Positions 1 to 35,074 of a stretch of 35,074 bases of DNA are shown here, one piece after another; within the stretch, counting starts at the first letter, position 1, and each line of letters begins with the position of its first letter. The notes under the pieces are model-generated. The model saw only the letters and a program-made list of their open reading frames with translations. It had not been told where the DNA came from and made no database searches. The stretch comes from Chthoniobacteraceae bacterium (GTDB taxonomy: Bacteria > Verrucomicrobiota > Verrucomicrobiia > Chthoniobacterales > Chthoniobacteraceae), in contig JBBCKI010000007.1 in the NCBI GenBank assembly GCA_037190965.1, forward strand, positions 1 to 35,074, in the 5' to 3' direction. The translations under genes were made by a program, and so were the position numbers.

Positions 1-106
1 CGTCGCGGAGCTCCGCCCTCCGACGACCGCGCGGCAAGCGCGCGCCGGATGAAGCCGAGGGGCCATTGGACGTTTTAGTGCACCCGGAGGGCGAAGCTCC
101 GCTACG
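1..106. repeat. REP-like inverted repeat pair (REPIN-type)
   Basis: 1-22 CGTCGCGGAGCTCCGCCCTCCG matches the reverse complement of 85-106 CGGAGGGCGAAGCTCCGCTACG with 2 mismatches. It is intergenic, downstream of the DUF2167 gene. Confidence 0.7.
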
Positions 107-142
107 CCGTGGGCGATGGGCGTCGGGACTCCGAAAAGCGGC

Positions 143-1084
143 CTACTCCTTGTTCCGCTTGAACCACTTGGAGATCAGGCTGGCGATGCCGATGACCCCG
201 ATCACCACGAATTTTTTACCCGCGATCAACGCCGCAAGCAACGTCTTGAAGAGCCCCATCTTCCCGGCCAGGCCGCCTGCCACCAAGGCCGCGATGCCGT
301 AGGAGGCCACCCTGTCCGTGGTGCTGTTGAAATCGGCATAGCGGTTGCCTTCCGTGAATTCCACATTGCCAAGGAGGGTCGCGGAATGCTCGCGCACCTC
401 GGCCAGCAGGGAAACCGGAGCGACCGTGTTGAGTTCCAGAACCCCGCGCCTCCCGAGAATGCGGATGCAGTAGTTGAGGGTATGCGCTGGATTGCCGCCA
501 AAGGCGAGTTCCTTGGCCCAGTAGATCTTGTGGGTGGCGGCATCGTAATGCGGAGGTTCGGCCCACCCGACCAGTTCGATGGATTCGTACCCGTTTTTGA
601 CCCGCTCTTTGCTGCCCTTTAGGGTATCGGCCTTCATCTCCTTGAGCAGCGCGGCATAATCGATCTTCGCCGCGTCGGAATCGTCGATGTGCCCGTCATC
701 GGAGTAGGTGACGATGACGCCCCAGCCTTCTTCGGTGAAGAGCGTTTCGGGCGATTGGACGATCATTCCCAGAACACCCTCGGCAGTCTGGGGAGGGTTA
801 CCCCAGAAATCGACGAGGATCGTCCGGCTGTCCCGTTCATTAAGAAAATAGAAACCTTCCGGCAGGGCAATGCGGGCGAGCCCGTTGTGCAGGAGGATTT
901 CTCCCTTTTGCGGGTTAAGCTTGGCGATTGCCGCCTTGAGCGCGGCCAGTTCGGCCTCCTCCGCGGCTTTCTCGGGGGCCGCGTTCTCCGCCTGGGCGGA
1001 TGGTGTTTGCGATTCCGCCCGGAGCGCAGGGAGTGGAGTTGCAAGCGCCGTAAAGAGGAGGAAGGGGAGGAGAAGGGGTTTCAT
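143..1084 (-). CDS. DUF2167 family membrane-anchored protein
   Basis: Likely true start MKPLLLPFLLF (signal peptide) at 1084. Motifs FWGNPP, GHIDDSDA, GWAEPPHYD..HKIYWAKEL, LNYCIRILGRRGVLELN, GNRYADF..DRVASYGIAALVAG, and a C-terminal TM segment. The ORF extension to 1726 overlaps pgi and is rejected. Confidence 0.85.
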   Translation of the reverse strand: MKPLLLPFLLFTALATPLPALRAESQTPSAQAENAAPEKAAEEAELAALKAAIAKLNPQKGEILLHNGLARIALPEGFYFLNERDSRTILVDFWGNPPQTAEGVLGMIVQSPETLFTEEGWGVIVTYSDDGHIDDSDAAKIDYAALLKEMKADTLKGSKERVKNGYESIELVGWAEPPHYDAATHKIYWAKELAFGGNPAHTLNYCIRILGRRGVLELNTVAPVSLLAEVREHSATLLGNVEFTEGNRYADFNSTTDRVASYGIAALVAGGLAGKMGLFKTLLAALIAGKKFVVIGVIGIASLISKWFKRNKE

Positions 1085-1219
1085 ACGACGATAAATTCTG
1101 GGCGTTCCTGCACGTAAAGGCCGCAGAGTAGCGGGAAAACGGCGGGAATGTCCAGCGATCCGCGTCGGGCTGAAATCCGCGCTTTTCATCCGCGCCATTT
1201 TCGCCTTCGATGCGCTCTC

Positions 1220-2800
1220 ATGAGTGCACATTCTCTCTGGGATCGGTTTGCGACCTATTTTCTCCGATACGAAGACCTTGGCTTTTCCCTCGATATCAGC
1301 CGGATGCGTTTCGGTGACGGCTTTTTTGCCGGAATGGGCTCCAAGGTGGAGAAAGCCTTCGCGGATATGAAGGCGCTGGAAGCGGGGGCCATCGCCAACC
1401 CGGACGAAAACCGGATGGTCGGTCACTACTGGCTGCGATCCCCCGAACTGGCTCCGACGCCTGAACTTCGGGCCGAAATCGAGAAGACCCGGGCCGATAT
1501 CGTGGCTTTCGCGGCGGATGTGCACTCCGGCAAGGTCGCCGCGCCGGGCGGGAAGCGGTTTACCGAGGTGCTCCTCGTCGGGATCGGTGGGTCGGCGCTC
1601 GGGCCGCAGTTCATCTCCGACGCCCTCGGCAATCCCGCCGACAAGATGGCGATTCATTTTCTTGATAACACCGATCCGGACGGGTTCGACCGGGTGTTTG
1701 CCCATCTTAGCGACCGGCTTTCTCACACTCTGGTGCTTGTCGTCTCAAAGAGCGGCGGCACGAAGGAGACCCGCAACGGCATGGTGGAGACGGCGGCGGC
1801 TTTCGAAGAGCGCGGGCTCGACTTTGCCCGGCATGCCGTGGCGATCACCGGGGAAGGGAGCGAACTCGACAAGGTGGCGAGCGAGGGAGGGTGGCTCAAG
1901 CGTTTCCCGATGTGGGACTGGGTGGGCGGCCGCACTTCCGTGATGAGTGCGGTGGGCCTCGTACCGATGGCATTGCAGGGGCTCGATATCGATGCGTTCC
2001 TTGCCGGAGCCGCCGCGATGGACGCCAAGACCCGTCAGCCCGATGCCCGCGCCAACGCCGCCATGATTCTCGCCCTGATGTGGTATTACGCGGGCGACGG
2101 ACGCGGCACAAAGGACATGGTGCTGCTGCCATACAAGGACCGGCTCGTGCTTTTCTCGAAGTACCTTCAGCAGCTTGTCATGGAGTCGCTCGGCAAGGAG
2201 CGCGATCTCGATGGCAACATCGTCAACCAGGGGATCGCCGTCTACGGCAACAAAGGCTCCACGGATCAACATGCCTACGTGCAGCAACTCCGCGACGGGG
2301 TGTCCAATTTTTTTGTGACCTTCGTGGAAGTCCGCAAAGGGCGGGACGGCGATTCGATGCAGGTGGAGCCGGGAGTGGTCAGCGGCGACTACCTGCAGGG
2401 CTTCCTGCGCGGTACGCGCACGGCGCTCTACGAGGGCGGGCGTGATTCGATCACGATTTCGATTCCCGAGGTGAACGCTTTCCAGGTGGGGCTGCTGATT
2501 GCGCTCTATGAGCGGGCGGTCGGGTTCTACGCCAGCCTCGTCAACATCAACGCCTACCACCAACCGGGCGTGGAAGCCGGAAAGAAGGCCGCAACGGCGG
2601 TTCTCGCCTTGCAAGGGAGAGTCAAGGAATCGCTGGGGGCTTCCCCGAAGACCGCGCCGGAGATTGCCGAGGCGCTGGGACTTGGAACCGACCCCGAAGA
2701 GGTTTATCATGTTCTGACGCATCTGGCCGCCAACGACTCAAAGATTGTTCGCAGCCCCGGAGCTTCTCTGGACAAAGAGAGATTTTCACGGACCGTATAG
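1220..2800 (+). CDS. pgi: glucose-6-phosphate isomerase
   Basis: Motifs [55 protein letters not shown]. Start taken at MSAHSLW. Confidence 0.97.
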
Positions 2801-2803
2801 GGA

Positions 2804-3499
2804 ATGAAAACGCCGCAGCAACCGGACGACCCGAATCCATCGATACCCCTTGATCGGGTCTCCCGGTTTGTGCGTCAGCTGACCCACGATGTGCGGAATG
2901 GGCTGAGCGCGATTGATCTCGAAGCGGCATTTATCGCGGAGCTGGTGAGCGATCCGGAGGCGTCGGAGGAGATTCGGAAGCTGCGCGGCATGGTGGCGAG
3001 CAACGCCAAGATGCTGCGGGAGCTTTCGCAGAACTTCCAACCCATCACCCTGCACGAGATGCCGTGGATGGCGGCAACGTTTTTCGACGAACTCCACGCC
3101 CGGCTCGCAAAACAGTTTTCCGGGGAGAACCGCCTGGAAGTGGAATCGCGGCTGGGGCCCGAACAGGCCGAGATCGATCTGGAGCAAATGGTGGTGGCGA
3201 TGACGGCCATTGTCACCAACGCGTTTCAGCTTCGACAGGACGGGGAACCATTGCGGCTCTCCGGCAAAATCGAGGAGGGGAATTTCGTCATGGAGCTCCG
3301 AGAGCCGAAGACGGTTTTGAATGGGATCCCCCCGGAGGAATGGGGGCTGGAGCCGCTCAATGGCTCCCGGCCCGGTGGGTACGGCTTGGGGTTATACCGG
3401 GCCCGGCGCATTATCGAGGCGCACGGAGGCATGGTGGAAAGACGGCACGAAGGGGGAGAACTGATCACCCGCGTCGTCCTGCCCCTTTGCAACTCGTAG
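2804..3499 (+). CDS. short cytoplasmic histidine kinase (HisKA + HATPase, no sensor domain)
   Basis: H-box LTHDVRNGLSAI, N-box IVTNA, G-box GYGLGLYRARRIIEAHGG. Starts 3 bp after the pgi stop. Confidence 0.85.
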   Translation: MKTPQQPDDPNPSIPLDRVSRFVRQLTHDVRNGLSAIDLEAAFIAELVSDPEASEEIRKLRGMVASNAKMLRELSQNFQPITLHEMPWMAATFFDELHARLAKQFSGENRLEVESRLGPEQAEIDLEQMVVAMTAIVTNAFQLRQDGEPLRLSGKIEEGNFVMELREPKTVLNGIPPEEWGLEPLNGSRPGGYGLGLYRARRIIEAHGGMVERRHEGGELITRVVLPLCNS

Positions 3500-3627
3500 G
3501 GGTCTCCGGGCCCGATTGGTGAGGGTTGCTTTTTGTTTGGAGCGCAGCAAATTGCGCGTGGCAAAAGAGGAACGTCCGGAGGTGGGCGGGTGATCGAAGC
3601 AAGCGGCACCCGGTTTCTCACGCAGAC

Positions 3628-5037
3628 ATGGCCGTCATGCAATCCAACGCGAAAAACATCCTGTTGATCGACGACGACCGTTCGATTCTCGTTACCCTGG
3701 GCGGGTTGCTTGAGCGGCATGGATACACCGTGGCGCCGGTGACGACGGCGGCCGCCGGGATGGCCTCCTTGCGCAAGGATGAGCCGCATGCGGTGCTGCT
3801 CGATCTCGGGTTGCCCGACGCCGACGGGTTGGAAACGCTCGCCGCCATTCGCACGGAGCGCCCTTCCGCCTCCGTGATTGTTCTGACGGCGCAGGATTCA
3901 CTCGATAACGCCATCGAATCGATCAAGCGGGGCGCGTTCCATTTCATCAGCAAGCCGTATGTGCCCGAGGAACTGCTTTCGCTGCTCCGGCGGGCGGGCG
4001 AACAGCGGGATCTGGTGATCGAGTCCGAACGTCTGCGCAGCAAGACCGCCCAGCTTTCCCGCCGCCTGGAGGCCGTGGAGCGCCACCTCAAGCCACTCTT
4101 CGCCAGCCGGAAGATGAAGGAGGTGGAGGAAATGATCCGGCGCGTGGCTCCCACCGACGCCAATGTGCTTCTTTGCGGGGAGAGCGGGGTGGGGAAGGAG
4201 GTGATGGCCAACCAGCTTCATCGCCAGAGCCTTCGCGCGGAAGGGCCGATGGTGAAGCTCAACTGCGCGGCGTTTCCGGCACACATGATCGAGGGAGAGC
4301 TTTTCGGGTACGTCAAAGGGGCTTTTACCGGGGCGGTCAGCGATTTCCCCGGGATGATCGCGGAGGCGCAGGGCGGCACGCTGTTTCTGGATGAGATTGC
4401 CGAGATGCCCGCGGAACTGCAGACCCGCTTCCTCCGGGTGCTTCAGGAACGGGAGTATCGGCCTCTTGGTTGCACCAAGACGATTGAGGCTGATTTCCGG
4501 TTGATCGCCGCAACCAATCGGCCGATTGTCTCGGCTGTGCGCGACGGTTTTTTACGGCACGATCTTTTTTACCGGATCAACACGTTCCAGATCGAGATTC
4601 CGCCTTTGCGGGAGCGCCGCGAGGAGATTCCATCGCTGGTGGCGACGTTCACCCGCCGCTTTGCCTCGCACCTTGGCAGGCCGGAACCGGCTGTCGCCCC
4701 GGGGGCGTTCCGGCTGCTGATGGATTACGACTGGCCGGGAAACATCCGTGAGCTTCAGAACGCCATCGAGTACGGAGTGGTGCTCGCCCGCGAGCATGGG
4801 ATTACGGAAAAAGAGCTGCCAAGGGAGCTGCATCTTCCCCCCGCGCTGCGAAAAGTCGCCTCCGCCGGGGGAGGAGGGGAGAACGCCGAGAGCCTCAATC
4901 TCGACACGCGGGAGCGGGACGCCATTCTTGCCGCGCTGGCAAAATGTCACGGAAATAAAAAGAAAGCAGCGCAACTGCTTGGCATTCATCGCCCAACGCT
5001 TTACAGCAAGATGAAACGCTACGGCATTGACCTGTGA
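3628..5037 (+). CDS. sigma-54-dependent response regulator (NtrC family: REC-AAA+-Fis HTH)
   Basis: REC motifs LLIDDD, LLDLGLP, SKP; Walker A GESGVGKE; GAFTGA; Walker B LFLDEI; WPGNIREL; HTH NKKKAAQLLGIHRPTLY. Confidence 0.95.
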   Translation: MAVMQSNAKNILLIDDDRSILVTLGGLLERHGYTVAPVTTAAAGMASLRKDEPHAVLLDLGLPDADGLETLAAIRTERPSASVIVLTAQDSLDNAIESIKRGAFHFISKPYVPEELLSLLRRAGEQRDLVIESERLRSKTAQLSRRLEAVERHLKPLFASRKMKEVEEMIRRVAPTDANVLLCGESGVGKEVMANQLHRQSLRAEGPMVKLNCAAFPAHMIEGELFGYVKGAFTGAVSDFPGMIAEAQGGTLFLDEIAEMPAELQTRFLRVLQEREYRPLGCTKTIEADFRLIAATNRPIVSAVRDGFLRHDLFYRINTFQIEIPPLRERREEIPSLVATFTRRFASHLGRPEPAVAPGAFRLLMDYDWPGNIRELQNAIEYGVVLAREHGITEKELPRELHLPPALRKVASAGGGGENAESLNLDTRERDAILAALAKCHGNKKKAAQLLGIHRPTLYSKMKRYGIDL

Positions 5038-7781
5038 CACCACTTCGACATCGTGAAAAAGTTCTCGCCCATGCAGAACAACAACTCGCTTCCCAAGGAA
5101 AGAAAAACGCGGCGGAACTGCTGACGCTTTACAAGAAATTCCTCAAGATCGAGAACCACCGCCTCCGGCTCAAGCACTACGCCGGGGGAGGCGGACGCGA
5201 GATCGCCCAGCAGCGGGCCGATCTCGTCGATGTCGTCCTGCGGCACCTGTACGAGGCGGCGGTTCAGGGGATCGGATGCACCGGGCCATTTTCCGGCATC
5301 GCGTTGGTGGCCACCGGAGGGTATGGCCGGGGCGAGCTCAACCCATACAGCGACGTCGACATCATGTTCCTGCACGAGGCGACCAAGGTGCCGGTGCAGA
5401 TCGGGGAGATCATCGAATCGATCCTCTACACGCTCTGGGATGTCGGCTTCAAGGTGGGGCACGCGTCGCGCTCCATCGCGGGGGCGGTCCAGCAGGCGAA
5501 CGTGGATATGCTCTCCAAGACGGCCTTGCTGGAGTCCCGCTTCATCGCGGGCGACCGGAAACTCTTCGAGCAGTTCAAGAACGATTTTGAGAAGAAGTGC
5601 GTCGCCTCGCACGAGAAGGAGTACATCGCGCAACGCGTGGAAAATCAGGCTGATCGCCATGCCAAATTCGGCTCCACGGTCTACATGCAGGAGCCGAACA
5701 TCAAGCAGGGGTGCGGCTCCCTGCGCGATTACCAGAATATTCTCTGGATCTCGTTTTTCAAAAAACGCGTCGCTTCCACCAGCAAACTTGTGGAGCTCAA
5801 GCTATTACCGGAAAGCGAACGGAGGAAGCTCGATCGCGCCTACGATTTTCTGCTTCGCGTCCGCACGGAGTTGCACTACCTGAACAAGCGGGGCACCGAC
5901 ACGCTCAGCCTTGTTTACCAGCTCCAGGTCGCCACCAAGCTGGGCTATCCGCAGAAGAACCCGCTACGGCGGATCGAGGCGTTCATGCGGGATTACTATC
6001 AGCATGCCCGGGTGATCTTCCAGATCACCCAGACGCTCGCCGCGAAGCTATGCGTGAGCGAGGAGGAGTCCGCCCGCTTCGGCCTGATGCGGTTCCTGAT
6101 GCGCAAAAAGAAGAAGGAACACTTCGACGGGTTTTACATCGCGCAGAATCTTCTCTTCCCCGAGTCCCGCGATATCTTCAAGGAAGACCCGTCCCGCATG
6201 ATGCGCGCCTTCCAGCACGCCCAGCAGCGGCAGCTCGATTTTGCGCCGGAATTGCAGACGCTGGTACGGCGACGGCTCCCAATGGTGGACCGGACTTACT
6301 GTTACGCCCGCTCCGCCCGGGAGACTTTTGCCGCCATTCTGAGCCGCAAGGGGGAGGTGGGGCGTATTCTCAGGATGATGCACGAAAACGATTTCCTCGG
6401 GCGTTATATCCCGGAATTCGGCGCATTGACCTGCCTGGTGCAGCATGAGTTTTTCCATCGCTACACGGCAGACGAGCACACGCTGGTTTGCATTGAAAAG
6501 CTAGACAGCATCATCGACACCGAAGTGGCGCGTCTGCACGGCTATCGCGATCTTTTCCTGAAGCTGGAAGATCCGTTCGTGCTTTATCTGGCCTTGATTC
6601 TTCACGACACCGGCAAGGCTTCCAACGCCCGCTATCATGCCGAGGCGAGCGCGACTTTTGCCAACCGGGTGGCGGCGCGGCTCCAACTGCGCCCCGAGCA
6701 ACGCAAGACCCTTATCTTTCTGGTCGATAACCATCTGCTTCTCTCCAGCACGGCCCAGCGCCGTAATCTGGAGGATCCCGCGACGATTTCGGAGTTCGCG
6801 GGCGTGGTGCGTACCCAGAAGAATCTCGACGCGCTCATGTTGTTGACGCTGGCCGACGGGATGGGGATCGGGGACGACACCTGGTCTGACTGGAAGGAAT
6901 CACTGGTCTGGCAGCTTTATCTTAATACGACGCATTTCTTCACCGACAGCGATTCGTTCTTCCGCCAGCGCGCGTTCGAGCGCGAGGGGATGCGCATGAC
7001 GGTGGGCAAGAAACTCCCTGCGGACTTTGCGGAGGAGGTGGAGGCGCACTTCCTCTACATGCCGAATACCTACTTTCAGGCTTTCGACGCCAATGCGATT
7101 TCCTCACACATCCGGTTGTTCCGGAGGTTCTTCGAAAAGCGGGTGGCCAGTGACGGCCTGGGGCTTGCCCCTGCCGTCAAATGGATCGCGCATCCCGAGC
7201 GAGGGCATAGCGAACTCTGGGTTTGCACCTGGGATCGCAAGCACCTGCTGGCGAAGATCGCCGGTTCGCTCGCCGCCGCGCAGCTCAATATCCTGAGCGC
7301 CGATATCTTCACACGGGGTGACAGCCTCGTGCTCGATATCTTCCGGGTTTGCGATACCGATTTCCAGGCGGTGACCGATGCGGCGGACATCGCCCTGGTA
7401 GAAAAGATCTTGTCGGAAGCGCTCGCAGGGGATGACTTCGATTTTGCCCCCGTGTTGAGCAAGGCCAAGGATCGCCGCCCCTCGCATCTGGTGCAGGGGT
7501 TGGAGTTCCCCACGCGCATCTCCATCGACAACGATGCGCACCCCGTCTACACGCTCATCGACATCCAGACGCCCGACCGGCTCGGCCTTCTCTATCATTT
7601 GCTGAAAGCCTTGGGAGAAGCCGGGTTGAACATCGCCCTCTCCCGCATCGCGACCGAGAAGGGGGCCGCCGTCGACAGCTTCTATGTCACCGGTCCCGAC
7701 GGCAGGAAGGTGAAGGACGGCGCCGGAATTCTCAGGCTCCAGAAGGTGTTGCAGAAGGTGGCGGAACGGGGCGGGGTCTGA
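5034..7781 (+). CDS. glnD: [protein-PII] uridylyltransferase / uridylyl-removing enzyme
   Basis: NTase motif GGYGRGELNPYSDVD, EPNIKQGCGSLRD, HRYTADEH, HD motif LHDTGK, two C-terminal ACT domains (DRKHLL, PDRLGLL). The GTG start overlaps the upstream TGA (GTGA). Confidence 0.96.
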   Translation: MTPLRHREKVLAHAEQQLASQGKKNAAELLTLYKKFLKIENHRLRLKHYAGGGGREIAQQRADLVDVVLRHLYEAAVQGIGCTGPFSGIALVATGGYGRGELNPYSDVDIMFLHEATKVPVQIGEIIESILYTLWDVGFKVGHASRSIAGAVQQANVDMLSKTALLESRFIAGDRKLFEQFKNDFEKKCVASHEKEYIAQRVENQADRHAKFGSTVYMQEPNIKQGCGSLRDYQNILWISFFKKRVASTSKLVELKLLPESERRKLDRAYDFLLRVRTELHYLNKRGTDTLSLVYQLQVATKLGYPQKNPLRRIEAFMRDYYQHARVIFQITQTLAAKLCVSEEESARFGLMRFLMRKKKKEHFDGFYIAQNLLFPESRDIFKEDPSRMMRAFQHAQQRQLDFAPELQTLVRRRLPMVDRTYCYARSARETFAAILSRKGEVGRILRMMHENDFLGRYIPEFGALTCLVQHEFFHRYTADEHTLVCIEKLDSIIDTEVARLHGYRDLFLKLEDPFVLYLALILHDTGKASNARYHAEASATFANRVAARLQLRPEQRKTLIFLVDNHLLLSSTAQRRNLEDPATISEFAGVVRTQKNLDALMLLTLADGMGIGDDTWSDWKESLVWQLYLNTTHFFTDSDSFFRQRAFEREGMRMTVGKKLPADFAEEVEAHFLYMPNTYFQAFDANAISSHIRLFRRFFEKRVASDGLGLAPAVKWIAHPERGHSELWVCTWDRKHLLAKIAGSLAAAQLNILSADIFTRGDSLVLDIFRVCDTDFQAVTDAADIALVEKILSEALAGDDFDFAPVLSKAKDRRPSHLVQGLEFPTRISIDNDAHPVYTLIDIQTPDRLGLLYHLLKALGEAGLNIALSRIATEKGAAVDSFYVTGPDGRKVKDGAGILRLQKVLQKVAERGGV

Positions 7782-7819
7782 TGTTGACGGAAGGGCGTTT
7801 CCCACAAAGGTCATTCGAG

Positions 7820-7948
7820 ATGAAAGCCATCAGGACTGCGCTCGCGCTATACTATGGGATTTCATGGCTGCCCTTTGCGGTAACGATAGGAGTGGCTGTG
7901 ATGGTTTTCTGGTTTGTGAGGTTTTTAATGTGGGGCTGGAACGATTGA
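7820..7948 (+). CDS. putative 42-aa single-TM small protein
   Basis: ATG..TGA ORF read by hand: MKAIRTALALYYGISWLPFAVTIGVAVMVFWFVRFLMWGWND. It lies 38 bp after glnD on the same strand and is below the ORF-track cutoff. Confidence 0.4.
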   Translation: MKAIRTALALYYGISWLPFAVTIGVAVMVFWFVRFLMWGWND

Positions 7949-7993
7949 CCTTTTTCATGATTTCAGGATAATTCGGTCATTCGCTACAGAAAG

Positions 7994-8200
7994 ATGCGAA
8001 TCTTCTCTATCATCTTGCTATCAACTGCCCTGTCGACATTTTCGTTCGCCGAAATCACTCTTGAAGAGGCTAGGAAGAATGGGATGCAGGAAACTTTGGA
8101 CAATCTTTGGATCATTCAGGCTGCGTTTTGTATCGGCGTTGTAGCACCGGTAGCACGCTCGCGCCGTCGAGCGCGGGTATCGGCTCCACGGCTTTATTAG
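7994..8200 (+). pseudogene. N-terminal fragment of a secreted/membrane protein running into a REP
   Basis: Good signal peptide (MRIFSIILLSTALSTFSFA). After about 50 codons the frame reads through REP DNA starting near 8141. Confidence 0.4.
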
Positions 8201-8289
8201 GGCTGTATTCCAACGCCGGCAGCCGTCCTGCGGGGGGCACCCAATGCGACTCCTCATCGATCCCGCGCTCTCGGCGAGAGCGGGCTACC
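8149..8289. repeat. GTAG-class REP doublet in inverted orientation (REPIN)
   Basis: 8149-8177 GGTAGCACGCTCGCGCCGTCGAGCGCGGG versus the reverse complement of 8262-8289, GGTAGCCCGCTCTCGCCGAGAGCGCGGG. Each has a GTAG head followed by a GC hairpin. Confidence 0.8.
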
Positions 8290-8293
8290 TTGC

Positions 8294-9007
8294 CTACGTT
8301 TTCACCATAGGCACCCAGGAGACCTTTTTGACTCCGGGAGAATCGGCGAGCTCCGCGAGATAGTCCGGGGGTGTTGTTTCACGAGGGCGGGCGCTCCAAA
8401 AGACTTCATACTGCAATTCCTTTCCCTCCTCGGAGTATCTAATGGCGAGGAGCGCGATCTGGTAGCCGTCGGAATCCATGGCCTCGGCAATTTTGTTCGA
8501 TGAGGGCCCTTCCGGGGAGACCAGAATCGTCAAGGTTGCCCGCTTCTGTTGTCTTAAACAGGTCTCAAACCATTCCAACCCCCAAAGCACGAAAACGCCC
8601 AAAGCCAGCAGGCCCAAGCCCAGTCCGATTTCGCCCGCGCCGAAGCAGAAGCCCATGAGCGTGGAAAACCAGAGCGTGGCTGCCGTCGTGACCCCCAGGA
8701 CCAGGTTTCCCTTGTGAAGGATCGCTCCGGCTCCGATAAAGCCGACCCCCGTCAAAACGCCCAACGGAAGACGCATCACATCCATGATCACGAAGGAATC
8801 GGGAGCCTTTCCGACCGTCCCCAGCAACAGGTTCGCCAGAATGAGGCTGGCTGACGCGGTCAGCCCCACAAGTTCAGTGGTGCGCAATCCGGCAGGACGG
8901 CCATGTTCACCCCGATTGGCGCCGATAATCCCGCTCGCGATCAGCGTCAGGACCAGCCGCAAGGTGATTTCCTGCCAGGTAATCTCGGTGTGCATTGTCC
9001 GCTCCAT
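8294..9007 (-). CDS. MgtC/SapB family membrane protein
   Basis: Motifs IGANR..RPAGLRT, GVGFIGAGAIL, GVTTAATLW, plus a C-terminal ACT-like domain. Confidence 0.92.
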   Translation of the reverse strand: MERTMHTEITWQEITLRLVLTLIASGIIGANRGEHGRPAGLRTTELVGLTASASLILANLLLGTVGKAPDSFVIMDVMRLPLGVLTGVGFIGAGAILHKGNLVLGVTTAATLWFSTLMGFCFGAGEIGLGLGLLALGVFVLWGLEWFETCLRQQKRATLTILVSPEGPSSNKIAEAMDSDGYQIALLAIRYSEEGKELQYEVFWSARPRETTPPDYLAELADSPGVKKVSWVPMVKT

Positions 9008-9021
9008 TGAACAGGCTCCCG

Positions 9022-10095
9022 TTACTGTCGCGCCGCCACGGCTCCCAGCCGGTTTGCGAGGTCCGTCAGCTCGGAGGCGTTCTCCAGCCCGTCGAGAAAG
9101 CGCCGGGGAATCCCGGAAAAGCCCACCTGCGCTCCGACAAGCGCGCCGGTAAGGATGGAGCGGGCCTGGTTCTGCCCGCCACCGTTGAGGGCGTGCAGCA
9201 CTGCCGACTCGAAGTCATTGGGAAAACGCGCTGCCAGATAGTAGGCGGCCGGAAGCTGGTGATAAATCGCACACGGCATGCCGTAAACGATGGAGACCTT
9301 CCAGGCAGGCTCAATCCTGACGCCGGGGTCGAGTGTCGCTTCCGCCATGTAGGAGGGGGTAAGCAACGCGTCGGGAGAGGAAAAGTGCCCGGCTTGGGGC
9401 GGGGTGGAGGCGCCTTGTCCAGGAGGCTGGCGATCGCCGCTTGTCACCGCGTAAAAGGGGAGTTCTCCTCTTTTTACCAAGGCCATTAGTTTGTCGGATA
9501 GCGCCGGATCGAGCTTCTCTCCGCTGACCAGCAGGGCCAGCACGCAACAATAGGCGGTCGTCATGGCGACGATCGCTTCATCGGCCTGCGTGAGAATACA
9601 ATTCGAACTGACGGTCTGCGCGACTTTCGCCGGAGTTTTTGCGTAGAGCGCCGCCAGCACCAGCGCGCGTTCGGCTGCCTCCGTGGTGTCGGCGTGACCG
9701 CCGGTTTCCCGCCATGATTTTCCCTCCATAACGCGCCTGCGCCACGCCTCGCGGATCGACTGGCTTGTGTAGCCGCCCGGCCCGTTCATTGGGGTGCCAT
9801 CGAGTTGCGGAAAAAGGTCCTCGTCCAGGCGATGGCAAAAGTCGGCTTCGTCGTACCCTTCCTTTTCCACAACGGAGCGCAGGAGCAGGGTCAGGATGAT
9901 CCCGGCTTGGGAAAGCTGGCCCGCCTGGAGCCCGGCGTGATAGCGATGCGATTTGGGAGCGGTGTAACCGGTGACCCAATCTCCGTAATCGCGCCTCATT
10001 TGATCGAGGTCGTAATACCAGTGAGGGCCGACGCCCAAAGCATCGCCGATCAACGCTCCCATTACAGCCCCAGCCGCACGATCTTGAATAGACAT
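9022..10095 (-). CDS. ADP-ribosylglycohydrolase family protein
   Basis: N-terminal DRAAGAVMGALIGDALG and C-terminal FESAVLHALNGGG..LTGALVGAQVGFSGIP. Confidence 0.85.
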   Translation of the reverse strand: MSIQDRAAGAVMGALIGDALGVGPHWYYDLDQMRRDYGDWVTGYTAPKSHRYHAGLQAGQLSQAGIILTLLLRSVVEKEGYDEADFCHRLDEDLFPQLDGTPMNGPGGYTSQSIREAWRRRVMEGKSWRETGGHADTTEAAERALVLAALYAKTPAKVAQTVSSNCILTQADEAIVAMTTAYCCVLALLVSGEKLDPALSDKLMALVKRGELPFYAVTSGDRQPPGQGASTPPQAGHFSSPDALLTPSYMAEATLDPGVRIEPAWKVSIVYGMPCAIYHQLPAAYYLAARFPNDFESAVLHALNGGGQNQARSILTGALVGAQVGFSGIPRRFLDGLENASELTDLANRLGAVAARQ

Positions 10096-10139
10096 ACAGG
10101 CTTGGAATCGTCCGATCAGCCGGACTTACGCTTTTGAAG

Positions 10140-13100
10140 TCAACGCTCCCCAAGAAGCCGTTCGACTTCGGTGGCAACGGCGGGGCGAAGTTCAAGATCA
10201 CGCAGTTCGGCGGGAACGCGTTCTGTGGAGTCTCGTCCCGAGCGGCGAAGGTATTCGACGATCGCCCGCGCATCCTTGTTCCCCGGATTGCGGAAGGCCT
10301 GCCCGAGCACCCGTTTGGCGGCGGGAAAATCGCCGTCTGCCAGCAACAGGCGCGCGTAGCCGAGGAAAACCGGGGTTTGCTGCGCGGCGGGATCCGCGGC
10401 GACGGCTTGCTCGAAAAGATCGCGAGCGAGTACCGGGTCGCCAATTTCCTGCGCGGTCAGGGCGAGACGCCCGCCTACCGTGAAGTCGGTGGTGAAAACC
10501 AATCGGAGGGCGGTACGTTCCAGAATGGCCGAGGCCTCCGGATCGCGGCTCAGCGCATGAAGGCTGAGGGCGCGACGGATGGCGTGGTCGGCGTTCTCGG
10601 GAGAGCGGCTGAGAAGGACGCCGCTGATCTTCAGGGAAAGATCATGTCGGTTGCTCCGCTTGCATCGCTCATCGAGCCAAGTCAATAACGGTTCCTGAAC
10701 GTCGCGCCGCTCGAGCAATAGGGAGAGCGCGGCGGCGGGAGCCTCCTTGTCCGGGGTATCGAGCAGCGCGGAGACGAGCCATGCCCCTGCCACGGGGGAG
10801 CCCTTTCCGTCATCCCACACTTCCAGGAGCTCGTCCATTCTCTGGCCGGACGATTGCCATCGGGAGTCGGCGGTCAGCTCAAAGTAGGCTGAGAGAAGCT
10901 CGGGCCAGCCCATCGCCAGCTCCCGAAGCCGGCGCAGGCCGCGTGCAGTGTTTGTCGACGGGGCGGATTGATCGCTCCCGGCCAACAGGACCAGTTCCCG
11001 CTGATAGTTGAAGGCAGCGCGAGGCTTTCTCGCTTCCGCCGCATTCTCCACGCCGGATGCCAGGAGCGCCAGCCCGTCATTCCTGCGGCCGTGTTTTGAA
11101 AAGGCGTCCGCCAGTTGTCTGGCACGAGTGGCGTCTTCCCCACGCACCAGGTCCGAGGCGATGATTCGCGCCTGGGCATAAGCCCCGGATTCAATCAGCA
11201 AGGTTGCTCTTTTTGTGGCTGCCTCGGGACTGCGTGGAGAGGCGATTTCCAGGAATTTAAGAGCTTCCTTGTGACGATCCGGTCCCTGAGCGGCGAGGAC
11301 GTCGGCAAGATTGAGAAGATAGGCTGGGTTATTCCTCTGCATGGTCACCAGTCGGGCATAGCTCCCCTCGGCTTCCTTCCATTGTTTTTGCTTTGCCTGG
11401 AATCTGGCCAGCGCCTCCAGCAAGCGCGGATCGCCGGGGGATTTTTCAACCAGCGCGGCGGCAAGCCGGGCGGCACGCGGGAGATCCCTGGCAGCCATGA
11501 ATTCGAGCGCGGCGGGGGCCGAGTTCGGGTCTCTCTCCGGGTGGGCGGCCCAGCGCTCCACGAGCGCCTCGGCCTCGGCAGTTTCATCCGCCGCGATGTA
11601 AGCGCTCAACAGGCGATGGATGGGGGTGAGCGGTTCCATTTCGGCGATAGTTTCGAGCACCCGTGCCGCCGCCACCTTGAAGCCGCCGCTTTCAAGCAAC
11701 GAAACAAGCTGGTTGAGCGGGGTGACGGAAACCTGGGTTGCCAGGGCGTCGAGTTGTCGCCTCGCTTCGCGGCCGTCGGCCGCAAGCAGCTTGATAGCAG
11801 CCAGCCGCATCCTGATCTCGCTGGCAAAAGCGGTCACTCGTTCGCCCTGCAGCTGGATGGAGGCTTCATCCCTCAAAGCACGCTCCCAAAGAAGGATGGC
11901 CGCTTCATTGAGCTGCCACGTTTGAAATTGAATTCCCGCAATGAGCAGGAAATTCCAGACCCGCTCCGTGGCAGGGGCGTCGCTTACCGATCCCGGTCGG
12001 AGGGTTACCAGTTTTTCCAGAGCTTGGCGCGATGCCTCATTCGCTCCGGAGAGCGTCTGCACGAGAGCGGCGGTCAGGGTGGCATGGACCGGGGAGGCAA
12101 AGCGCCCGTTCTGCTCCGCTGCCGCCACGAGGGTCTGCTCGGCCCAGGCCTTGCGTTCGAAATGGGGCAACAAAAGGCAGAGTGCGCGTTGCGCGGCATA
12201 GGTGGGGGCGTCGAGCGAGTCGGCGGGTTCCGCCGCCACGCTACGCAGCAATGGCTCCGCCTCCGCCAGATTTCCCAAAACTAAATGCCATTGGGCGAGG
12301 GCCAGCCCGGCACGGCTTCCGAGTTGGGTGACCGGCGAGGGAAGTTCTTTGAAGACTCGGTTACCCACCTCGGCGGCCTCGCGAAGCCGCCCGTGGGTGG
12401 CCAGCGTTTCCGCGCAGAGCCAGACTTGCGAGAGCGGCGCTTTGTCAAAAAGGGTCTCGATGTCGAGAGGGGCGTCCAGCATGCACCATTCGCCAAGCAG
12501 CGTGCGGAAGATCTCGAAGTCGTCGGCGTTGCGTCCCGGGCTCCAGAGCCACGCGGCGAGATCGGCCCAGTTGGCGCTCTGGAGTCCGCTCCACAGCAAC
12601 GCCCCACGCCGAGCCGCGCCCGCCTGCGGCTGCTCGGCCAGCTCAATGAGGCGGGGAAAGTCCTCTTTTTCCGCCCCCGCGTAATGAAGAGCCCAGAGTC
12701 TTTCGGAAGGGAGAGGCTCCGCGCTTCGACGTGTCTGCCACCGGGCGATCCACCGTTCGCGCTCCGTTTCGTCCTGCCTTGCTTCCAGGGCGAGAAGACG
12801 AATGGCCTCCAGTCGCCATTCGCGCTCCGTCGCGCCGTGCGCCCGTTCGTTGAAGAGGGTGACGGATGCCGAGGGCGCAGGGCTCGGCGACGGGGTGCCG
12901 AAAGTGGAAAAATGGGCGCGCAGCCGGTTGCCCAGCGGCGGCTGCGCCGGGGGAAGCAGGAGCGATTCCTCCGTCTGCAGGCTTCTGGCGTGATTCAGGA
13001 CGGCCTCGGCCGCTTCCCGGTTTTCGCTTTGATCTTCGCTTCCGGTCGCCAGCCTTACCAGTCCCGCAGCCGCCGGAACATTGCCGGGGTCAAACGCCCG

Positions 13101-16004
13101 TACCGCGCGCAAGATCTCGCGGGCGCGTGAGGTGTTTCCCCATTTTTCAAAATACCGGGCACAAAGAAGAAGCGCCTCGGAATCGCGGGGGAAACGTCGG
13201 ACAATCCCATCGCGGGTCTCGTCTGCCCCGGCATAGTCGAGGGCGGCCTCTTGAAGGTACGCCAGCCTTTCCCAATCTGTCGCCGAGGGAGAGGGGAGGA
13301 AGGTGAGCCGAAGCTTCTGATGCCGGGCGGCTTCGGCAAAATCACGCAGCGTTTCTGCTTCCTTGGTCAGCGATTCTTCCGCGACGGCACGGTCGGGCGC
13401 GCCGAGCGAAGCATTCTGGAGCTGCCGGTAAGCCTCGTCCATTTGTCCGTCAGCTTTGAGTGCGAGAGCCAGCGCGTTGGTGTCGAAGGAACTGCTCCCG
13501 GGTTTCTCCGCGCCCGCCCGAAGTTTTTCCAGAAGCCATGACATCGTTTGGCGGCTTTGGCATTGGGCGATGAGATCATGCAGAATCGCGGAACGAACCG
13601 ACTCGTCGGTCTGCTCCTGGTAGGCGCTCCACAGGAGATCCGCCACGCGGGCATGCATGTTCAGCCGTTGCATCACCCTGACGAGTGGCTGCAAAAAATC
13701 GTATCGTCGCGCATGTTTTGCCGAGGCGTAGAGACTTTCCCAGGTGGCGAGGGCGTCGTACCAGCGGTCGGCTTGCTGCTGGCCTTGCGCGAGATCCGCC
13801 AGCGCGGCGGAGTCGCCGGAGGCGGCCAGTCCCTGGAGAATCTCCAACGACTCCTCGGGCTGCCCCATTTGGAGCTTAAGCTGCGCGAGTTGTTTGAGCC
13901 ACGGCTCCGGGTGCCCGCCATTGAGTTTGCTGAGCTCGGCAAGTTGTTCAAGGTACGTGGCGGCGGATTTGCGATCATTGGAGGCCATCGCCAGCGCAAC
14001 CGCGAGTTCCCGCGCGGGGATCGTCTTTGGATCGAGCGCGATGGCCCGGGTGACGGCGGCGCGAGCCAGCTCCAGATCGCGTTTCCAGAAGTGCCAGCGA
14101 GCCAGCCGCAACCACGCCTTGGCATCGTTCGCGCCCTCCGCTGTCCGTGTTTTGGCCTGGAGGGTGGCGATGAACTCCCTCAACGCCGCGTCGGAGGAAG
14201 GCGAGGGCGACGGATGACCGGAAGGCGGCGTGCCGGGGGCGGTGAGAAGGGCGGTGGCGGCGCGGCTGGCTGCCGTTTTCAGAGAGGGAGGCTCCTTTGC
14301 GGGTGAAGAAGGTTTTGCAAACGGCTGGGCGCCTCCTTCGATGGCACGGAAAAGTCGTTGATCCGCCTCGGCTTCCTCCGCATCGGTCCGGCTGAGGGTG
14401 AAGGCCCGGGAGAAGGCTTCCACCGCGTAGGCGCGGGCATTGGCGGCAGACTCGGTGGCGGCTGCGCCGAGGCAGAGATCTCCCAACGCAAGATGGAGCG
14501 CGCGGGAGTCAGGCTCCAGCGCCGCCGCCGCGCGCAGTTCTTCGATGGCCGCGCCGATTTCGCCCGCTTGTTTAAGAAGCTCGCTGGCTCGCTGATGTTG
14601 CGCCGCTTTTGTCTTGGGTGGATCGTCCGCTTTTATCAGGCGCTTCAGGGCCTCGCGTGCTTCCTCGGGACGTTGAGCGCGAAGAAGGAATTCGGCAAGC
14701 GCCGCAGGGTCGGCGTTCGGCTTGCGGAGCACGGCCTCCAGCGCATCGAACATCCGGTGTTGCTGGAAAAACGCGAGCGCCCGTGCGGCTTGCGCTTCGT
14801 CGCCCCCGGAAATCGCCGTTAGCGTCTCGATGCGTCGCCGGGCTTCGTCGGGGTTGTTCAGGCGAACATCGAGTTCCGCCCGATCGAAGACGAGATCCGC
14901 GTTCTTTCCGCTTCCCGGGTCCGCCGCCATGACGGCGTCGAACATCGCGGCGGCGGCGGGCAGGTCGTCGAGTTTAACCAACAGCCGGGCGAGACGGGCC
15001 TTTACGGCGAAATCTGAGGGAAGGAGCTCGACGACTTTCTCCAAGGCGGTGCGCTCATCGCCGGGTTTGCCCTCCCGGGCATAAAGCTCCGCCAATTGCA
15101 GCCAGGAGCCCGGAGCGCGAGGGGCGGCCTCTGCCGCTTTCTTCCAGCGGGCCTCGAGTTCCGCGGTCCGATTGCTCTGTTGGCTGAAGCGGATCATCTG
15201 CGTGATGAGGTCCGCACGCATCCAGTTGTTCGCCGAAGTCAAGGCGATTGCTTTCTCAAGGACATCAAGCGCTTCGTCGGCCTTGCCCTCGGCCTGGCGA
15301 ATTCCGGCCAGAGAACGGAGGGCATTGGCGCGCGTTGCTGGGTCGCCGTGCGCCTCGAGATAGGCGTAGTGCGCGGCGGCCCGTTCCGTCATCCCGCTTT
15401 CGCTGTAAAGCGTGGCAAGCCGCTGGCGCAGGTCGAGGTTACCGGGATTCAGGGCGGTCATCTTCTCCCAGGCTGTCGCCGCCTTCTCGGGCTGCCCCGC
15501 GGCCATCCATGCATCCCCGGTTTCTTGCAAGAGATCGGGAAGCACCGGCGCGGAGGGGGGGAAGAGCGCCGCAGCCTGCTCCAGTTCCGCCGCCTTTTCC
15601 GCAAGCGGCAATGCGCGCGCCAGCGCCAGATGTGGCAACGGGCTTTTCGGGTCCGTTTTTGCCGCGTCCCGCAAGGCGGCGATCGATTCCTCCTCCCGGC
15701 CTGCGCGGTGGAGCAAAAGCCCCGAAACCATCTGCCCGGTGAAATCGCCCTGTTCGGCAAGTTTCCGGTAATCCTCAAGGAGTTGATCGGTGAACCCTTC
15801 CTCAGAGGCGATTTTCCAGAGACGTTCGAGCGCGGTCCCTTCGACAGGATTACCGGCAAGCATCTGCCGGTAGCGCTCTACGATGCGGGAATCGGTGGCT
15901 GCCGATGCGGAAGCCAGACCGAGAGCGCACCATCCCGCCAACGCGGCGACCCTCGCAATCCCATGCCAGGGGCGCATTCCGGAGTAGTGGGAGGGGCGGG
16001 TCAT
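10140..16004 (-). CDS. large exported tetratricopeptide-repeat protein (1954 aa)
   Basis: Signal peptide (ALGLASASA) and many TPR-like helical repeats (A..LNP.N..L, ALEPDSRALHLALG, AIALDPK). Long uninterrupted frame. Confidence 0.85.
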   Translation of the reverse strand: MTRPSHYSGMRPWHGIARVAALAGWCALGLASASAATDSRIVERYRQMLAGNPVEGTALERLWKIASEEGFTDQLLEDYRKLAEQGDFTGQMVSGLLLHRAGREEESIAALRDAAKTDPKSPLPHLALARALPLAEKAAELEQAAALFPPSAPVLPDLLQETGDAWMAAGQPEKAATAWEKMTALNPGNLDLRQRLATLYSESGMTERAAAHYAYLEAHGDPATRANALRSLAGIRQAEGKADEALDVLEKAIALTSANNWMRADLITQMIRFSQQSNRTAELEARWKKAAEAAPRAPGSWLQLAELYAREGKPGDERTALEKVVELLPSDFAVKARLARLLVKLDDLPAAAAMFDAVMAADPGSGKNADLVFDRAELDVRLNNPDEARRRIETLTAISGGDEAQAARALAFFQQHRMFDALEAVLRKPNADPAALAEFLLRAQRPEEAREALKRLIKADDPPKTKAAQHQRASELLKQAGEIGAAIEELRAAAALEPDSRALHLALGDLCLGAAATESAANARAYAVEAFSRAFTLSRTDAEEAEADQRLFRAIEGGAQPFAKPSSPAKEPPSLKTAASRAATALLTAPGTPPSGHPSPSPSSDAALREFIATLQAKTRTAEGANDAKAWLRLARWHFWKRDLELARAAVTRAIALDPKTIPARELAVALAMASNDRKSAATYLEQLAELSKLNGGHPEPWLKQLAQLKLQMGQPEESLEILQGLAASGDSAALADLAQGQQQADRWYDALATWESLYASAKHARRYDFLQPLVRVMQRLNMHARVADLLWSAYQEQTDESVRSAILHDLIAQCQSRQTMSWLLEKLRAGAEKPGSSSFDTNALALALKADGQMDEAYRQLQNASLGAPDRAVAEESLTKEAETLRDFAEAARHQKLRLTFLPSPSATDWERLAYLQEAALDYAGADETRDGIVRRFPRDSEALLLCARYFEKWGNTSRAREILRAVRAFDPGNVPAAAGLVRLATGSEDQSENREAAEAVLNHARSLQTEESLLLPPAQPPLGNRLRAHFSTFGTPSPSPAPSASVTLFNERAHGATEREWRLEAIRLLALEARQDETERERWIARWQTRRSAEPLPSERLWALHYAGAEKEDFPRLIELAEQPQAGAARRGALLWSGLQSANWADLAAWLWSPGRNADDFEIFRTLLGEWCMLDAPLDIETLFDKAPLSQVWLCAETLATHGRLREAAEVGNRVFKELPSPVTQLGSRAGLALAQWHLVLGNLAEAEPLLRSVAAEPADSLDAPTYAAQRALCLLLPHFERKAWAEQTLVAAAEQNGRFASPVHATLTAALVQTLSGANEASRQALEKLVTLRPGSVSDAPATERVWNFLLIAGIQFQTWQLNEAAILLWERALRDEASIQLQGERVTAFASEIRMRLAAIKLLAADGREARRQLDALATQVSVTPLNQLVSLLESGGFKVAAARVLETIAEMEPLTPIHRLLSAYIAADETAEAEALVERWAAHPERDPNSAPAALEFMAARDLPRAARLAAALVEKSPGDPRLLEALARFQAKQKQWKEAEGSYARLVTMQRNNPAYLLNLADVLAAQGPDRHKEALKFLEIASPRSPEAATKRATLLIESGAYAQARIIASDLVRGEDATRARQLADAFSKHGRRNDGLALLASGVENAAEARKPRAAFNYQRELVLLAGSDQSAPSTNTARGLRRLRELAMGWPELLSAYFELTADSRWQSSGQRMDELLEVWDDGKGSPVAGAWLVSALLDTPDKEAPAAALSLLLERRDVQEPLLTWLDERCKRSNRHDLSLKISGVLLSRSPENADHAIRRALSLHALSRDPEASAILERTALRLVFTTDFTVGGRLALTAQEIGDPVLARDLFEQAVAADPAAQQTPVFLGYARLLLADGDFPAAKRVLGQAFRNPGNKDARAIVEYLRRSGRDSTERVPAELRDLELRPAVATEVERLLGER

Positions 16005-16204
16005 TCAGGGAGGCTACGCGATTCATTCCGGGGGGCAATTCCGGGTTTTTCCGCCGACAAATTTTTTTTATGCCGCTGAGCCCTCTATAAGATCGGAGTC
16101 TGGAGTTGAAACGGATTGCCCGCGAGCCCTTTCTGCCCCAACCGTTGCCCTGAGTCTCTCAATACTAGAGGAGCCTGGATGATGGTTCCCCCCACTGATG
16201 ATTT

Positions 16205-16678
16205 TTATGATTTGGCCTCCGGGAGCTGCTTTATGGCGGCTGCGAGCTGTTCTACCTCAGGGTAGTGGAGCTTATACTTCTCCCAAAGCGGGGCGAGCAT
16301 CGTGATGGCTTCCTTTTGCACCGGGACGGCACGTCCATCGAGTTCTTTCGCAAAGGCCTTATCACCCACGACCATCAGTGCCACCACGAGTTTGCGTACC
16401 TGCCAGTCGTAGTCCTCCAATTCCAGCGTGTTGTCGGTGGAGTCGTCCATGATCTTGTAGAGTTCCTCCAGCGTGTATCCTTTTGGAAACTCATCGCTCT
16501 TTTTCCACTTGTAGTGCTTTTTGAGCACTTCCAGTTCCCTGGCATTGACTCCTTCCTTTGTGGCGGGGACCGTTAGCACCTCCTTCGCGTCTTTCTGAGT
16601 TCCGGTACTTTCCTGAGCGTTTGCTCCTACTGCCAGTCCCAGCATGGTCACCAATCCAACGGCGAGTTTCACTTTCAT
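16205..16678 (-). CDS. secreted hypothetical protein
   Basis: Signal peptide MKVKLAVGLVTMLGLAVGANA and protein-like composition. Confidence 0.75.
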   Translation of the reverse strand: MKVKLAVGLVTMLGLAVGANAQESTGTQKDAKEVLTVPATKEGVNARELEVLKKHYKWKKSDEFPKGYTLEELYKIMDDSTDNTLELEDYDWQVRKLVVALMVVGDKAFAKELDGRAVPVQKEAITMLAPLWEKYKLHYPEVEQLAAAIKQLPEAKS

Positions 16679-16808
16679 ACGGCGTTTCTACCGCGTCCCG
16701 GGGCATTGGACAGCCTATTTTGAAGAGGTGGGGAGTGCGAAGCCGTGGTGTGGCCCTTGGAAATCAAGAGCGACGATGCGGACCGGCACCCTGCCGGCTG
16801 GAGAAAAA

Positions 16809-16882
16809 TCGGGGCGATAGGATTCGAACCTACGACCTCCTGGTCCCAAACCAGGCGCTCTACCAAGCTAAGCTACACCCCG
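16809..16882 (-). tRNA. tRNA-Pro (anticodon UGG), CCA not encoded
   Basis: Reverse complement CGGGGTGTAGCTTAGCTTGGTAGAGCGCCTGGTTTGGGACCAGGAGGTCGTAGGTTCGAATCCTATCGCCCCGA folds as a cloverleaf, with anticodon stem CCTGG/CCAGG and loop TTTGGGA. Confidence 0.97.
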
Positions 16883-16926
16883 ATAAAACCTGACGCCCAG
16901 CGGTTCGAACCCCGCTGAATGGGGCT

Positions 16927-16954
16927 ACTATGCCCGACTTGAACGGGGCCGCAA
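16927..16954 (-). promoter_or_regulatory. possible sigma-70 promoter for tRNA-Pro
   Basis: On the minus strand, TTGCGG-16 nt-CATAGT lies about 45 nt upstream of the tRNA. Confidence 0.3.
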
Positions 16955-17414
16955 GCAAATCCGCGAATATTATCCGGAAACCTGTCGTTTCCCCAGGAAT
17001 CAATGGTTTCGGCACCGGTGAGGGGATAAATGTTTATCCGATTTGGAGCTCCTACGGTTGAGTGAAGAACCCTCATTGGAGCTGTTCAGTTTTTCGAGGG
17101 GAAAAGACGCGGACCCTGCTGCTCGGTTTCATCGGCGACTTGGAGATCCCACTCCTGTCTAAAAACGCGATTACCGATGTCCGATATTCGTATTTAGACG
17201 GAATATGATTCAGTGTTTGATCCTTGACGGGGACCTGTTTAATCGGTGAAGAATGCGACGCTAGGTCAGGGAATTACGGAAATGGCGACCGATAAAATAC
17301 GGCAAAGTACGAATGCGGACTGATTTCAGCGGTTTTTTCAATCCTATCGAAAGGTTCAATATGCGGCAAAGACAACAGCCTCGGAAACCCTCCCGCTTTA
17401 CGCTCGATCCACGG

Positions 17415-19856
17415 ATGCAACGACATCCATTTGAAGGGCCTCGCTTATTGCTTCTGGCAGCGACCATGCTGACGGGAATCTCAGTAACGGGCTCCCGGGC
17501 CGCCGACCTCGTTGCCACCGGTAACCTCGATATTGGCGGAAATGCCGATATCCGTGGCACGACCTTTACATTGGGCTCTTTTACCAACGACAACGCTCAG
17601 CCCGGCGTGATTCTGACCTATACAGATGCCGTTACCACGAATCCCCCCGAGCCGTCATTATTGAGATTCACGGCAAACCGCCCTTCGCATGAATGGGTTT
17701 GGGATCATCAAAATGAAACCCAGACTGGCACCGTGCTGACGATGAAACTCGATGCGGATCATCGACTGAGTCTTTTTTCTCCGAGTGATTCATCGACGCC
17801 TGCCATTGTGCTTGATCCGGAGCTTGGCCAAATAGAAATCAATGGAGTCCCGATTACCGAAGGCGGCGGGTTCAGTTCGCTGACAGTCGGCGCGGGAGCT
17901 TCGGCTGGGGAGTGGGCCATTGCGGCTCTTGGTTGGGATGCTGCCGCCACTGGTTGGCAGTCATTTGCGGCGGGATGGGGACCGACCGCTTCCGGCCTTG
18001 GCTCCATCGCTATGGGGGGAGAGACGACCGCTTCGGGCGAATACTCCACCGCTATGGGAGAGTACACGACCGCTTCGGGCGAATATTCCACCGCTATGGG
18101 GCGGGGTTCGACCGCTTCGGGCGAATATTCCACCGCTATGAGTAGGTCGACCGCTTCGGGCAGATATTCCACCGCAATGGGGGACAGCACCAGAGCTTCG
18201 GGCGATTCCTCTACGGCAATGGGATATGGTACATGGGCTTCGGGGGAAGCCTCCACCGCCATGGGGCAATCCACGATCGCTTCGGGCACGAACTCCACCG
18301 CTATGGGGGTGGAGACGACCGCTTCGGGCAGTTATTCCACCGCTATGGGAGCGGGGACGGTAGCTTCGGGCAATGGCTCCGCCGCTATAGGAGTGGGAGC
18401 GAGAGCTTCAGGCAATATCTCCATCGCAATGGGGAATGCGACCATCGCTTCGGGCGCGGACTCCACCGCTATGGGGGTGGGGACAACCGCATCGGGCGAT
18501 TATTCGACCTCAATGGGGAGAGGGACGACCGCTTCGGACATGGGCTCTATCGCTATGGGGGACAGTACGATCGCTTCGGGCACGAGCGCCATTGCTATGG
18601 GGGGATTTACGACCGCTTCTGGCGATTTTTCCACCGCTATGGGTTATGGGCCAAGTGCTTCGGGAGATTTCTCCACCGCTATGGGGGAGATTACGACCGC
18701 CTCGGGCGATTCCTCTACCGCAATGGGATCATGGACGTACGCCTCGGGCTATTCCTCTATCGCTATGGGGACGGAGACGTACGCCTCGGGTTATTCCTCT
18801 ATCGCTATGGGATACCGCACTGTTGCGGGAGCCTATCAGCTTGTCATAGGAAGTATGAACATCCGGCTTCCTAGCAGCAATGAAGATGTGTCGCCATTTA
18901 GGCCTGCGCTTTCCGATGCTCTATTTATTATTGGAAATGGCTGGTATGAAACCGGCACCTCGCAAGAAAAGCGCAGTAACGCATTCACTGTTAACGCAGC
19001 CGGGGATGTTATGGCGGCAGGCAACCTAACTCTCGGTTCCTTTACGAGAGATGAGCAAGGTAATACCCAATCGGCCATCGCAATTGCCTACACGGATGCC
19101 GCAGAGGCTGTCGAGAACACCCCGGCGACACCATCGCTATTGAAGTTCACAGCCAACCGTTCTTCTCATGAGTGGGTTTGGGAGCACCAGAATGAAACCC
19201 AAACCGCCGCTATTCCGACGATGGTGCTTGATGAGGATCATCGGCTCGTTCTCTTTAGCCCGAGCACACCGTCCGCTCCGGTGATCGTTCTGGATCCCGA
19301 GCTTGGCCAGATTTTGGTGAACGGTGTGGCGCTGGGGCAAGCCTCCACCTTCATTTCCGTGGGAACCGGCGCTTCAGCCAGCGAAAGCTCCATCGCTGTG
19401 GGGAGCTCCGCCAGTGCCAGCGGCACAAATTCTGCCGCATTGGGTAACAGCGTAACAGCCACCGGAAATCATGCTTTCGCGGCGGGTTCCGACACGACAG
19501 CTTCCGGTGAAGCCTCTGGCGCGTTCGGTCGCGGCACCACTGCCGCGGGCGCAAACCAACTCGTGGTTGGAAGATACAACGTCCTCACATCCGGCACGGG
19601 AGACGATCCTGAACCGTCCGATGCCCTGTTCATTGTCGGCAATGGTACATCCACGAGTGAACGCGCCAACGCCATGACCGTAAACGCCGCTGGGGATGTC
19701 GAAGCCGCTGGCAAGGTGACCGCAGGAAGCGACATCACAACCTCGGGGGTGATTGTGTCAACGGGAACCGGACAATCCCGTTTCGCGGGCGCAATCCGCA
19801 TCTTGCCGCAGGGCGACCTGTCAATGGGCGAGTTCACCAACGAGTCGACGCCATAG
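17415..19856 (+). CDS. secreted fibre/adhesin with YadA-head-like 14-aa repeats and a C-terminal QGDLSMG tag (fibre A)
   Basis: Signal peptide from MQRHPF..GSRA. About 21 ASGxxSxAMGxxTx repeats, DALFIIGNG..RSNA connector twice, internal duplication. Ends ILPQGDLSMGEFTNESTP with no beta-barrel anchor. Confidence 0.85.
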   Translation: MQRHPFEGPRLLLLAATMLTGISVTGSRAADLVATGNLDIGGNADIRGTTFTLGSFTNDNAQPGVILTYTDAVTTNPPEPSLLRFTANRPSHEWVWDHQNETQTGTVLTMKLDADHRLSLFSPSDSSTPAIVLDPELGQIEINGVPITEGGGFSSLTVGAGASAGEWAIAALGWDAAATGWQSFAAGWGPTASGLGSIAMGGETTASGEYSTAMGEYTTASGEYSTAMGRGSTASGEYSTAMSRSTASGRYSTAMGDSTRASGDSSTAMGYGTWASGEASTAMGQSTIASGTNSTAMGVETTASGSYSTAMGAGTVASGNGSAAIGVGARASGNISIAMGNATIASGADSTAMGVGTTASGDYSTSMGRGTTASDMGSIAMGDSTIASGTSAIAMGGFTTASGDFSTAMGYGPSASGDFSTAMGEITTASGDSSTAMGSWTYASGYSSIAMGTETYASGYSSIAMGYRTVAGAYQLVIGSMNIRLPSSNEDVSPFRPALSDALFIIGNGWYETGTSQEKRSNAFTVNAAGDVMAAGNLTLGSFTRDEQGNTQSAIAIAYTDAAEAVENTPATPSLLKFTANRSSHEWVWEHQNETQTAAIPTMVLDEDHRLVLFSPSTPSAPVIVLDPELGQILVNGVALGQASTFISVGTGASASESSIAVGSSASASGTNSAALGNSVTATGNHAFAAGSDTTASGEASGAFGRGTTAAGANQLVVGRYNVLTSGTGDDPEPSDALFIVGNGTSTSERANAMTVNAAGDVEAAGKVTAGSDITTSGVIVSTGTGQSRFAGAIRILPQGDLSMGEFTNESTP
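17946..18825 (+). repeat. intragenic 42-bp tandem repeat array (about 21 units)
   Basis: Recurring ACCGCTTCGGGC-N6-TCCACCGCTATGGGG-N6-ACG, in frame within fibre A. One unit is 39 bp. Confidence 0.9.
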
Positions 19857-19981
19857 TCGAGAGCGGTCTATTCCCCTGTCTCACCCTCCCCAAGAAGGAG
19901 CAGTCCCTTCCCCCTGACCATGATTGTCGCTCTCGCCCATCATCATCTGATCCATCCAACCATTCCGAAGGGGCGGTAAAT

Positions 19982-20398
19982 CTGAGGCTACTTGCTGCTG
20001 TCTCGGGGCTTCTCATTCTGCCGTTGATCGTTTTTGCCTCGGCCCCGGGCTGGTGGTCTAACTCCCAGCCGCCGGTCATCGCTCCTAACGCCACTCCGAA
20101 CGATTACGCCGCCGTAAACCAAGGGCAGGTCAAAAATATTGCCAAGGCAGCGGTGGCGGAATTTGACGCCAATCTTCCGGGCGGTGCCGGCGATGTGCTG
20201 CATGCCCTTGTAGATGGCTGGGCCACCCCACAACTCACTGGCACGGCTGCCACCAACGACTATGCAGCCATCAACCTCGGCCAACTCAAAGCCGTCGCGA
20301 CGCCATTCTACGCCCGTCTCATCGACATCGGCTACAGCGACGATTACCCATGGATCGATTCGCCCAACCAGGCAAGCGACTACCGTCCGTCTCAGTGA
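19982..20398 (+). pseudogene. truncated paralogue of the 24095-29149 carrier (N-terminal NDYAAVNQGQ domain only)
   Basis: APGWWSNSQPPVI..NDYAAVNQGQVKNIAKAAVAEF..NDYAAINLGQLK..YPW..NQASDY is highly similar to the N-terminus of 24095-29149. Similarity stops at about 20383, followed by RPSQ*. No in-frame ATG precedes the signal-like stretch, so the start is uncertain. Confidence 0.85.
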
Positions 20399-21216
20399 AT
20401 TCGGAAAAGGCCCCTCAGCGCAAATCGAGTGATATTGAGAAATGGGCATGGTGGCGAGAGATGAGCGAGAAAGACAGGTTTTTTGAATATAAGATGCCAA
20501 TTTCGTTCTACGGCCGAGTTGTAGACGATAAAGGATCGCCGGTTTCAGGTGCAAAGATGCAATGCACATGGACCGATCTAAGCAGCAATGGAACTAGCAA
20601 GCGGGACTTGGAGAGTAATGCAAATGGATTCTTCTCTCTTGAAGGAGCTACAGGCAAAGGCTTGCTCATAGCTGTAAGAAAGGAGGGCTATAAACCTTAT
20701 TTTTCGAAAAATCAATTTAGCTTTGAATATGCTATGTTTGCTGATCCGAACTATCACATTCCGGACAAAGCACATCCGGTGATCTTTGTGCTCCGGAAAA
20801 ACCGCGAAACGGAAGCACTGATTGCTCATCTCAATCAAGAGGCCGAACTCGCCCCAGGTCAGAAGAAGGCTTTTTCCATTGGTCCGGGCGACGCGGCCGT
20901 CTTGGTCGAGCGCTTGCCTAACATTGGCAACGGACCGGGCGGTTGGGCCGCCAGGGTCAGCGTGCCGGGTGGCGGATTGGTGATCTCAACCGAAGAGTTT
21001 CCTTTTGAGGCACCTGAGAGCGGCTACTCCCCAGTTGTGGAAGTGACGGATAAAACGCCGAAGCCACCAACGTGGTCCGGCGACAATGGCGCTGCCTTCT
21101 TCGTAAAGACGCCCAAAGGATATGGTCGCATCACAGTGCGCAATACACCAGGGATGTCGTGGGTCTACGTTTCGTCTTATCTCAATCCAAAACCGGGCAG
21201 CCGCAATTTGGAATAG
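20384..21216 (+). CDS. carboxypeptidase-regulatory-like (beta-sandwich) domain protein, probably 5'-truncated; candidate immunity/accessory gene
   Basis: PISFYGRVVDDKGSPVSGA..SNANGFFSL..VRKEGY motif, ending NPKPGSRNLE. No signal peptide survives. A possible GTG start at 20395 overlaps the upstream TGA. Confidence 0.65.
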
Positions 21217-21300
21217 AATTACTTATAATAACAGATCCTGCGTGTGGGGATGATCGTCGGTCACTCTCCCCTCCGTAGCTCTGCTCCTTGGAGAAGGGAT

Positions 21301-21766
21301 GGGGTCAGTCAACAAATCTCGACAGAAAAGCGGCTTCTGGGTGTAGTTGATAGGGATGCCACGTCAACCAGAATCGAGCATCCCGGAGCGCGCTATCACG
21401 TCATGCGAGGAGAGATCGAAGGGAGCCGATTTTCGAAGACGTAAAGACCGGGACGATTTTGGAAAAGCTTGGGTGGAGCGGCGGAACGCTTCGGCCGGAG
21501 GATCTATGCATGGGTGTTGATGGATAGCCATTACCATTTTCGAATCAAATTTCCGTCACAAGGGGAGAGCGCCACGCTGAGCGAGTGGCGATTGCTTGGA
21601 TGCTGAATAGGGAAACAAATCTGCCGCAAAACTTTGCCTCCATAGAGCTGTCAATGTGAATCAGCAGATAGGGCGATTTCCGAACGAAATCGGCAATCCA
21701 GCGAGAGTGGCGAATGCGGAGGGAGATCAAAATGGGTGGAACTGGTCAAGAATTGTTGACTGATCC
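21301..21766 (+). mobile_element. decayed, internally deleted RAYT element with both inverted ends
   Basis: Left end GGGGTCAGTCAACAAATCTCGACAG; right end GTCAAGAATTGTTGACTGATCC. From 21356 there are frameshifted matches to MPRQPRIE.PGA.YHVM..IYAWVLMD.HYH, and from about 21553 to the C-terminus (ERVAIAW.L..TN..NV.QQ..RF) of 30382-31440. Confidence 0.85.
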
Positions 21767-22014
21767 ATTCTCACCATTCGAGCCGATTTTTAGTTTATGA
21801 TTGCGCTATGTTTAACGGAAGGTGCCAAATATTTTACGCTTGACTGATGATTCAGTTTCAAACCAAGGTGTTATTTAATGTTCACGGAATCAAGGGAATC
21901 AACAAGCTTCAGAAACGCCAGATGGACTGACTGGTAGGGCAAGCTCGGCAATTGGAGTAAGGAAATGATCAGGATCCCCCGACCGAAGCATTCGGTCCAC
22001 CCATTTTACAGAAT

Positions 22015-24012
22015 ATGAAGCCTTCAAAGAAGAAATCTTATCTTGGTGCGGTAATAGCGACGGTGGCTCTATCGATTTCACCCGGTCTACATGGCGATGA
22101 CCTGGATGTCGTAGGAAACCTTGATGTAACTGGAAATGTCGACATCCATGGCGATTCCCTTACTCTTGGCGCATGGGATGACAATTCCGCTATGCCTGGG
22201 TTTGGGCTTTTATATGACGATGGGACGACAGGAAGTATTTTATTGCAGGCGTCCCGGTCTTCAGCGCAATGGCTGTTTCAGCATCAGGCCAGCGGCGGAG
22301 GTTGGTCGAATGCGTTCAAAATTGATGCCACGCACCGTTTGATTTTGTTCGGCGCCAGTCCCGCCAATTCCGAAAGTATCATTCTCGATCCCATCGGGAG
22401 CAGCAGCTTTGGTACTTCCGTAAATTTCCTTGGCTCGAACAATCAGATGCCCAATCAAACGCTGGCTTCGACCAGCAGCATCCTGACTGCGGGGCTCGGC
22501 GATGCCCGATATTTGAGACCTGGCGCTTTACTTTCCGGCACGTCCTCGCACACTTTTGGTGTTGCTCAGAATCCTTCATGGAACGGACAAGGCTTGACCA
22601 TTAAGGCGGGGGATGGTGCGGCAGGCGTAGCGGATAGGAGTGGAGGTAGTTTGATCCTATCCAGCGGAGCGGCTAATGGTGCTGGGTGGGGGGGATCAAT
22701 TTTACTTCAAACGGCCTCCAATCCCGCGGCATCGGGAACGTCAACCCGTTCAATGGTAACGCGGATGACCATCGATGGCCGGACTGGAAATGTCGGGATT
22801 GGCGCGGGTGCTGGCATGGGGTTCACATGGGCTAATATAGCTGGCAATCTGGATGTGTCTTATGGGGGAGCACCCGCAACTCTTGTTCTTGGTGCGGATC
22901 TTAATTTGCATACACGCTCTGATGCCACCTACAAGAAATTCACTATCGCGTGCCCTCCCTATTACAATTCCCAGCATGCAATTACCGTGATCGGGGCATC
23001 GATTTATAGCGATAGGAGTGAATTATTTATTGGTGGAGCCTCGTCGACGCAACTAGGCCCCACGGATGTGATTATTATGACGCACCTGTCGGAGACGTCA
23101 GCGAATGGCGAAGAGCGAATGCGATTTTACCGGAATGGAAGCATTACGGTCAACGGCAATCTGGTTCAGAATACCACCTTCAGAATCAAAGGAAACGTCG
23201 ACGCCAACTTATTCGTGACCAGTGGATCCAATGACAGCGTCGGGGTCGGTGTAGCCTCACCTCAGGCAAAGCTTCATGTAGGGGGTGGTCTCAAAGTGGA
23301 TGGGAGTGCTTCGATTTCTGGCGGAATTAATGTCAGTGGTTCAGCAAGTATTACCGGGCCTCTCGCAATTTCAGGCACCGGCTCTCTTAGGCTCCCGGAC
23401 GGGACTGTGCTTTCGGGCAGCAATACACTCCAGAGCGTAATCACCAGTGGAACGGCTTTGACGATCTCAGGAGCCGTCTCCGCAAGCCAGGTTACGGGTC
23501 TGTCTCCCGTTGCCACCAGCGGAAATTACACTTCGTTAACTGGCTTGCCCACAATCCCATCTAATACCAATCAGCTCGCCAATGGAGCAGGTTTCATTAC
23601 GTCAAGCGGAACTGCGGCATTCGCTCAAGCCAGCGGGACAGCCACCGCTTTGAGCGGGACCATACAGGCCATACAGGTCGCTGGCTTGTCCGGAGTAGCC
23701 ACAAGCGGCGACTACGCCTCGTTATCCGGCTTGCCGACAATCCCTACTGATACCAACCAACTCGCCAACAGTGCGGGCTACGTAACGGCTAGCGGCACAA
23801 CCAGCGGCATCACTCTTTCAGGAACGACAACCGCAACCGGCAGTATCGTCGCCACAGGAGGCGTTGTTGTAACGGGCACCGCAGTGGAGGTCACCTCAGG
23901 GACGACAACCGTGACCAAAATCGTTTCATCGGGGAGCAGTCAACTGGTTCTCATTCCCGAGCAGGGAGATCTCTCGATGGGAACCTTCACGGCAGGTCGA
24001 ATTCCCCAATAA
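22015..24012 (+). CDS. secreted fibre with phage-tail-fibre-like motifs and a C-terminal QGDLSMG tag (fibre B)
   Basis: Signal peptide and an N-module shared with fibre A. Motifs RMTIDGRTGNVGIG, ERMRF, VGVGVASPQAKLHVGG, and 2x VATSGxYxSLxGLPTIPxxTNQLANxAG. Ends LIPEQGDLSMGTFTAGRIPQ. Confidence 0.8.
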   Translation: MKPSKKKSYLGAVIATVALSISPGLHGDDLDVVGNLDVTGNVDIHGDSLTLGAWDDNSAMPGFGLLYDDGTTGSILLQASRSSAQWLFQHQASGGGWSNAFKIDATHRLILFGASPANSESIILDPIGSSSFGTSVNFLGSNNQMPNQTLASTSSILTAGLGDARYLRPGALLSGTSSHTFGVAQNPSWNGQGLTIKAGDGAAGVADRSGGSLILSSGAANGAGWGGSILLQTASNPAASGTSTRSMVTRMTIDGRTGNVGIGAGAGMGFTWANIAGNLDVSYGGAPATLVLGADLNLHTRSDATYKKFTIACPPYYNSQHAITVIGASIYSDRSELFIGGASSTQLGPTDVIIMTHLSETSANGEERMRFYRNGSITVNGNLVQNTTFRIKGNVDANLFVTSGSNDSVGVGVASPQAKLHVGGGLKVDGSASISGGINVSGSASITGPLAISGTGSLRLPDGTVLSGSNTLQSVITSGTALTISGAVSASQVTGLSPVATSGNYTSLTGLPTIPSNTNQLANGAGFITSSGTAAFAQASGTATALSGTIQAIQVAGLSGVATSGDYASLSGLPTIPTDTNQLANSAGYVTASGTTSGITLSGTTTATGSIVATGGVVVTGTAVEVTSGTTTVTKIVSSGSSQLVLIPEQGDLSMGTFTAGRIPQ

Positions 24013-24094
24013 CGGGCGAAGGATACAATTCCTCTTACCATATCCAGGGGGCGCTTGGTTCCGGTGATTTTCGCTCCCATCTCTCACTTTTATC

Positions 24095-27000
24095 ATGCAT
24101 CGACCCTCTCCTGACTCTGAAAAAGGCCTGGCAAGCCTACGGCTTTTTGTTTCTTTTCTAGGTTTGTTCAGTTTGTCTGTACTTGTCCTCGGCGCGGCTC
24201 CTGCTTGGTGGTCCACATCCAACCCTCCAGTAGTCAACGACGCAACCCCCAACGATTACGCGGCCGTTAATCAGGGGCAGGTTAAGAACATTGCCAAAGC
24301 GGCGGTGGCCGAGTTCGAACTCCGTCTCCCCGGAGGGGCAGGGGTTGAACTGCACGATTTGGTTGATGGCTGGGAAACTCCTGGCGGAGCAACCAACGAC
24401 TACGCTGCTGTCAACCTTGGACAATTGAAGGCACTGGCCAAGCCGTTTTACGACCGGCTTAAAGCGGTAGGATATGTGGCAGATTACCCGTGGGCCGATT
24501 CGACGAATCCAGCAAACGATTATGCAATGGCCAATATCGGCCAGGTTAAGAATCTCTTCGCTTTCGACTTAGCCAGTATCGATGCCATTCATGACACCGA
24601 CCAGAATGGGCTGCCTGACTGGTGGGAAAAATACTATTTTGGCACGATTGGCAGTGATCCAGAGGGTGACGAAGATGGGGACGGACTCTCCAATCTCGCG
24701 GAATTCCAAGCAAAGAGCAACCCCAAGGATTATTATAGCCAGGGTAATGCGGAGCTTTCGCCCGTGCTCTCCATCGTTGGCGGTAATTACCAGTTTGGCC
24801 TTTCGGAGGCGCTTTTGGAGAAACCACTGAGGGTCGAGGTTCGAAATGCTTCCGGGGGCAGCCTCCTCGTCAATGCTCCCGTCCGCTTTTCGGTAGGTGA
24901 AGACGACGGCATTTTCCGGCTAAGCGAAAATGGCGTGGATGCAGGCCGGGAGATTACGATCCGAACGGATGCGGAAGGCATTGCGTCAGTCTTTTATCGG
25001 CAGGGAAGCGCCCTCGGAGTTTTTAGCGCCATCACGGCCCAGGCCAAACCTACGGTTGAAGTCACCCTTCACTCCGCAACCGTGCCGGAAGATCGTCTGG
25101 TTGGTCACTGGCGTTTTGAGGAGGCAACCGGAAACCTGGCTGCCGACAGCGGCCCGTTTGGGTTCGATGCAATCTTGGTCAATCCTCAATGGTCACAACG
25201 ATACACGGGGGAAGGCGACCTCGTTTTCAGTGGGCCAGTCTCCGAAGGAGGGAATGACTCCCACGTACTGATTGAGGAGCCGACTCATCGCGCCTTCGAT
25301 TTTAACTCGGAGAGTTTTACCCTCGGCGCATGGGTGCGATATGATGAAACGGCGCTCCCCGGGCGGATCATCAGCAAAGGAAACGCCGGTTCCACCCCCG
25401 GTTATTATCTCGCCGTCTCTTCGGACGGAACTTTGGAATTCGGCATCGGCACTTCCGCGAACAGCGCGGCTGAGTCCGTTTTGGTTCGTACGGTGGAAGC
25501 CTTTGACGACAATGAATGGCACCACGTTGCCGCCGTCGTGGACCAGGCCGGAGGAACGCTCCGCGTTTACGTGAACGGCATCCCGGCAGTCCTGGAGAAG
25601 GAAACCGGCACGGGAGGATCGGTGGATGAAGAGGATGAAGGCCTCTTTTCTTTTCCTTCGCTGGAGCACCTGAACGCGGGAGCGCCAGAAGATCCGGCAA
25701 GCCCGCTTTTGTTTGCTAGTCGGGGAGGGAACGATGCCTTTTTCAAAGGCGCGCTGGATGAGGTGCGTCTGTATCGGAAGGCGTTAAGCCAGGAAGAGGT
25801 GGGCGAGCTTTACCGGAGCGAATCCCCGCTCACGGCCAAAAACGCCACGCTCAACATCGAGGAAGACACCCTTGGCGTCCTGCTCCTTCCAGTGGAAGGC
25901 GGCGGCTCAACGCCCGCGCTCTATTCCATCGTGACCCCGCCGCAAAATGGCACCCTCGTTCTTGAGGGGCAAACGGCCAATTATTACCCCAATGCTCACT
26001 ACAACGGAAGCGACAGTTTCCGGTTCAAAGTCACCAAGGGTGCGAGGGAAGCAGAGGCGAACGTGACCATTACCGTCACCCCCATTGATGATCCCCCGCT
26101 GGTCAGCGTCGGCGGCGGGCGGAGCGTCCTCCTCTCCGGCACCTTGAATCTTACCGCCGTAGTGACTGACATTGACACCTCGCCCGAGAACATCCGCATT
26201 CAGTGGATGAAGGTCTCTGGCCCCGGCGAGGTTACGTTTGGGACACCGAAGGAAAATACCACCACCGCCACCTTCAGCGCAGCGGGCATGTATCTTCTGC
26301 GCGCAAGCGCCTATGATGGCACCTCCACCCGAAGCGATTCGCTCGTCGTCACCGTCCAGGAGGGAGAGGAAGGCGATGGTCCCACGGTATCCCTGGAATC
26401 GCCCGCCAATGATGTCGGGTTTGATTTCCAAACGCCCATTCTTCTCCAAGCCAGCGCGCTTGCAAGCGGAACGAGGAATACGATCGAAAAAGTTGAATTT
26501 TACGAGGGATCTCGAAAGATCGGTGAGGCCACCGCCGTTGACATCGGCAGCGGCTTTTATCAGATCCACTGGACTCCGTCTCGGATCGGCGCGTATGCGA
26601 TCAGCGCCCTGGCCGTGGAGAGCACCGGGCAAAGCCAGTTTTCGGCGGCACGCACGTTAAGGGTGACGCAACAGGGGTGGTTCAGCGCGGGAGGAACTCC
26701 CGCCGGTAACGAAGGGTACAGCGGCAGCGGCGGTAGCGGCGGCATTTCGGAGGGTTCCGGAACCGGCCCCGGCGGCGGCCACGGCCCCGGAGGTGGAGGC
26801 GGTGGAGGGGGAAACAGCGCGGGCGGCGGAGGCGATGGCTTCGGTAATCCCAATGGGACTGATCCAAACTCGATCGACAGCGACGGCGATGGTTTGAGCG
26901 ACGCCGAAGAAGCCGAGCTTGGGACCGATCCGCTGATTAAGGATACCGACGGAGACGGTTATACAGACCTTGTCGATGGTTGGCCGAGGGATCCTGATCT

Positions 27001-29149
27001 TTATCCTCCGCGTCTGCCCAATCCCCATTACTTGGTGGTACCGCTTGCGAGTCTTCATTCTGACAATGCAACATGTTATTACGGTCAAATGAACGAGCAT
27101 TTTCAGTTTGTACGGACTACCGAGCAGGGATGGTATTGGGACGCTGCTGATACGAATCCTCCAGTGTGGGTTCCCTTGGATAGCATCGATGAGCACAAAA
27201 CGATCAATAACAGAGGAGATGTAACTGGGCATATGCTCATAGATCATTTCTCCCCTTATCCAGGGTACGTAGATCAGGCCGCAGCCACTTGGAGTGCCTC
27301 AAGTGGGACGACAATGATCGACACTGTATTGGAAAAGCCGTATCCAGAAGGTTATCGAAGTACTTCCGCTTTTGCGATAAATGATGATGGAGTTGCTGTT
27401 GTAGCGGATTTTAGAGATGGGAATCCTAAATACTTTGTTTGGAGCGCAGGCGGCAAGGTGTTGCTCCCCAATAACTTTGAGCCATGGGCTATAAATAACG
27501 GTGGGGTTGTTATCGGAAACGGACTATGGGACGGTGGAGTGCTGCACGGTGTCGGAGATGGATTTTTTTGGGGCATTAGCAATTCAGTTGATTATCCAGT
27601 TGCGATCAGTAATTATTTAATATGTTCTATTTGGACTAGAGATCTCATTTCAGGGTGGTCATCGAAACCTTTGCTTGTGCGTGACCGACTCAATCGGCGC
27701 GACGTGCTTGGCTTCGGATCTGCTATCAACGATAGATGTGAAATTGCTGGCGAATTTGGTCCAGGCACTAGTTTTGATGTTATTCGAAATGGAGAAAGGT
27801 TCACATTGGGTAATTTGGGTGATGGATGGAACGTTAGCTGGGTGTACAATATAAACAATCAGGGGGTTATTTTTGGGGAAGCCATCAAGAATGGAAGCCA
27901 AAAGGAAGAGCAAGTATTACTCTTGCCGGTTGAGTTAAAGGATATCAAGAAAGTCGCCGATCTCGACGACGACGTTTATATCGAAGACATCGGGCCTAAG
28001 AAGCCCGGAGAATCCGAGAATGCTTATATTCAACGCCCTTTAAGTAATCGACAAATCGCCTGGATTGAACCACACGGCGCGGTTAACGGCACCGATCCAG
28101 AAATGCCCCATTTGGTGGCTAAGCTCTCAGGACCGGCAAAGCTGAAAGCGCGGTGGAAACTGGAAGTGGAATACAAACGGGGCAACGGCTACCGAGACTA
28201 TTACGTCAATGACTTTACGCAATTCGAGGATACGGTAAGGATCCCAGCTAACGGTGACTACACTGCGGAGATGAATGCTGATCAGGAGTGGCGGATTTTC
28301 GAGACGACGGACTGGATAGACGAAATTGCTCAGCGGGGCTTTTTCGGTGGTACGGCTAAACTTTATGTTTGGCTTCCAAGTCAAGGAGTGGCACCTATAG
28401 AGCCATTTATGACTTTCCGTATCGGCGGTAAAAATCCTGACCAAACGAAGGCCAAGACGTTCATCAACAGCGAGGCAGGAAGCGCATTCTGGTACGCCTA
28501 TGCCATCGCGAAGCATGAGACGTTTGGCCGCGTCAGGGAAAACGGGGTGGTCCGATTCTACAACCAGTTTTATACCGACTACAAGAGTTCCAAGATTGGT
28601 GACGCCGCAATTGATATGGGTTGGGCAGCTTACGCCAAGGCATGGCCGTTATATAACCTTGACCGGGACAAATATGAAAGCGGTCCAAAAAAAGGCCAGC
28701 GATACCAGAACGGTCCCGGTGGATATGGGATGTACCAGGTAACCCTAGGACCAAAGCTTCCGAATGACGCCATTCCTCAAGGAGGAGAAGGCTTTATAAC
28801 ACGCGGTCAAATTTGGAATTGGCAAGATAACGCTCGCCGTGCTATCGAGGAACTGCAAGGAAAGGCGTCTACAGCTCAATCGCTTCATAATGGACTAACA
28901 TCCACCTATCCTAATTCTGGAGCCATCCCCAGCTATAAGCACTTCTCTGGATTGGAAGCCATTGTGATCACTTACTATAACGGAATGGGCGGCGGACAGA
29001 TTCGCCGTGTTGCAGTAAATGGATATAGGACAAGACCCAGGAGTTGCTGGGCTCCCTTCGCCGGAGGTTGGGAGTTTCTACATAATAGATATGTAGATAC
29101 TGGCGCCAAGACAGGATATGTTCATGCTGTGGATAAGCACGTTGAATAA
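24095..29149 (+). CDS. large secreted multidomain protein, putative polymorphic toxin with a lysozyme/transglycosylase-like C-terminus
   Basis: Signal peptide; 3x NDYAxxNxGQ(V/L)K; DxDxDG Ca-binding repeats; LamG (LVGHWRFEE..WHHVAAV..FKGALDEVRLY); cadherin/PKD/Ig-like domains; Gly-rich linker; IN(N/D)xG propeller-like repeats; tip motifs AIAKHET, GYGMYQVT, YYNG. Confidence 0.8.
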   Translation: MHRPSPDSEKGLASLRLFVSFLGLFSLSVLVLGAAPAWWSTSNPPVVNDATPNDYAAVNQGQVKNIAKAAVAEFELRLPGGAGVELHDLVDGWETPGGATNDYAAVNLGQLKALAKPFYDRLKAVGYVADYPWADSTNPANDYAMANIGQVKNLFAFDLASIDAIHDTDQNGLPDWWEKYYFGTIGSDPEGDEDGDGLSNLAEFQAKSNPKDYYSQGNAELSPVLSIVGGNYQFGLSEALLEKPLRVEVRNASGGSLLVNAPVRFSVGEDDGIFRLSENGVDAGREITIRTDAEGIASVFYRQGSALGVFSAITAQAKPTVEVTLHSATVPEDRLVGHWRFEEATGNLAADSGPFGFDAILVNPQWSQRYTGEGDLVFSGPVSEGGNDSHVLIEEPTHRAFDFNSESFTLGAWVRYDETALPGRIISKGNAGSTPGYYLAVSSDGTLEFGIGTSANSAAESVLVRTVEAFDDNEWHHVAAVVDQAGGTLRVYVNGIPAVLEKETGTGGSVDEEDEGLFSFPSLEHLNAGAPEDPASPLLFASRGGNDAFFKGALDEVRLYRKALSQEEVGELYRSESPLTAKNATLNIEEDTLGVLLLPVEGGGSTPALYSIVTPPQNGTLVLEGQTANYYPNAHYNGSDSFRFKVTKGAREAEANVTITVTPIDDPPLVSVGGGRSVLLSGTLNLTAVVTDIDTSPENIRIQWMKVSGPGEVTFGTPKENTTTATFSAAGMYLLRASAYDGTSTRSDSLVVTVQEGEEGDGPTVSLESPANDVGFDFQTPILLQASALASGTRNTIEKVEFYEGSRKIGEATAVDIGSGFYQIHWTPSRIGAYAISALAVESTGQSQFSAARTLRVTQQGWFSAGGTPAGNEGYSGSGGSGGISEGSGTGPGGGHGPGGGGGGGGNSAGGGGDGFGNPNGTDPNSIDSDGDGLSDAEEAELGTDPLIKDTDGDGYTDLVDGWPRDPDLYPPRLPNPHYLVVPLASLHSDNATCYYGQMNEHFQFVRTTEQGWYWDAADTNPPVWVPLDSIDEHKTINNRGDVTGHMLIDHFSPYPGYVDQAAATWSASSGTTMIDTVLEKPYPEGYRSTSAFAINDDGVAVVADFRDGNPKYFVWSAGGKVLLPNNFEPWAINNGGVVIGNGLWDGGVLHGVGDGFFWGISNSVDYPVAISNYLICSIWTRDLISGWSSKPLLVRDRLNRRDVLGFGSAINDRCEIAGEFGPGTSFDVIRNGERFTLGNLGDGWNVSWVYNINNQGVIFGEAIKNGSQKEEQVLLLPVELKDIKKVADLDDDVYIEDIGPKKPGESENAYIQRPLSNRQIAWIEPHGAVNGTDPEMPHLVAKLSGPAKLKARWKLEVEYKRGNGYRDYYVNDFTQFEDTVRIPANGDYTAEMNADQEWRIFETTDWIDEIAQRGFFGGTAKLYVWLPSQGVAPIEPFMTFRIGGKNPDQTKAKTFINSEAGSAFWYAYAIAKHETFGRVRENGVVRFYNQFYTDYKSSKIGDAAIDMGWAAYAKAWPLYNLDRDKYESGPKKGQRYQNGPGGYGMYQVTLGPKLPNDAIPQGGEGFITRGQIWNWQDNARRAIEELQGKASTAQSLHNGLTSTYPNSGAIPSYKHFSGLEAIVITYYNGMGGGQIRRVAVNGYRTRPRSCWAPFAGGWEFLHNRYVDTGAKTGYVHAVDKHVE

Positions 29150-29153
29150 AATT

Positions 29154-29717
29154 ATGAAATTGATGCCATTGGTCATATATTTTCTTTCCGTAAGCATGGT
29201 GTTTGCGGATGTCCTCAATCCGGTATCTGATCTGAAGAATAGATTGGGGCTTGCTGCCTCGAATATCGTATATAAATGGAGTGCAGACCTAGACGGAGAT
29301 GGGCATTCTGAAGTGTTCCTCTGCCTAAAAGAGTCTTATCAGGAAGACGTTCGAGATAGACAAGTGCCATCTTGGGATGTTTATTTTTCTGCTGGAGGCG
29401 GGAGCTATTCTCGACCGGAAGGTATTGAGGATGGAAATCCAAAGGGTATTGGATATGGCTTCCCCAAAATCGATGCCGATCAAGTGTTTGTCGGGCAAAT
29501 CTCCCAGCTTAACAAGCATGGCATCGTGACGATCCAAACTGATACTAGTCGGGATGGGAGATCGGTGGCTCGCATCTATGCCTATACGCGTGATGGAAAT
29601 AACCTCAAAGAAACCACCCTTGCTGAATATAATCCCGACCAGGGCAACGCGATTTATGACCAATATCTGGCGGACAATGTGCGAACTAAGGTTGCACTTC
29701 AAGAAATTGCGCCTTGA
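29154..29717 (+). CDS. small exported protein, putative cognate immunity protein
   Basis: Starts 4 bp after the upstream stop. Signal peptide MKLMPLVIYFLSVSMVFA, a DLDGDG motif, and low GC like the toxin tip. Confidence 0.65.
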   Translation: MKLMPLVIYFLSVSMVFADVLNPVSDLKNRLGLAASNIVYKWSADLDGDGHSEVFLCLKESYQEDVRDRQVPSWDVYFSAGGGSYSRPEGIEDGNPKGIGYGFPKIDADQVFVGQISQLNKHGIVTIQTDTSRDGRSVARIYAYTRDGNNLKETTLAEYNPDQGNAIYDQYLADNVRTKVALQEIAP

Positions 29718-29734
29718 AGAGGCCAAGCAGGGGC

Positions 29735-29861
29735 GGGGTCAGTCGACAAATTTTGACAGAAGGGCGGATGCTGGGGTGCTGGAAATGGGGGTCATGAAAT
29801 GGGTGAAATGGGGGTCAGGCGACATATCTGGGAAATGGGGGTCAGGCGACATATCTTGACA
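29735..29861 (+). repeat. orphan RAYT left end followed by the stuttered left end of a second RAYT element
   Basis: 29735 GGGGTCAGTCGACAAATTTTGACAGAAGGGCGG resembles 21301. GAAATGGG restarts at 29782, 29796, 29805 and 29832. Confidence 0.8.
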
Positions 29862-29885
29862 GGTGTGAATGAGTAAGATCTGAGA

Positions 29886-30240
29886 ATGGCACGCAGCATT
29901 CGGATCGAGTATCCTGGCGCCTTTTACCATGTAATGGCGCGGGGGAACCGCCGGGAAAGTATCTTTTTTGACGATGAAGATCGGCGCTTTTTCCTTGGAA
30001 CGCTTGCCGAAGCGTGCGGGATGACGGGATGGCGAATTCATGCGTGGGTGTTGATGGGCAATCATTATCATTTGTTAGTGGAGACGCCGGAATCGAATTT
30101 GGTGACCGGCATGCAGTGGCTGCAGAATACCTATACGAGGCGTTTCAATACCAGGCATCGGCTTTGGGGGCGGCTCTTTGGAGACTGCTACAAGGCGGTG
30201 CCGGTCGAGGAGGGTGGTTACTATTACGAATCGTTGCTCC
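29886..30240 (+). pseudogene. truncated REP-associated tyrosine transposase (RAYT, Y1/HUH)
   Basis: MARSIRIEYPGAFYHVMARGN and HUH motif NHYHL are present. It breaks at ..YESLL, just before the catalytic DYIHLNP. The rest of the ORF to 30374 is translated repeat DNA. Confidence 0.9.
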
Positions 30241-30242
30241 AA

Positions 30243-30367
30243 CAAAAAAAGGGGTCAACAAAAAAGGGGTCCAAAAAAGGGGTCTGTCAACAAATATTGA
30301 CAGAAAGGCAGCCGGTAAGCAAAAAAGGGGTCTGTCAACAAATATTGACAGAAAGGCAGCCGGTAAG
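30243..30367 (+). repeat. stuttered left end of the RAYT element, including an exact 48-bp tandem duplication
   Basis: C(A)6-7GGGGTC occurs at 30243, 30259, 30272 and 30320. 30272-30319 is identical to 30320-30367. Confidence 0.92.
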
Positions 30368-31448
30368 TAAGTAGGATTGAGATGCCGAGACAACCACGAA
30401 TCGAATATCCCGGAGCCTGCTACCATGTGATGGCGAGGGGGGACCGAAGAGAGCCTATTTTTGAGGACGCGAAGGACCGGGAAAGATTTATTGAGACGAT
30501 GGGTGAAGCGGCGGAGCGTTCAGGGTGGAAGATTTATGCCTGGGTATTGATGGATAATCATTACCATTGGGCGATCGAGACGCCGGAGGCCAACTTGGCC
30601 GCAGGGATGAAATGGTTTCAAAACACCTATACCCGTCGAATCAACAGCCGGCATGGAAAATGGGGTCATCTTTTCGGAGGGCGCTACAAGGCGATTTCGG
30701 TTCAGAACGAAAAAAATTCGGGAAGAGGAGGGGGCGAATATCTATGCGCACTCCTTGATTATATCCATCTCAATCCCGTGCGCGCAGGCTTGGTTAACAG
30801 CAAAAATGGGTTGGGTTTATTGGAATATCCCTGGAGTAGTTTAAGCCAAGGCTATGCGGTGGCAGAAAGAGACCGGGAGTTGTGGATGGCGGTTAAGGAG
30901 GGGTTGGCTCTTTTTGGCTTCGAGGATCGGGCGAAAGATCGACGGCATTTTATCGAAAGACTGGAGGATCGGGCAGAGAAAGAGGCTTCTCAGGCGGGTG
31001 CGCTCCCTTTGCCTGGCCAAGGGCGCCAGAGCACATTGGAACGCGGATGGTATTGGGGGAATGAAGAATTTCGAGAGAAGCTGATATCGTTATGCAAGAC
31101 GAACTCCGCCTCCAACCGAAACTATCGGAGCAGCCCCATTGGAAAGGAGCAGGAGCGAAGAACAGCGGAGGAATGGATCGAAGTCGGAAAAGCCCATTTT
31201 AGATTGGATCTTCCATCTGAAGGGCGTCAGCACCACCGCGAACGCGTTGCGATTGCCTGGGCGCTGCATCGGAGGACAAACCAGGCGCAAAAATGGATTG
31301 CGGAAAAGTTGGGCCTTCACAGCGCAGCCAATGTGAGTCAGCAGGTAAGACGGTTTCAACTTGAGACAGATGAATCCACCAAGGTTGGAACATTTAACAA
31401 GGCCGTTTCAAAATGGATCTCATATGTCAAAAATTGTTGACAGACCCC
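30327..31448 (+). mobile_element. RAYT element bounded by inverted repeats
   Basis: Left GGGGTCTGTCAACAAATATTGACA; right TGTCAAAAATTGTTGACAGACCCC (reverse complement GGGGTCTGTCAACAATTTTTGACA). Each contains a TGTCAA/TTGACA hairpin. Confidence 0.85.
30382..31440 (+). CDS. REP-associated tyrosine transposase (RAYT, IS200-like Y1/HUH) with C-terminal HTH-like extension
   Basis: YHVMARG, HUH motif NHYHW, GHLFGGRYKA, catalytic DYIHLNPVRAG, YPWSS. Confidence 0.93.
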   Translation: MPRQPRIEYPGACYHVMARGDRREPIFEDAKDRERFIETMGEAAERSGWKIYAWVLMDNHYHWAIETPEANLAAGMKWFQNTYTRRINSRHGKWGHLFGGRYKAISVQNEKNSGRGGGEYLCALLDYIHLNPVRAGLVNSKNGLGLLEYPWSSLSQGYAVAERDRELWMAVKEGLALFGFEDRAKDRRHFIERLEDRAEKEASQAGALPLPGQGRQSTLERGWYWGNEEFREKLISLCKTNSASNRNYRSSPIGKEQERRTAEEWIEVGKAHFRLDLPSEGRQHHRERVAIAWALHRRTNQAQKWIAEKLGLHSAANVSQQVRRFQLETDESTKVGTFNKAVSKWISYVKNC

Positions 31449-31455
31449 TTTTCTT

Positions 31456-34455
31456 CTTGATACCGATGGAAGTGGTACTATCAACAGCGACGATCGTCGA
31501 ACAAAGACGATTCGAAGCGTCGTTTCGGGGCCGTTAATCCGCACCGTAACCCAGCAAGGGGGAGATTCGGGCTACATTACAGTCAGCACCATTGATGCGA
31601 GCCCGAACGGTCGATACCAGAAGGTAACCCAGCACGGGCTTGAGACCGTCTCACAGACCACCTATGAGAGCAACGGGGATAGCACCCAGGTGACGACGCA
31701 TCCCGATGGCTTGACCAGCACCACCGAATATGAGAACGGACGCCCCGTTACAAGCGAACGTAAAGCCAACGGAGGCGCAGTCGTCGCGTCGACGTCTTAC
31801 GAGTATGATCCACACGGGCGGCTTTGGAAACAGACTGACGGCCGAGTAGGTACGCAGACCATTTACACCTACAACGACGCCGACCAAACCACCTCCGTCA
31901 ATGCAGGAGGCATGGTCACCAGCTACACCCACAATGACCTCGGGCAGGTCATTACCGAAACCCTGCCAGGAAGTGGCCGTACCATCATCCGCACCTACCT
32001 GCCAACAGGAGAGGCGCTCACTGAAGAAGGCAGCGCCACCTACCCGATCACCTATACCTACGATCCACAAGGCCGTCGTCGCACAATGGTCACCTCCAGC
32101 GGCACCACAACGTGGAACTACAGTAGCACGCGAGGTTGGCTCACCAGCAAAGCCGACGCCCAGAGCGAAGCGACTTCTTACACCTACACCTCCGCAGGTC
32201 GCCTGAGCACCCGAACATGGGCCAGGGGCGTTGTGACCACCTACGGCTATAATGGAGCCGGTGAACTCAACTCGGTTAGTTACTCCGACGGTACCCCGGG
32301 TGTCACTTTTATCCACGACAGCCAGGGACGCCCCGTTCAAATCACCGATGCCAGCGGCACCCGAACGCTCAGCTACAACAGCGTCGGTCAACTCGAAGGC
32401 GAAAGTATCAGTGGCGGAATCCTCAACGGCGTCAGCCTCAGCGCCACCTACGACGGCCTTTTGCGGCGCAGCAGCTTCACTGCTGCCCGCAACTCTGCAA
32501 CCCTTGCGAGCAGCGCCCTCACCTATGATGGTGCATCCCGCCTCGCAACCGTCAGTTCAGGCGACCAGACCGCCGCCTACAATTACCTTGCGGGCTCAAG
32601 CCTCGTGAGCCAGATTGCCTTCAAACAAAGCGGCACCCCGGCAATGATCACGACCAAGAGCTACGACGGCCTCAATCGCCTGAGTTCGATCAGTTCCGCC
32701 CCTGCGGTGGGTGATCCCGTGTCGTACGCTTACCGGTATAACGCCGCCGGTCAACGAGATCAGATCACGCTGGCGAATGGGGATACCTGGAACTACGGCT
32801 ATAATGACCGCGGGGAGGTGACTTCCGGAAGTAAAAAGCAGGGAGGAATAACAAATCTGCTCGGTTATCAATTCGGCTATGACTTCGACGACCTTGGCAA
32901 CCGCACGAGCGCCGTCACCAACGGGCGTACGTCCACCTACAGTACGAATAGCCTCAATCAGTATACTAGCCGCACGGTTCCCAGCTACGCAGACGTAATC
33001 GGCAAAGCCAAGCCAACAACCGCAGTGACGGTCAACTCGTTGGCCGCCACCCGACAGGGTGAGGAGTATCATAAAGAGCTGAGCGTCGACAACAGCGCCG
33101 CCCCGGTTTATCTCTCGACGTCGGTCAAAGGGACCCTAGGTAGCGACACCGCTGAGGTAAATGGAAAGCTCTTTATTCCGAAGACGCCGGAAGCCTTTGC
33201 CTATGACAAGGACGGTAATCTGCTTAGCGATGGCCGTTGGACCTACGAATGGGACGGCGAAAACCGCCTCATCAGGATGGCAACTCAAGCGAGCGCCGTA
33301 ACTGCTGGGACTCCTAAGCAGAGGTTGACCTTCGCCTACGACCAACAGGGGCGCCGGATCAGTAAGAAGGTGGAGGATTGGAAGGGGAGCCGCTATCAGG
33401 AGCGGTTTACCATGCTGTTCCTTTACGATGGTTGGAATTTGGCTGCCGAAGTGCTGTCTACAGGGCCGAAGATCCGCTCGTACATGTGGGGTAGCGATCT
33501 AAGTGGTGGGACTGCTGCTGGTGGAGTAGGAGGATTGCTTTTTGTCGGACAGTATCCCGAGGGCAAAGTCTACTCAGCAGGTTATGATGGCAACGGAAAT
33601 ATCATAGGATTTTTTGATATGGAAGCAAGTGGCGACGTCGCCGCCACGTCTGAGTACGGACCCTTTGGAGAGGTCTTACAAAGGTGCGGTCGATATGGGA
33701 ATGTCAATCCATTCGGATGGTCAACGAAGCAAGCAGATTCTGAAACTGGCCTTTATTGCTATGGGTTTCGATATTATGATCAAATGAGGGCTCGTTGGAT
33801 AAGCCGAGATCCCGCGGAAGAGCAAGGCGGAGCTAATCTTTACGGCTTTCTATCGAACGACTCGCTGAATAATGTTGATTATTTGGGGCTTCGATTGGTT
33901 TGGAGTGGTACATTTGTTCACCCTGCCGGCGGGCTTTCGAATAGGGCATTTGCAGAAAATGTCGCTAGGGAGGTCACACGTATCTTCAGACAAATAGGTA
34001 TTTCTTTTGGATATGGCATACATGAGGTTCCTGATGTTATCAAAAACTCTTTCTGGCTCGACTATCAAATGAGATTCCTCTCAGGAAGCGATGGTGAGAG
34101 GGAATTGCAGTGGTTGAATCGAAATTTAGGATTTACTCGGCCAATTCTAATTGTAGAGAAGGGTATGGGGCGGTCAGGCGGCGTAGGTTACCACGGTCTT
34201 GGGGCAGTGGTTCAATATTATGCAGATCCCGTGGTAACTGCTCGACTGGTTGCGCACGAGTACTTTCACGTCAACACGGGGTTTAGGCATGGTAATTCGC
34301 GCTTTCCTGGCTGGGATACACCTGGCTTGCTAACACATCAACCAATGTCGGTTTCTGGCTATCATTCCCCCGATAAAGAAAGAATTCATTGTTCTGTCGA
34401 AAAATGGATTAAAAAAAATGGAGGAACGCCTGATCCGAAATATGTTGTCAAATGA
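31456..34455 (+). CDS. 5'-truncated RHS/YD-repeat toxin with a C-terminal HExxH metallopeptidase-like domain
   Basis: YD repeats (YDPHGR, YDPQGR, YDKDGN); core end YGFRYY..W.SRDPAEEQGGANLYGF..VDYLGL; tip HEYFHVNTGFRH. The frame is open with RHS-like sequence back to the RAYT right end, and the first in-frame start is GTG 31690. Confidence 0.9.
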   Translation, partial: LDTDGSGTINSDDRRTKTIRSVVSGPLIRTVTQQGGDSGYITVSTIDASPNGRYQKVTQHGLETVSQTTYESNGDSTQVTTHPDGLTSTTEYENGRPVTSERKANGGAVVASTSYEYDPHGRLWKQTDGRVGTQTIYTYNDADQTTSVNAGGMVTSYTHNDLGQVITETLPGSGRTIIRTYLPTGEALTEEGSATYPITYTYDPQGRRRTMVTSSGTTTWNYSSTRGWLTSKADAQSEATSYTYTSAGRLSTRTWARGVVTTYGYNGAGELNSVSYSDGTPGVTFIHDSQGRPVQITDASGTRTLSYNSVGQLEGESISGGILNGVSLSATYDGLLRRSSFTAARNSATLASSALTYDGASRLATVSSGDQTAAYNYLAGSSLVSQIAFKQSGTPAMITTKSYDGLNRLSSISSAPAVGDPVSYAYRYNAAGQRDQITLANGDTWNYGYNDRGEVTSGSKKQGGITNLLGYQFGYDFDDLGNRTSAVTNGRTSTYSTNSLNQYTSRTVPSYADVIGKAKPTTAVTVNSLAATRQGEEYHKELSVDNSAAPVYLSTSVKGTLGSDTAEVNGKLFIPKTPEAFAYDKDGNLLSDGRWTYEWDGENRLIRMATQASAVTAGTPKQRLTFAYDQQGRRISKKVEDWKGSRYQERFTMLFLYDGWNLAAEVLSTGPKIRSYMWGSDLSGGTAAGGVGGLLFVGQYPEGKVYSAGYDGNGNIIGFFDMEASGDVAATSEYGPFGEVLQRCGRYGNVNPFGWSTKQADSETGLYCYGFRYYDQMRARWISRDPAEEQGGANLYGFLSNDSLNNVDYLGLRLVWSGTFVHPAGGLSNRAFAENVAREVTRIFRQIGISFGYGIHEVPDVIKNSFWLDYQMRFLSGSDGERELQWLNRNLGFTRPILIVEKGMGRSGGVGYHGLGAVVQYYADPVVTARLVAHEYFHVNTGFRHGNSRFPGWDTPGLLTHQPMSVSGYHSPDKERIHCSVEKWIKKNGGTPDPKYVVK

Positions 34456-34456
34456 T

Positions 34457-34837
34457 ATGTATGTATTGAGAGAGGGCCTGCTTATCTCTCTGGAGGTATT
34501 TCCGGTTTTTACCAGCTTTCAGATTTTGATTGCATTAAGCTTGACTGTTTTTCTGGGGGTGGCGATATTCGGCCCTCGAAGAGGTGAAGCCTATAAGGGG
34601 CTTGTATTGTGTCTTGGTGCAATATCCTTCCTTAGCGGCTTCATTAAATTCTTAAAGGCGGTTTTGCATTGGTATCTCATTGATGTCAGAGCAGGCATAG
34701 CGAGTACAATTTGGACAAGTTATTCGTCATTTGAGTGGGCGGCGCTTCTCTTTCCAGCATTCCTCGGTTGTGTTGCGCTCTGGCTGTCGATTTGCTTTCA
34801 AATTTTCGTCCTTTTCCCATCCATCAGGAGAAAATAG
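34457..34837 (+). CDS. small multi-TM protein, putative RHS immunity protein
   Basis: ATG lies 1 bp after the RHS stop. About 3 hydrophobic segments and low GC like the toxin tip. Confidence 0.6.
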   Translation: MYVLREGLLISLEVFPVFTSFQILIALSLTVFLGVAIFGPRRGEAYKGLVLCLGAISFLSGFIKFLKAVLHWYLIDVRAGIASTIWTSYSSFEWAALLFPAFLGCVALWLSICFQIFVLFPSIRRK

Positions 34838-34886
34838 TGCAGCCAAAGCATCCGGCATACCAAATGCTGACGAAAAAATACCCCTT

Positions 34887-34935
34887 TGACAGCTTCTTTG
34901 ACAGAGAGGGGTGACAGAGAGGGGTCAAGTGTCAA
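34887..34935 (+). repeat. stuttered GGGGTC-type RAYT end
   Basis: TGACAG restarts at 34887, 34899 and 34912 (TGACAGAGAGGGG twice), followed by TCAAGTGTCAA. Confidence 0.55.
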
Positions 34936-35074
34936 CGGCGTGTTGCCCAAATCCAAAGCCTAGTTGCCTCGCGAGGTAAAAACAAGTAGCATCGCCAGCC
35001 TATGATGGGCTTGAATCAAGCGCAGACGGAACTTTGGGTGGAGCCGGTCAACCTCGCTCGGCGGGTGCCGGATG
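34934..35074 (+). mobile_element. left end and 5' start of an IS1182/IS5-like transposase (partial; ATG at 35002)
   Basis: MMGLNQAQTELWVEPVNLARRVPD.. resembles the MMG..Q.EL....L...VP.DH start of DUF772-containing transposases. It runs off the window edge after only 24 codons. Confidence 0.55.

Follow-up and report, generated by a model that had tools for sequence, protein, structure and literature searches.

Do two neighbouring genes, one encoding an exported fibre and the other an exported multidomain protein, form a system for the display and delivery of toxins? We addressed this question for a stretch of 35,074 nucleotides (the window) from a Chthoniobacteraceae bacterium. The source organism is a soil bacterium. 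A preliminary description of this DNA had reported the same gene order twice, each time with a signal-peptide fibre ending in a conserved tail, a signal-peptide carrier with a shared start, and a small downstream gene. We found two fibre/carrier units, one intact (fibre 2, carrier 2 and a small exported protein) and one decayed, in which an intact fibre 1 is followed by a remnant of carrier 1 (Table 1). The repeated order was therefore correct in part, with one of the two units being dead. Both fibre ORFs encode a signal peptide and the conserved tail, and both carrier ORFs start with AP.WWS...NDYAAVNQGQVKNIAKAAVAEF (68% identity over 120 amino acids, E = 5e-50), as had been described. The small downstream gene was not common to the two units: in the decayed unit a 288-aa ORF stands in place of the missing part of carrier 1; it shows no relationship to the small gene after carrier 2 (best BLASTP E = 6.5) and is outside the fibre/carrier module. 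On balance, the fibre and carrier genes probably constitute an undescribed two-gene fibre-to-cargo coupling module of the Verrucomicrobiota that is often used for polymorphic toxins.

Table 1. Features of the window, in order of position.
Feature	Position	Strand	Basis
tRNA-Pro (TGG)	16808..16883	-	ARAGORN; GC profile
Fibre 1	17415..19856	+	signal peptide, N-module x2, YadA-head array, tail ILPQGDLSMGEFTNESTP
Carrier 1 remnant (pseudogene)	19952..20398	+	65-68% identity to carrier 2 N-terminus
288-aa ORF, replaces rest of carrier 1	20350..21216	+	sub-threshold CarboxypepD_reg
48-nt palindrome-bearing motif, then decayed IS200-like Y1 transposase remnant	21294..21700	+	direct-repeat families D2, D3
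Fibre 2 (665 aa)	22015..24012	+	signal peptide, N-module, Gly/Ser/Thr-rich body, tail LIPEQGDLSMGTFTAGRIPQ
Carrier 2 (1684 aa), intact	24095..29149	+	ORF, Pfam, NCBIfam, structure model
Carrier N-domain core	24188..24600	+	alignment A1; structure model; complex model
Carrier 2 C-terminal tip (423 aa)	27878..29146	+	homologues, alignment A2, structure model
Small exported protein, likely start 29154	29118..29717	+	signal peptide; conserved neighbour
Two IS200-like Y1 transposase genes	29728..31440	+	Pfam Y1_Tnp E 6.3e-11, 1.2e-13; repeats D2, D3
5'-truncated or orphan RHS gene	31441..34455	+	RHS_repeat E 8.2e-33 (Pfam); TIGR03696 E 7.6e-19, aa 656-734
139-aa protein, hydrophobic by eye, overlaps RHS gene end	34418..34837	+	ORF; position

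An N-module (38% identity over 110 amino acids, E = 3e-18) is common to the two fibres, as is the C-terminal tail. The frame of fibre 1 is open from 17313, and the likely start given in Table 1 is followed by the signal peptide. Fibre 1 matched YadA_head of Pfam in 10 stretches (E = 8.5e-58), its DNA has 42-nt periodic repeats at 17941-18819, and an HMM of the N-module placed copies at amino acids 79-188 and 584-681 of the open frame. The body of fibre 2 contains two ATSG[ND]Y.SL.GLPTIP repeats and matched no Pfam, NCBIfam or PHROG family. Fibre 1 has no membrane anchor, and YadA_anchor was absent from both fibres in the Pfam scan. Fibre bodies in general are mosaic, with YadA-head repeats and collagen-like or phage tail-fibre-like segments, and the N-module of this genome was found again by HMM in only 3 of the 40 N-domain loci described below. 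The conserved tail is approximately 15 amino acids long and reads P-x-G-D-(L/I)-S-M-G-x-(F/Y)-T-N.

The core of the carrier N-domain consists of a P.WW motif and three NDYA..N.GQ.K repeats, each followed by a helix. Residues W7, G30, Q31, W102, G118, Q119 and K121 are invariant in alignment A1, and across 37 N-domains the G-Q pair is invariant in repeats 1 and 3 and at least 90% conserved in repeat 2. Repeat 3 of one relative (L050) matched YadA_stalk of Pfam just above the gathering score (29.0 bits vs 28.4, E = 1.4e-6); a second relative (L072) matched weakly, and matches at E up to 10 were found in only 3 of the 37 N-domains. The N-domain is a set of three YadA-stalk-like repeats in a single chain, and from the structure model (pLDDT 86.3) we predict that they fold as a pseudo-threefold helical spindle. 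The remnant of carrier 1 retains a signal-peptide-like stretch with no usable start (the sole in-frame start, TTG at 20024, is within the hydrophobic core of the signal peptide) and repeats 1 and 2. Its ORF ends after 124 amino acids, inside repeat 3, and the HMM match covers positions 1-114 of 172. The 288-aa ORF beyond it scored 27.4 bits against CarboxypepD_reg, below the Pfam cut-off of 32.3.

Fibre and carrier genes are linked in this genome and across the phylum. A six-frame motif scan of the 73 contigs found the QGD.SMG tail in exactly three ORFs, each time 15-16 amino acids from the end, and the NDYA..N.GQ.K repeat in exactly three ORFs. All three tail genes are directly upstream of the three N-domain genes, a pairing that is far beyond chance. 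The third pair is on contig C5, where the N-domain is fused to an RHS giant of at least 3997 amino acids. We then took 40 loci around full-length N-domain matches from a sample of 401 genomes of the phylum. There was a tail gene upstream on the same strand in 34 of these: a strict tail ORF ending within 900 nt in 17, a strict tail 3.8-6.0 kb upstream with another gene intervening in 4, and an adjacent relaxed tail in 13. The remaining 6 had no tail gene. The background among 3861 other ORFs was 0 strict and 8 relaxed matches. For the reverse test we searched the 401 genomes with a degenerate DNA pattern for Q-G-D-[LIFM]-x-M-G, which occurred at 52 places in 43 genomes, compared with 4 for the reversed control. 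We fetched 30 of these places; 11 proved to be true C-terminal tails, of which 10 had an N-domain gene within approximately 6 kb downstream. The gene adjacency expected from the preliminary description is thus conserved, and tail and N-domain both occur in many families of the Verrucomicrobiota.

We modelled a complex of three fibre tails, as three copies of one chain, with one N-domain, using our own alignments. The 3:1 complex had an ipSAE of 0.86 (0.89, 0.82 and 0.86 in separate runs), whereas the best control reached 0.30. The runs shared at least 92% of contacts, and the partner pLDDT was at least 85. In the calibration, which is only rough for a 3:1 case, 116 of 157 solved complexes and 2 of 215 mismatched pairs attained the score mark. 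In the model, Met70 of tail copies 1, 3 and 2 contacts residues 28-34, 76-82 and 116-119; these stretches correspond to the conserved N.GQ.K of repeats 1, 2 and 3, respectively. The fibre tail is therefore predicted to dock directly on the carrier N-domain, with its conserved Met at the G-Q of each repeat. A caveat is that the model may itself be an echo of solved structures of trimeric-autotransporter necks. The proposal that the conserved fibre ends and the carrier N-domain serve as assembly parts gains support from this model; the further suggestions that the fibre picks the target, that the carrier delivers, and that the conserved parts act in trafficking remain inferences.

These findings suggest how the module could work. 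Gene 1 would provide a Sec-exported, anchorless mosaic fibre with a body of typically trimeric parts and a conserved tail. Gene 2 would provide a second Sec-exported protein, in which three neck/stalk-like motifs (NDYA..N.GQLK plus helix) follow one another over the first ~130 residues and form a socket; each tail of a fibre trimer would plug into one of the three repeats. In this way a variable, trimeric fibre would be joined to cargo that is monomeric, whether the cargo is part of the socket protein itself or an RHS giant from a neighbouring gene. In the intact unit of the window, the N-domain is fused to a LamG/Ig/TSP3/propeller-like cargo with a lytic-transglycosylase-like tip, accompanied by the gene for an exported candidate inhibitor or immunity protein. 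Export may use a secretin pathway, and the fibre may be the targeting part.

Cargoes are diverse, and N-domain proteins have very different bodies and C-termini, as had been anticipated for the carriers. RHS repeats were present in all 8 giants scanned, 7 of them next to a separate N-domain gene and 1 the fused carrier on C5. Other fused bodies contain CBM6/35, beta-helix, PAD-like, DUF1800, F5/8 type C, fn3 or LamG domains; CBM6/CBM35 bodies occur with beta-helix, and the right-handed beta-helix is also among the fused cargoes. TSP3 calcium-binding repeats were ubiquitous among the carriers and relatives scanned. Polymorphic toxin systems, as defined by Zhang et al. (2012; PMC3482391), combine a conserved N-terminal trafficking or presentation region with variable C-terminal domains toxic to competitors, and have a cognate immunity gene immediately 3' of the toxin end. 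The N-domain is likewise a conserved N-terminal region with variable ends, being found on RHS, lysozyme-like, PAD-like and beta-helix bodies. Because CBM6/35, beta-helix, PAD-like, DUF1800 and F5/8 type C cargoes also occur, the module is not toxin-specific.

The C-terminal part of carrier 2 has the features that had been ascribed to it: a low-GC, swappable tip tightly followed by the gene for a small exported protein. After the signal peptide and N-domain, carrier 2 contains LamG, Big_9/PKD/Big_7, a Gly-rich linker, TSP3, a repeat (propeller-like) region, a beta-sandwich and the lysozyme-like tip. The GC content falls abruptly from 0.64 to ~0.47 at about nt 27000 and stays low through the small gene. 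The tip begins at the junction LLPVELKD. Its residues 16-185 are the beta-sandwich, and residues 185-423 are lysozyme-like or lytic-transglycosylase-like, with an invariant Glu (HET), GGYGMYQ and YYNG. In alignment A2, E214, G282 and Q287 are invariant, and conservation is at least 90% at Y367, N368 and G369. Family-1 lytic transglycosylases (GH23) have a catalytic Glu with ES, GLMQ and AYNxG-type motifs. The tip model (pLDDT 89.0) matched in VIA to MltC (Z 7.0, rmsd 4.3, 170 aligned), MltE (Z 6.6, rmsd 3.6, 146 aligned), Slt (6.2), MltF (6.2), the g-type lysozyme/PliG entry (5.7) and Tse3 (4.6). Sequence searches of Pfam and PDB gave no match to the tip, nor did Foldseek at E up to 0.001. The modelled fold is lytic-transglycosylase-like, and together with the conserved residues it points to peptidoglycan cleavage. 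The tip may act against other bacteria, although a peptidoglycan-cleaving domain would first have to pass the outer membrane of its target, a point against this reading. In 254 representative homologues, the tip lay at the C-terminus of every host protein that had additional N-terminal sequence. Of the best 150, only 11 had the N-domain, the tip being on unrelated N-termini otherwise. At the level of sequence comparison, this shows the tip to be a mobile C-terminal module.

The small gene encodes a signal peptide, and its ORF has a 32-nt overlap with the end of carrier 2. All 3 of the closest tip loci have a homologue of it immediately 3' of the tip gene (phmmer E = 4e-36 to 7e-43), and none of 3 distant tip loci has one. 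The language-model neighbours of the small protein include a cluster of PliI lysozyme inhibitors (score 0.92), which we treat as a lead only. The small protein is a candidate immunity protein or lysozyme inhibitor for the tip. The pair resembles Tse3/Tsi3 and the lysozyme inhibitors PliG and PliI in the lysozyme-like fold of the tip and in an exported partner encoded immediately downstream. Unlike Tse3, the tip is not T6SS-delivered; it ends a Sec-exported multidomain protein and has no family match at the sequence level.

Several known systems share parts of this architecture. Trimeric autotransporters (YadA, Hia, BadA; type Vc) resemble the module in the strong YadA_head array of fibre 1, the stalk/neck motif (..D.A.N.GQLK) of the carrier repeats, and the threefold head-to-stalk junction modelled here. 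In contrast to a type Vc adhesin, the module has head repeats and stalk-like motif in separate genes, the motif occurs three times in one chain rather than once in each of three chains, and that chain continues into a monomeric cargo rather than a coiled-coil stalk and anchor. A search of the entire genome (97% complete) gave no YadA_anchor match, and we rejected this assignment. The VgrG-PAAR-Rhs arrangement of T6SS is similar in that one pseudo-threefold adaptor (the cap geometry of PAAR) sits on a trimeric needle or fibre and carries an RHS or other toxin, fused or associated, and in the gene order fibre, adaptor, RHS, small downstream gene. Here, however, all parts have Sec signal peptides and the folds are unrelated; a T6SS effector was rejected, with no VipB/TssC in the genome and no PAAR, VgrG or Hcp family in the ORFs of the window or the relatives scanned. 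Two-partner secretion (CdiA/CdiB) was also rejected: there was no TpsB or TPS family in the window, and the only ShlB-family gene of the genome is on another contig (C28). The reported absence of T6SS, CdiB/TpsB, autotransporter-barrel and PEP-CTERM families held for all window ORFs scanned. We found no linked anchor, export machine or outer-membrane route, with a T2SS-F gene nearby in only 1 of the 40 loci. Apart from the few YadA_stalk matches, neither conserved part matches a described secretion system or a Pfam or NCBIfam family, in agreement with the view that these are lineage-specific parts.

The same docking could serve a general, cellulosome-like surface-display scaffold for adhesins and polymer-degrading enzymes, with toxins as occasional passengers and the lysozyme-like tip used for feeding on or remodelling cell-wall material and not for killing. 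We regard this as rather unlikely. It would account for the carbohydrate-binding and other non-RHS bodies, the ubiquitous TSP3 repeats, and the public annotation of stand-alone N-domain proteins as 'sugar-binding' or 'thrombospondin type 3 repeat'. It fits less well with the finding that every giant scanned was an RHS protein, with the conservation of an exported partner whose gene overlaps the end of the tip and accompanies it, the two forming a 3' module of distinct GC content that occurs on unrelated N-termini, or with the orphan RHS end and small downstream gene elsewhere in the window. It is highly improbable that the fibres are debris of a prophage or tailocin and their pairing a relic with no current function. 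Matches to PHROG families (tail fibre, tail spike, minor tail or virion structural protein) in 7 of the 13 fibres scanned, and two N-domain loci on contigs of a viral collection, speak for such an origin. But these were the only two loci in 2.9 million viral contigs, and an RHS gene was among the ORFs beside the N-domain gene there. In addition, the 40 gene maps had no recurrent neighbour family except the module genes and upstream 'F1' proteins, and no capsid, portal, terminase, sheath or baseplate family was found by Pfam in the subset of neighbours scanned; the signal peptides and the conservation across families likewise argue against debris.

An improbable reading is that the N-domain is an SLH-like anchor on envelope glycan that holds the cargo on the surface of the producer, the fibre being merely co-regulated and its tail being, for example, a sorting or processing signal. 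SLH pseudo-trimers (Sap, SpaA) ranked first in two independent fold searches, and like the N-domain they have three tandem repeats in one chain that form a pseudo-threefold helical spindle. One cluster of language-model neighbours had SLH in 65% of members (score 0.82; a lead only). In Gram-positive bacteria, RHS toxins of the WapA type begin with three wall-binding repeats, which counts for an anchor; they are exported by means of a signal peptide, and their RHS repeats lead into a variable C-terminal toxin with an immunity gene downstream. The proteins studied here share the signal peptide, the three-repeat N-domain, an RHS or variable end and a small downstream gene. However, the fold matches were weak (Foldseek E = 0.25; VIA Z 6.6 and 6.0, both below 8, with the next row at 4.8), and SLH (PF00395) had no sequence match in the 37 N-domains at E up to 10. 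No sequence relation could be detected between the N-domain and the wall-binding repeats of WapA, and here a dedicated fibre gene is paired with the N-domain in a diderm host. The modelled ligand of the N-domain is a protein tail and not a pyruvylated glycan, the conserved residues of tail and N-domain meet at an interface scoring well above controls, and the two genes are neighbours far beyond background. These points favour the coupling module.

Both units lie in an accessory region of low GC beside tRNA-Pro, together with IS200-like copies and the orphan RHS end. The tRNA gene forms the border, with a GC content of 0.61-0.67 on the housekeeping side vs 0.46-0.59 in the accessory region (GC profile). 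A direct-repeat search showed that repeat families D2 and D3 are common to 21294-21700 and 29728-30569. Of the two Y1 transposase genes, the first (29886-30374) is truncated with its 3' end duplicated and the second is at 30382-31440; the 48-nt motif is 5' of each. The frame of the RHS gene opens 1 nt past the end of the second, and its N-terminal part is therefore taken to be missing. The gene has the layout of an RHS/YD-repeat toxin, with repeats and an RHS-associated core before a C-terminal region of ~190 amino acids that contains an HEYFH motif and had no match in a Pfam search. It is only 24-26% identical to other RHS genes of the same genome. The 139-aa protein at its end matched no Pfam or NCBIfam family and, judging from its position, may be an immunity protein for the orphan RHS tip.

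A gene for a fibre, here a signal-peptide protein that has no anchor and ends in a conserved tail, lies upstream of a gene for the N-domain (the socket: three NDYA..N.GQ.K repeats that begin the carrier proteins of the window) in many genomes of the Verrucomicrobiota. We searched 401 genomes sampled across the phylum with the 172-aa carrier N-terminus and obtained matches in 124 (E up to 1e-5), many spanning only the TSP3-like end of the query. Forty loci were taken around matches that span most or all of the N-domain, and the same-strand upstream ORFs were scored, with a strict tail defined as G-[DG]-[LIV]-x-M-G-x-[FY] within the last 30 residues of the ORF. An ORF with the strict tail ended no more than 900 nt from the N-domain start in 17 of the 40 loci, and at four the strict tail was 3.8-6.0 kb upstream with another gene in between. 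A relaxed tail variant (for example, PTGDLSSGTFTN or PQGDIPPF) adjoined the N-domain gene at 13 loci, and six had no tail gene upstream of the N-domain. The background, 3861 further ORFs of 60 aa or more from these loci, contained no strict and eight relaxed tails.

In the reverse test, Q-G-D-[LIFM]-x-M-G was sought as a degenerate DNA pattern and found at 52 places in 43 of the 401 genomes (reversed control, four places). We fetched 30 of these places; 12 were within 30 residues of the ORF end, and 11 had the full tail context by eye. The N-domain was inside the 3-kb locus for six of these 11 tails and 3.8-6 kb downstream for four more; one tail, a short fragment, was without an N-domain gene. 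The preliminary description had made linkage of the two genes in other genomes the test of its proposal, and linkage was found at 34 of 40 loci in the forward direction and for 10 of 11 tails in the reverse direction. Based on both sets of counts, we conclude that the pair is a conserved module. Stand-alone N-domain homologues are named from Verrucomicrobia, Kiritimatiellia, Opitutaceae and Chthoniobacterales, and are annotated only as 'thrombospondin type 3 repeat', 'sugar-binding' or 'hypothetical'; some bear the names of Opitutaceae TAV strains. Pfam, NCBIfam and PHROGs contain no description of the tail or the socket, and we found no description of the pair in the literature outside subscription-only papers.

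The N-domain is strongly conserved at a few positions and has the features of a threefold repeat. W7, G30, Q31, W102, G118, Q119 and K121 are invariant in 37 aligned N-domains, and G78, Q79 and K81 are at least 90% conserved. The resulting pattern is P.WW followed by three repeats, in each of which N.GQ.K runs into a helix. There is no Pfam model for the core of the domain. The Pfam YadA_stalk model (the neck/stalk motif of trimeric autotransporters) matched repeat 3 of one relative with 29.0 bits (gathering score 28.4) and a second relative weakly; overall, 3 of the 37 members matched at E up to 10. The AlphaFold model of the N-domain (pLDDT 86.3, pTM 0.76) has a bridge-then-helix unit that occurs three times, and two independent fold searches ranked the SLH domain first. 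SLH is a single-chain pseudo-trimer of three repeats. The Foldseek matches to SLH had E values of 0.25-0.38 and a probability of about 0.6. Those from VIA-align had Z scores of 6.6 (rmsd 4.9, 108 residues aligned) and 6.0, the next row being 4.8, all in the range (Z <8) that, by the tool's own warning, may mirror just a common arrangement. We therefore read them as favouring a pseudo-threefold spindle and do not assign the domain to SLH. A comparison of the N-domain profile to PDB sequences gave LRR and EF-hand noise only.

Modeling of the complex supports, but does not demonstrate, binding of the tail to the N-domain. The last 50 residues of fibre 2, in triplicate, were folded with residues 1-140 of the N-domain, with a separate alignment for each chain. 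The 3:1 model scored 0.86 (runs of 0.89, 0.82 and 0.86), and the best of three controls scored 0.30. At least 92% of the contacts were common to the runs, and partner pLDDT was at least 85. The score mark is reached by 116 of 157 solved complexes and by 2 of 215 mismatched pairs, a calibration that is only roughly valid for self-made alignments and several chain copies. The modeled interface is residues 59-79, the tail, in every fibre copy. The N-domain contacts of Met70 of GDLSMG differ by copy: Met70 of copy 1 touches residues 28-34, that of copy 3 residues 76-82 and that of copy 2 residues 116-119, which correspond, in this order, to the conserved N.GQ.K of repeats 1, 2 and 3. Thus, the most conserved residues of both families meet in the model, one tail per repeat. 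The docking model may partly echo solved autotransporter necks and, if so, would reflect likeness rather than binding.

The window contains two such units (see table), and their fibres and carrier starts are related. The N-modules of fibre 1 and fibre 2 are 38% identical over 110 aa (E 3e-18), the C-terminal tail is also common to both, and the starts of carrier 1 and carrier 2 are 68% identical over 120 aa (E 5e-50). The carrier 1 frame has no start codon until the middle of the hydrophobic core of the signal peptide and ends within the third repeat, and by its reading frame we judge this carrier to be dead. Because of this, and because the ORF that follows is unrelated to the small exported protein at the end of unit 2, the window holds one intact and one decayed unit and not a full duplication. 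The earlier view that the same gene order occurs twice thus stands for unit 2 and for the related fibres and carrier starts, but not for the carrier of unit 1 or for its small gene as a counterpart of that in unit 2. In a six-frame scan of the genome that contains the window, the QGD.SMG tail was found in exactly three ORFs, each time 15-16 residues from the end, and the NDYA..N.GQ.K repeat was also found in exactly three. The third pair is on contig C5, where the gene for a 955-aa fibre immediately precedes that for a carrier. This carrier has at least 3997 aa and extends past the contig end; its domains include LamG, seven Big_7 and RHS repeats.

Features of the window and its fibre/carrier region
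Feature	Position (nt)	Details
Window	entire contig C7, 35,074 nt	genome of 4.2 Mb in 73 contigs
Ordinary genes	1-16000	DUF2167, phosphoglucose isomerase, sigma-54 response regulator, GlnD, MgtC, ADP-ribosylglycohydrolase, 1954-aa TPR protein
tRNA-Pro(TGG)	16808-16883	
Fibre 1	17313/17415-19856	
Carrier 1 remnant	19952-20398	
288-aa ORF	20350-21216	unrelated to 29118-29717
IS200-like transposase	about 21294-21700	decayed
Fibre 2	22015-24012	
Carrier 2	24095-29149	
Small exported protein	29118-29717	
Two IS200-like Y1 transposase genes	29886-31440	
RHS gene	31441-34455	5'-truncated
Small ORF, 139 aa	34418-34837	hydrophobic by eye; overlaps RHS gene
48-nt motif, four copies	21294-21341, 29728-29775, 30272-30319, 30320-30367	

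The fibre bodies are mosaic: that of fibre 1 has YadA_head (E 8.5e-58), and others have Kelch, a weak match to collagen or no known family. Common to all fibres in the alignment of their ends are only the last ~15 residues. The fibre N-module was dropped as a system-wide part; it is present in 3 of the 40 loci only and is therefore lineage-local. PHROG tail-fibre, tail-spike, minor-tail or virion structural families were matched by 7 of 13 fibres scanned. A viral origin of the pair was rejected, as only two loci were found among a viral contig collection. The YadA-head array of fibre 1 (17941-18819) consists of 42-nt (14-aa) repeats, seen as 15 overlapping 168-nt copies with 61-75% identity. 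One public-run contig has a 48-nt back-step in this array, so the repeat number may vary.

At the loci of other genomes, the usual gene order is an optional protein that we call F1, the fibre, the N-domain protein, and one or more giants (very large proteins). F1 has a variable N-terminal part (RCC1 or LamG), TSP3, and a conserved C-terminal region of ~80 aa with the motif YVD..G.D.YDG...GPKKT...GD.I.L..G.Y.E, which is like a DUF1565-type beta-helix cut short after its first turns. It is upstream of the fibre at 9 of the 40 loci (L048, L051, L052, L061-L064, L066 and L070), a related set is present at three more (L054, L065 and L069), and there is no F1 gene at the loci of the window's genome. 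F1 is possibly a third component of the assembly. In many genomes the N-domain protein is separate (230-360 aa) and has its own signal peptide, as does the giant encoded downstream. The stand-alone N-domain proteins of seven loci (L040, L050, L053, L056, L057, L073 and L075) have a short hydrophobic C-terminal strand, for example ITITTPSNGSTVP or VVAITYPRDGEVLP, that resembles the first strand of an Ig-like domain.

The cargo differs among loci. RHS repeats were found in all eight giants scanned, seven encoded beside a separate N-domain gene and one being the C5 carrier, to which the N-domain is fused. They were found in 2 of 19 whole N-domain proteins scanned from other genomes, mostly fusions; the remaining bodies of these 19 are PAD-like, right-handed beta-helix, CBM6/CBM35, F5/8 type C, DUF1800, fn3, LamG and long TSP3 arrays. 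Matches of carrier 2 to TafC and Amuc_1099 (NCBIfam) were dropped, as they reflect no more than its LamG domain and a stretch that is TSP3-like; the TafC papers, in the parts accessible, deal with haloarchaeal fimbriae.

The tip, the last 423 aa of carrier 2, starts at the junction LLPVELKD, which is found again in homologues. Among 1.84 billion representative proteins, a full HMMER scan identified 254 tip homologues, 44 of them at E up to 1e-30. The tip is always C-terminal where the host protein (up to about 2600 aa) reaches further N-terminally, and many of the short entries consist of just the tip or a piece of it. The N-domain is on only 11 of the best 150 homologues, the other N-termini being different, and there were no RHS repeats in 30 homologues scanned with Pfam. 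The closest homologues (52-70% identity) align to carrier 2 only from about residue 1245. Base composition changes in carrier 2 at about nt 27000, where GC drops from 0.64 to 0.47 and remains low across the small gene; this fits replacement of the 3' module. No independent tip variant was present in contigs from two DNA runs of one study, which re-cover the window. The homologues P0010, P0012, P0077 and P0138 have a different conserved N-terminus (a signal peptide, then LD.N.NG.SDLWE...), which could be another presentation module for this candidate toxin. A distant homologue (35% identity) is present at L081, in an Isosphaeraceae MAG of the Planctomycetota, and the range of the tip therefore exceeds the Verrucomicrobiota.

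The tip sequence had no match in Pfam or the PDB, and Foldseek on the tip model found nothing at E up to 0.001. In the model (pLDDT 89.0, pTM 0.89), a beta-sandwich precedes a domain with matches to lytic transglycosylases and lysozymes: MltC (Z 7.0), GH124 (6.8), MltE (6.6), Slt and MltF (both 6.2) and, lower, g-type lysozyme (5.7), MltD (5.5) and the T6SS muramidase Tse3 (4.6). E214 (AKHET) and G282 and Q287 (GGYGMYQ) are invariant in the tip alignment, and Y367-N368-G369 are at least 90% conserved; we regard these as similar to the ES, GLMQ and AYNxG motifs of family-1 lytic transglycosylases. A signal peptide is encoded by the small gene that overlaps the end of carrier 2. Homologues of this partner are in the same overlapping position at the three closest public tip loci (45-49% identity, phmmer E 4e-36 to 7e-43), and none was detected at three distant tip loci (34-35% identity). 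Language-model neighbours of the partner include a PliI lysozyme-inhibitor cluster (score 0.92), which we treat as a lead only. These properties fit a predicted peptidoglycan-cleaving toxin with a predicted periplasmic immunity protein.

Family searches were run over the whole genome, which is 97% complete. There was no T6SS sheath gene (VipB/TssC) and no YadA_anchor in this genome; there is one ShlB-family gene, on another contig (C28), and there are five secretin genes. These searches agree with the preliminary description, in which no known secretion-system signature had been seen. Linkage to a T2SS was considered and dropped, as a GspF-like gene was upstream at only 1 of the 40 loci (L067) and is not a conserved neighbour. 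Given the five secretins, the missing T6SS sheath and YadA_anchor, and the single GspF-like gene, export by Sec and then by a secretin pathway seems plausible.

The best-supported reading is that the pair is a fibre-to-cargo coupling module. A highly variable, anchorless fibre would be trimeric, and its three identical tails would dock on the single-chain pseudo-trimer with which the cargo, or a small adaptor, begins. Frequent cargo would be polymorphic toxins, either RHS or, here, the lysozyme-like tip with its candidate immunity protein, and there is carbohydrate-binding or enzymatic cargo as well. The fibre might choose the target, the complex might be kept on the producer or released, and the cell-wall enzyme would have to pass through the target's outer membrane. 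The modularity of the carrier and toxin parts had been recognized at the outset, and our results agree with it, but the socket is not restricted to toxins.

The module would work like the head-neck junction of trimeric autotransporters, but is split over two genes. It is like VgrG-PAAR-Rhs in logic, and like WapA as a Sec-dependent RHS toxin with a three-repeat N-terminus, yet by the defining tests of each it falls outside all three. We rate the assembly principle as new, within polymorphic toxin and surface fibre systems. The accessible part of a 2012 survey (PMC3482391) lists Verrucomicrobia RHS and polymorphic toxins simply as Sec/T2SS cargo. TSP3/dockerin giants and SLT domains in Omnitrophota appear in a giant-gene preprint (10.1101/2023.11.21.568195), the accessible part of which makes no mention of the fibre/socket module. 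It is conceivable, although we consider it rather unlikely, that the module is a 'split neck' in which three identical fibre tails clamp a single-chain pseudo-trimer, so that a swappable trimeric receptor-binding fibre aims Sec-exported RHS or other toxins. This would be a Verrucomicrobiota-wide contact- or fibre-guided delivery system of the rank of CDI or T6SS-Rhs, independent of both, and a new way to build an extracellular weapon.

With their predicted 3:1 interface and two short motifs open to mutation, the fibre and socket would give a handle on how toxins of Verrucomicrobiota are presented and aimed. If true, the module would be an unusual answer to the general problem of joining a homotrimer to a monomer, the neck logic of an autotransporter without the autotransporter. 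With models of the tail and socket, many proteins now called 'sugar-binding' or hypothetical would receive new annotations, and toxin loci of Verrucomicrobiota from soil and gut would be flagged.

The GC content of the window drops from 0.61-0.67 to 0.46-0.59 exactly at tRNA-Pro, and the fibre, carrier, RHS and transposase genes are all past this tRNA. The region 16900-35074 resembles an accessory island adjoining tRNA-Pro, on the 5' side of the tRNA; no integrase was seen in it. In the window, an IS200-like Y1 transposase gene or its remnant comes after each fibre/carrier unit, and upstream of each such gene or remnant is a 48-nt motif that includes a short palindrome (GTCAACAAAT.TTGAC-like). 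Its last two copies are an exact tandem duplication within the 3' end of a truncated transposase ORF. The RHS gene starts 1 base past the end of a transposase gene and is without its N-terminal part; it is an orphan or beheaded toxin end. Displacement from the end of the C5 RHS was rejected, as identity to it, and to the other RHS genes of the genome, is only 24-26%. Together with the overlapping 139-aa ORF, the orphan end is a second candidate toxin/immunity pair. The C-terminal ~190 aa of the orphan RHS gene (within 33700-34455) have no family match and include an HEYFH motif that is zincin-like by eye.

Follow-up and report, generated by a model that had tools for sequence, protein, structure and literature searches.

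The analysed window, a 35,074-nucleotide stretch of a Chthoniobacteraceae genome, carries two cassettes on the same strand, each composed of a gene for a secreted fibre and a partner gene directly downstream (Table 1). By ORF translation, fibre A ends in ...LPQGDLSMGEFTNESTP and fibre B in ...IPEQGDLSMGTFTAGRIPQ; IRILPQGDLSMGEFTNESTP followed by a stop codon closes the 847-aa ORF of the former, and LVLIPEQGDLSMGTFTAGRIPQ likewise closes the 665-aa ORF of the latter. The proposal of a sequence-only reading of this DNA, that both fibres bear the same C-terminal tag, was borne out and extended to a third fibre with the same ending on contig C5. Scanned in all six frames with GD[LIVM][SPA]MG.[FYW], the entire 4,214,775-base genome gave exactly three matches, each 6–7 residues from a stop. 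A looser motif matched 49 times in ORFs of at least 150 aa in the same genome, and the five matches located within 15 aa of a stop comprise the three fibres, one doubtful 150-aa ORF, and one PEP-CTERM protein. The cores of tags A and B are identical at 21 of 30 bases and differ synonymously at the third position in six codons; the tag is therefore conserved at the protein level and is not a recent DNA copy.

Table 1. Genes and features of the two cassettes in the window
Feature	Position	Strand	Description
Fibre A gene	17313..19856	+	847 aa: signal peptide, shared N-terminal ~110-aa domain, YadA-head repeat blocks, tag
Shared N-terminal fibre domain in A	17490..17819	+	aa 60-169; 38% identical to B aa 24-126 (22084-22392); BLASTP
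Tag A, IRILPQGDLSMGEFTNESTP	19794..19853	+	Core QGDLSMGEFT at 19809-19838; ORF translation, genome motif scan
Partner gene, cassette A	20024..20398	+	124 aa from ATG: signal peptide, PxWW, two DYAxxNxGQxK repeats only
Fibre B gene	22015..24012	+	665 aa: signal peptide, shared N-terminal domain (aa 24-126), middle without Pfam family, tag
Tag B, LVLIPEQGDLSMGTFTAGRIPQ	23944..24009	+	Core at 23962-23991; ORF translation, genome motif scan
Partner/cargo gene, cassette B	24095..29149	+	1684 aa: signal peptide, PxWW and three-repeat N-terminal module, then other domains
N-terminal module, cassette B partner	24188..24604	+	aa 32-170 of 1684-aa protein: PxWW, three (N/D)DYAxxNxGQ(L/V)K + helix repeats

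The middles of the two fibres are indeed unrelated. Fibre A contains 13 YadA_head stretches (Pfam, E 8.5e-58), whereas the Pfam scan found neither YadA_head nor any other family in the middle of fibre B. The last ~47 residues of the two, tag included, align by BLASTP at E 0.002. The fibres are not alike only at the tag, however: the ~110-aa domain at their N-termini, which the earlier reading had missed, is also common to both (BLASTP E 3e-18), and fibre A carries a partial second copy of it at aa 610-662. Beyond these two regions, BLASTP aligns low-complexity noise alone. Scans against Pfam and NCBIfam found no YadA_anchor and no peptidase S74/G2 domain in either fibre, and YadA_stalk was absent from the Pfam scans of A, B, 31 tagged ORFs, and 44 C-terminal segments. 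That the tag sits where such an anchor or chaperone would be expected agrees with the relatives of the fibre A head repeats. One of them, a YadA-like protein of Burkholderia with the same repeats, has neck, stalk, and anchor at its end, and those on Bacillus and Priestia plasmids carry the annotation of peptidase G2 autoproteolytic proteins.

Beyond this genome, a species-wide DNA-pattern scan, with one genome per species, returned 77 matches, 43 of them the same tag; 42 of these 43 end 2–12 residues ahead of the stop, and 39 lie in records labelled Verrucomicrobiota, so that both C-terminal and phylum restriction are evident. In a set of 201 genomes from the phylum, 8 contain the strict tag pattern, at 11 places in all, and none contains its backward-read control. 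The consensus reads h-x-h-(P)-x-Q-G-D-L-(S/A)-M-G-x-(F/Y)-T, and the short tail after it is rich in G, P, and Q, amounting in most members to 2–12 polar residues. The tag is near the C-terminus, although not always at its extreme end: S/T/Q-rich tails of 38–65 aa extend beyond it in three fibres and 21 aa do so in the protein P0007, giving a spacing of 2–65 aa. No Pfam or NCBIfam model matches the tag, known anchors included, and no Pfam family covers it in any of the 31 tagged ORFs scanned. It is, as had been supposed, both conserved and unannotated.

The bodies that carry the tag are of several kinds. Among the 31 scanned ORFs, Pfam assigned YadA_head to 9, CBM96 with collagen to 5, LamG to 1, and nothing or marginal matches to 16; YadA_anchor and the S74/G2 chaperone domain were found in none. 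Collagen directly precedes the tag in 12 of 44 C-terminal segments, and the Pfam scan recognised no other C-terminal trimeriser in the collagen-type proteins among the 31. One might accordingly regard the tag as an autonomous trimerisation or folding nucleus, in which the tag and its preceding hydrophobic strand would form a small C-terminal beta-hairpin cap registering the three chains of YadA-head, collagen-like, and other fibres, with the neighbouring gene linked functionally and its product not binding the tag. Most tagged proteins belong to obligately trimeric kinds such as the YadA-head and collagen types, the tag occupies the place of trimerising modules in relatives, and h-x-h-P-x-QGD-LSMGxFT may be compatible with a strand-turn-strand. 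Trimeric fibres are known to end in small or removable C-terminal elements: the foldon of T4 fibritin is a small trimerising element of this sort, and the peptidase S74/G2 chaperones are comparable. The region here differs from the latter in spanning only about 20 aa after the fibre body, without a protease domain. We nevertheless consider a self-sufficient trimeriser unlikely. A sequence near-invariant across orders and unrelated fibre types is more usual where a common partner recognises it than where it serves purely as a structural cap, and one tagged protein (L015) consists mainly of a LamG domain. A cap also leaves unexplained the strict pairing of the tag with a second gene.

This partner gene, which was absent from the earlier reading, is the most informative feature of the system. 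Its product begins with an unannotated module of ~135 aa, in which a signal peptide and PxWW are followed by three repeats of (N/D)DYAxxNxGQLK plus a helix. What follows the module is highly diverse, including RCC1, LamG, Ig, TSP3, RHS, Amidase_3, fn3, lectins, and hydrolases, and the proteins reach thousands of residues and bear Sec signal peptides. Tagged fibres and module proteins share one design, a conserved terminus on a variable body. In cassette B, the partner continues beyond the module into TSP3-like, LamG, Ig-like, and PKD domains, with a C-terminal ~700 aa that match no family. The cassette A partner has only two repeats, stopping where the third would start (module model positions 2-112, E 2.3e-47) and overlapping, in a different frame, an ORF at 20350-21216 that is CarboxypepD_reg-like.

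The pairing of tag and module was examined from both sides. In the source genome there are exactly three tags and exactly three repeat-bearing ORFs, adjacent in all three cases. Across species, downstream DNA was available for 42 of the 43 tagged ORFs, and in 38 of these 42 the next same-strand ORF, starting 0–422 nt downstream, begins with a hydrophobic leader and PxWW; 37 of the 38 fit the repeat regex as well. No module gene adjoins the other four (L045, L054, L062, and L072). Starting instead from a module profile independent of the tag, 33 true module places were found in 22 of the 201 genomes, 32 of which entered the converse test. At 16 of the 32, the same-strand ORF upstream ends in a tag-like sequence; one regex match was thrown out as false, and one module is the second in tandem behind the same fibre. 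A further seven have diverged upstream endings (e.g., QGDLSFGIY, SDISMGPFT, and AGDIPGITY), two have a tag ~6 kb upstream, and seven have no tag nearby. All eight strict-tag genomes fall among the 22 module-bearing ones, a co-occurrence whose significance such counts overstate, since genomes share descent and are not independent. Gene clustering within ±4 kb of the 43 loci placed the module in 40 loci and fibres in 24 and 12, every other cluster reaching at most 6 loci, and no third conserved gene emerged. In one natural ORF (G074, L092), the PxWW of the module is immediately preceded by an in-frame, tag-like segment, VRVPPAPGLPMGAFTNAG. The best explanation is a two-gene cassette for surface proteins, largely confined to Verrucomicrobiota, of which the tag is the conserved C-terminal half.

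The fold of the module was predicted confidently by AF2 (pLDDT 83.8, pTM 0.80) as three repeats of a bridge plus a helix, and we propose that it folds as a single-chain pseudo-trimer. Its top two structural matches by VIA-align are pseudo-trimeric SLH domains spanning module model residues 1-129, namely 6bt4_A (Z 7.1, rmsd 4.2, 104 aligned) and 6cwc_A (Z 6.6), a likeness at Z of about 7 that falls short of the tool's secure level (Z < 8); the next match has Z 4.2. The best Foldseek match is likewise an SLH domain (3pyw, E 0.5, also below the secure range). Like SLH triplets, the module comprises three tandem ~45-aa repeats, which would form one pseudo-trimeric helical unit, and is placed terminally on very diverse surface proteins. 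The sequences tell a different story, as Pfam SLH (PF00395) matched none of 39 modules at E ≤ 1, and the module profile found nothing meaningful among PDB sequences (1 irrelevant match, E 1.6). A second likeness is to the YadA-family trimeric autotransporter adhesins (type Vc), which goes beyond the head repeats in fibre A and the 9 scanned tagged proteins: AVNxGQLK of the module repeats shares its core with DAVNVGQL, which stands in the necks of a real YadA-like protein. YadA_stalk matched 7 of 39 modules at E 0.0023–0.18, all below the 28.4-bit cut-off, and the tag itself in 0 of 44 cases. Unlike in that family, the fibres here lack both the YadA_anchor beta-barrel and the stalk, and the stalk-like motif resides in a separate protein, three times per chain.

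Since SLH domains bind cell-wall polysaccharide, a true kinship would speak for anchoring as the module's role, in preference to peptide docking. It would suit a scenario in which the tag is a sorting, secretion, or envelope-attachment signal, and tag and module are each recognised by envelope machinery or by a cell-wall or outer-membrane polymer encoded elsewhere, the two proteins being co-delivered and not tag-bound; a glycopolymer could be the ligand of the SLH-like module, for instance, with the tag directing secretion or processing. Terminal, conserved elements on very diverse bodies are the pattern of sorting and anchoring modules, and some tags without an adjoining module, like some modules without a nearby tag, are congruent with it. 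PEP-CTERM/exosortase signals offer a parallel, being short conserved C-terminal motifs common in the phylum and present in the source genome. Even so, we hold such a signal to be improbable. The tag has no hydrophobic helix and basic cluster of the kind found in PEP-CTERM, LPXTG, and similar signals; PEP-CTERM tails of the source genome itself show the transmembrane helix and basic cluster after the motif, whereas the tag is trailed only by 2–12 polar residues or a long S/T-rich tail. Its variable spacing from the C-terminus, the want of a third conserved gene around the 43 loci, and the failure of Pfam SLH to match any module all speak against it. SLH domains bind a pyruvylated cell-wall polymer (PDB entry titles), whereas the module has an adjoining, dedicated protein partner gene, and a generic signal would need no such gene for each fibre, as is found for all three in the source genome.

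Direct association of tag and module was modelled by co-folding three copies of the last 60 aa of fibre B with the module. The score was 0.47 (runs 0.47, 0.49, and 0.46) against 0.00 for the best of three controls, a verdict of "weak support". The runs shared at least 92% of contacts, with a partner pLDDT of at least 74. In calibration, 116 of 157 solved complexes passed the mark, as did 2 of 215 mismatched pairs; these counts, built on pairs of single chains, are only roughly valid for three tags plus a module. Passing scores of 0.60 or below comprised only 18 of the 157 solved complexes plus both mismatches that passed. By the tool's own account, passes in this weak class are wrong in the majority of cases, except where the guess was already a likely one. 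The tag chains had a pLDDT of 58–63 with the module versus 31–34 with unrelated partners; the latter value, weak evidence in itself, gives no confident self-assembly of the kind that would make the tag resemble a foldon. An AF2 model of the natural tag-module fusion showed no intramolecular docking, its tag-like part having a pLDDT below 50 without alignment depth. From the three roles first offered for the tag (sorting, trimerisation, or docking), docking is favoured because of the strict pairing with the downstream conserved-module gene and the weak co-fold pass.

The tag may then be a docking tag joining mostly trimeric fibres to a pseudo-trimeric adaptor, a reading to which we assign about an even chance. 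Gene 1 would encode the fibre, Sec-exported and in most cases a trimer (YadA-head, collagen-like, or other), with the tag at its end, and gene 2, directly downstream, a Sec-exported protein whose mature N-terminus is the module. The front end of the neighbouring gene's product probably grips the fibre tail; the tags of a single fibre would dock onto one module, plausibly three tags to three repeats. We infer the physical binding, its stoichiometry, and the end that faces the cell. Such docking would attach to the trimeric stalk a cargo that is monomeric and varies greatly, for instance lectin-like propellers, RHS proteins, an amidase, or hydrolases. The module might also serve as a template on which the fibre end is assembled, in the manner of phage tail-fibre assembly proteins. 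The pairing looks like a previously undescribed way to join two surface proteins.

Gene order suggests one more origin, a prophage-derived pair of a receptor-binding tail fibre and a downstream tail-fibre-assembly (TFA) protein, chaperone, or adhesin. The phage systems (Mu TFA; T4 gp37/gp38) likewise place, directly after the fibre gene, a gene whose product acts on the C-terminal, distal end of the fibre, and some such products stay attached and add function; Mu TFA remains on the distal fibre and aids trimerisation (PMC9608196). The module gene occupies this position in 38 of 42 loci and in all three of the source genome, and the head repeats of fibre A match five PHROGs of unknown function. 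A phage origin is very improbable all the same: neither the module nor fibres B and C match any PHROG, and 2.9 million viral contigs (IMG/VR) yielded a single strict-tag place, a chance match at residue 6 of a 164-aa ORF without a module. Within the window the cassettes have no phage genes beside them, and the clustering of neighbouring genes turned up none that is conserved. The partner proteins also differ from TFA proteins in being huge, Sec-exported, and loaded with enzymes or RHS repeats.

Fibres A and B, the two tagged open reading frames (ORFs) of the window, both close with the C-terminal tag QGDLSMGxF(T), and their ends confirm the sequences as the sequence-only reading had given them. 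That reading also took the middles of the two fibres to be unrelated. BLASTP bears this out, aligning them only in the tag region (E 0.002) and in an N-terminal domain of ~110 aa (38% identity, E 3e-18), a common element that had been overlooked. Fibre A is made up of YadA_head repeats (Pfam, 13 stretches, E 8.5e-58), fibre B was assigned to no family by Pfam and NCBIfam scans, and the same scans found neither a YadA anchor nor a peptidase S74/G2 domain in either fibre. Scanned in all six frames, the complete 4.2-Mb assembly contains the tag motif three times, the third at the end of a ~925-aa fibre on contig C5 of this genome, which shares 67% identity with fibre B over its last 267 aa. The tags of A and B share 21 of 30 bases and differ by synonymous third-position changes in six codons; therefore, what selection has conserved is the protein sequence of the tag. 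Fibre B and the C5 fibre also carry tandem ~45-aa repeats, VATSG(N/D)Y(T/A)SL(T/S)GLPTIPxxTNQLANxAG(F/Y)(I/V)T, which match no Pfam family and recur in the relatives P0002-P0004 and P0008.

Features of the tagged cassettes (fibre gene plus downstream partner gene) and of their surroundings
Feature	Sequence	Coordinates	Strand	Size or remark
Fibre A ORF	window	17313-19856	+	847 aa; C-terminal end IRILPQGDLSMGEFTNESTP
Cassette A partner gene	window	20024-20398		124 aa
Cassette A partner plus the ORF that overlaps it	window	20024-21216		overlapping ORF, 288 aa
Fibre B ORF	window	22015-24012	+	665 aa; C-terminal end LVLIPEQGDLSMGTFTAGRIPQ
Tandem ~45-aa repeats of fibre B	window	23400-23800		
Cassette B partner gene	window	24095-29149		1684 aa
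Module of the 1684-aa protein	window	24188-24604		aa 32-170
C-terminal region of the 1684-aa protein	window	27695-29149		~480 aa
Partner gene of the C5 fibre	C5			>3,987 aa
Protein with PEP-CTERM tail	C5	23723-26764	-	
Natural fusion L092	G074:C13	1657-2289	-	
TPR-repeat protein	window	10140-16004	-	1,954 aa
Two adjacent Y1_Tnp ORFs	window	29886-31440		IS200-like
RHS-repeat protein	window	31690-34455		921 aa

The tag extends well beyond this genome. Nine relatives of fibre B were found in the protein collection, six of them with the same C-terminal motif, and a scan of one genome per prokaryotic species with a degenerate DNA pattern coding for x-QGD(L/F)-x-MG-x-F yielded 77 loci. Read in frame, 42 of these place the motif 2-12 residues ahead of the stop of ORFs of 151-1355 aa, and one more family member, L066, places it 65 residues ahead; the proposed position near C-termini across species thus holds for 42 of 43. 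L076, an ORF of 44 aa at the edge of its contig, is a further probable member outside the 43, and the leftover 33 matches, which lie in short ORFs or at no fixed distance from the stop and come mostly from other phyla, are chance matches. Of the 43, 39 lie in records labelled Verrucomicrobiota (Chthoniobacterales, Spartobacteria, Opitutales, Lacunisphaera, Verrucomicrobiales, Phragmitibacter and Akkermansia), one in a record labelled Lentisphaerae and three in unlabelled records. The labels of these relatives make the source organism of the window, too, a probable member of Verrucomicrobiota. This restriction in both position and taxon rules out a chance or low-complexity origin of the tag. 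Conservation of the residues Q, G, D, M, G and F was imposed by the search pattern itself; independently of it, L stands at +3 in all 43 (the pattern also permitted F), I/V/L at -3 in 41, P at -1 in 34 and T at +9 in 37, and the tail that follows is rich in G, P and Q. Three fibres bear S/T/Q-rich tails of 38-65 aa after the tag, so a free C-terminus near the motif is not required.

No known family accounts for the tag, as had been expected of it. Of the 43 tagged ORFs, 31 were scanned with Pfam, which placed none over it; the bodies of these 31 comprise YadA_head (9), CBM96/DNRLRE with collagen (5), Laminin_G_3 (1) and none or marginal matches (16); 44 C-terminal 60-mers searched at E <= 10 gave collagen (12) and scattered noise only, and no NCBIfam model covered the tag in 12 tagged ORFs. 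Neither the tag core nor the repeat motifs of the partner proteins were mentioned in the full texts searched, nor was anything relevant found there on a C-terminal motif of Verrucomicrobia or YadA proteins or on YadA- or collagen-like proteins of Akkermansia, subscription journals lying outside that coverage. Signals of the PEP-CTERM type include a hydrophobic helix and a basic cluster, both of which the tag lacks. Ordinary PEP-CTERM tails (IPEPST, hydrophobic helix, basic cluster) do occur on other proteins of this genome, on contigs C27 and C5; therefore, an exosortase-type sorting system coexists with the tag and is distinct from it.

The main new result is the partner gene. Downstream DNA is available for 42 tagged loci. 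In 38 of them the ORF that follows on the same strand opens with a leader of hydrophobic residues, then an invariant PxWW, then (N/D)DYAxxNxGQ(L/V)K repeated two or three times; it generally starts less than 50 nt beyond the tagged ORF and never more than 422 nt. The other four tagged genes have no such gene nearby. This genome holds exactly three ORFs with the repeat, each directly downstream of a tagged fibre. The full N-terminal unit, PxWW followed by three repeats each with a helix (~135 aa), is here called the module. The survey was also run in reverse: a module profile (A1) searched against 201 genomes sampled across the phylum identified 33 true module places in 22 genomes. Among the 32 examined, one of which is the second module of a tandem, the upstream ORF has a tag-like end in 16 (one regex match was discarded as false), with variants such as QGGLSMG, QGDVSMG, QGDISMGxY, TGDLSSGTY and AGDLTMGAF. 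Seven more show diverged endings (QGDLSFGIY, QGDIPMFGE, SDISMGPFT, AGDIPGITY, SGDIPSIAY, KGDIAVGPY, SGIPMF), two have a tag ~6 kb upstream, and seven have no tag nearby. The strict tag pattern occurs at 11 places in eight of the same 201 genomes (reversed-pattern control, 0), and all eight, related genomes not being independent, contain the module. No third conserved cassette gene was found within ±4 kb of the loci.

The module marks a large family that neither Pfam nor NCBIfam models cover. Its profile retrieved 4,991, 3,047 and 1,616 cluster representatives (50% identity) from 1.84 billion sequences at E <= 1e-3, 1e-10 and 1e-30, respectively; in the best 150 matches it is nearly always N-terminal, in proteins of 175-5,532 aa. 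In the cassettes, Pfam identifies the bodies that follow it as RCC1 propellers, LamG, Ig-like, TSP3, fn3 and He_PIG, with RHS repeats (L064) and Amidase_3 (L046); the protein collection adds alpha/beta-hydrolase, glycoside-hydrolase, CBM6 and RHS, in entries named "hypothetical" or after their body domains. Signal-peptide cleavage of the partner proteins was judged by eye only. In this genome, the cassette B partner ends in a region matched by neither Pfam nor NCBIfam, nor, for its last 484 aa, by PDB sequences; by eye it contains a KHETFG ... GYGMYQVT pattern, presumably reminiscent of lytic transglycosylases. At the contig edge, the C5 partner closes with YD/RHS-like sequence. The cassette A partner has two repeats and terminates (...SDYRPSQ*) exactly where the third should start; either a rearrangement left this remnant or the short form is genuine. 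An ORF with a weak CarboxypepD_reg-like domain overlaps it in a different reading frame, and similar two-repeat ORFs of 145-147 aa occur in another genome (G176).

AlphaFold2 folds the module confidently (39 sequences, pLDDT 83.8, pTM 0.80), predicting a short bridge and then a helix in each of the three repeats. Foldseek returned no significant match, its best being an SLH domain (3pyw, E 0.5), and a Foldseek-independent structure search put two SLH domains on top, 6bt4_A (Z 7.1, rmsd 4.2, 104 aligned) followed by 6cwc_A (Z 6.6); after them Z falls to 4.2. In the ESM Atlas an SLH cluster ranked fourth (best score 0.76), under the lead threshold, and the only PDB sequence matched by the module profile, a variable lymphocyte receptor at E 1.6, is meaningless. 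With 0 of 39 modules matched by Pfam SLH, the resemblance counts as a lead and not as a membership. It does lend itself to a different reading, in which machinery encoded elsewhere would read the tag as a signal for sorting or anchoring and the SLH-like module would bind a glycopolymer; we regard this as unlikely. The likeness extends to symmetry, since SLH triplets are single-chain pseudo-trimers and the module is, in its predicted structure, a three-repeat pseudo-trimer.

The sequence-only reading had proposed a new sorting, trimerisation or docking signal. The tag is indeed conserved and outside known families, and partner-gene pairing together with weak co-folding narrows the three options towards docking. 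Conserved termini, variable bodies, side-by-side genes, co-distribution and the lack of a third gene make a cognate docking pair of tag and module the simplest reading, to which we give an about even chance; binding, stoichiometry and cell-surface orientation are inferred. Three tags per module are proposed because obligate trimers make up most of the tagged proteins and the three repeats of the module form a pseudo-trimer: three fibre tags would engage one module, and docking would join a trimeric stalk to monomeric cargo. Three copies of the last 60 aa of fibre B co-folded with the module, with alignments for both, scored 0.47 (runs 0.47, 0.49 and 0.46; best of three controls, 0.00), a result rated as weak support. 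Among solved complexes, 116 of 157 attain the mark it reached, and among mismatched pairs 2 of 215 do, in a calibration on single-chain pairs, unlike this 3+1 job; at the mark, only 18 of the 157 solved complexes score 0.60 or less, as do both passing mismatches. Contact agreement between runs was at least 92% and partner pLDDT at least 74. The tag chains themselves rose to pLDDT 58-63 with the module, versus 31-34 with unrelated partners, which is weak evidence against a self-sufficient, foldon-like cap, an unlikely alternative in our view; a tag that merely caps the fibre would still be a new family signature, of modest interest. Nature also supplies a fusion, L092, in which a signal peptide, a short fibre-like segment and a tag-like VRVPPAPGLPMGAFTNAG run in frame directly into the module PxWW, immediately downstream of a LamG-type tagged protein ending QGDLSFGIYTNGAPANAD. 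Its AlphaFold2 model (alignment A4) has the module at pLDDT 85-96 and residues 21-88, including the tag-like segment, below 50; this part is disordered, so no docking can be read from it and it is evidence neither way.

The module might further help to bring the fibre end into register, a role played by phage tail-fibre assembly proteins (TFAs); the Mu TFA remains bound to the distal part of its fibre and assists trimerisation (PMC9608196). That the cassette is itself a prophage fibre/TFA pair is very improbable, being disfavoured by PHROGs and by the viral contig collection, where the strict tag pattern had a single chance match; this pattern is not a phage feature.

A more elaborate version of tag-module docking, doubtful but worth stating, is a split, inverted trimeric-adhesin display. 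The one-chain module, with its SLH-spindle-like fold, would imitate a trimer and take one tag from each chain of the homotrimer, thereby solving the 3:1 symmetry mismatch. The trimeric stalk would in this way carry monomeric enzymes, lectin-like propellers and RHS-type proteins, and the module may nucleate fibre trimerisation. In trimeric autotransporters, an AVNxGQLK-type motif occurs once per chain at the neck-to-stalk transition, whereas the module has three per chain; a real YadA-like protein has necks with the same core as the module repeat (...ERRITNVAAGVNDTDAVNVGQLN...). A literal split neck, in which the tag would supply the RRITNVAAG half and the module repeat the DAVNVGQL half, was rejected: YadA_stalk matches 0 of 44 tags and, only below threshold (E 0.0023-0.18), 7 of 39 modules, on AVNxGQLKAVA of repeat 2. 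It survives, speculatively, only as a flavour of the inverted-adhesin display. A MAFFT alignment of fusion, modules and tags (A3) set the tags (PQGDLSMGEFT) on the third module repeat (xDDFAxANIGQxK); this placement is probably an artefact, though the tag might instead mimic the strand portion of a repeat.

Tag and module belong to a known kind, the terminal docking or anchoring modules of surface proteins, and the logic of the proposed phylum-wide docking, Akkermansia-labelled genomes included, is comparable to that of cohesin and dockerin. If the tag docks onto the module, Verrucomicrobiota, which span soil and freshwater lineages and Akkermansia-labelled gut genomes, would have an undescribed way to build surface structures from separately encoded parts. 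A defined pair would explain how YadA-head and collagen-like fibres are held without a beta-barrel anchor, provide an annotation handle for thousands of giant "hypothetical" proteins, and offer protein engineering a compact natural 3:1 trimer-to-monomer connector.

Several neighbourhoods depart from the simple cassette. In a metagenome-assembled genome labelled Akkermansia muciniphila (G201; L045, L120, L125 and L127), one tagged YadA-head protein coexists with three module genes, one of them at a contig edge, and the gene downstream of the tagged gene is not a module gene; the cassette may have been split by assembly or rearrangement. At L128 (G143:C14) and L129 (G122:C73), small ORFs of 94-114 aa stop-to-stop end in PPQGDL(G/R)MGPYTNG and precede an RHS-like gene, and the module gene follows only after another ~6 kb, preceded by an ORF ending in a dockerin/EF-hand-like DVNxDGxxDAADV. 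Upstream of the cassettes the window encodes a protein made up mainly of TPR repeats, and cassette B is closely followed by the two transposase ORFs and then the RHS-repeat protein.

Follow-up and report, generated by a model that had tools for sequence, protein, structure and literature searches.

The window analysed here (the whole stretch of 35,074 nucleotides) comes from a genome whose sequencing runs are soil-metagenome DNA from one study, with no RNA runs listed. The window contains a forward-strand open reading frame (ORF) of 1684 amino acids at 24095..29149, taken from the ORF list, in which a hydrophobic leader is followed by an APAWW motif and then by three neck-like motifs. According to Pfam and NCBIfam, the domain order is leader, triple-motif module, TSP3-like segment, Laminin_G_3, Big_9, PKD-like, Big_7, Gly-rich linker and a C-terminal part of ~700 aa, for which a low-threshold family scan and a PDB sequence search gave no family match. 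The leader (24095..24199) includes the hydrophobic stretch LRLFVSFLGLFSLSVLVLGAA and, judging from the translation, is probably a Sec signal peptide; in the alignment, homologues have a similar leader followed by A-x-x-P-x-W-W. The module itself takes up 24200..24604 (residues ~36-170), an extent that draws on the homologue family, the repeat comparison, AF2 models and fold matches. Its motifs are NDYAAVNQGQVK at 24251..24286 (residue 53), NDYAAVNLGQLK at 24395..24430 (residue 101) and NDYAMANIGQVK at 24515..24550 (residue 141). An earlier sequence-only reading had noticed these three motifs, each followed by a helix-like segment. All three are indeed present and in frame in this ORF, and AF2 models of two module sequences predict a helix after every motif. 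At motif 1 the helix begins inside the motif; motifs 2 and 3 are likewise based on sequence and AF2 model. Behind the module lies a TSP3-like Asp-rich segment, GDEDGDGLSNLAEF (24668..24730; Pfam TSP3_bac, E 2e-4). TSP3_bac matches are found in 22/50 family members, and such a segment commonly lies 3' of the module in homologues.

Upstream, on the same strand, are two genes for putative fibres. Fibre 1 (17313..19856, 847 aa) has 10 stretches of YadA_head repeats (PF05658, above cut-off, E 8.5e-58) and the tail RILPQGDLSMGEFTNESTP, with GDLSMG at 19812. Fibre 2 (22015..24012, 665 aa) starts with a leader and an N-domain of GNLDVxGN type, continues with a shaft rich in Gly/Ser/Thr and ends in a conserved C-terminal tail, QLVLIPEQGDLSMGTFTAGRIPQ, located at 23941..24009 by a genome motif scan. 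It matches no Pfam family, and a PDB sequence search gave nothing significant. Its last residues are IPEQGDLSMGTFTAGRIPQ, so the QGDLSMG-type end that had been reported for the neighbouring fibre is in place. Readthrough of the stop codon from fibre 2 into the module gene is ruled out in the window, as the two ORFs are in different frames. Between the two fibre genes, again on the forward strand, are a truncated paralogue of the module (20024..20398) and, overlapping it, a CarboxypepD_reg-like ORF (20350..21216). A small exported ORF at 29118..29717 has no family match, and a promoter and terminator scan of 16600-30000 gave sites not above those in shuffled sequence.

A family of triple-repeat modules

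The repeat unit of the module is W-x8-[ND]DYAxxNxGQ[LV]K, with a helix after each copy. When the three repeat segments are aligned with each other, hhalign gives probabilities of 98.1, 97.0 and 97.7%. On this comparison of sequences, the three motifs are the cores of true internal repeats in one domain of ~135 residues. The number of repeats does not vary freely; free variation was what the sequence-only reading had named as speaking against its proposal. In 150 homologues the NxGQxK motif occurs three times in 128 and twice in 22, and never more than three times. The spacing of 48 and 40 residues between motifs is also kept. A rival explanation would be that the motifs are chance or low-complexity repetition without structural meaning. 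Nothing was found in its favour and its probability is negligible, since equal motifs at equal spacing in hundreds of clusters refute it, as do the confident AF2 models, the mutual alignment of the repeats, and the fact that the invariant residues of the family fall inside the motifs.

The family is large. At 50% identity clustering it has 2394 protein clusters at E<=1e-3 (1737 at E<=1e-10), and it is present in 40/401 sampled genomes of the phylum; the loci that were fetched carry the labels Verrucomicrobiota, Kiritimatiellae and Lentisphaerota. Abundant as it is, the module has no family model (neither Pfam nor NCBIfam matches it). Nor do the source annotations seen give it a name of its own; in these, module proteins are called "hypothetical protein" or have names derived from their cargo. 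PDB sequence and profile searches with the module gave nothing significant. In all except 3 of the best 150 homologues the module is N-terminal, and what follows it is very diverse, including RCC1 propellers, Ig-like domains, LamG, NIDO and DUF900 hydrolases, the last of these C-terminal in 7/41 long homologues. As another example, contig C5 encodes a module paralogue of at least 3997 aa, with YD/RHS-like repeats as judged by eye.

Predicted fold and comparison with surface-anchoring domains

The AF2 model of the window's module has a pLDDT of 86.9 and a pTM of 0.77, and a module from Lentisphaerota, modelled from a separate alignment of 97 sequences, reaches 88.5 and 0.84. Numbered from residue 30, the window's model has helices at 31-48, 79-95 and 119-126 and a beta-bridge at each motif, and the Lentisphaerota model repeats this pattern of beta-bridge and helix. 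In each repeat, a Trp-containing loop would run into a short beta-to-alpha connector, [ND]DYAxxNxGQ[LV]K, which would begin a helix, and the most likely arrangement of the three helices is a parallel core that is roughly threefold symmetric. For both models the top fold matches are SLH triple domains, with middling scores. A Foldseek search against the PDB gave no match at E<=1e-3, and one against a viral library gave no match; the best score in the ESM Atlas is 0.78, a lead only, and one SLH-labelled cluster is among the matches there. From the predicted models and these middling fold scores we infer the threefold packing, and the module is likely to be a pseudo-threefold domain made of a single chain, as the sequence-only reading had supposed.

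SLH triple domains consist of three repeats arranged as a spindle of pseudo-threefold symmetry, with three parallel helices at its core, and they bind pyruvylated secondary cell-wall polymer. The structures used for comparison are Sap of Bacillus anthracis (3PYW, 6BT4) and SpaA of Paenibacillus alvei (6CWC). At the sequence level there is no similarity to the module: the SLH profile (PF00395) matches 0/45 module members at E<=0.5, and SLH is absent among the 25 families listed for module members. The repeats of the module are shorter, at spacings of 48 and 40 residues, and they have [ND]DYAxxNxGQ[LV]K and Trp loops in place of the SLH motifs TRAE and GIIxG, which are given in PMC6081394 and are absent from the module consensus. 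Furthermore, the hosts of the module are diderm bacteria of the PVC group, and, unlike SLH, the module goes together with a fibre gene. A second comparison is with the cell-wall proteins of Clostridioides difficile and their CWB2 triple domain. According to PMC6081394, on whose description this comparison is based, the domain anchors surface proteins and is a pseudo-trimer of three tandem repeats, with three parallel helices at its core. The module shares the three tandem repeats, but the fold of the CWB2 repeat differs from that of the module repeat, and CWB2 is absent among the fold matches listed.

These comparisons raise the possibility that the module is an envelope anchor in the style of SLH or CWB2. 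Its three grooves would then recognise a component of the envelope, such as a glycan, and so keep the cargo at the surface, and the fibre would merely be co-expressed or would anchor itself by its tail. The fold matches, in which SLH triple domains rank first for two models, fit with this, as does the position of the module at the head of very diverse exported proteins, which is where anchoring modules are found. The lack of any sequence relation to SLH and the middling fold scores speak against it. Taking in also the gene-neighbourhood evidence below, which bears on it from both sides, we consider it somewhat unlikely that anchoring is the explanation in place of docking, but anchoring and fibre docking are compatible and both can be true.

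Pairing of fibre and module genes

The partner fibres are diverse, and their only common part is the tail. Over 80 pairs it has a consensus of ~20 residues, G-x-[LVI]-R-[IV]-x-P-Q-G-D-[LI]-S-M-G-E-F-T-x-G-P. Collagen repeats (PF01391) are found in 5/32 C-terminal fibre segments (best E 3.1e-7) and are absent from the two fibres in the window. The repeat types, YadA-head in some and collagen in others, suggest that the partner fibres are trimeric. A six-frame scan of the genome finds GD[LIV]SMG just three times. Each copy is close to the end of a fibre-like ORF, 8-9 residues from its stop, and in all three cases a module-bearing ORF comes directly next. When QGDLSMG-type tails were found independently, a module gene was downstream in 8/8 (directly adjacent in six, with an ORF between in one and with a fused extension in one). 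In close loci the adjacent upstream ORF has the tail in 51/64, three more have the tail with an extension, and 10/64 are without a fibre gene directly upstream of the module. It is worth noting that the relaxed pattern behind the figure of 51/64 was written after the tail variants were known, and that the strict pattern gives 25/65 loci. As a control, 2/773 other ORFs match the tail pattern, and both are themselves fibres. The tie between a fibre with a QGDLSMG tail and the module, first proposed from a single pair of neighbours, is thus a conserved gene pair. This gene order is the strongest result of the analysis, and it hints that the fibre plugs into the module.

The pairing is not universal. 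An evenly drawn sample of the phylum has a tail-bearing fibre gene directly upstream of the module in 21/50 and no fibre gene in that position in 29/50. As about half of these module genes are without an adjacent fibre gene, the module should also have a role that is independent of fibres, and together with the 10/64 close loci this means that docking of a fibre is not its sole role. The 29/50 solitary genes are in favour of the envelope anchor discussed above, but that explanation leaves it unclear why 8/8 tail-bearing fibre genes should precede a module gene. At the sequence level, a fusion of fibre and module was looked for as the tail motif within module homologues and was found in 0/150. 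Covariation between tail and module has a top z of 5.1 among 1696 column pairs, and the identities of tail and module correlate with r=0.52, as expected from shared descent alone.

In this genome, as in most of its close relatives, the module gene and the upstream gene for an exported fibre form a cassette. In the proposed mechanism, the most likely one, a fibre trimer would use the three tails at its C-terminal end to dock on the module, either on its pseudo-threefold face or in its grooves. Each cargo protein would thereby bear a single fibre trimer, with the variable N-terminal end of the fibre facing outward as the binding end. A 3:1 docking of this kind, as the sequence-only reading had suggested, is plausible. 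For the whole of the claim, that the repeats fold as a threefold module and the fibre trimer docks on it by its tails, we see the chances as about evenly balanced. The principle has parallels in other systems: the adenovirus fibre attaches to the penton base, and the collagen-like BclA to the basal layer of the exosporium, by a short conserved terminal tail. The cassette would follow the same plan, in which a trimeric fibre varies in its distal part and has, at one terminus, a short conserved segment that serves to attach it to a base protein. There is no relation in sequence or fold to the module cassette, and the analogy is one of principle only.

The tail could instead be the nucleus for trimerisation of the fibre, and phage fibres offer known examples of short C-terminal trimerisation nuclei. 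This belongs to a wider alternative in which module and tail never touch. Both would be tags for a third component, such as a machine for export or assembly, in the manner of the N-terminal trafficking domains of polymorphic toxins, or the tail would be a foldon-like nucleus that sets the register. Toxin-like cargo is consistent with this (the YD/RHS-like paralogue and the C-terminal DUF900 hydrolases above), and so are the phage nuclei. Polymorphic toxins combine a trafficking domain with repeats, a variable C-terminal toxin and an immunity gene; in the window, neither the C-terminal ~700 aa of the module protein nor the small exported ORF at 29118..29717 matches a family. A candidate for a third component exists as well, in that 8/79 loci have a homologue of the CarboxypepD_reg-like ORF whose N-terminal region includes a hydrophobic stretch; it is downstream of the module gene in seven and upstream in one. 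However, no gene for a conserved machine is seen, as no cluster other than fibres, module proteins and this gene recurs in more than 5/79 loci. A pure trimerisation tag would also not need to pair with module genes, yet the tail is found only beside them. We regard this alternative as distinctly unlikely.

Likeness to the trimeric-autotransporter neck

The sequence-only reading likened the motifs to the necks of trimeric autotransporter adhesins, in which the role of the DAVNxxQL connector is described in PMC7247746. The likeness is real at the level of the motif: the core AVNxGQLK resembles DAVNxxQL and stands directly at the start of a helix, a DAVNxxQL-type connector beginning a helix is seen at each motif in both AF2 models (a prediction only), and one partner fibre of the module carries YadA-head repeats. 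Differences are that an autotransporter has one copy on each of three chains while the module has three in one chain, that the module motif is one residue longer (DYAAVN versus DAVN), and that the system of the module is without a long coiled-coil stalk or a beta-barrel anchor and has its head-bearing fibre as a separate protein. In profile searches, weak matches to YadA_stalk (PF05662) occur in 13/50 members, on profile positions 14-24 and at any of the three motifs. These matches span only ~11 residues, and the best of them scores 21.5 against a cut-off of 28.4 bits; the window's own module has no match at E<=1. Neck-likeness therefore stands as a weak resemblance, with every match below the Pfam cut-off and the module outside the autotransporter family, and membership of that family is not supported. 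In the Foldseek comparisons, no autotransporter chain is among the matches listed.

The anchor domain of these adhesins, YadA_anchor (PF03895), has no match in the genome (97% complete, with E. coli as a positive control) and is absent from the module protein and both fibres by Pfam. Without an anchor in the genome, the fibre with YadA heads needs another attachment. The idea of a split neck, with the fibre tail as its first half, was dropped, as 0/32 tails match YadA_stalk at E<=10.

It might still be that the module truly descends from the autotransporter neck and stalk, with three segments joined into one chain, and that the cassette is an autotransporter adhesin that has been split. In favour of such descent, 13/50 members matching the DAVNxxQL core of one and the same family is more than would be expected by chance, a PDB profile search lists a SadA construct at E 0.53, and fibre 1 has YadA_head repeats. 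Against it, the matches are all short and below cut-off and the window's module has none, PDB profile searches give no significant autotransporter match, neither cassette nor genome has an anchor domain, and the fibre tails have no neck-like first half. In addition, convergence can produce a beta-to-alpha connector of such short length. Descent from the neck is, in our view, very unlikely.

Docking can be extended to a broader picture, in which bacteria of the PVC group would have an adhesin or targeting system that is split between two proteins. Here, trimers of the YadA-head, collagen-like or tail-fibre-like type, having given up a membrane anchor, would plug their three tails into the N-terminal part of a cargo protein encoded by its own gene, where a single chain would form a neck-like, pseudo-threefold socket. 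The ratio would be 3:1, with the fibre for target recognition and the socket protein as payload (an enzyme, an RHS-type or hydrolase toxin, or adhesin domains). We hold this picture tentatively, with rather more doubt than belief. If it is true, it would be an undescribed way of equipping secreted proteins, in modular fashion, with fibres that can be exchanged. If docking itself is true, tail and socket would couple naturally in a 3:1 ratio, and a trimeric interface would have been rebuilt inside one chain. The tight pairing of fibre and module provides a testable hypothesis for how fibres are mounted in diderm bacteria without autotransporter anchors, and it might account as well for the aiming of large secreted proteins, of which some resemble toxins. 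Overall, the sequence-only reading is partly supported, and the cassette is new and undescribed: literature searches using motif strings, neck with Verrucomicrobia, YadA, collagen-like, Rhs, polymorphic toxin, and single-chain or pseudo-trimer neck found no description of module or cassette, and none of 12 passages naming Verrucomicrobia in PMC3482391 (of 44) describes either.

The truncated paralogue between the two fibre genes has kept a leader, motif 1 (20102) and motif 2 (20258), and it stops where motif 3 would begin (SDYRPSQ, then the stop codon). Over residues 4-146 it has 65% identity to the window's module protein.

The triple-repeat module and its range

The 1684 aa protein encoded by ORF 24095..29149 (+) begins with a hydrophobic leader and an APAWW sequence, followed on the + strand of the window sequence by NDYAAVNQGQVK (nt 24251), NDYAAVNLGQLK (nt 24395) and NDYAMANIGQVK (nt 24515). 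The sequence-only reading, which saw here three related motifs in one chain, was borne out when the three segments were cut from a 50-member family alignment and compared as profiles: the pairs matched with probabilities of 98.1, 97.0 and 97.7%. The repeat unit is W-x8-[ND]DYAxxNxGQ[LV]K.

Residues 30–170 were searched against 1.84 billion representative proteins, giving 2394 module clusters at E<=1e-3, 1737 at E<=1e-10 and 201 at E<=1e-30. Repeat number does not vary freely among the best 150 of the 2394 clusters: NxGQ[LVIAMF][KR] motifs occur three times in 128/150, twice by that pattern in 22/150 and more than three times in 0/150, typically spaced by 48 and 40 residues. Judged by sequence, this is a domain family with exactly three repeats. 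Alignment columns without variation hold the Trp residues and, within the motifs, G, Q and K. No model in Pfam or NCBIfam covers the module region, and ten module clusters carry source names that are either "hypothetical protein" or derived from the cargo, the variable part that follows the module. Protein lengths in the best 150 range from 124 to 2286 aa, and the match is N-terminal in all of these clusters except P0058, P0087 and P0115. In P0087 the module (residues 821-952) is preceded by other domains, and in P0115 (residues 362-487) it also follows other domains (a subtilisin-like region by eye), so the module is not always N-terminal. Both sequences stop at the module, probably because the contig ends there.

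The labels of 79 loci from reference genomes are Verrucomicrobiota (including Chthoniobacterales, Opitutales, Verrucomicrobiales and others), Kiritimatiellae and Lentisphaerota/Victivallales, the exception being one 2.5-kb contig labelled Sphingobacterium. In an even sample of the phylum, with seven candidates scored per genome, 40/401 genomes have the full module, counted as rows whose best E is <=1e-15; rows below that level cover a TSP3-like part only.

Fold, and likeness to SLH domains and adhesin necks

Structure prediction for residues 30-216 of the window protein (50-sequence alignment) gave pLDDT 86.9 and pTM 0.77, and for a Lentisphaerota member, with its own separate alignment built on 97 modules taken from genomic loci, pLDDT 88.5 and pTM 0.84. 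Both predicted models have a beta-bridge at every motif and a helix beginning within it. Foldseek with the module model returned no match at E<=1e-3. Because SLH trimers, the top fold matches for two models, are built from three consecutive repeats of a single chain and are roughly threefold symmetric, a single-chain pseudo-trimer is the best-supported predicted fold, with middling fold scores. There is no sequence relation to SLH domains (matches in 0/45 members at E<=0.5), and the SLH domain is absent from the module's own genome.

The proposed likeness to the neck of trimeric autotransporter adhesins stands at the level of the motif. Pfam YadA_stalk matches 13/50 members weakly (best E 3e-4), over profile positions 14-24 (up to 39) of 43, and lands on motif 1, 2 or 3 depending on the protein. 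Every one of these matches is below the cut-off (best 21.5 vs 28.4 bits), the module of the window protein itself gives no match at E<=1, and profile searches of all PDB sequences found nothing significant, with a SadA construct at E 0.53. The local structure predicted for the motifs, a beta-bridge leading into a helix, is consistent with what is described for the adhesin neck. Membership of that family did not hold: unlike those adhesins, the module has its three motifs in a single chain, and an autotransporter anchor was found neither in the cassette (fibre gene plus downstream module gene) nor elsewhere in the genome.

Fibres and their pairing with modules

All fibres have leaders. Fibre 1 (17313..19856, +) contains YadA_head repeats, 5/32 fibres contain collagen repeats, and other bodies have tail-fibre-like GIGTxxPxxKLxV segments and several kinds of N-terminal domain. 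Their sole common part is the C-terminal tail, which in 80 pairs has the consensus G-x-[LVI]-R-[IV]-x-P-Q-G-D-[LI]-S-M-G-E-F-T-x-G-P, with G and M invariant, D in 75/80 and F/Y in 77/80. Fibre 2 (22015..24012, +) ends in ...IPEQGDLSMGTFTAGRIPQ, matching the tail first read there. Collagen and YadA-head repeats form trimers, and the fibres would therefore be trimers. Collagen-repeat fibres at loci L012, L013, L014, L019, L020, L030, L039, L072, L073, L082 and others share a distinct N-terminal domain starting VEALLLQDTYVDNG, and most of their tails belong to the GDLAMG or GDLSMG type and have AAVWP in front.

A six-frame scan found GD[LIV]SMG three times in the genome, each time 8-9 residues short of the stop in a fibre-like ORF with a module ORF directly next: 17313..19856 then 20024 and 22015..24012 then 24095 on contig C7, which holds the window, and a third pair on another contig, C5. 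With module genes as the starting point, the adjacent upstream ORF in the 79 loci has the strict tail pattern in 25/65 loci and a relaxed one, drawn up once variants such as GDLAMG, GDIPMG and GGLSMG were known, in 51/64; in 3 further loci the relaxed tail is followed by a 42-67-residue extension. As a control, the relaxed pattern occurs in 2/773 other ORFs, both of them fibres adjoining another fibre or module. In the reverse direction, a tail DNA pattern found five true tail contexts in 400 other genomes of the phylum, three with the module gene directly downstream. At L091 (G278:C80, oriented nt 571-3025) an ORF that by eye looks rhomboid-like, with several hydrophobic segments and a GASGG motif, lies between the two genes, and the fibre has two successive tail motifs (GDLSMGGY... 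and ...DLSMGSYTRQ). At L093 (G062:C59, oriented nt 1-2178) the tail motif does not end the protein, as a LamG-like domain of ~200 aa is fused behind it; the module gene is still ~600 nt further downstream. Together with the module's own genome, a module gene lies downstream of the tail in 8/8. From unbiased module matches in the phylum sample, a tail-bearing ORF is directly upstream in 21/50, a set that left out contig-edge matches, broken ones and two others (both with fibres). Fibres thus come with modules, but modules often lack a fibre beside them.

There are, then, two conserved elements, a tail on varied fibres and a threefold-looking module on varied cargo proteins, and the tail-bearing gene precedes the module gene, side by side, across three phyla. 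Contact between tail and module is the simplest reading: three tails, or a trimeric fibre end, would meet on one pseudo-threefold module, as in the 3:1 complex first proposed. The chances of direct docking of fibre on module are about even. The main rival is that the module is an SLH-like envelope anchor, for which the many module genes without a fibre gene speak; an anchor of this kind would be compatible with docking. It is less likely that tail and module are tags for a third party, or that the tail serves purely for trimerisation. In principle there are known parallels, both for a tandem-repeat pseudo-trimer and for a fibre attached by a short conserved end. In the parts of the literature covered by our search, neither the module nor the cassette is described. 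A bolder reading would make the pair a split adhesin.

Cargo and neighbouring genes

Across 41 long homologues, the part after the module consists of RCC1 propellers, Ig-like, fn3, LamG and NIDO domains, TSP3 repeats or DUF900 hydrolases (7), and holds nothing recognisable in 11/41. In the window protein the recognised domains are LamG, Big_9, PKD-like and Big_7, and its C-terminal ~700 aa (within window 27000-29717) match no family. Downstream, overlapping its gene by 32 bases, is a small exported ORF (29118..29717, 199 aa with a leader); the unmatched C-terminus followed by a small leader-bearing ORF recalls in layout a toxin plus immunity arrangement. The C5 paralogue is at least 3997 aa long and, by eye, contains YD/RHS-like repeats. 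A third conserved gene lies downstream of the module gene in 7/79 loci, with a homologue upstream in one more. Its product combines a hydrophobic stretch near the N-terminus with a CarboxypepD_reg-like domain; window ORF 20350..21216 is a homologue. At 20024-21216 the first cassette seems to have decayed: the module paralogue ends after motif 2, where motif 3 should start, and the hydrophobic stretch that homologues elsewhere have at the N-terminus is missing from the overlapping CarboxypepD_reg-like ORF. These two features suggest a deletion in which the cargo was lost and what remained was fused.

ORFs 29886..30374 and 30382..31440 lie next to each other and resemble Y1 (REP-associated tyrosine) transposases; after them, at 31690..34455, comes an RHS-repeat protein of 921 aa that has an RHS-associated core domain. 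A giant TPR-repeat protein of 1954 aa is encoded on the other strand at 10140-16004 (-), upstream of the fibre cassettes. Window 1148-7781 holds glucose-6-phosphate isomerase, a histidine-kinase fragment, a sigma-54-dependent response regulator and GlnD, housekeeping and regulatory genes that are unrelated to the module finding.
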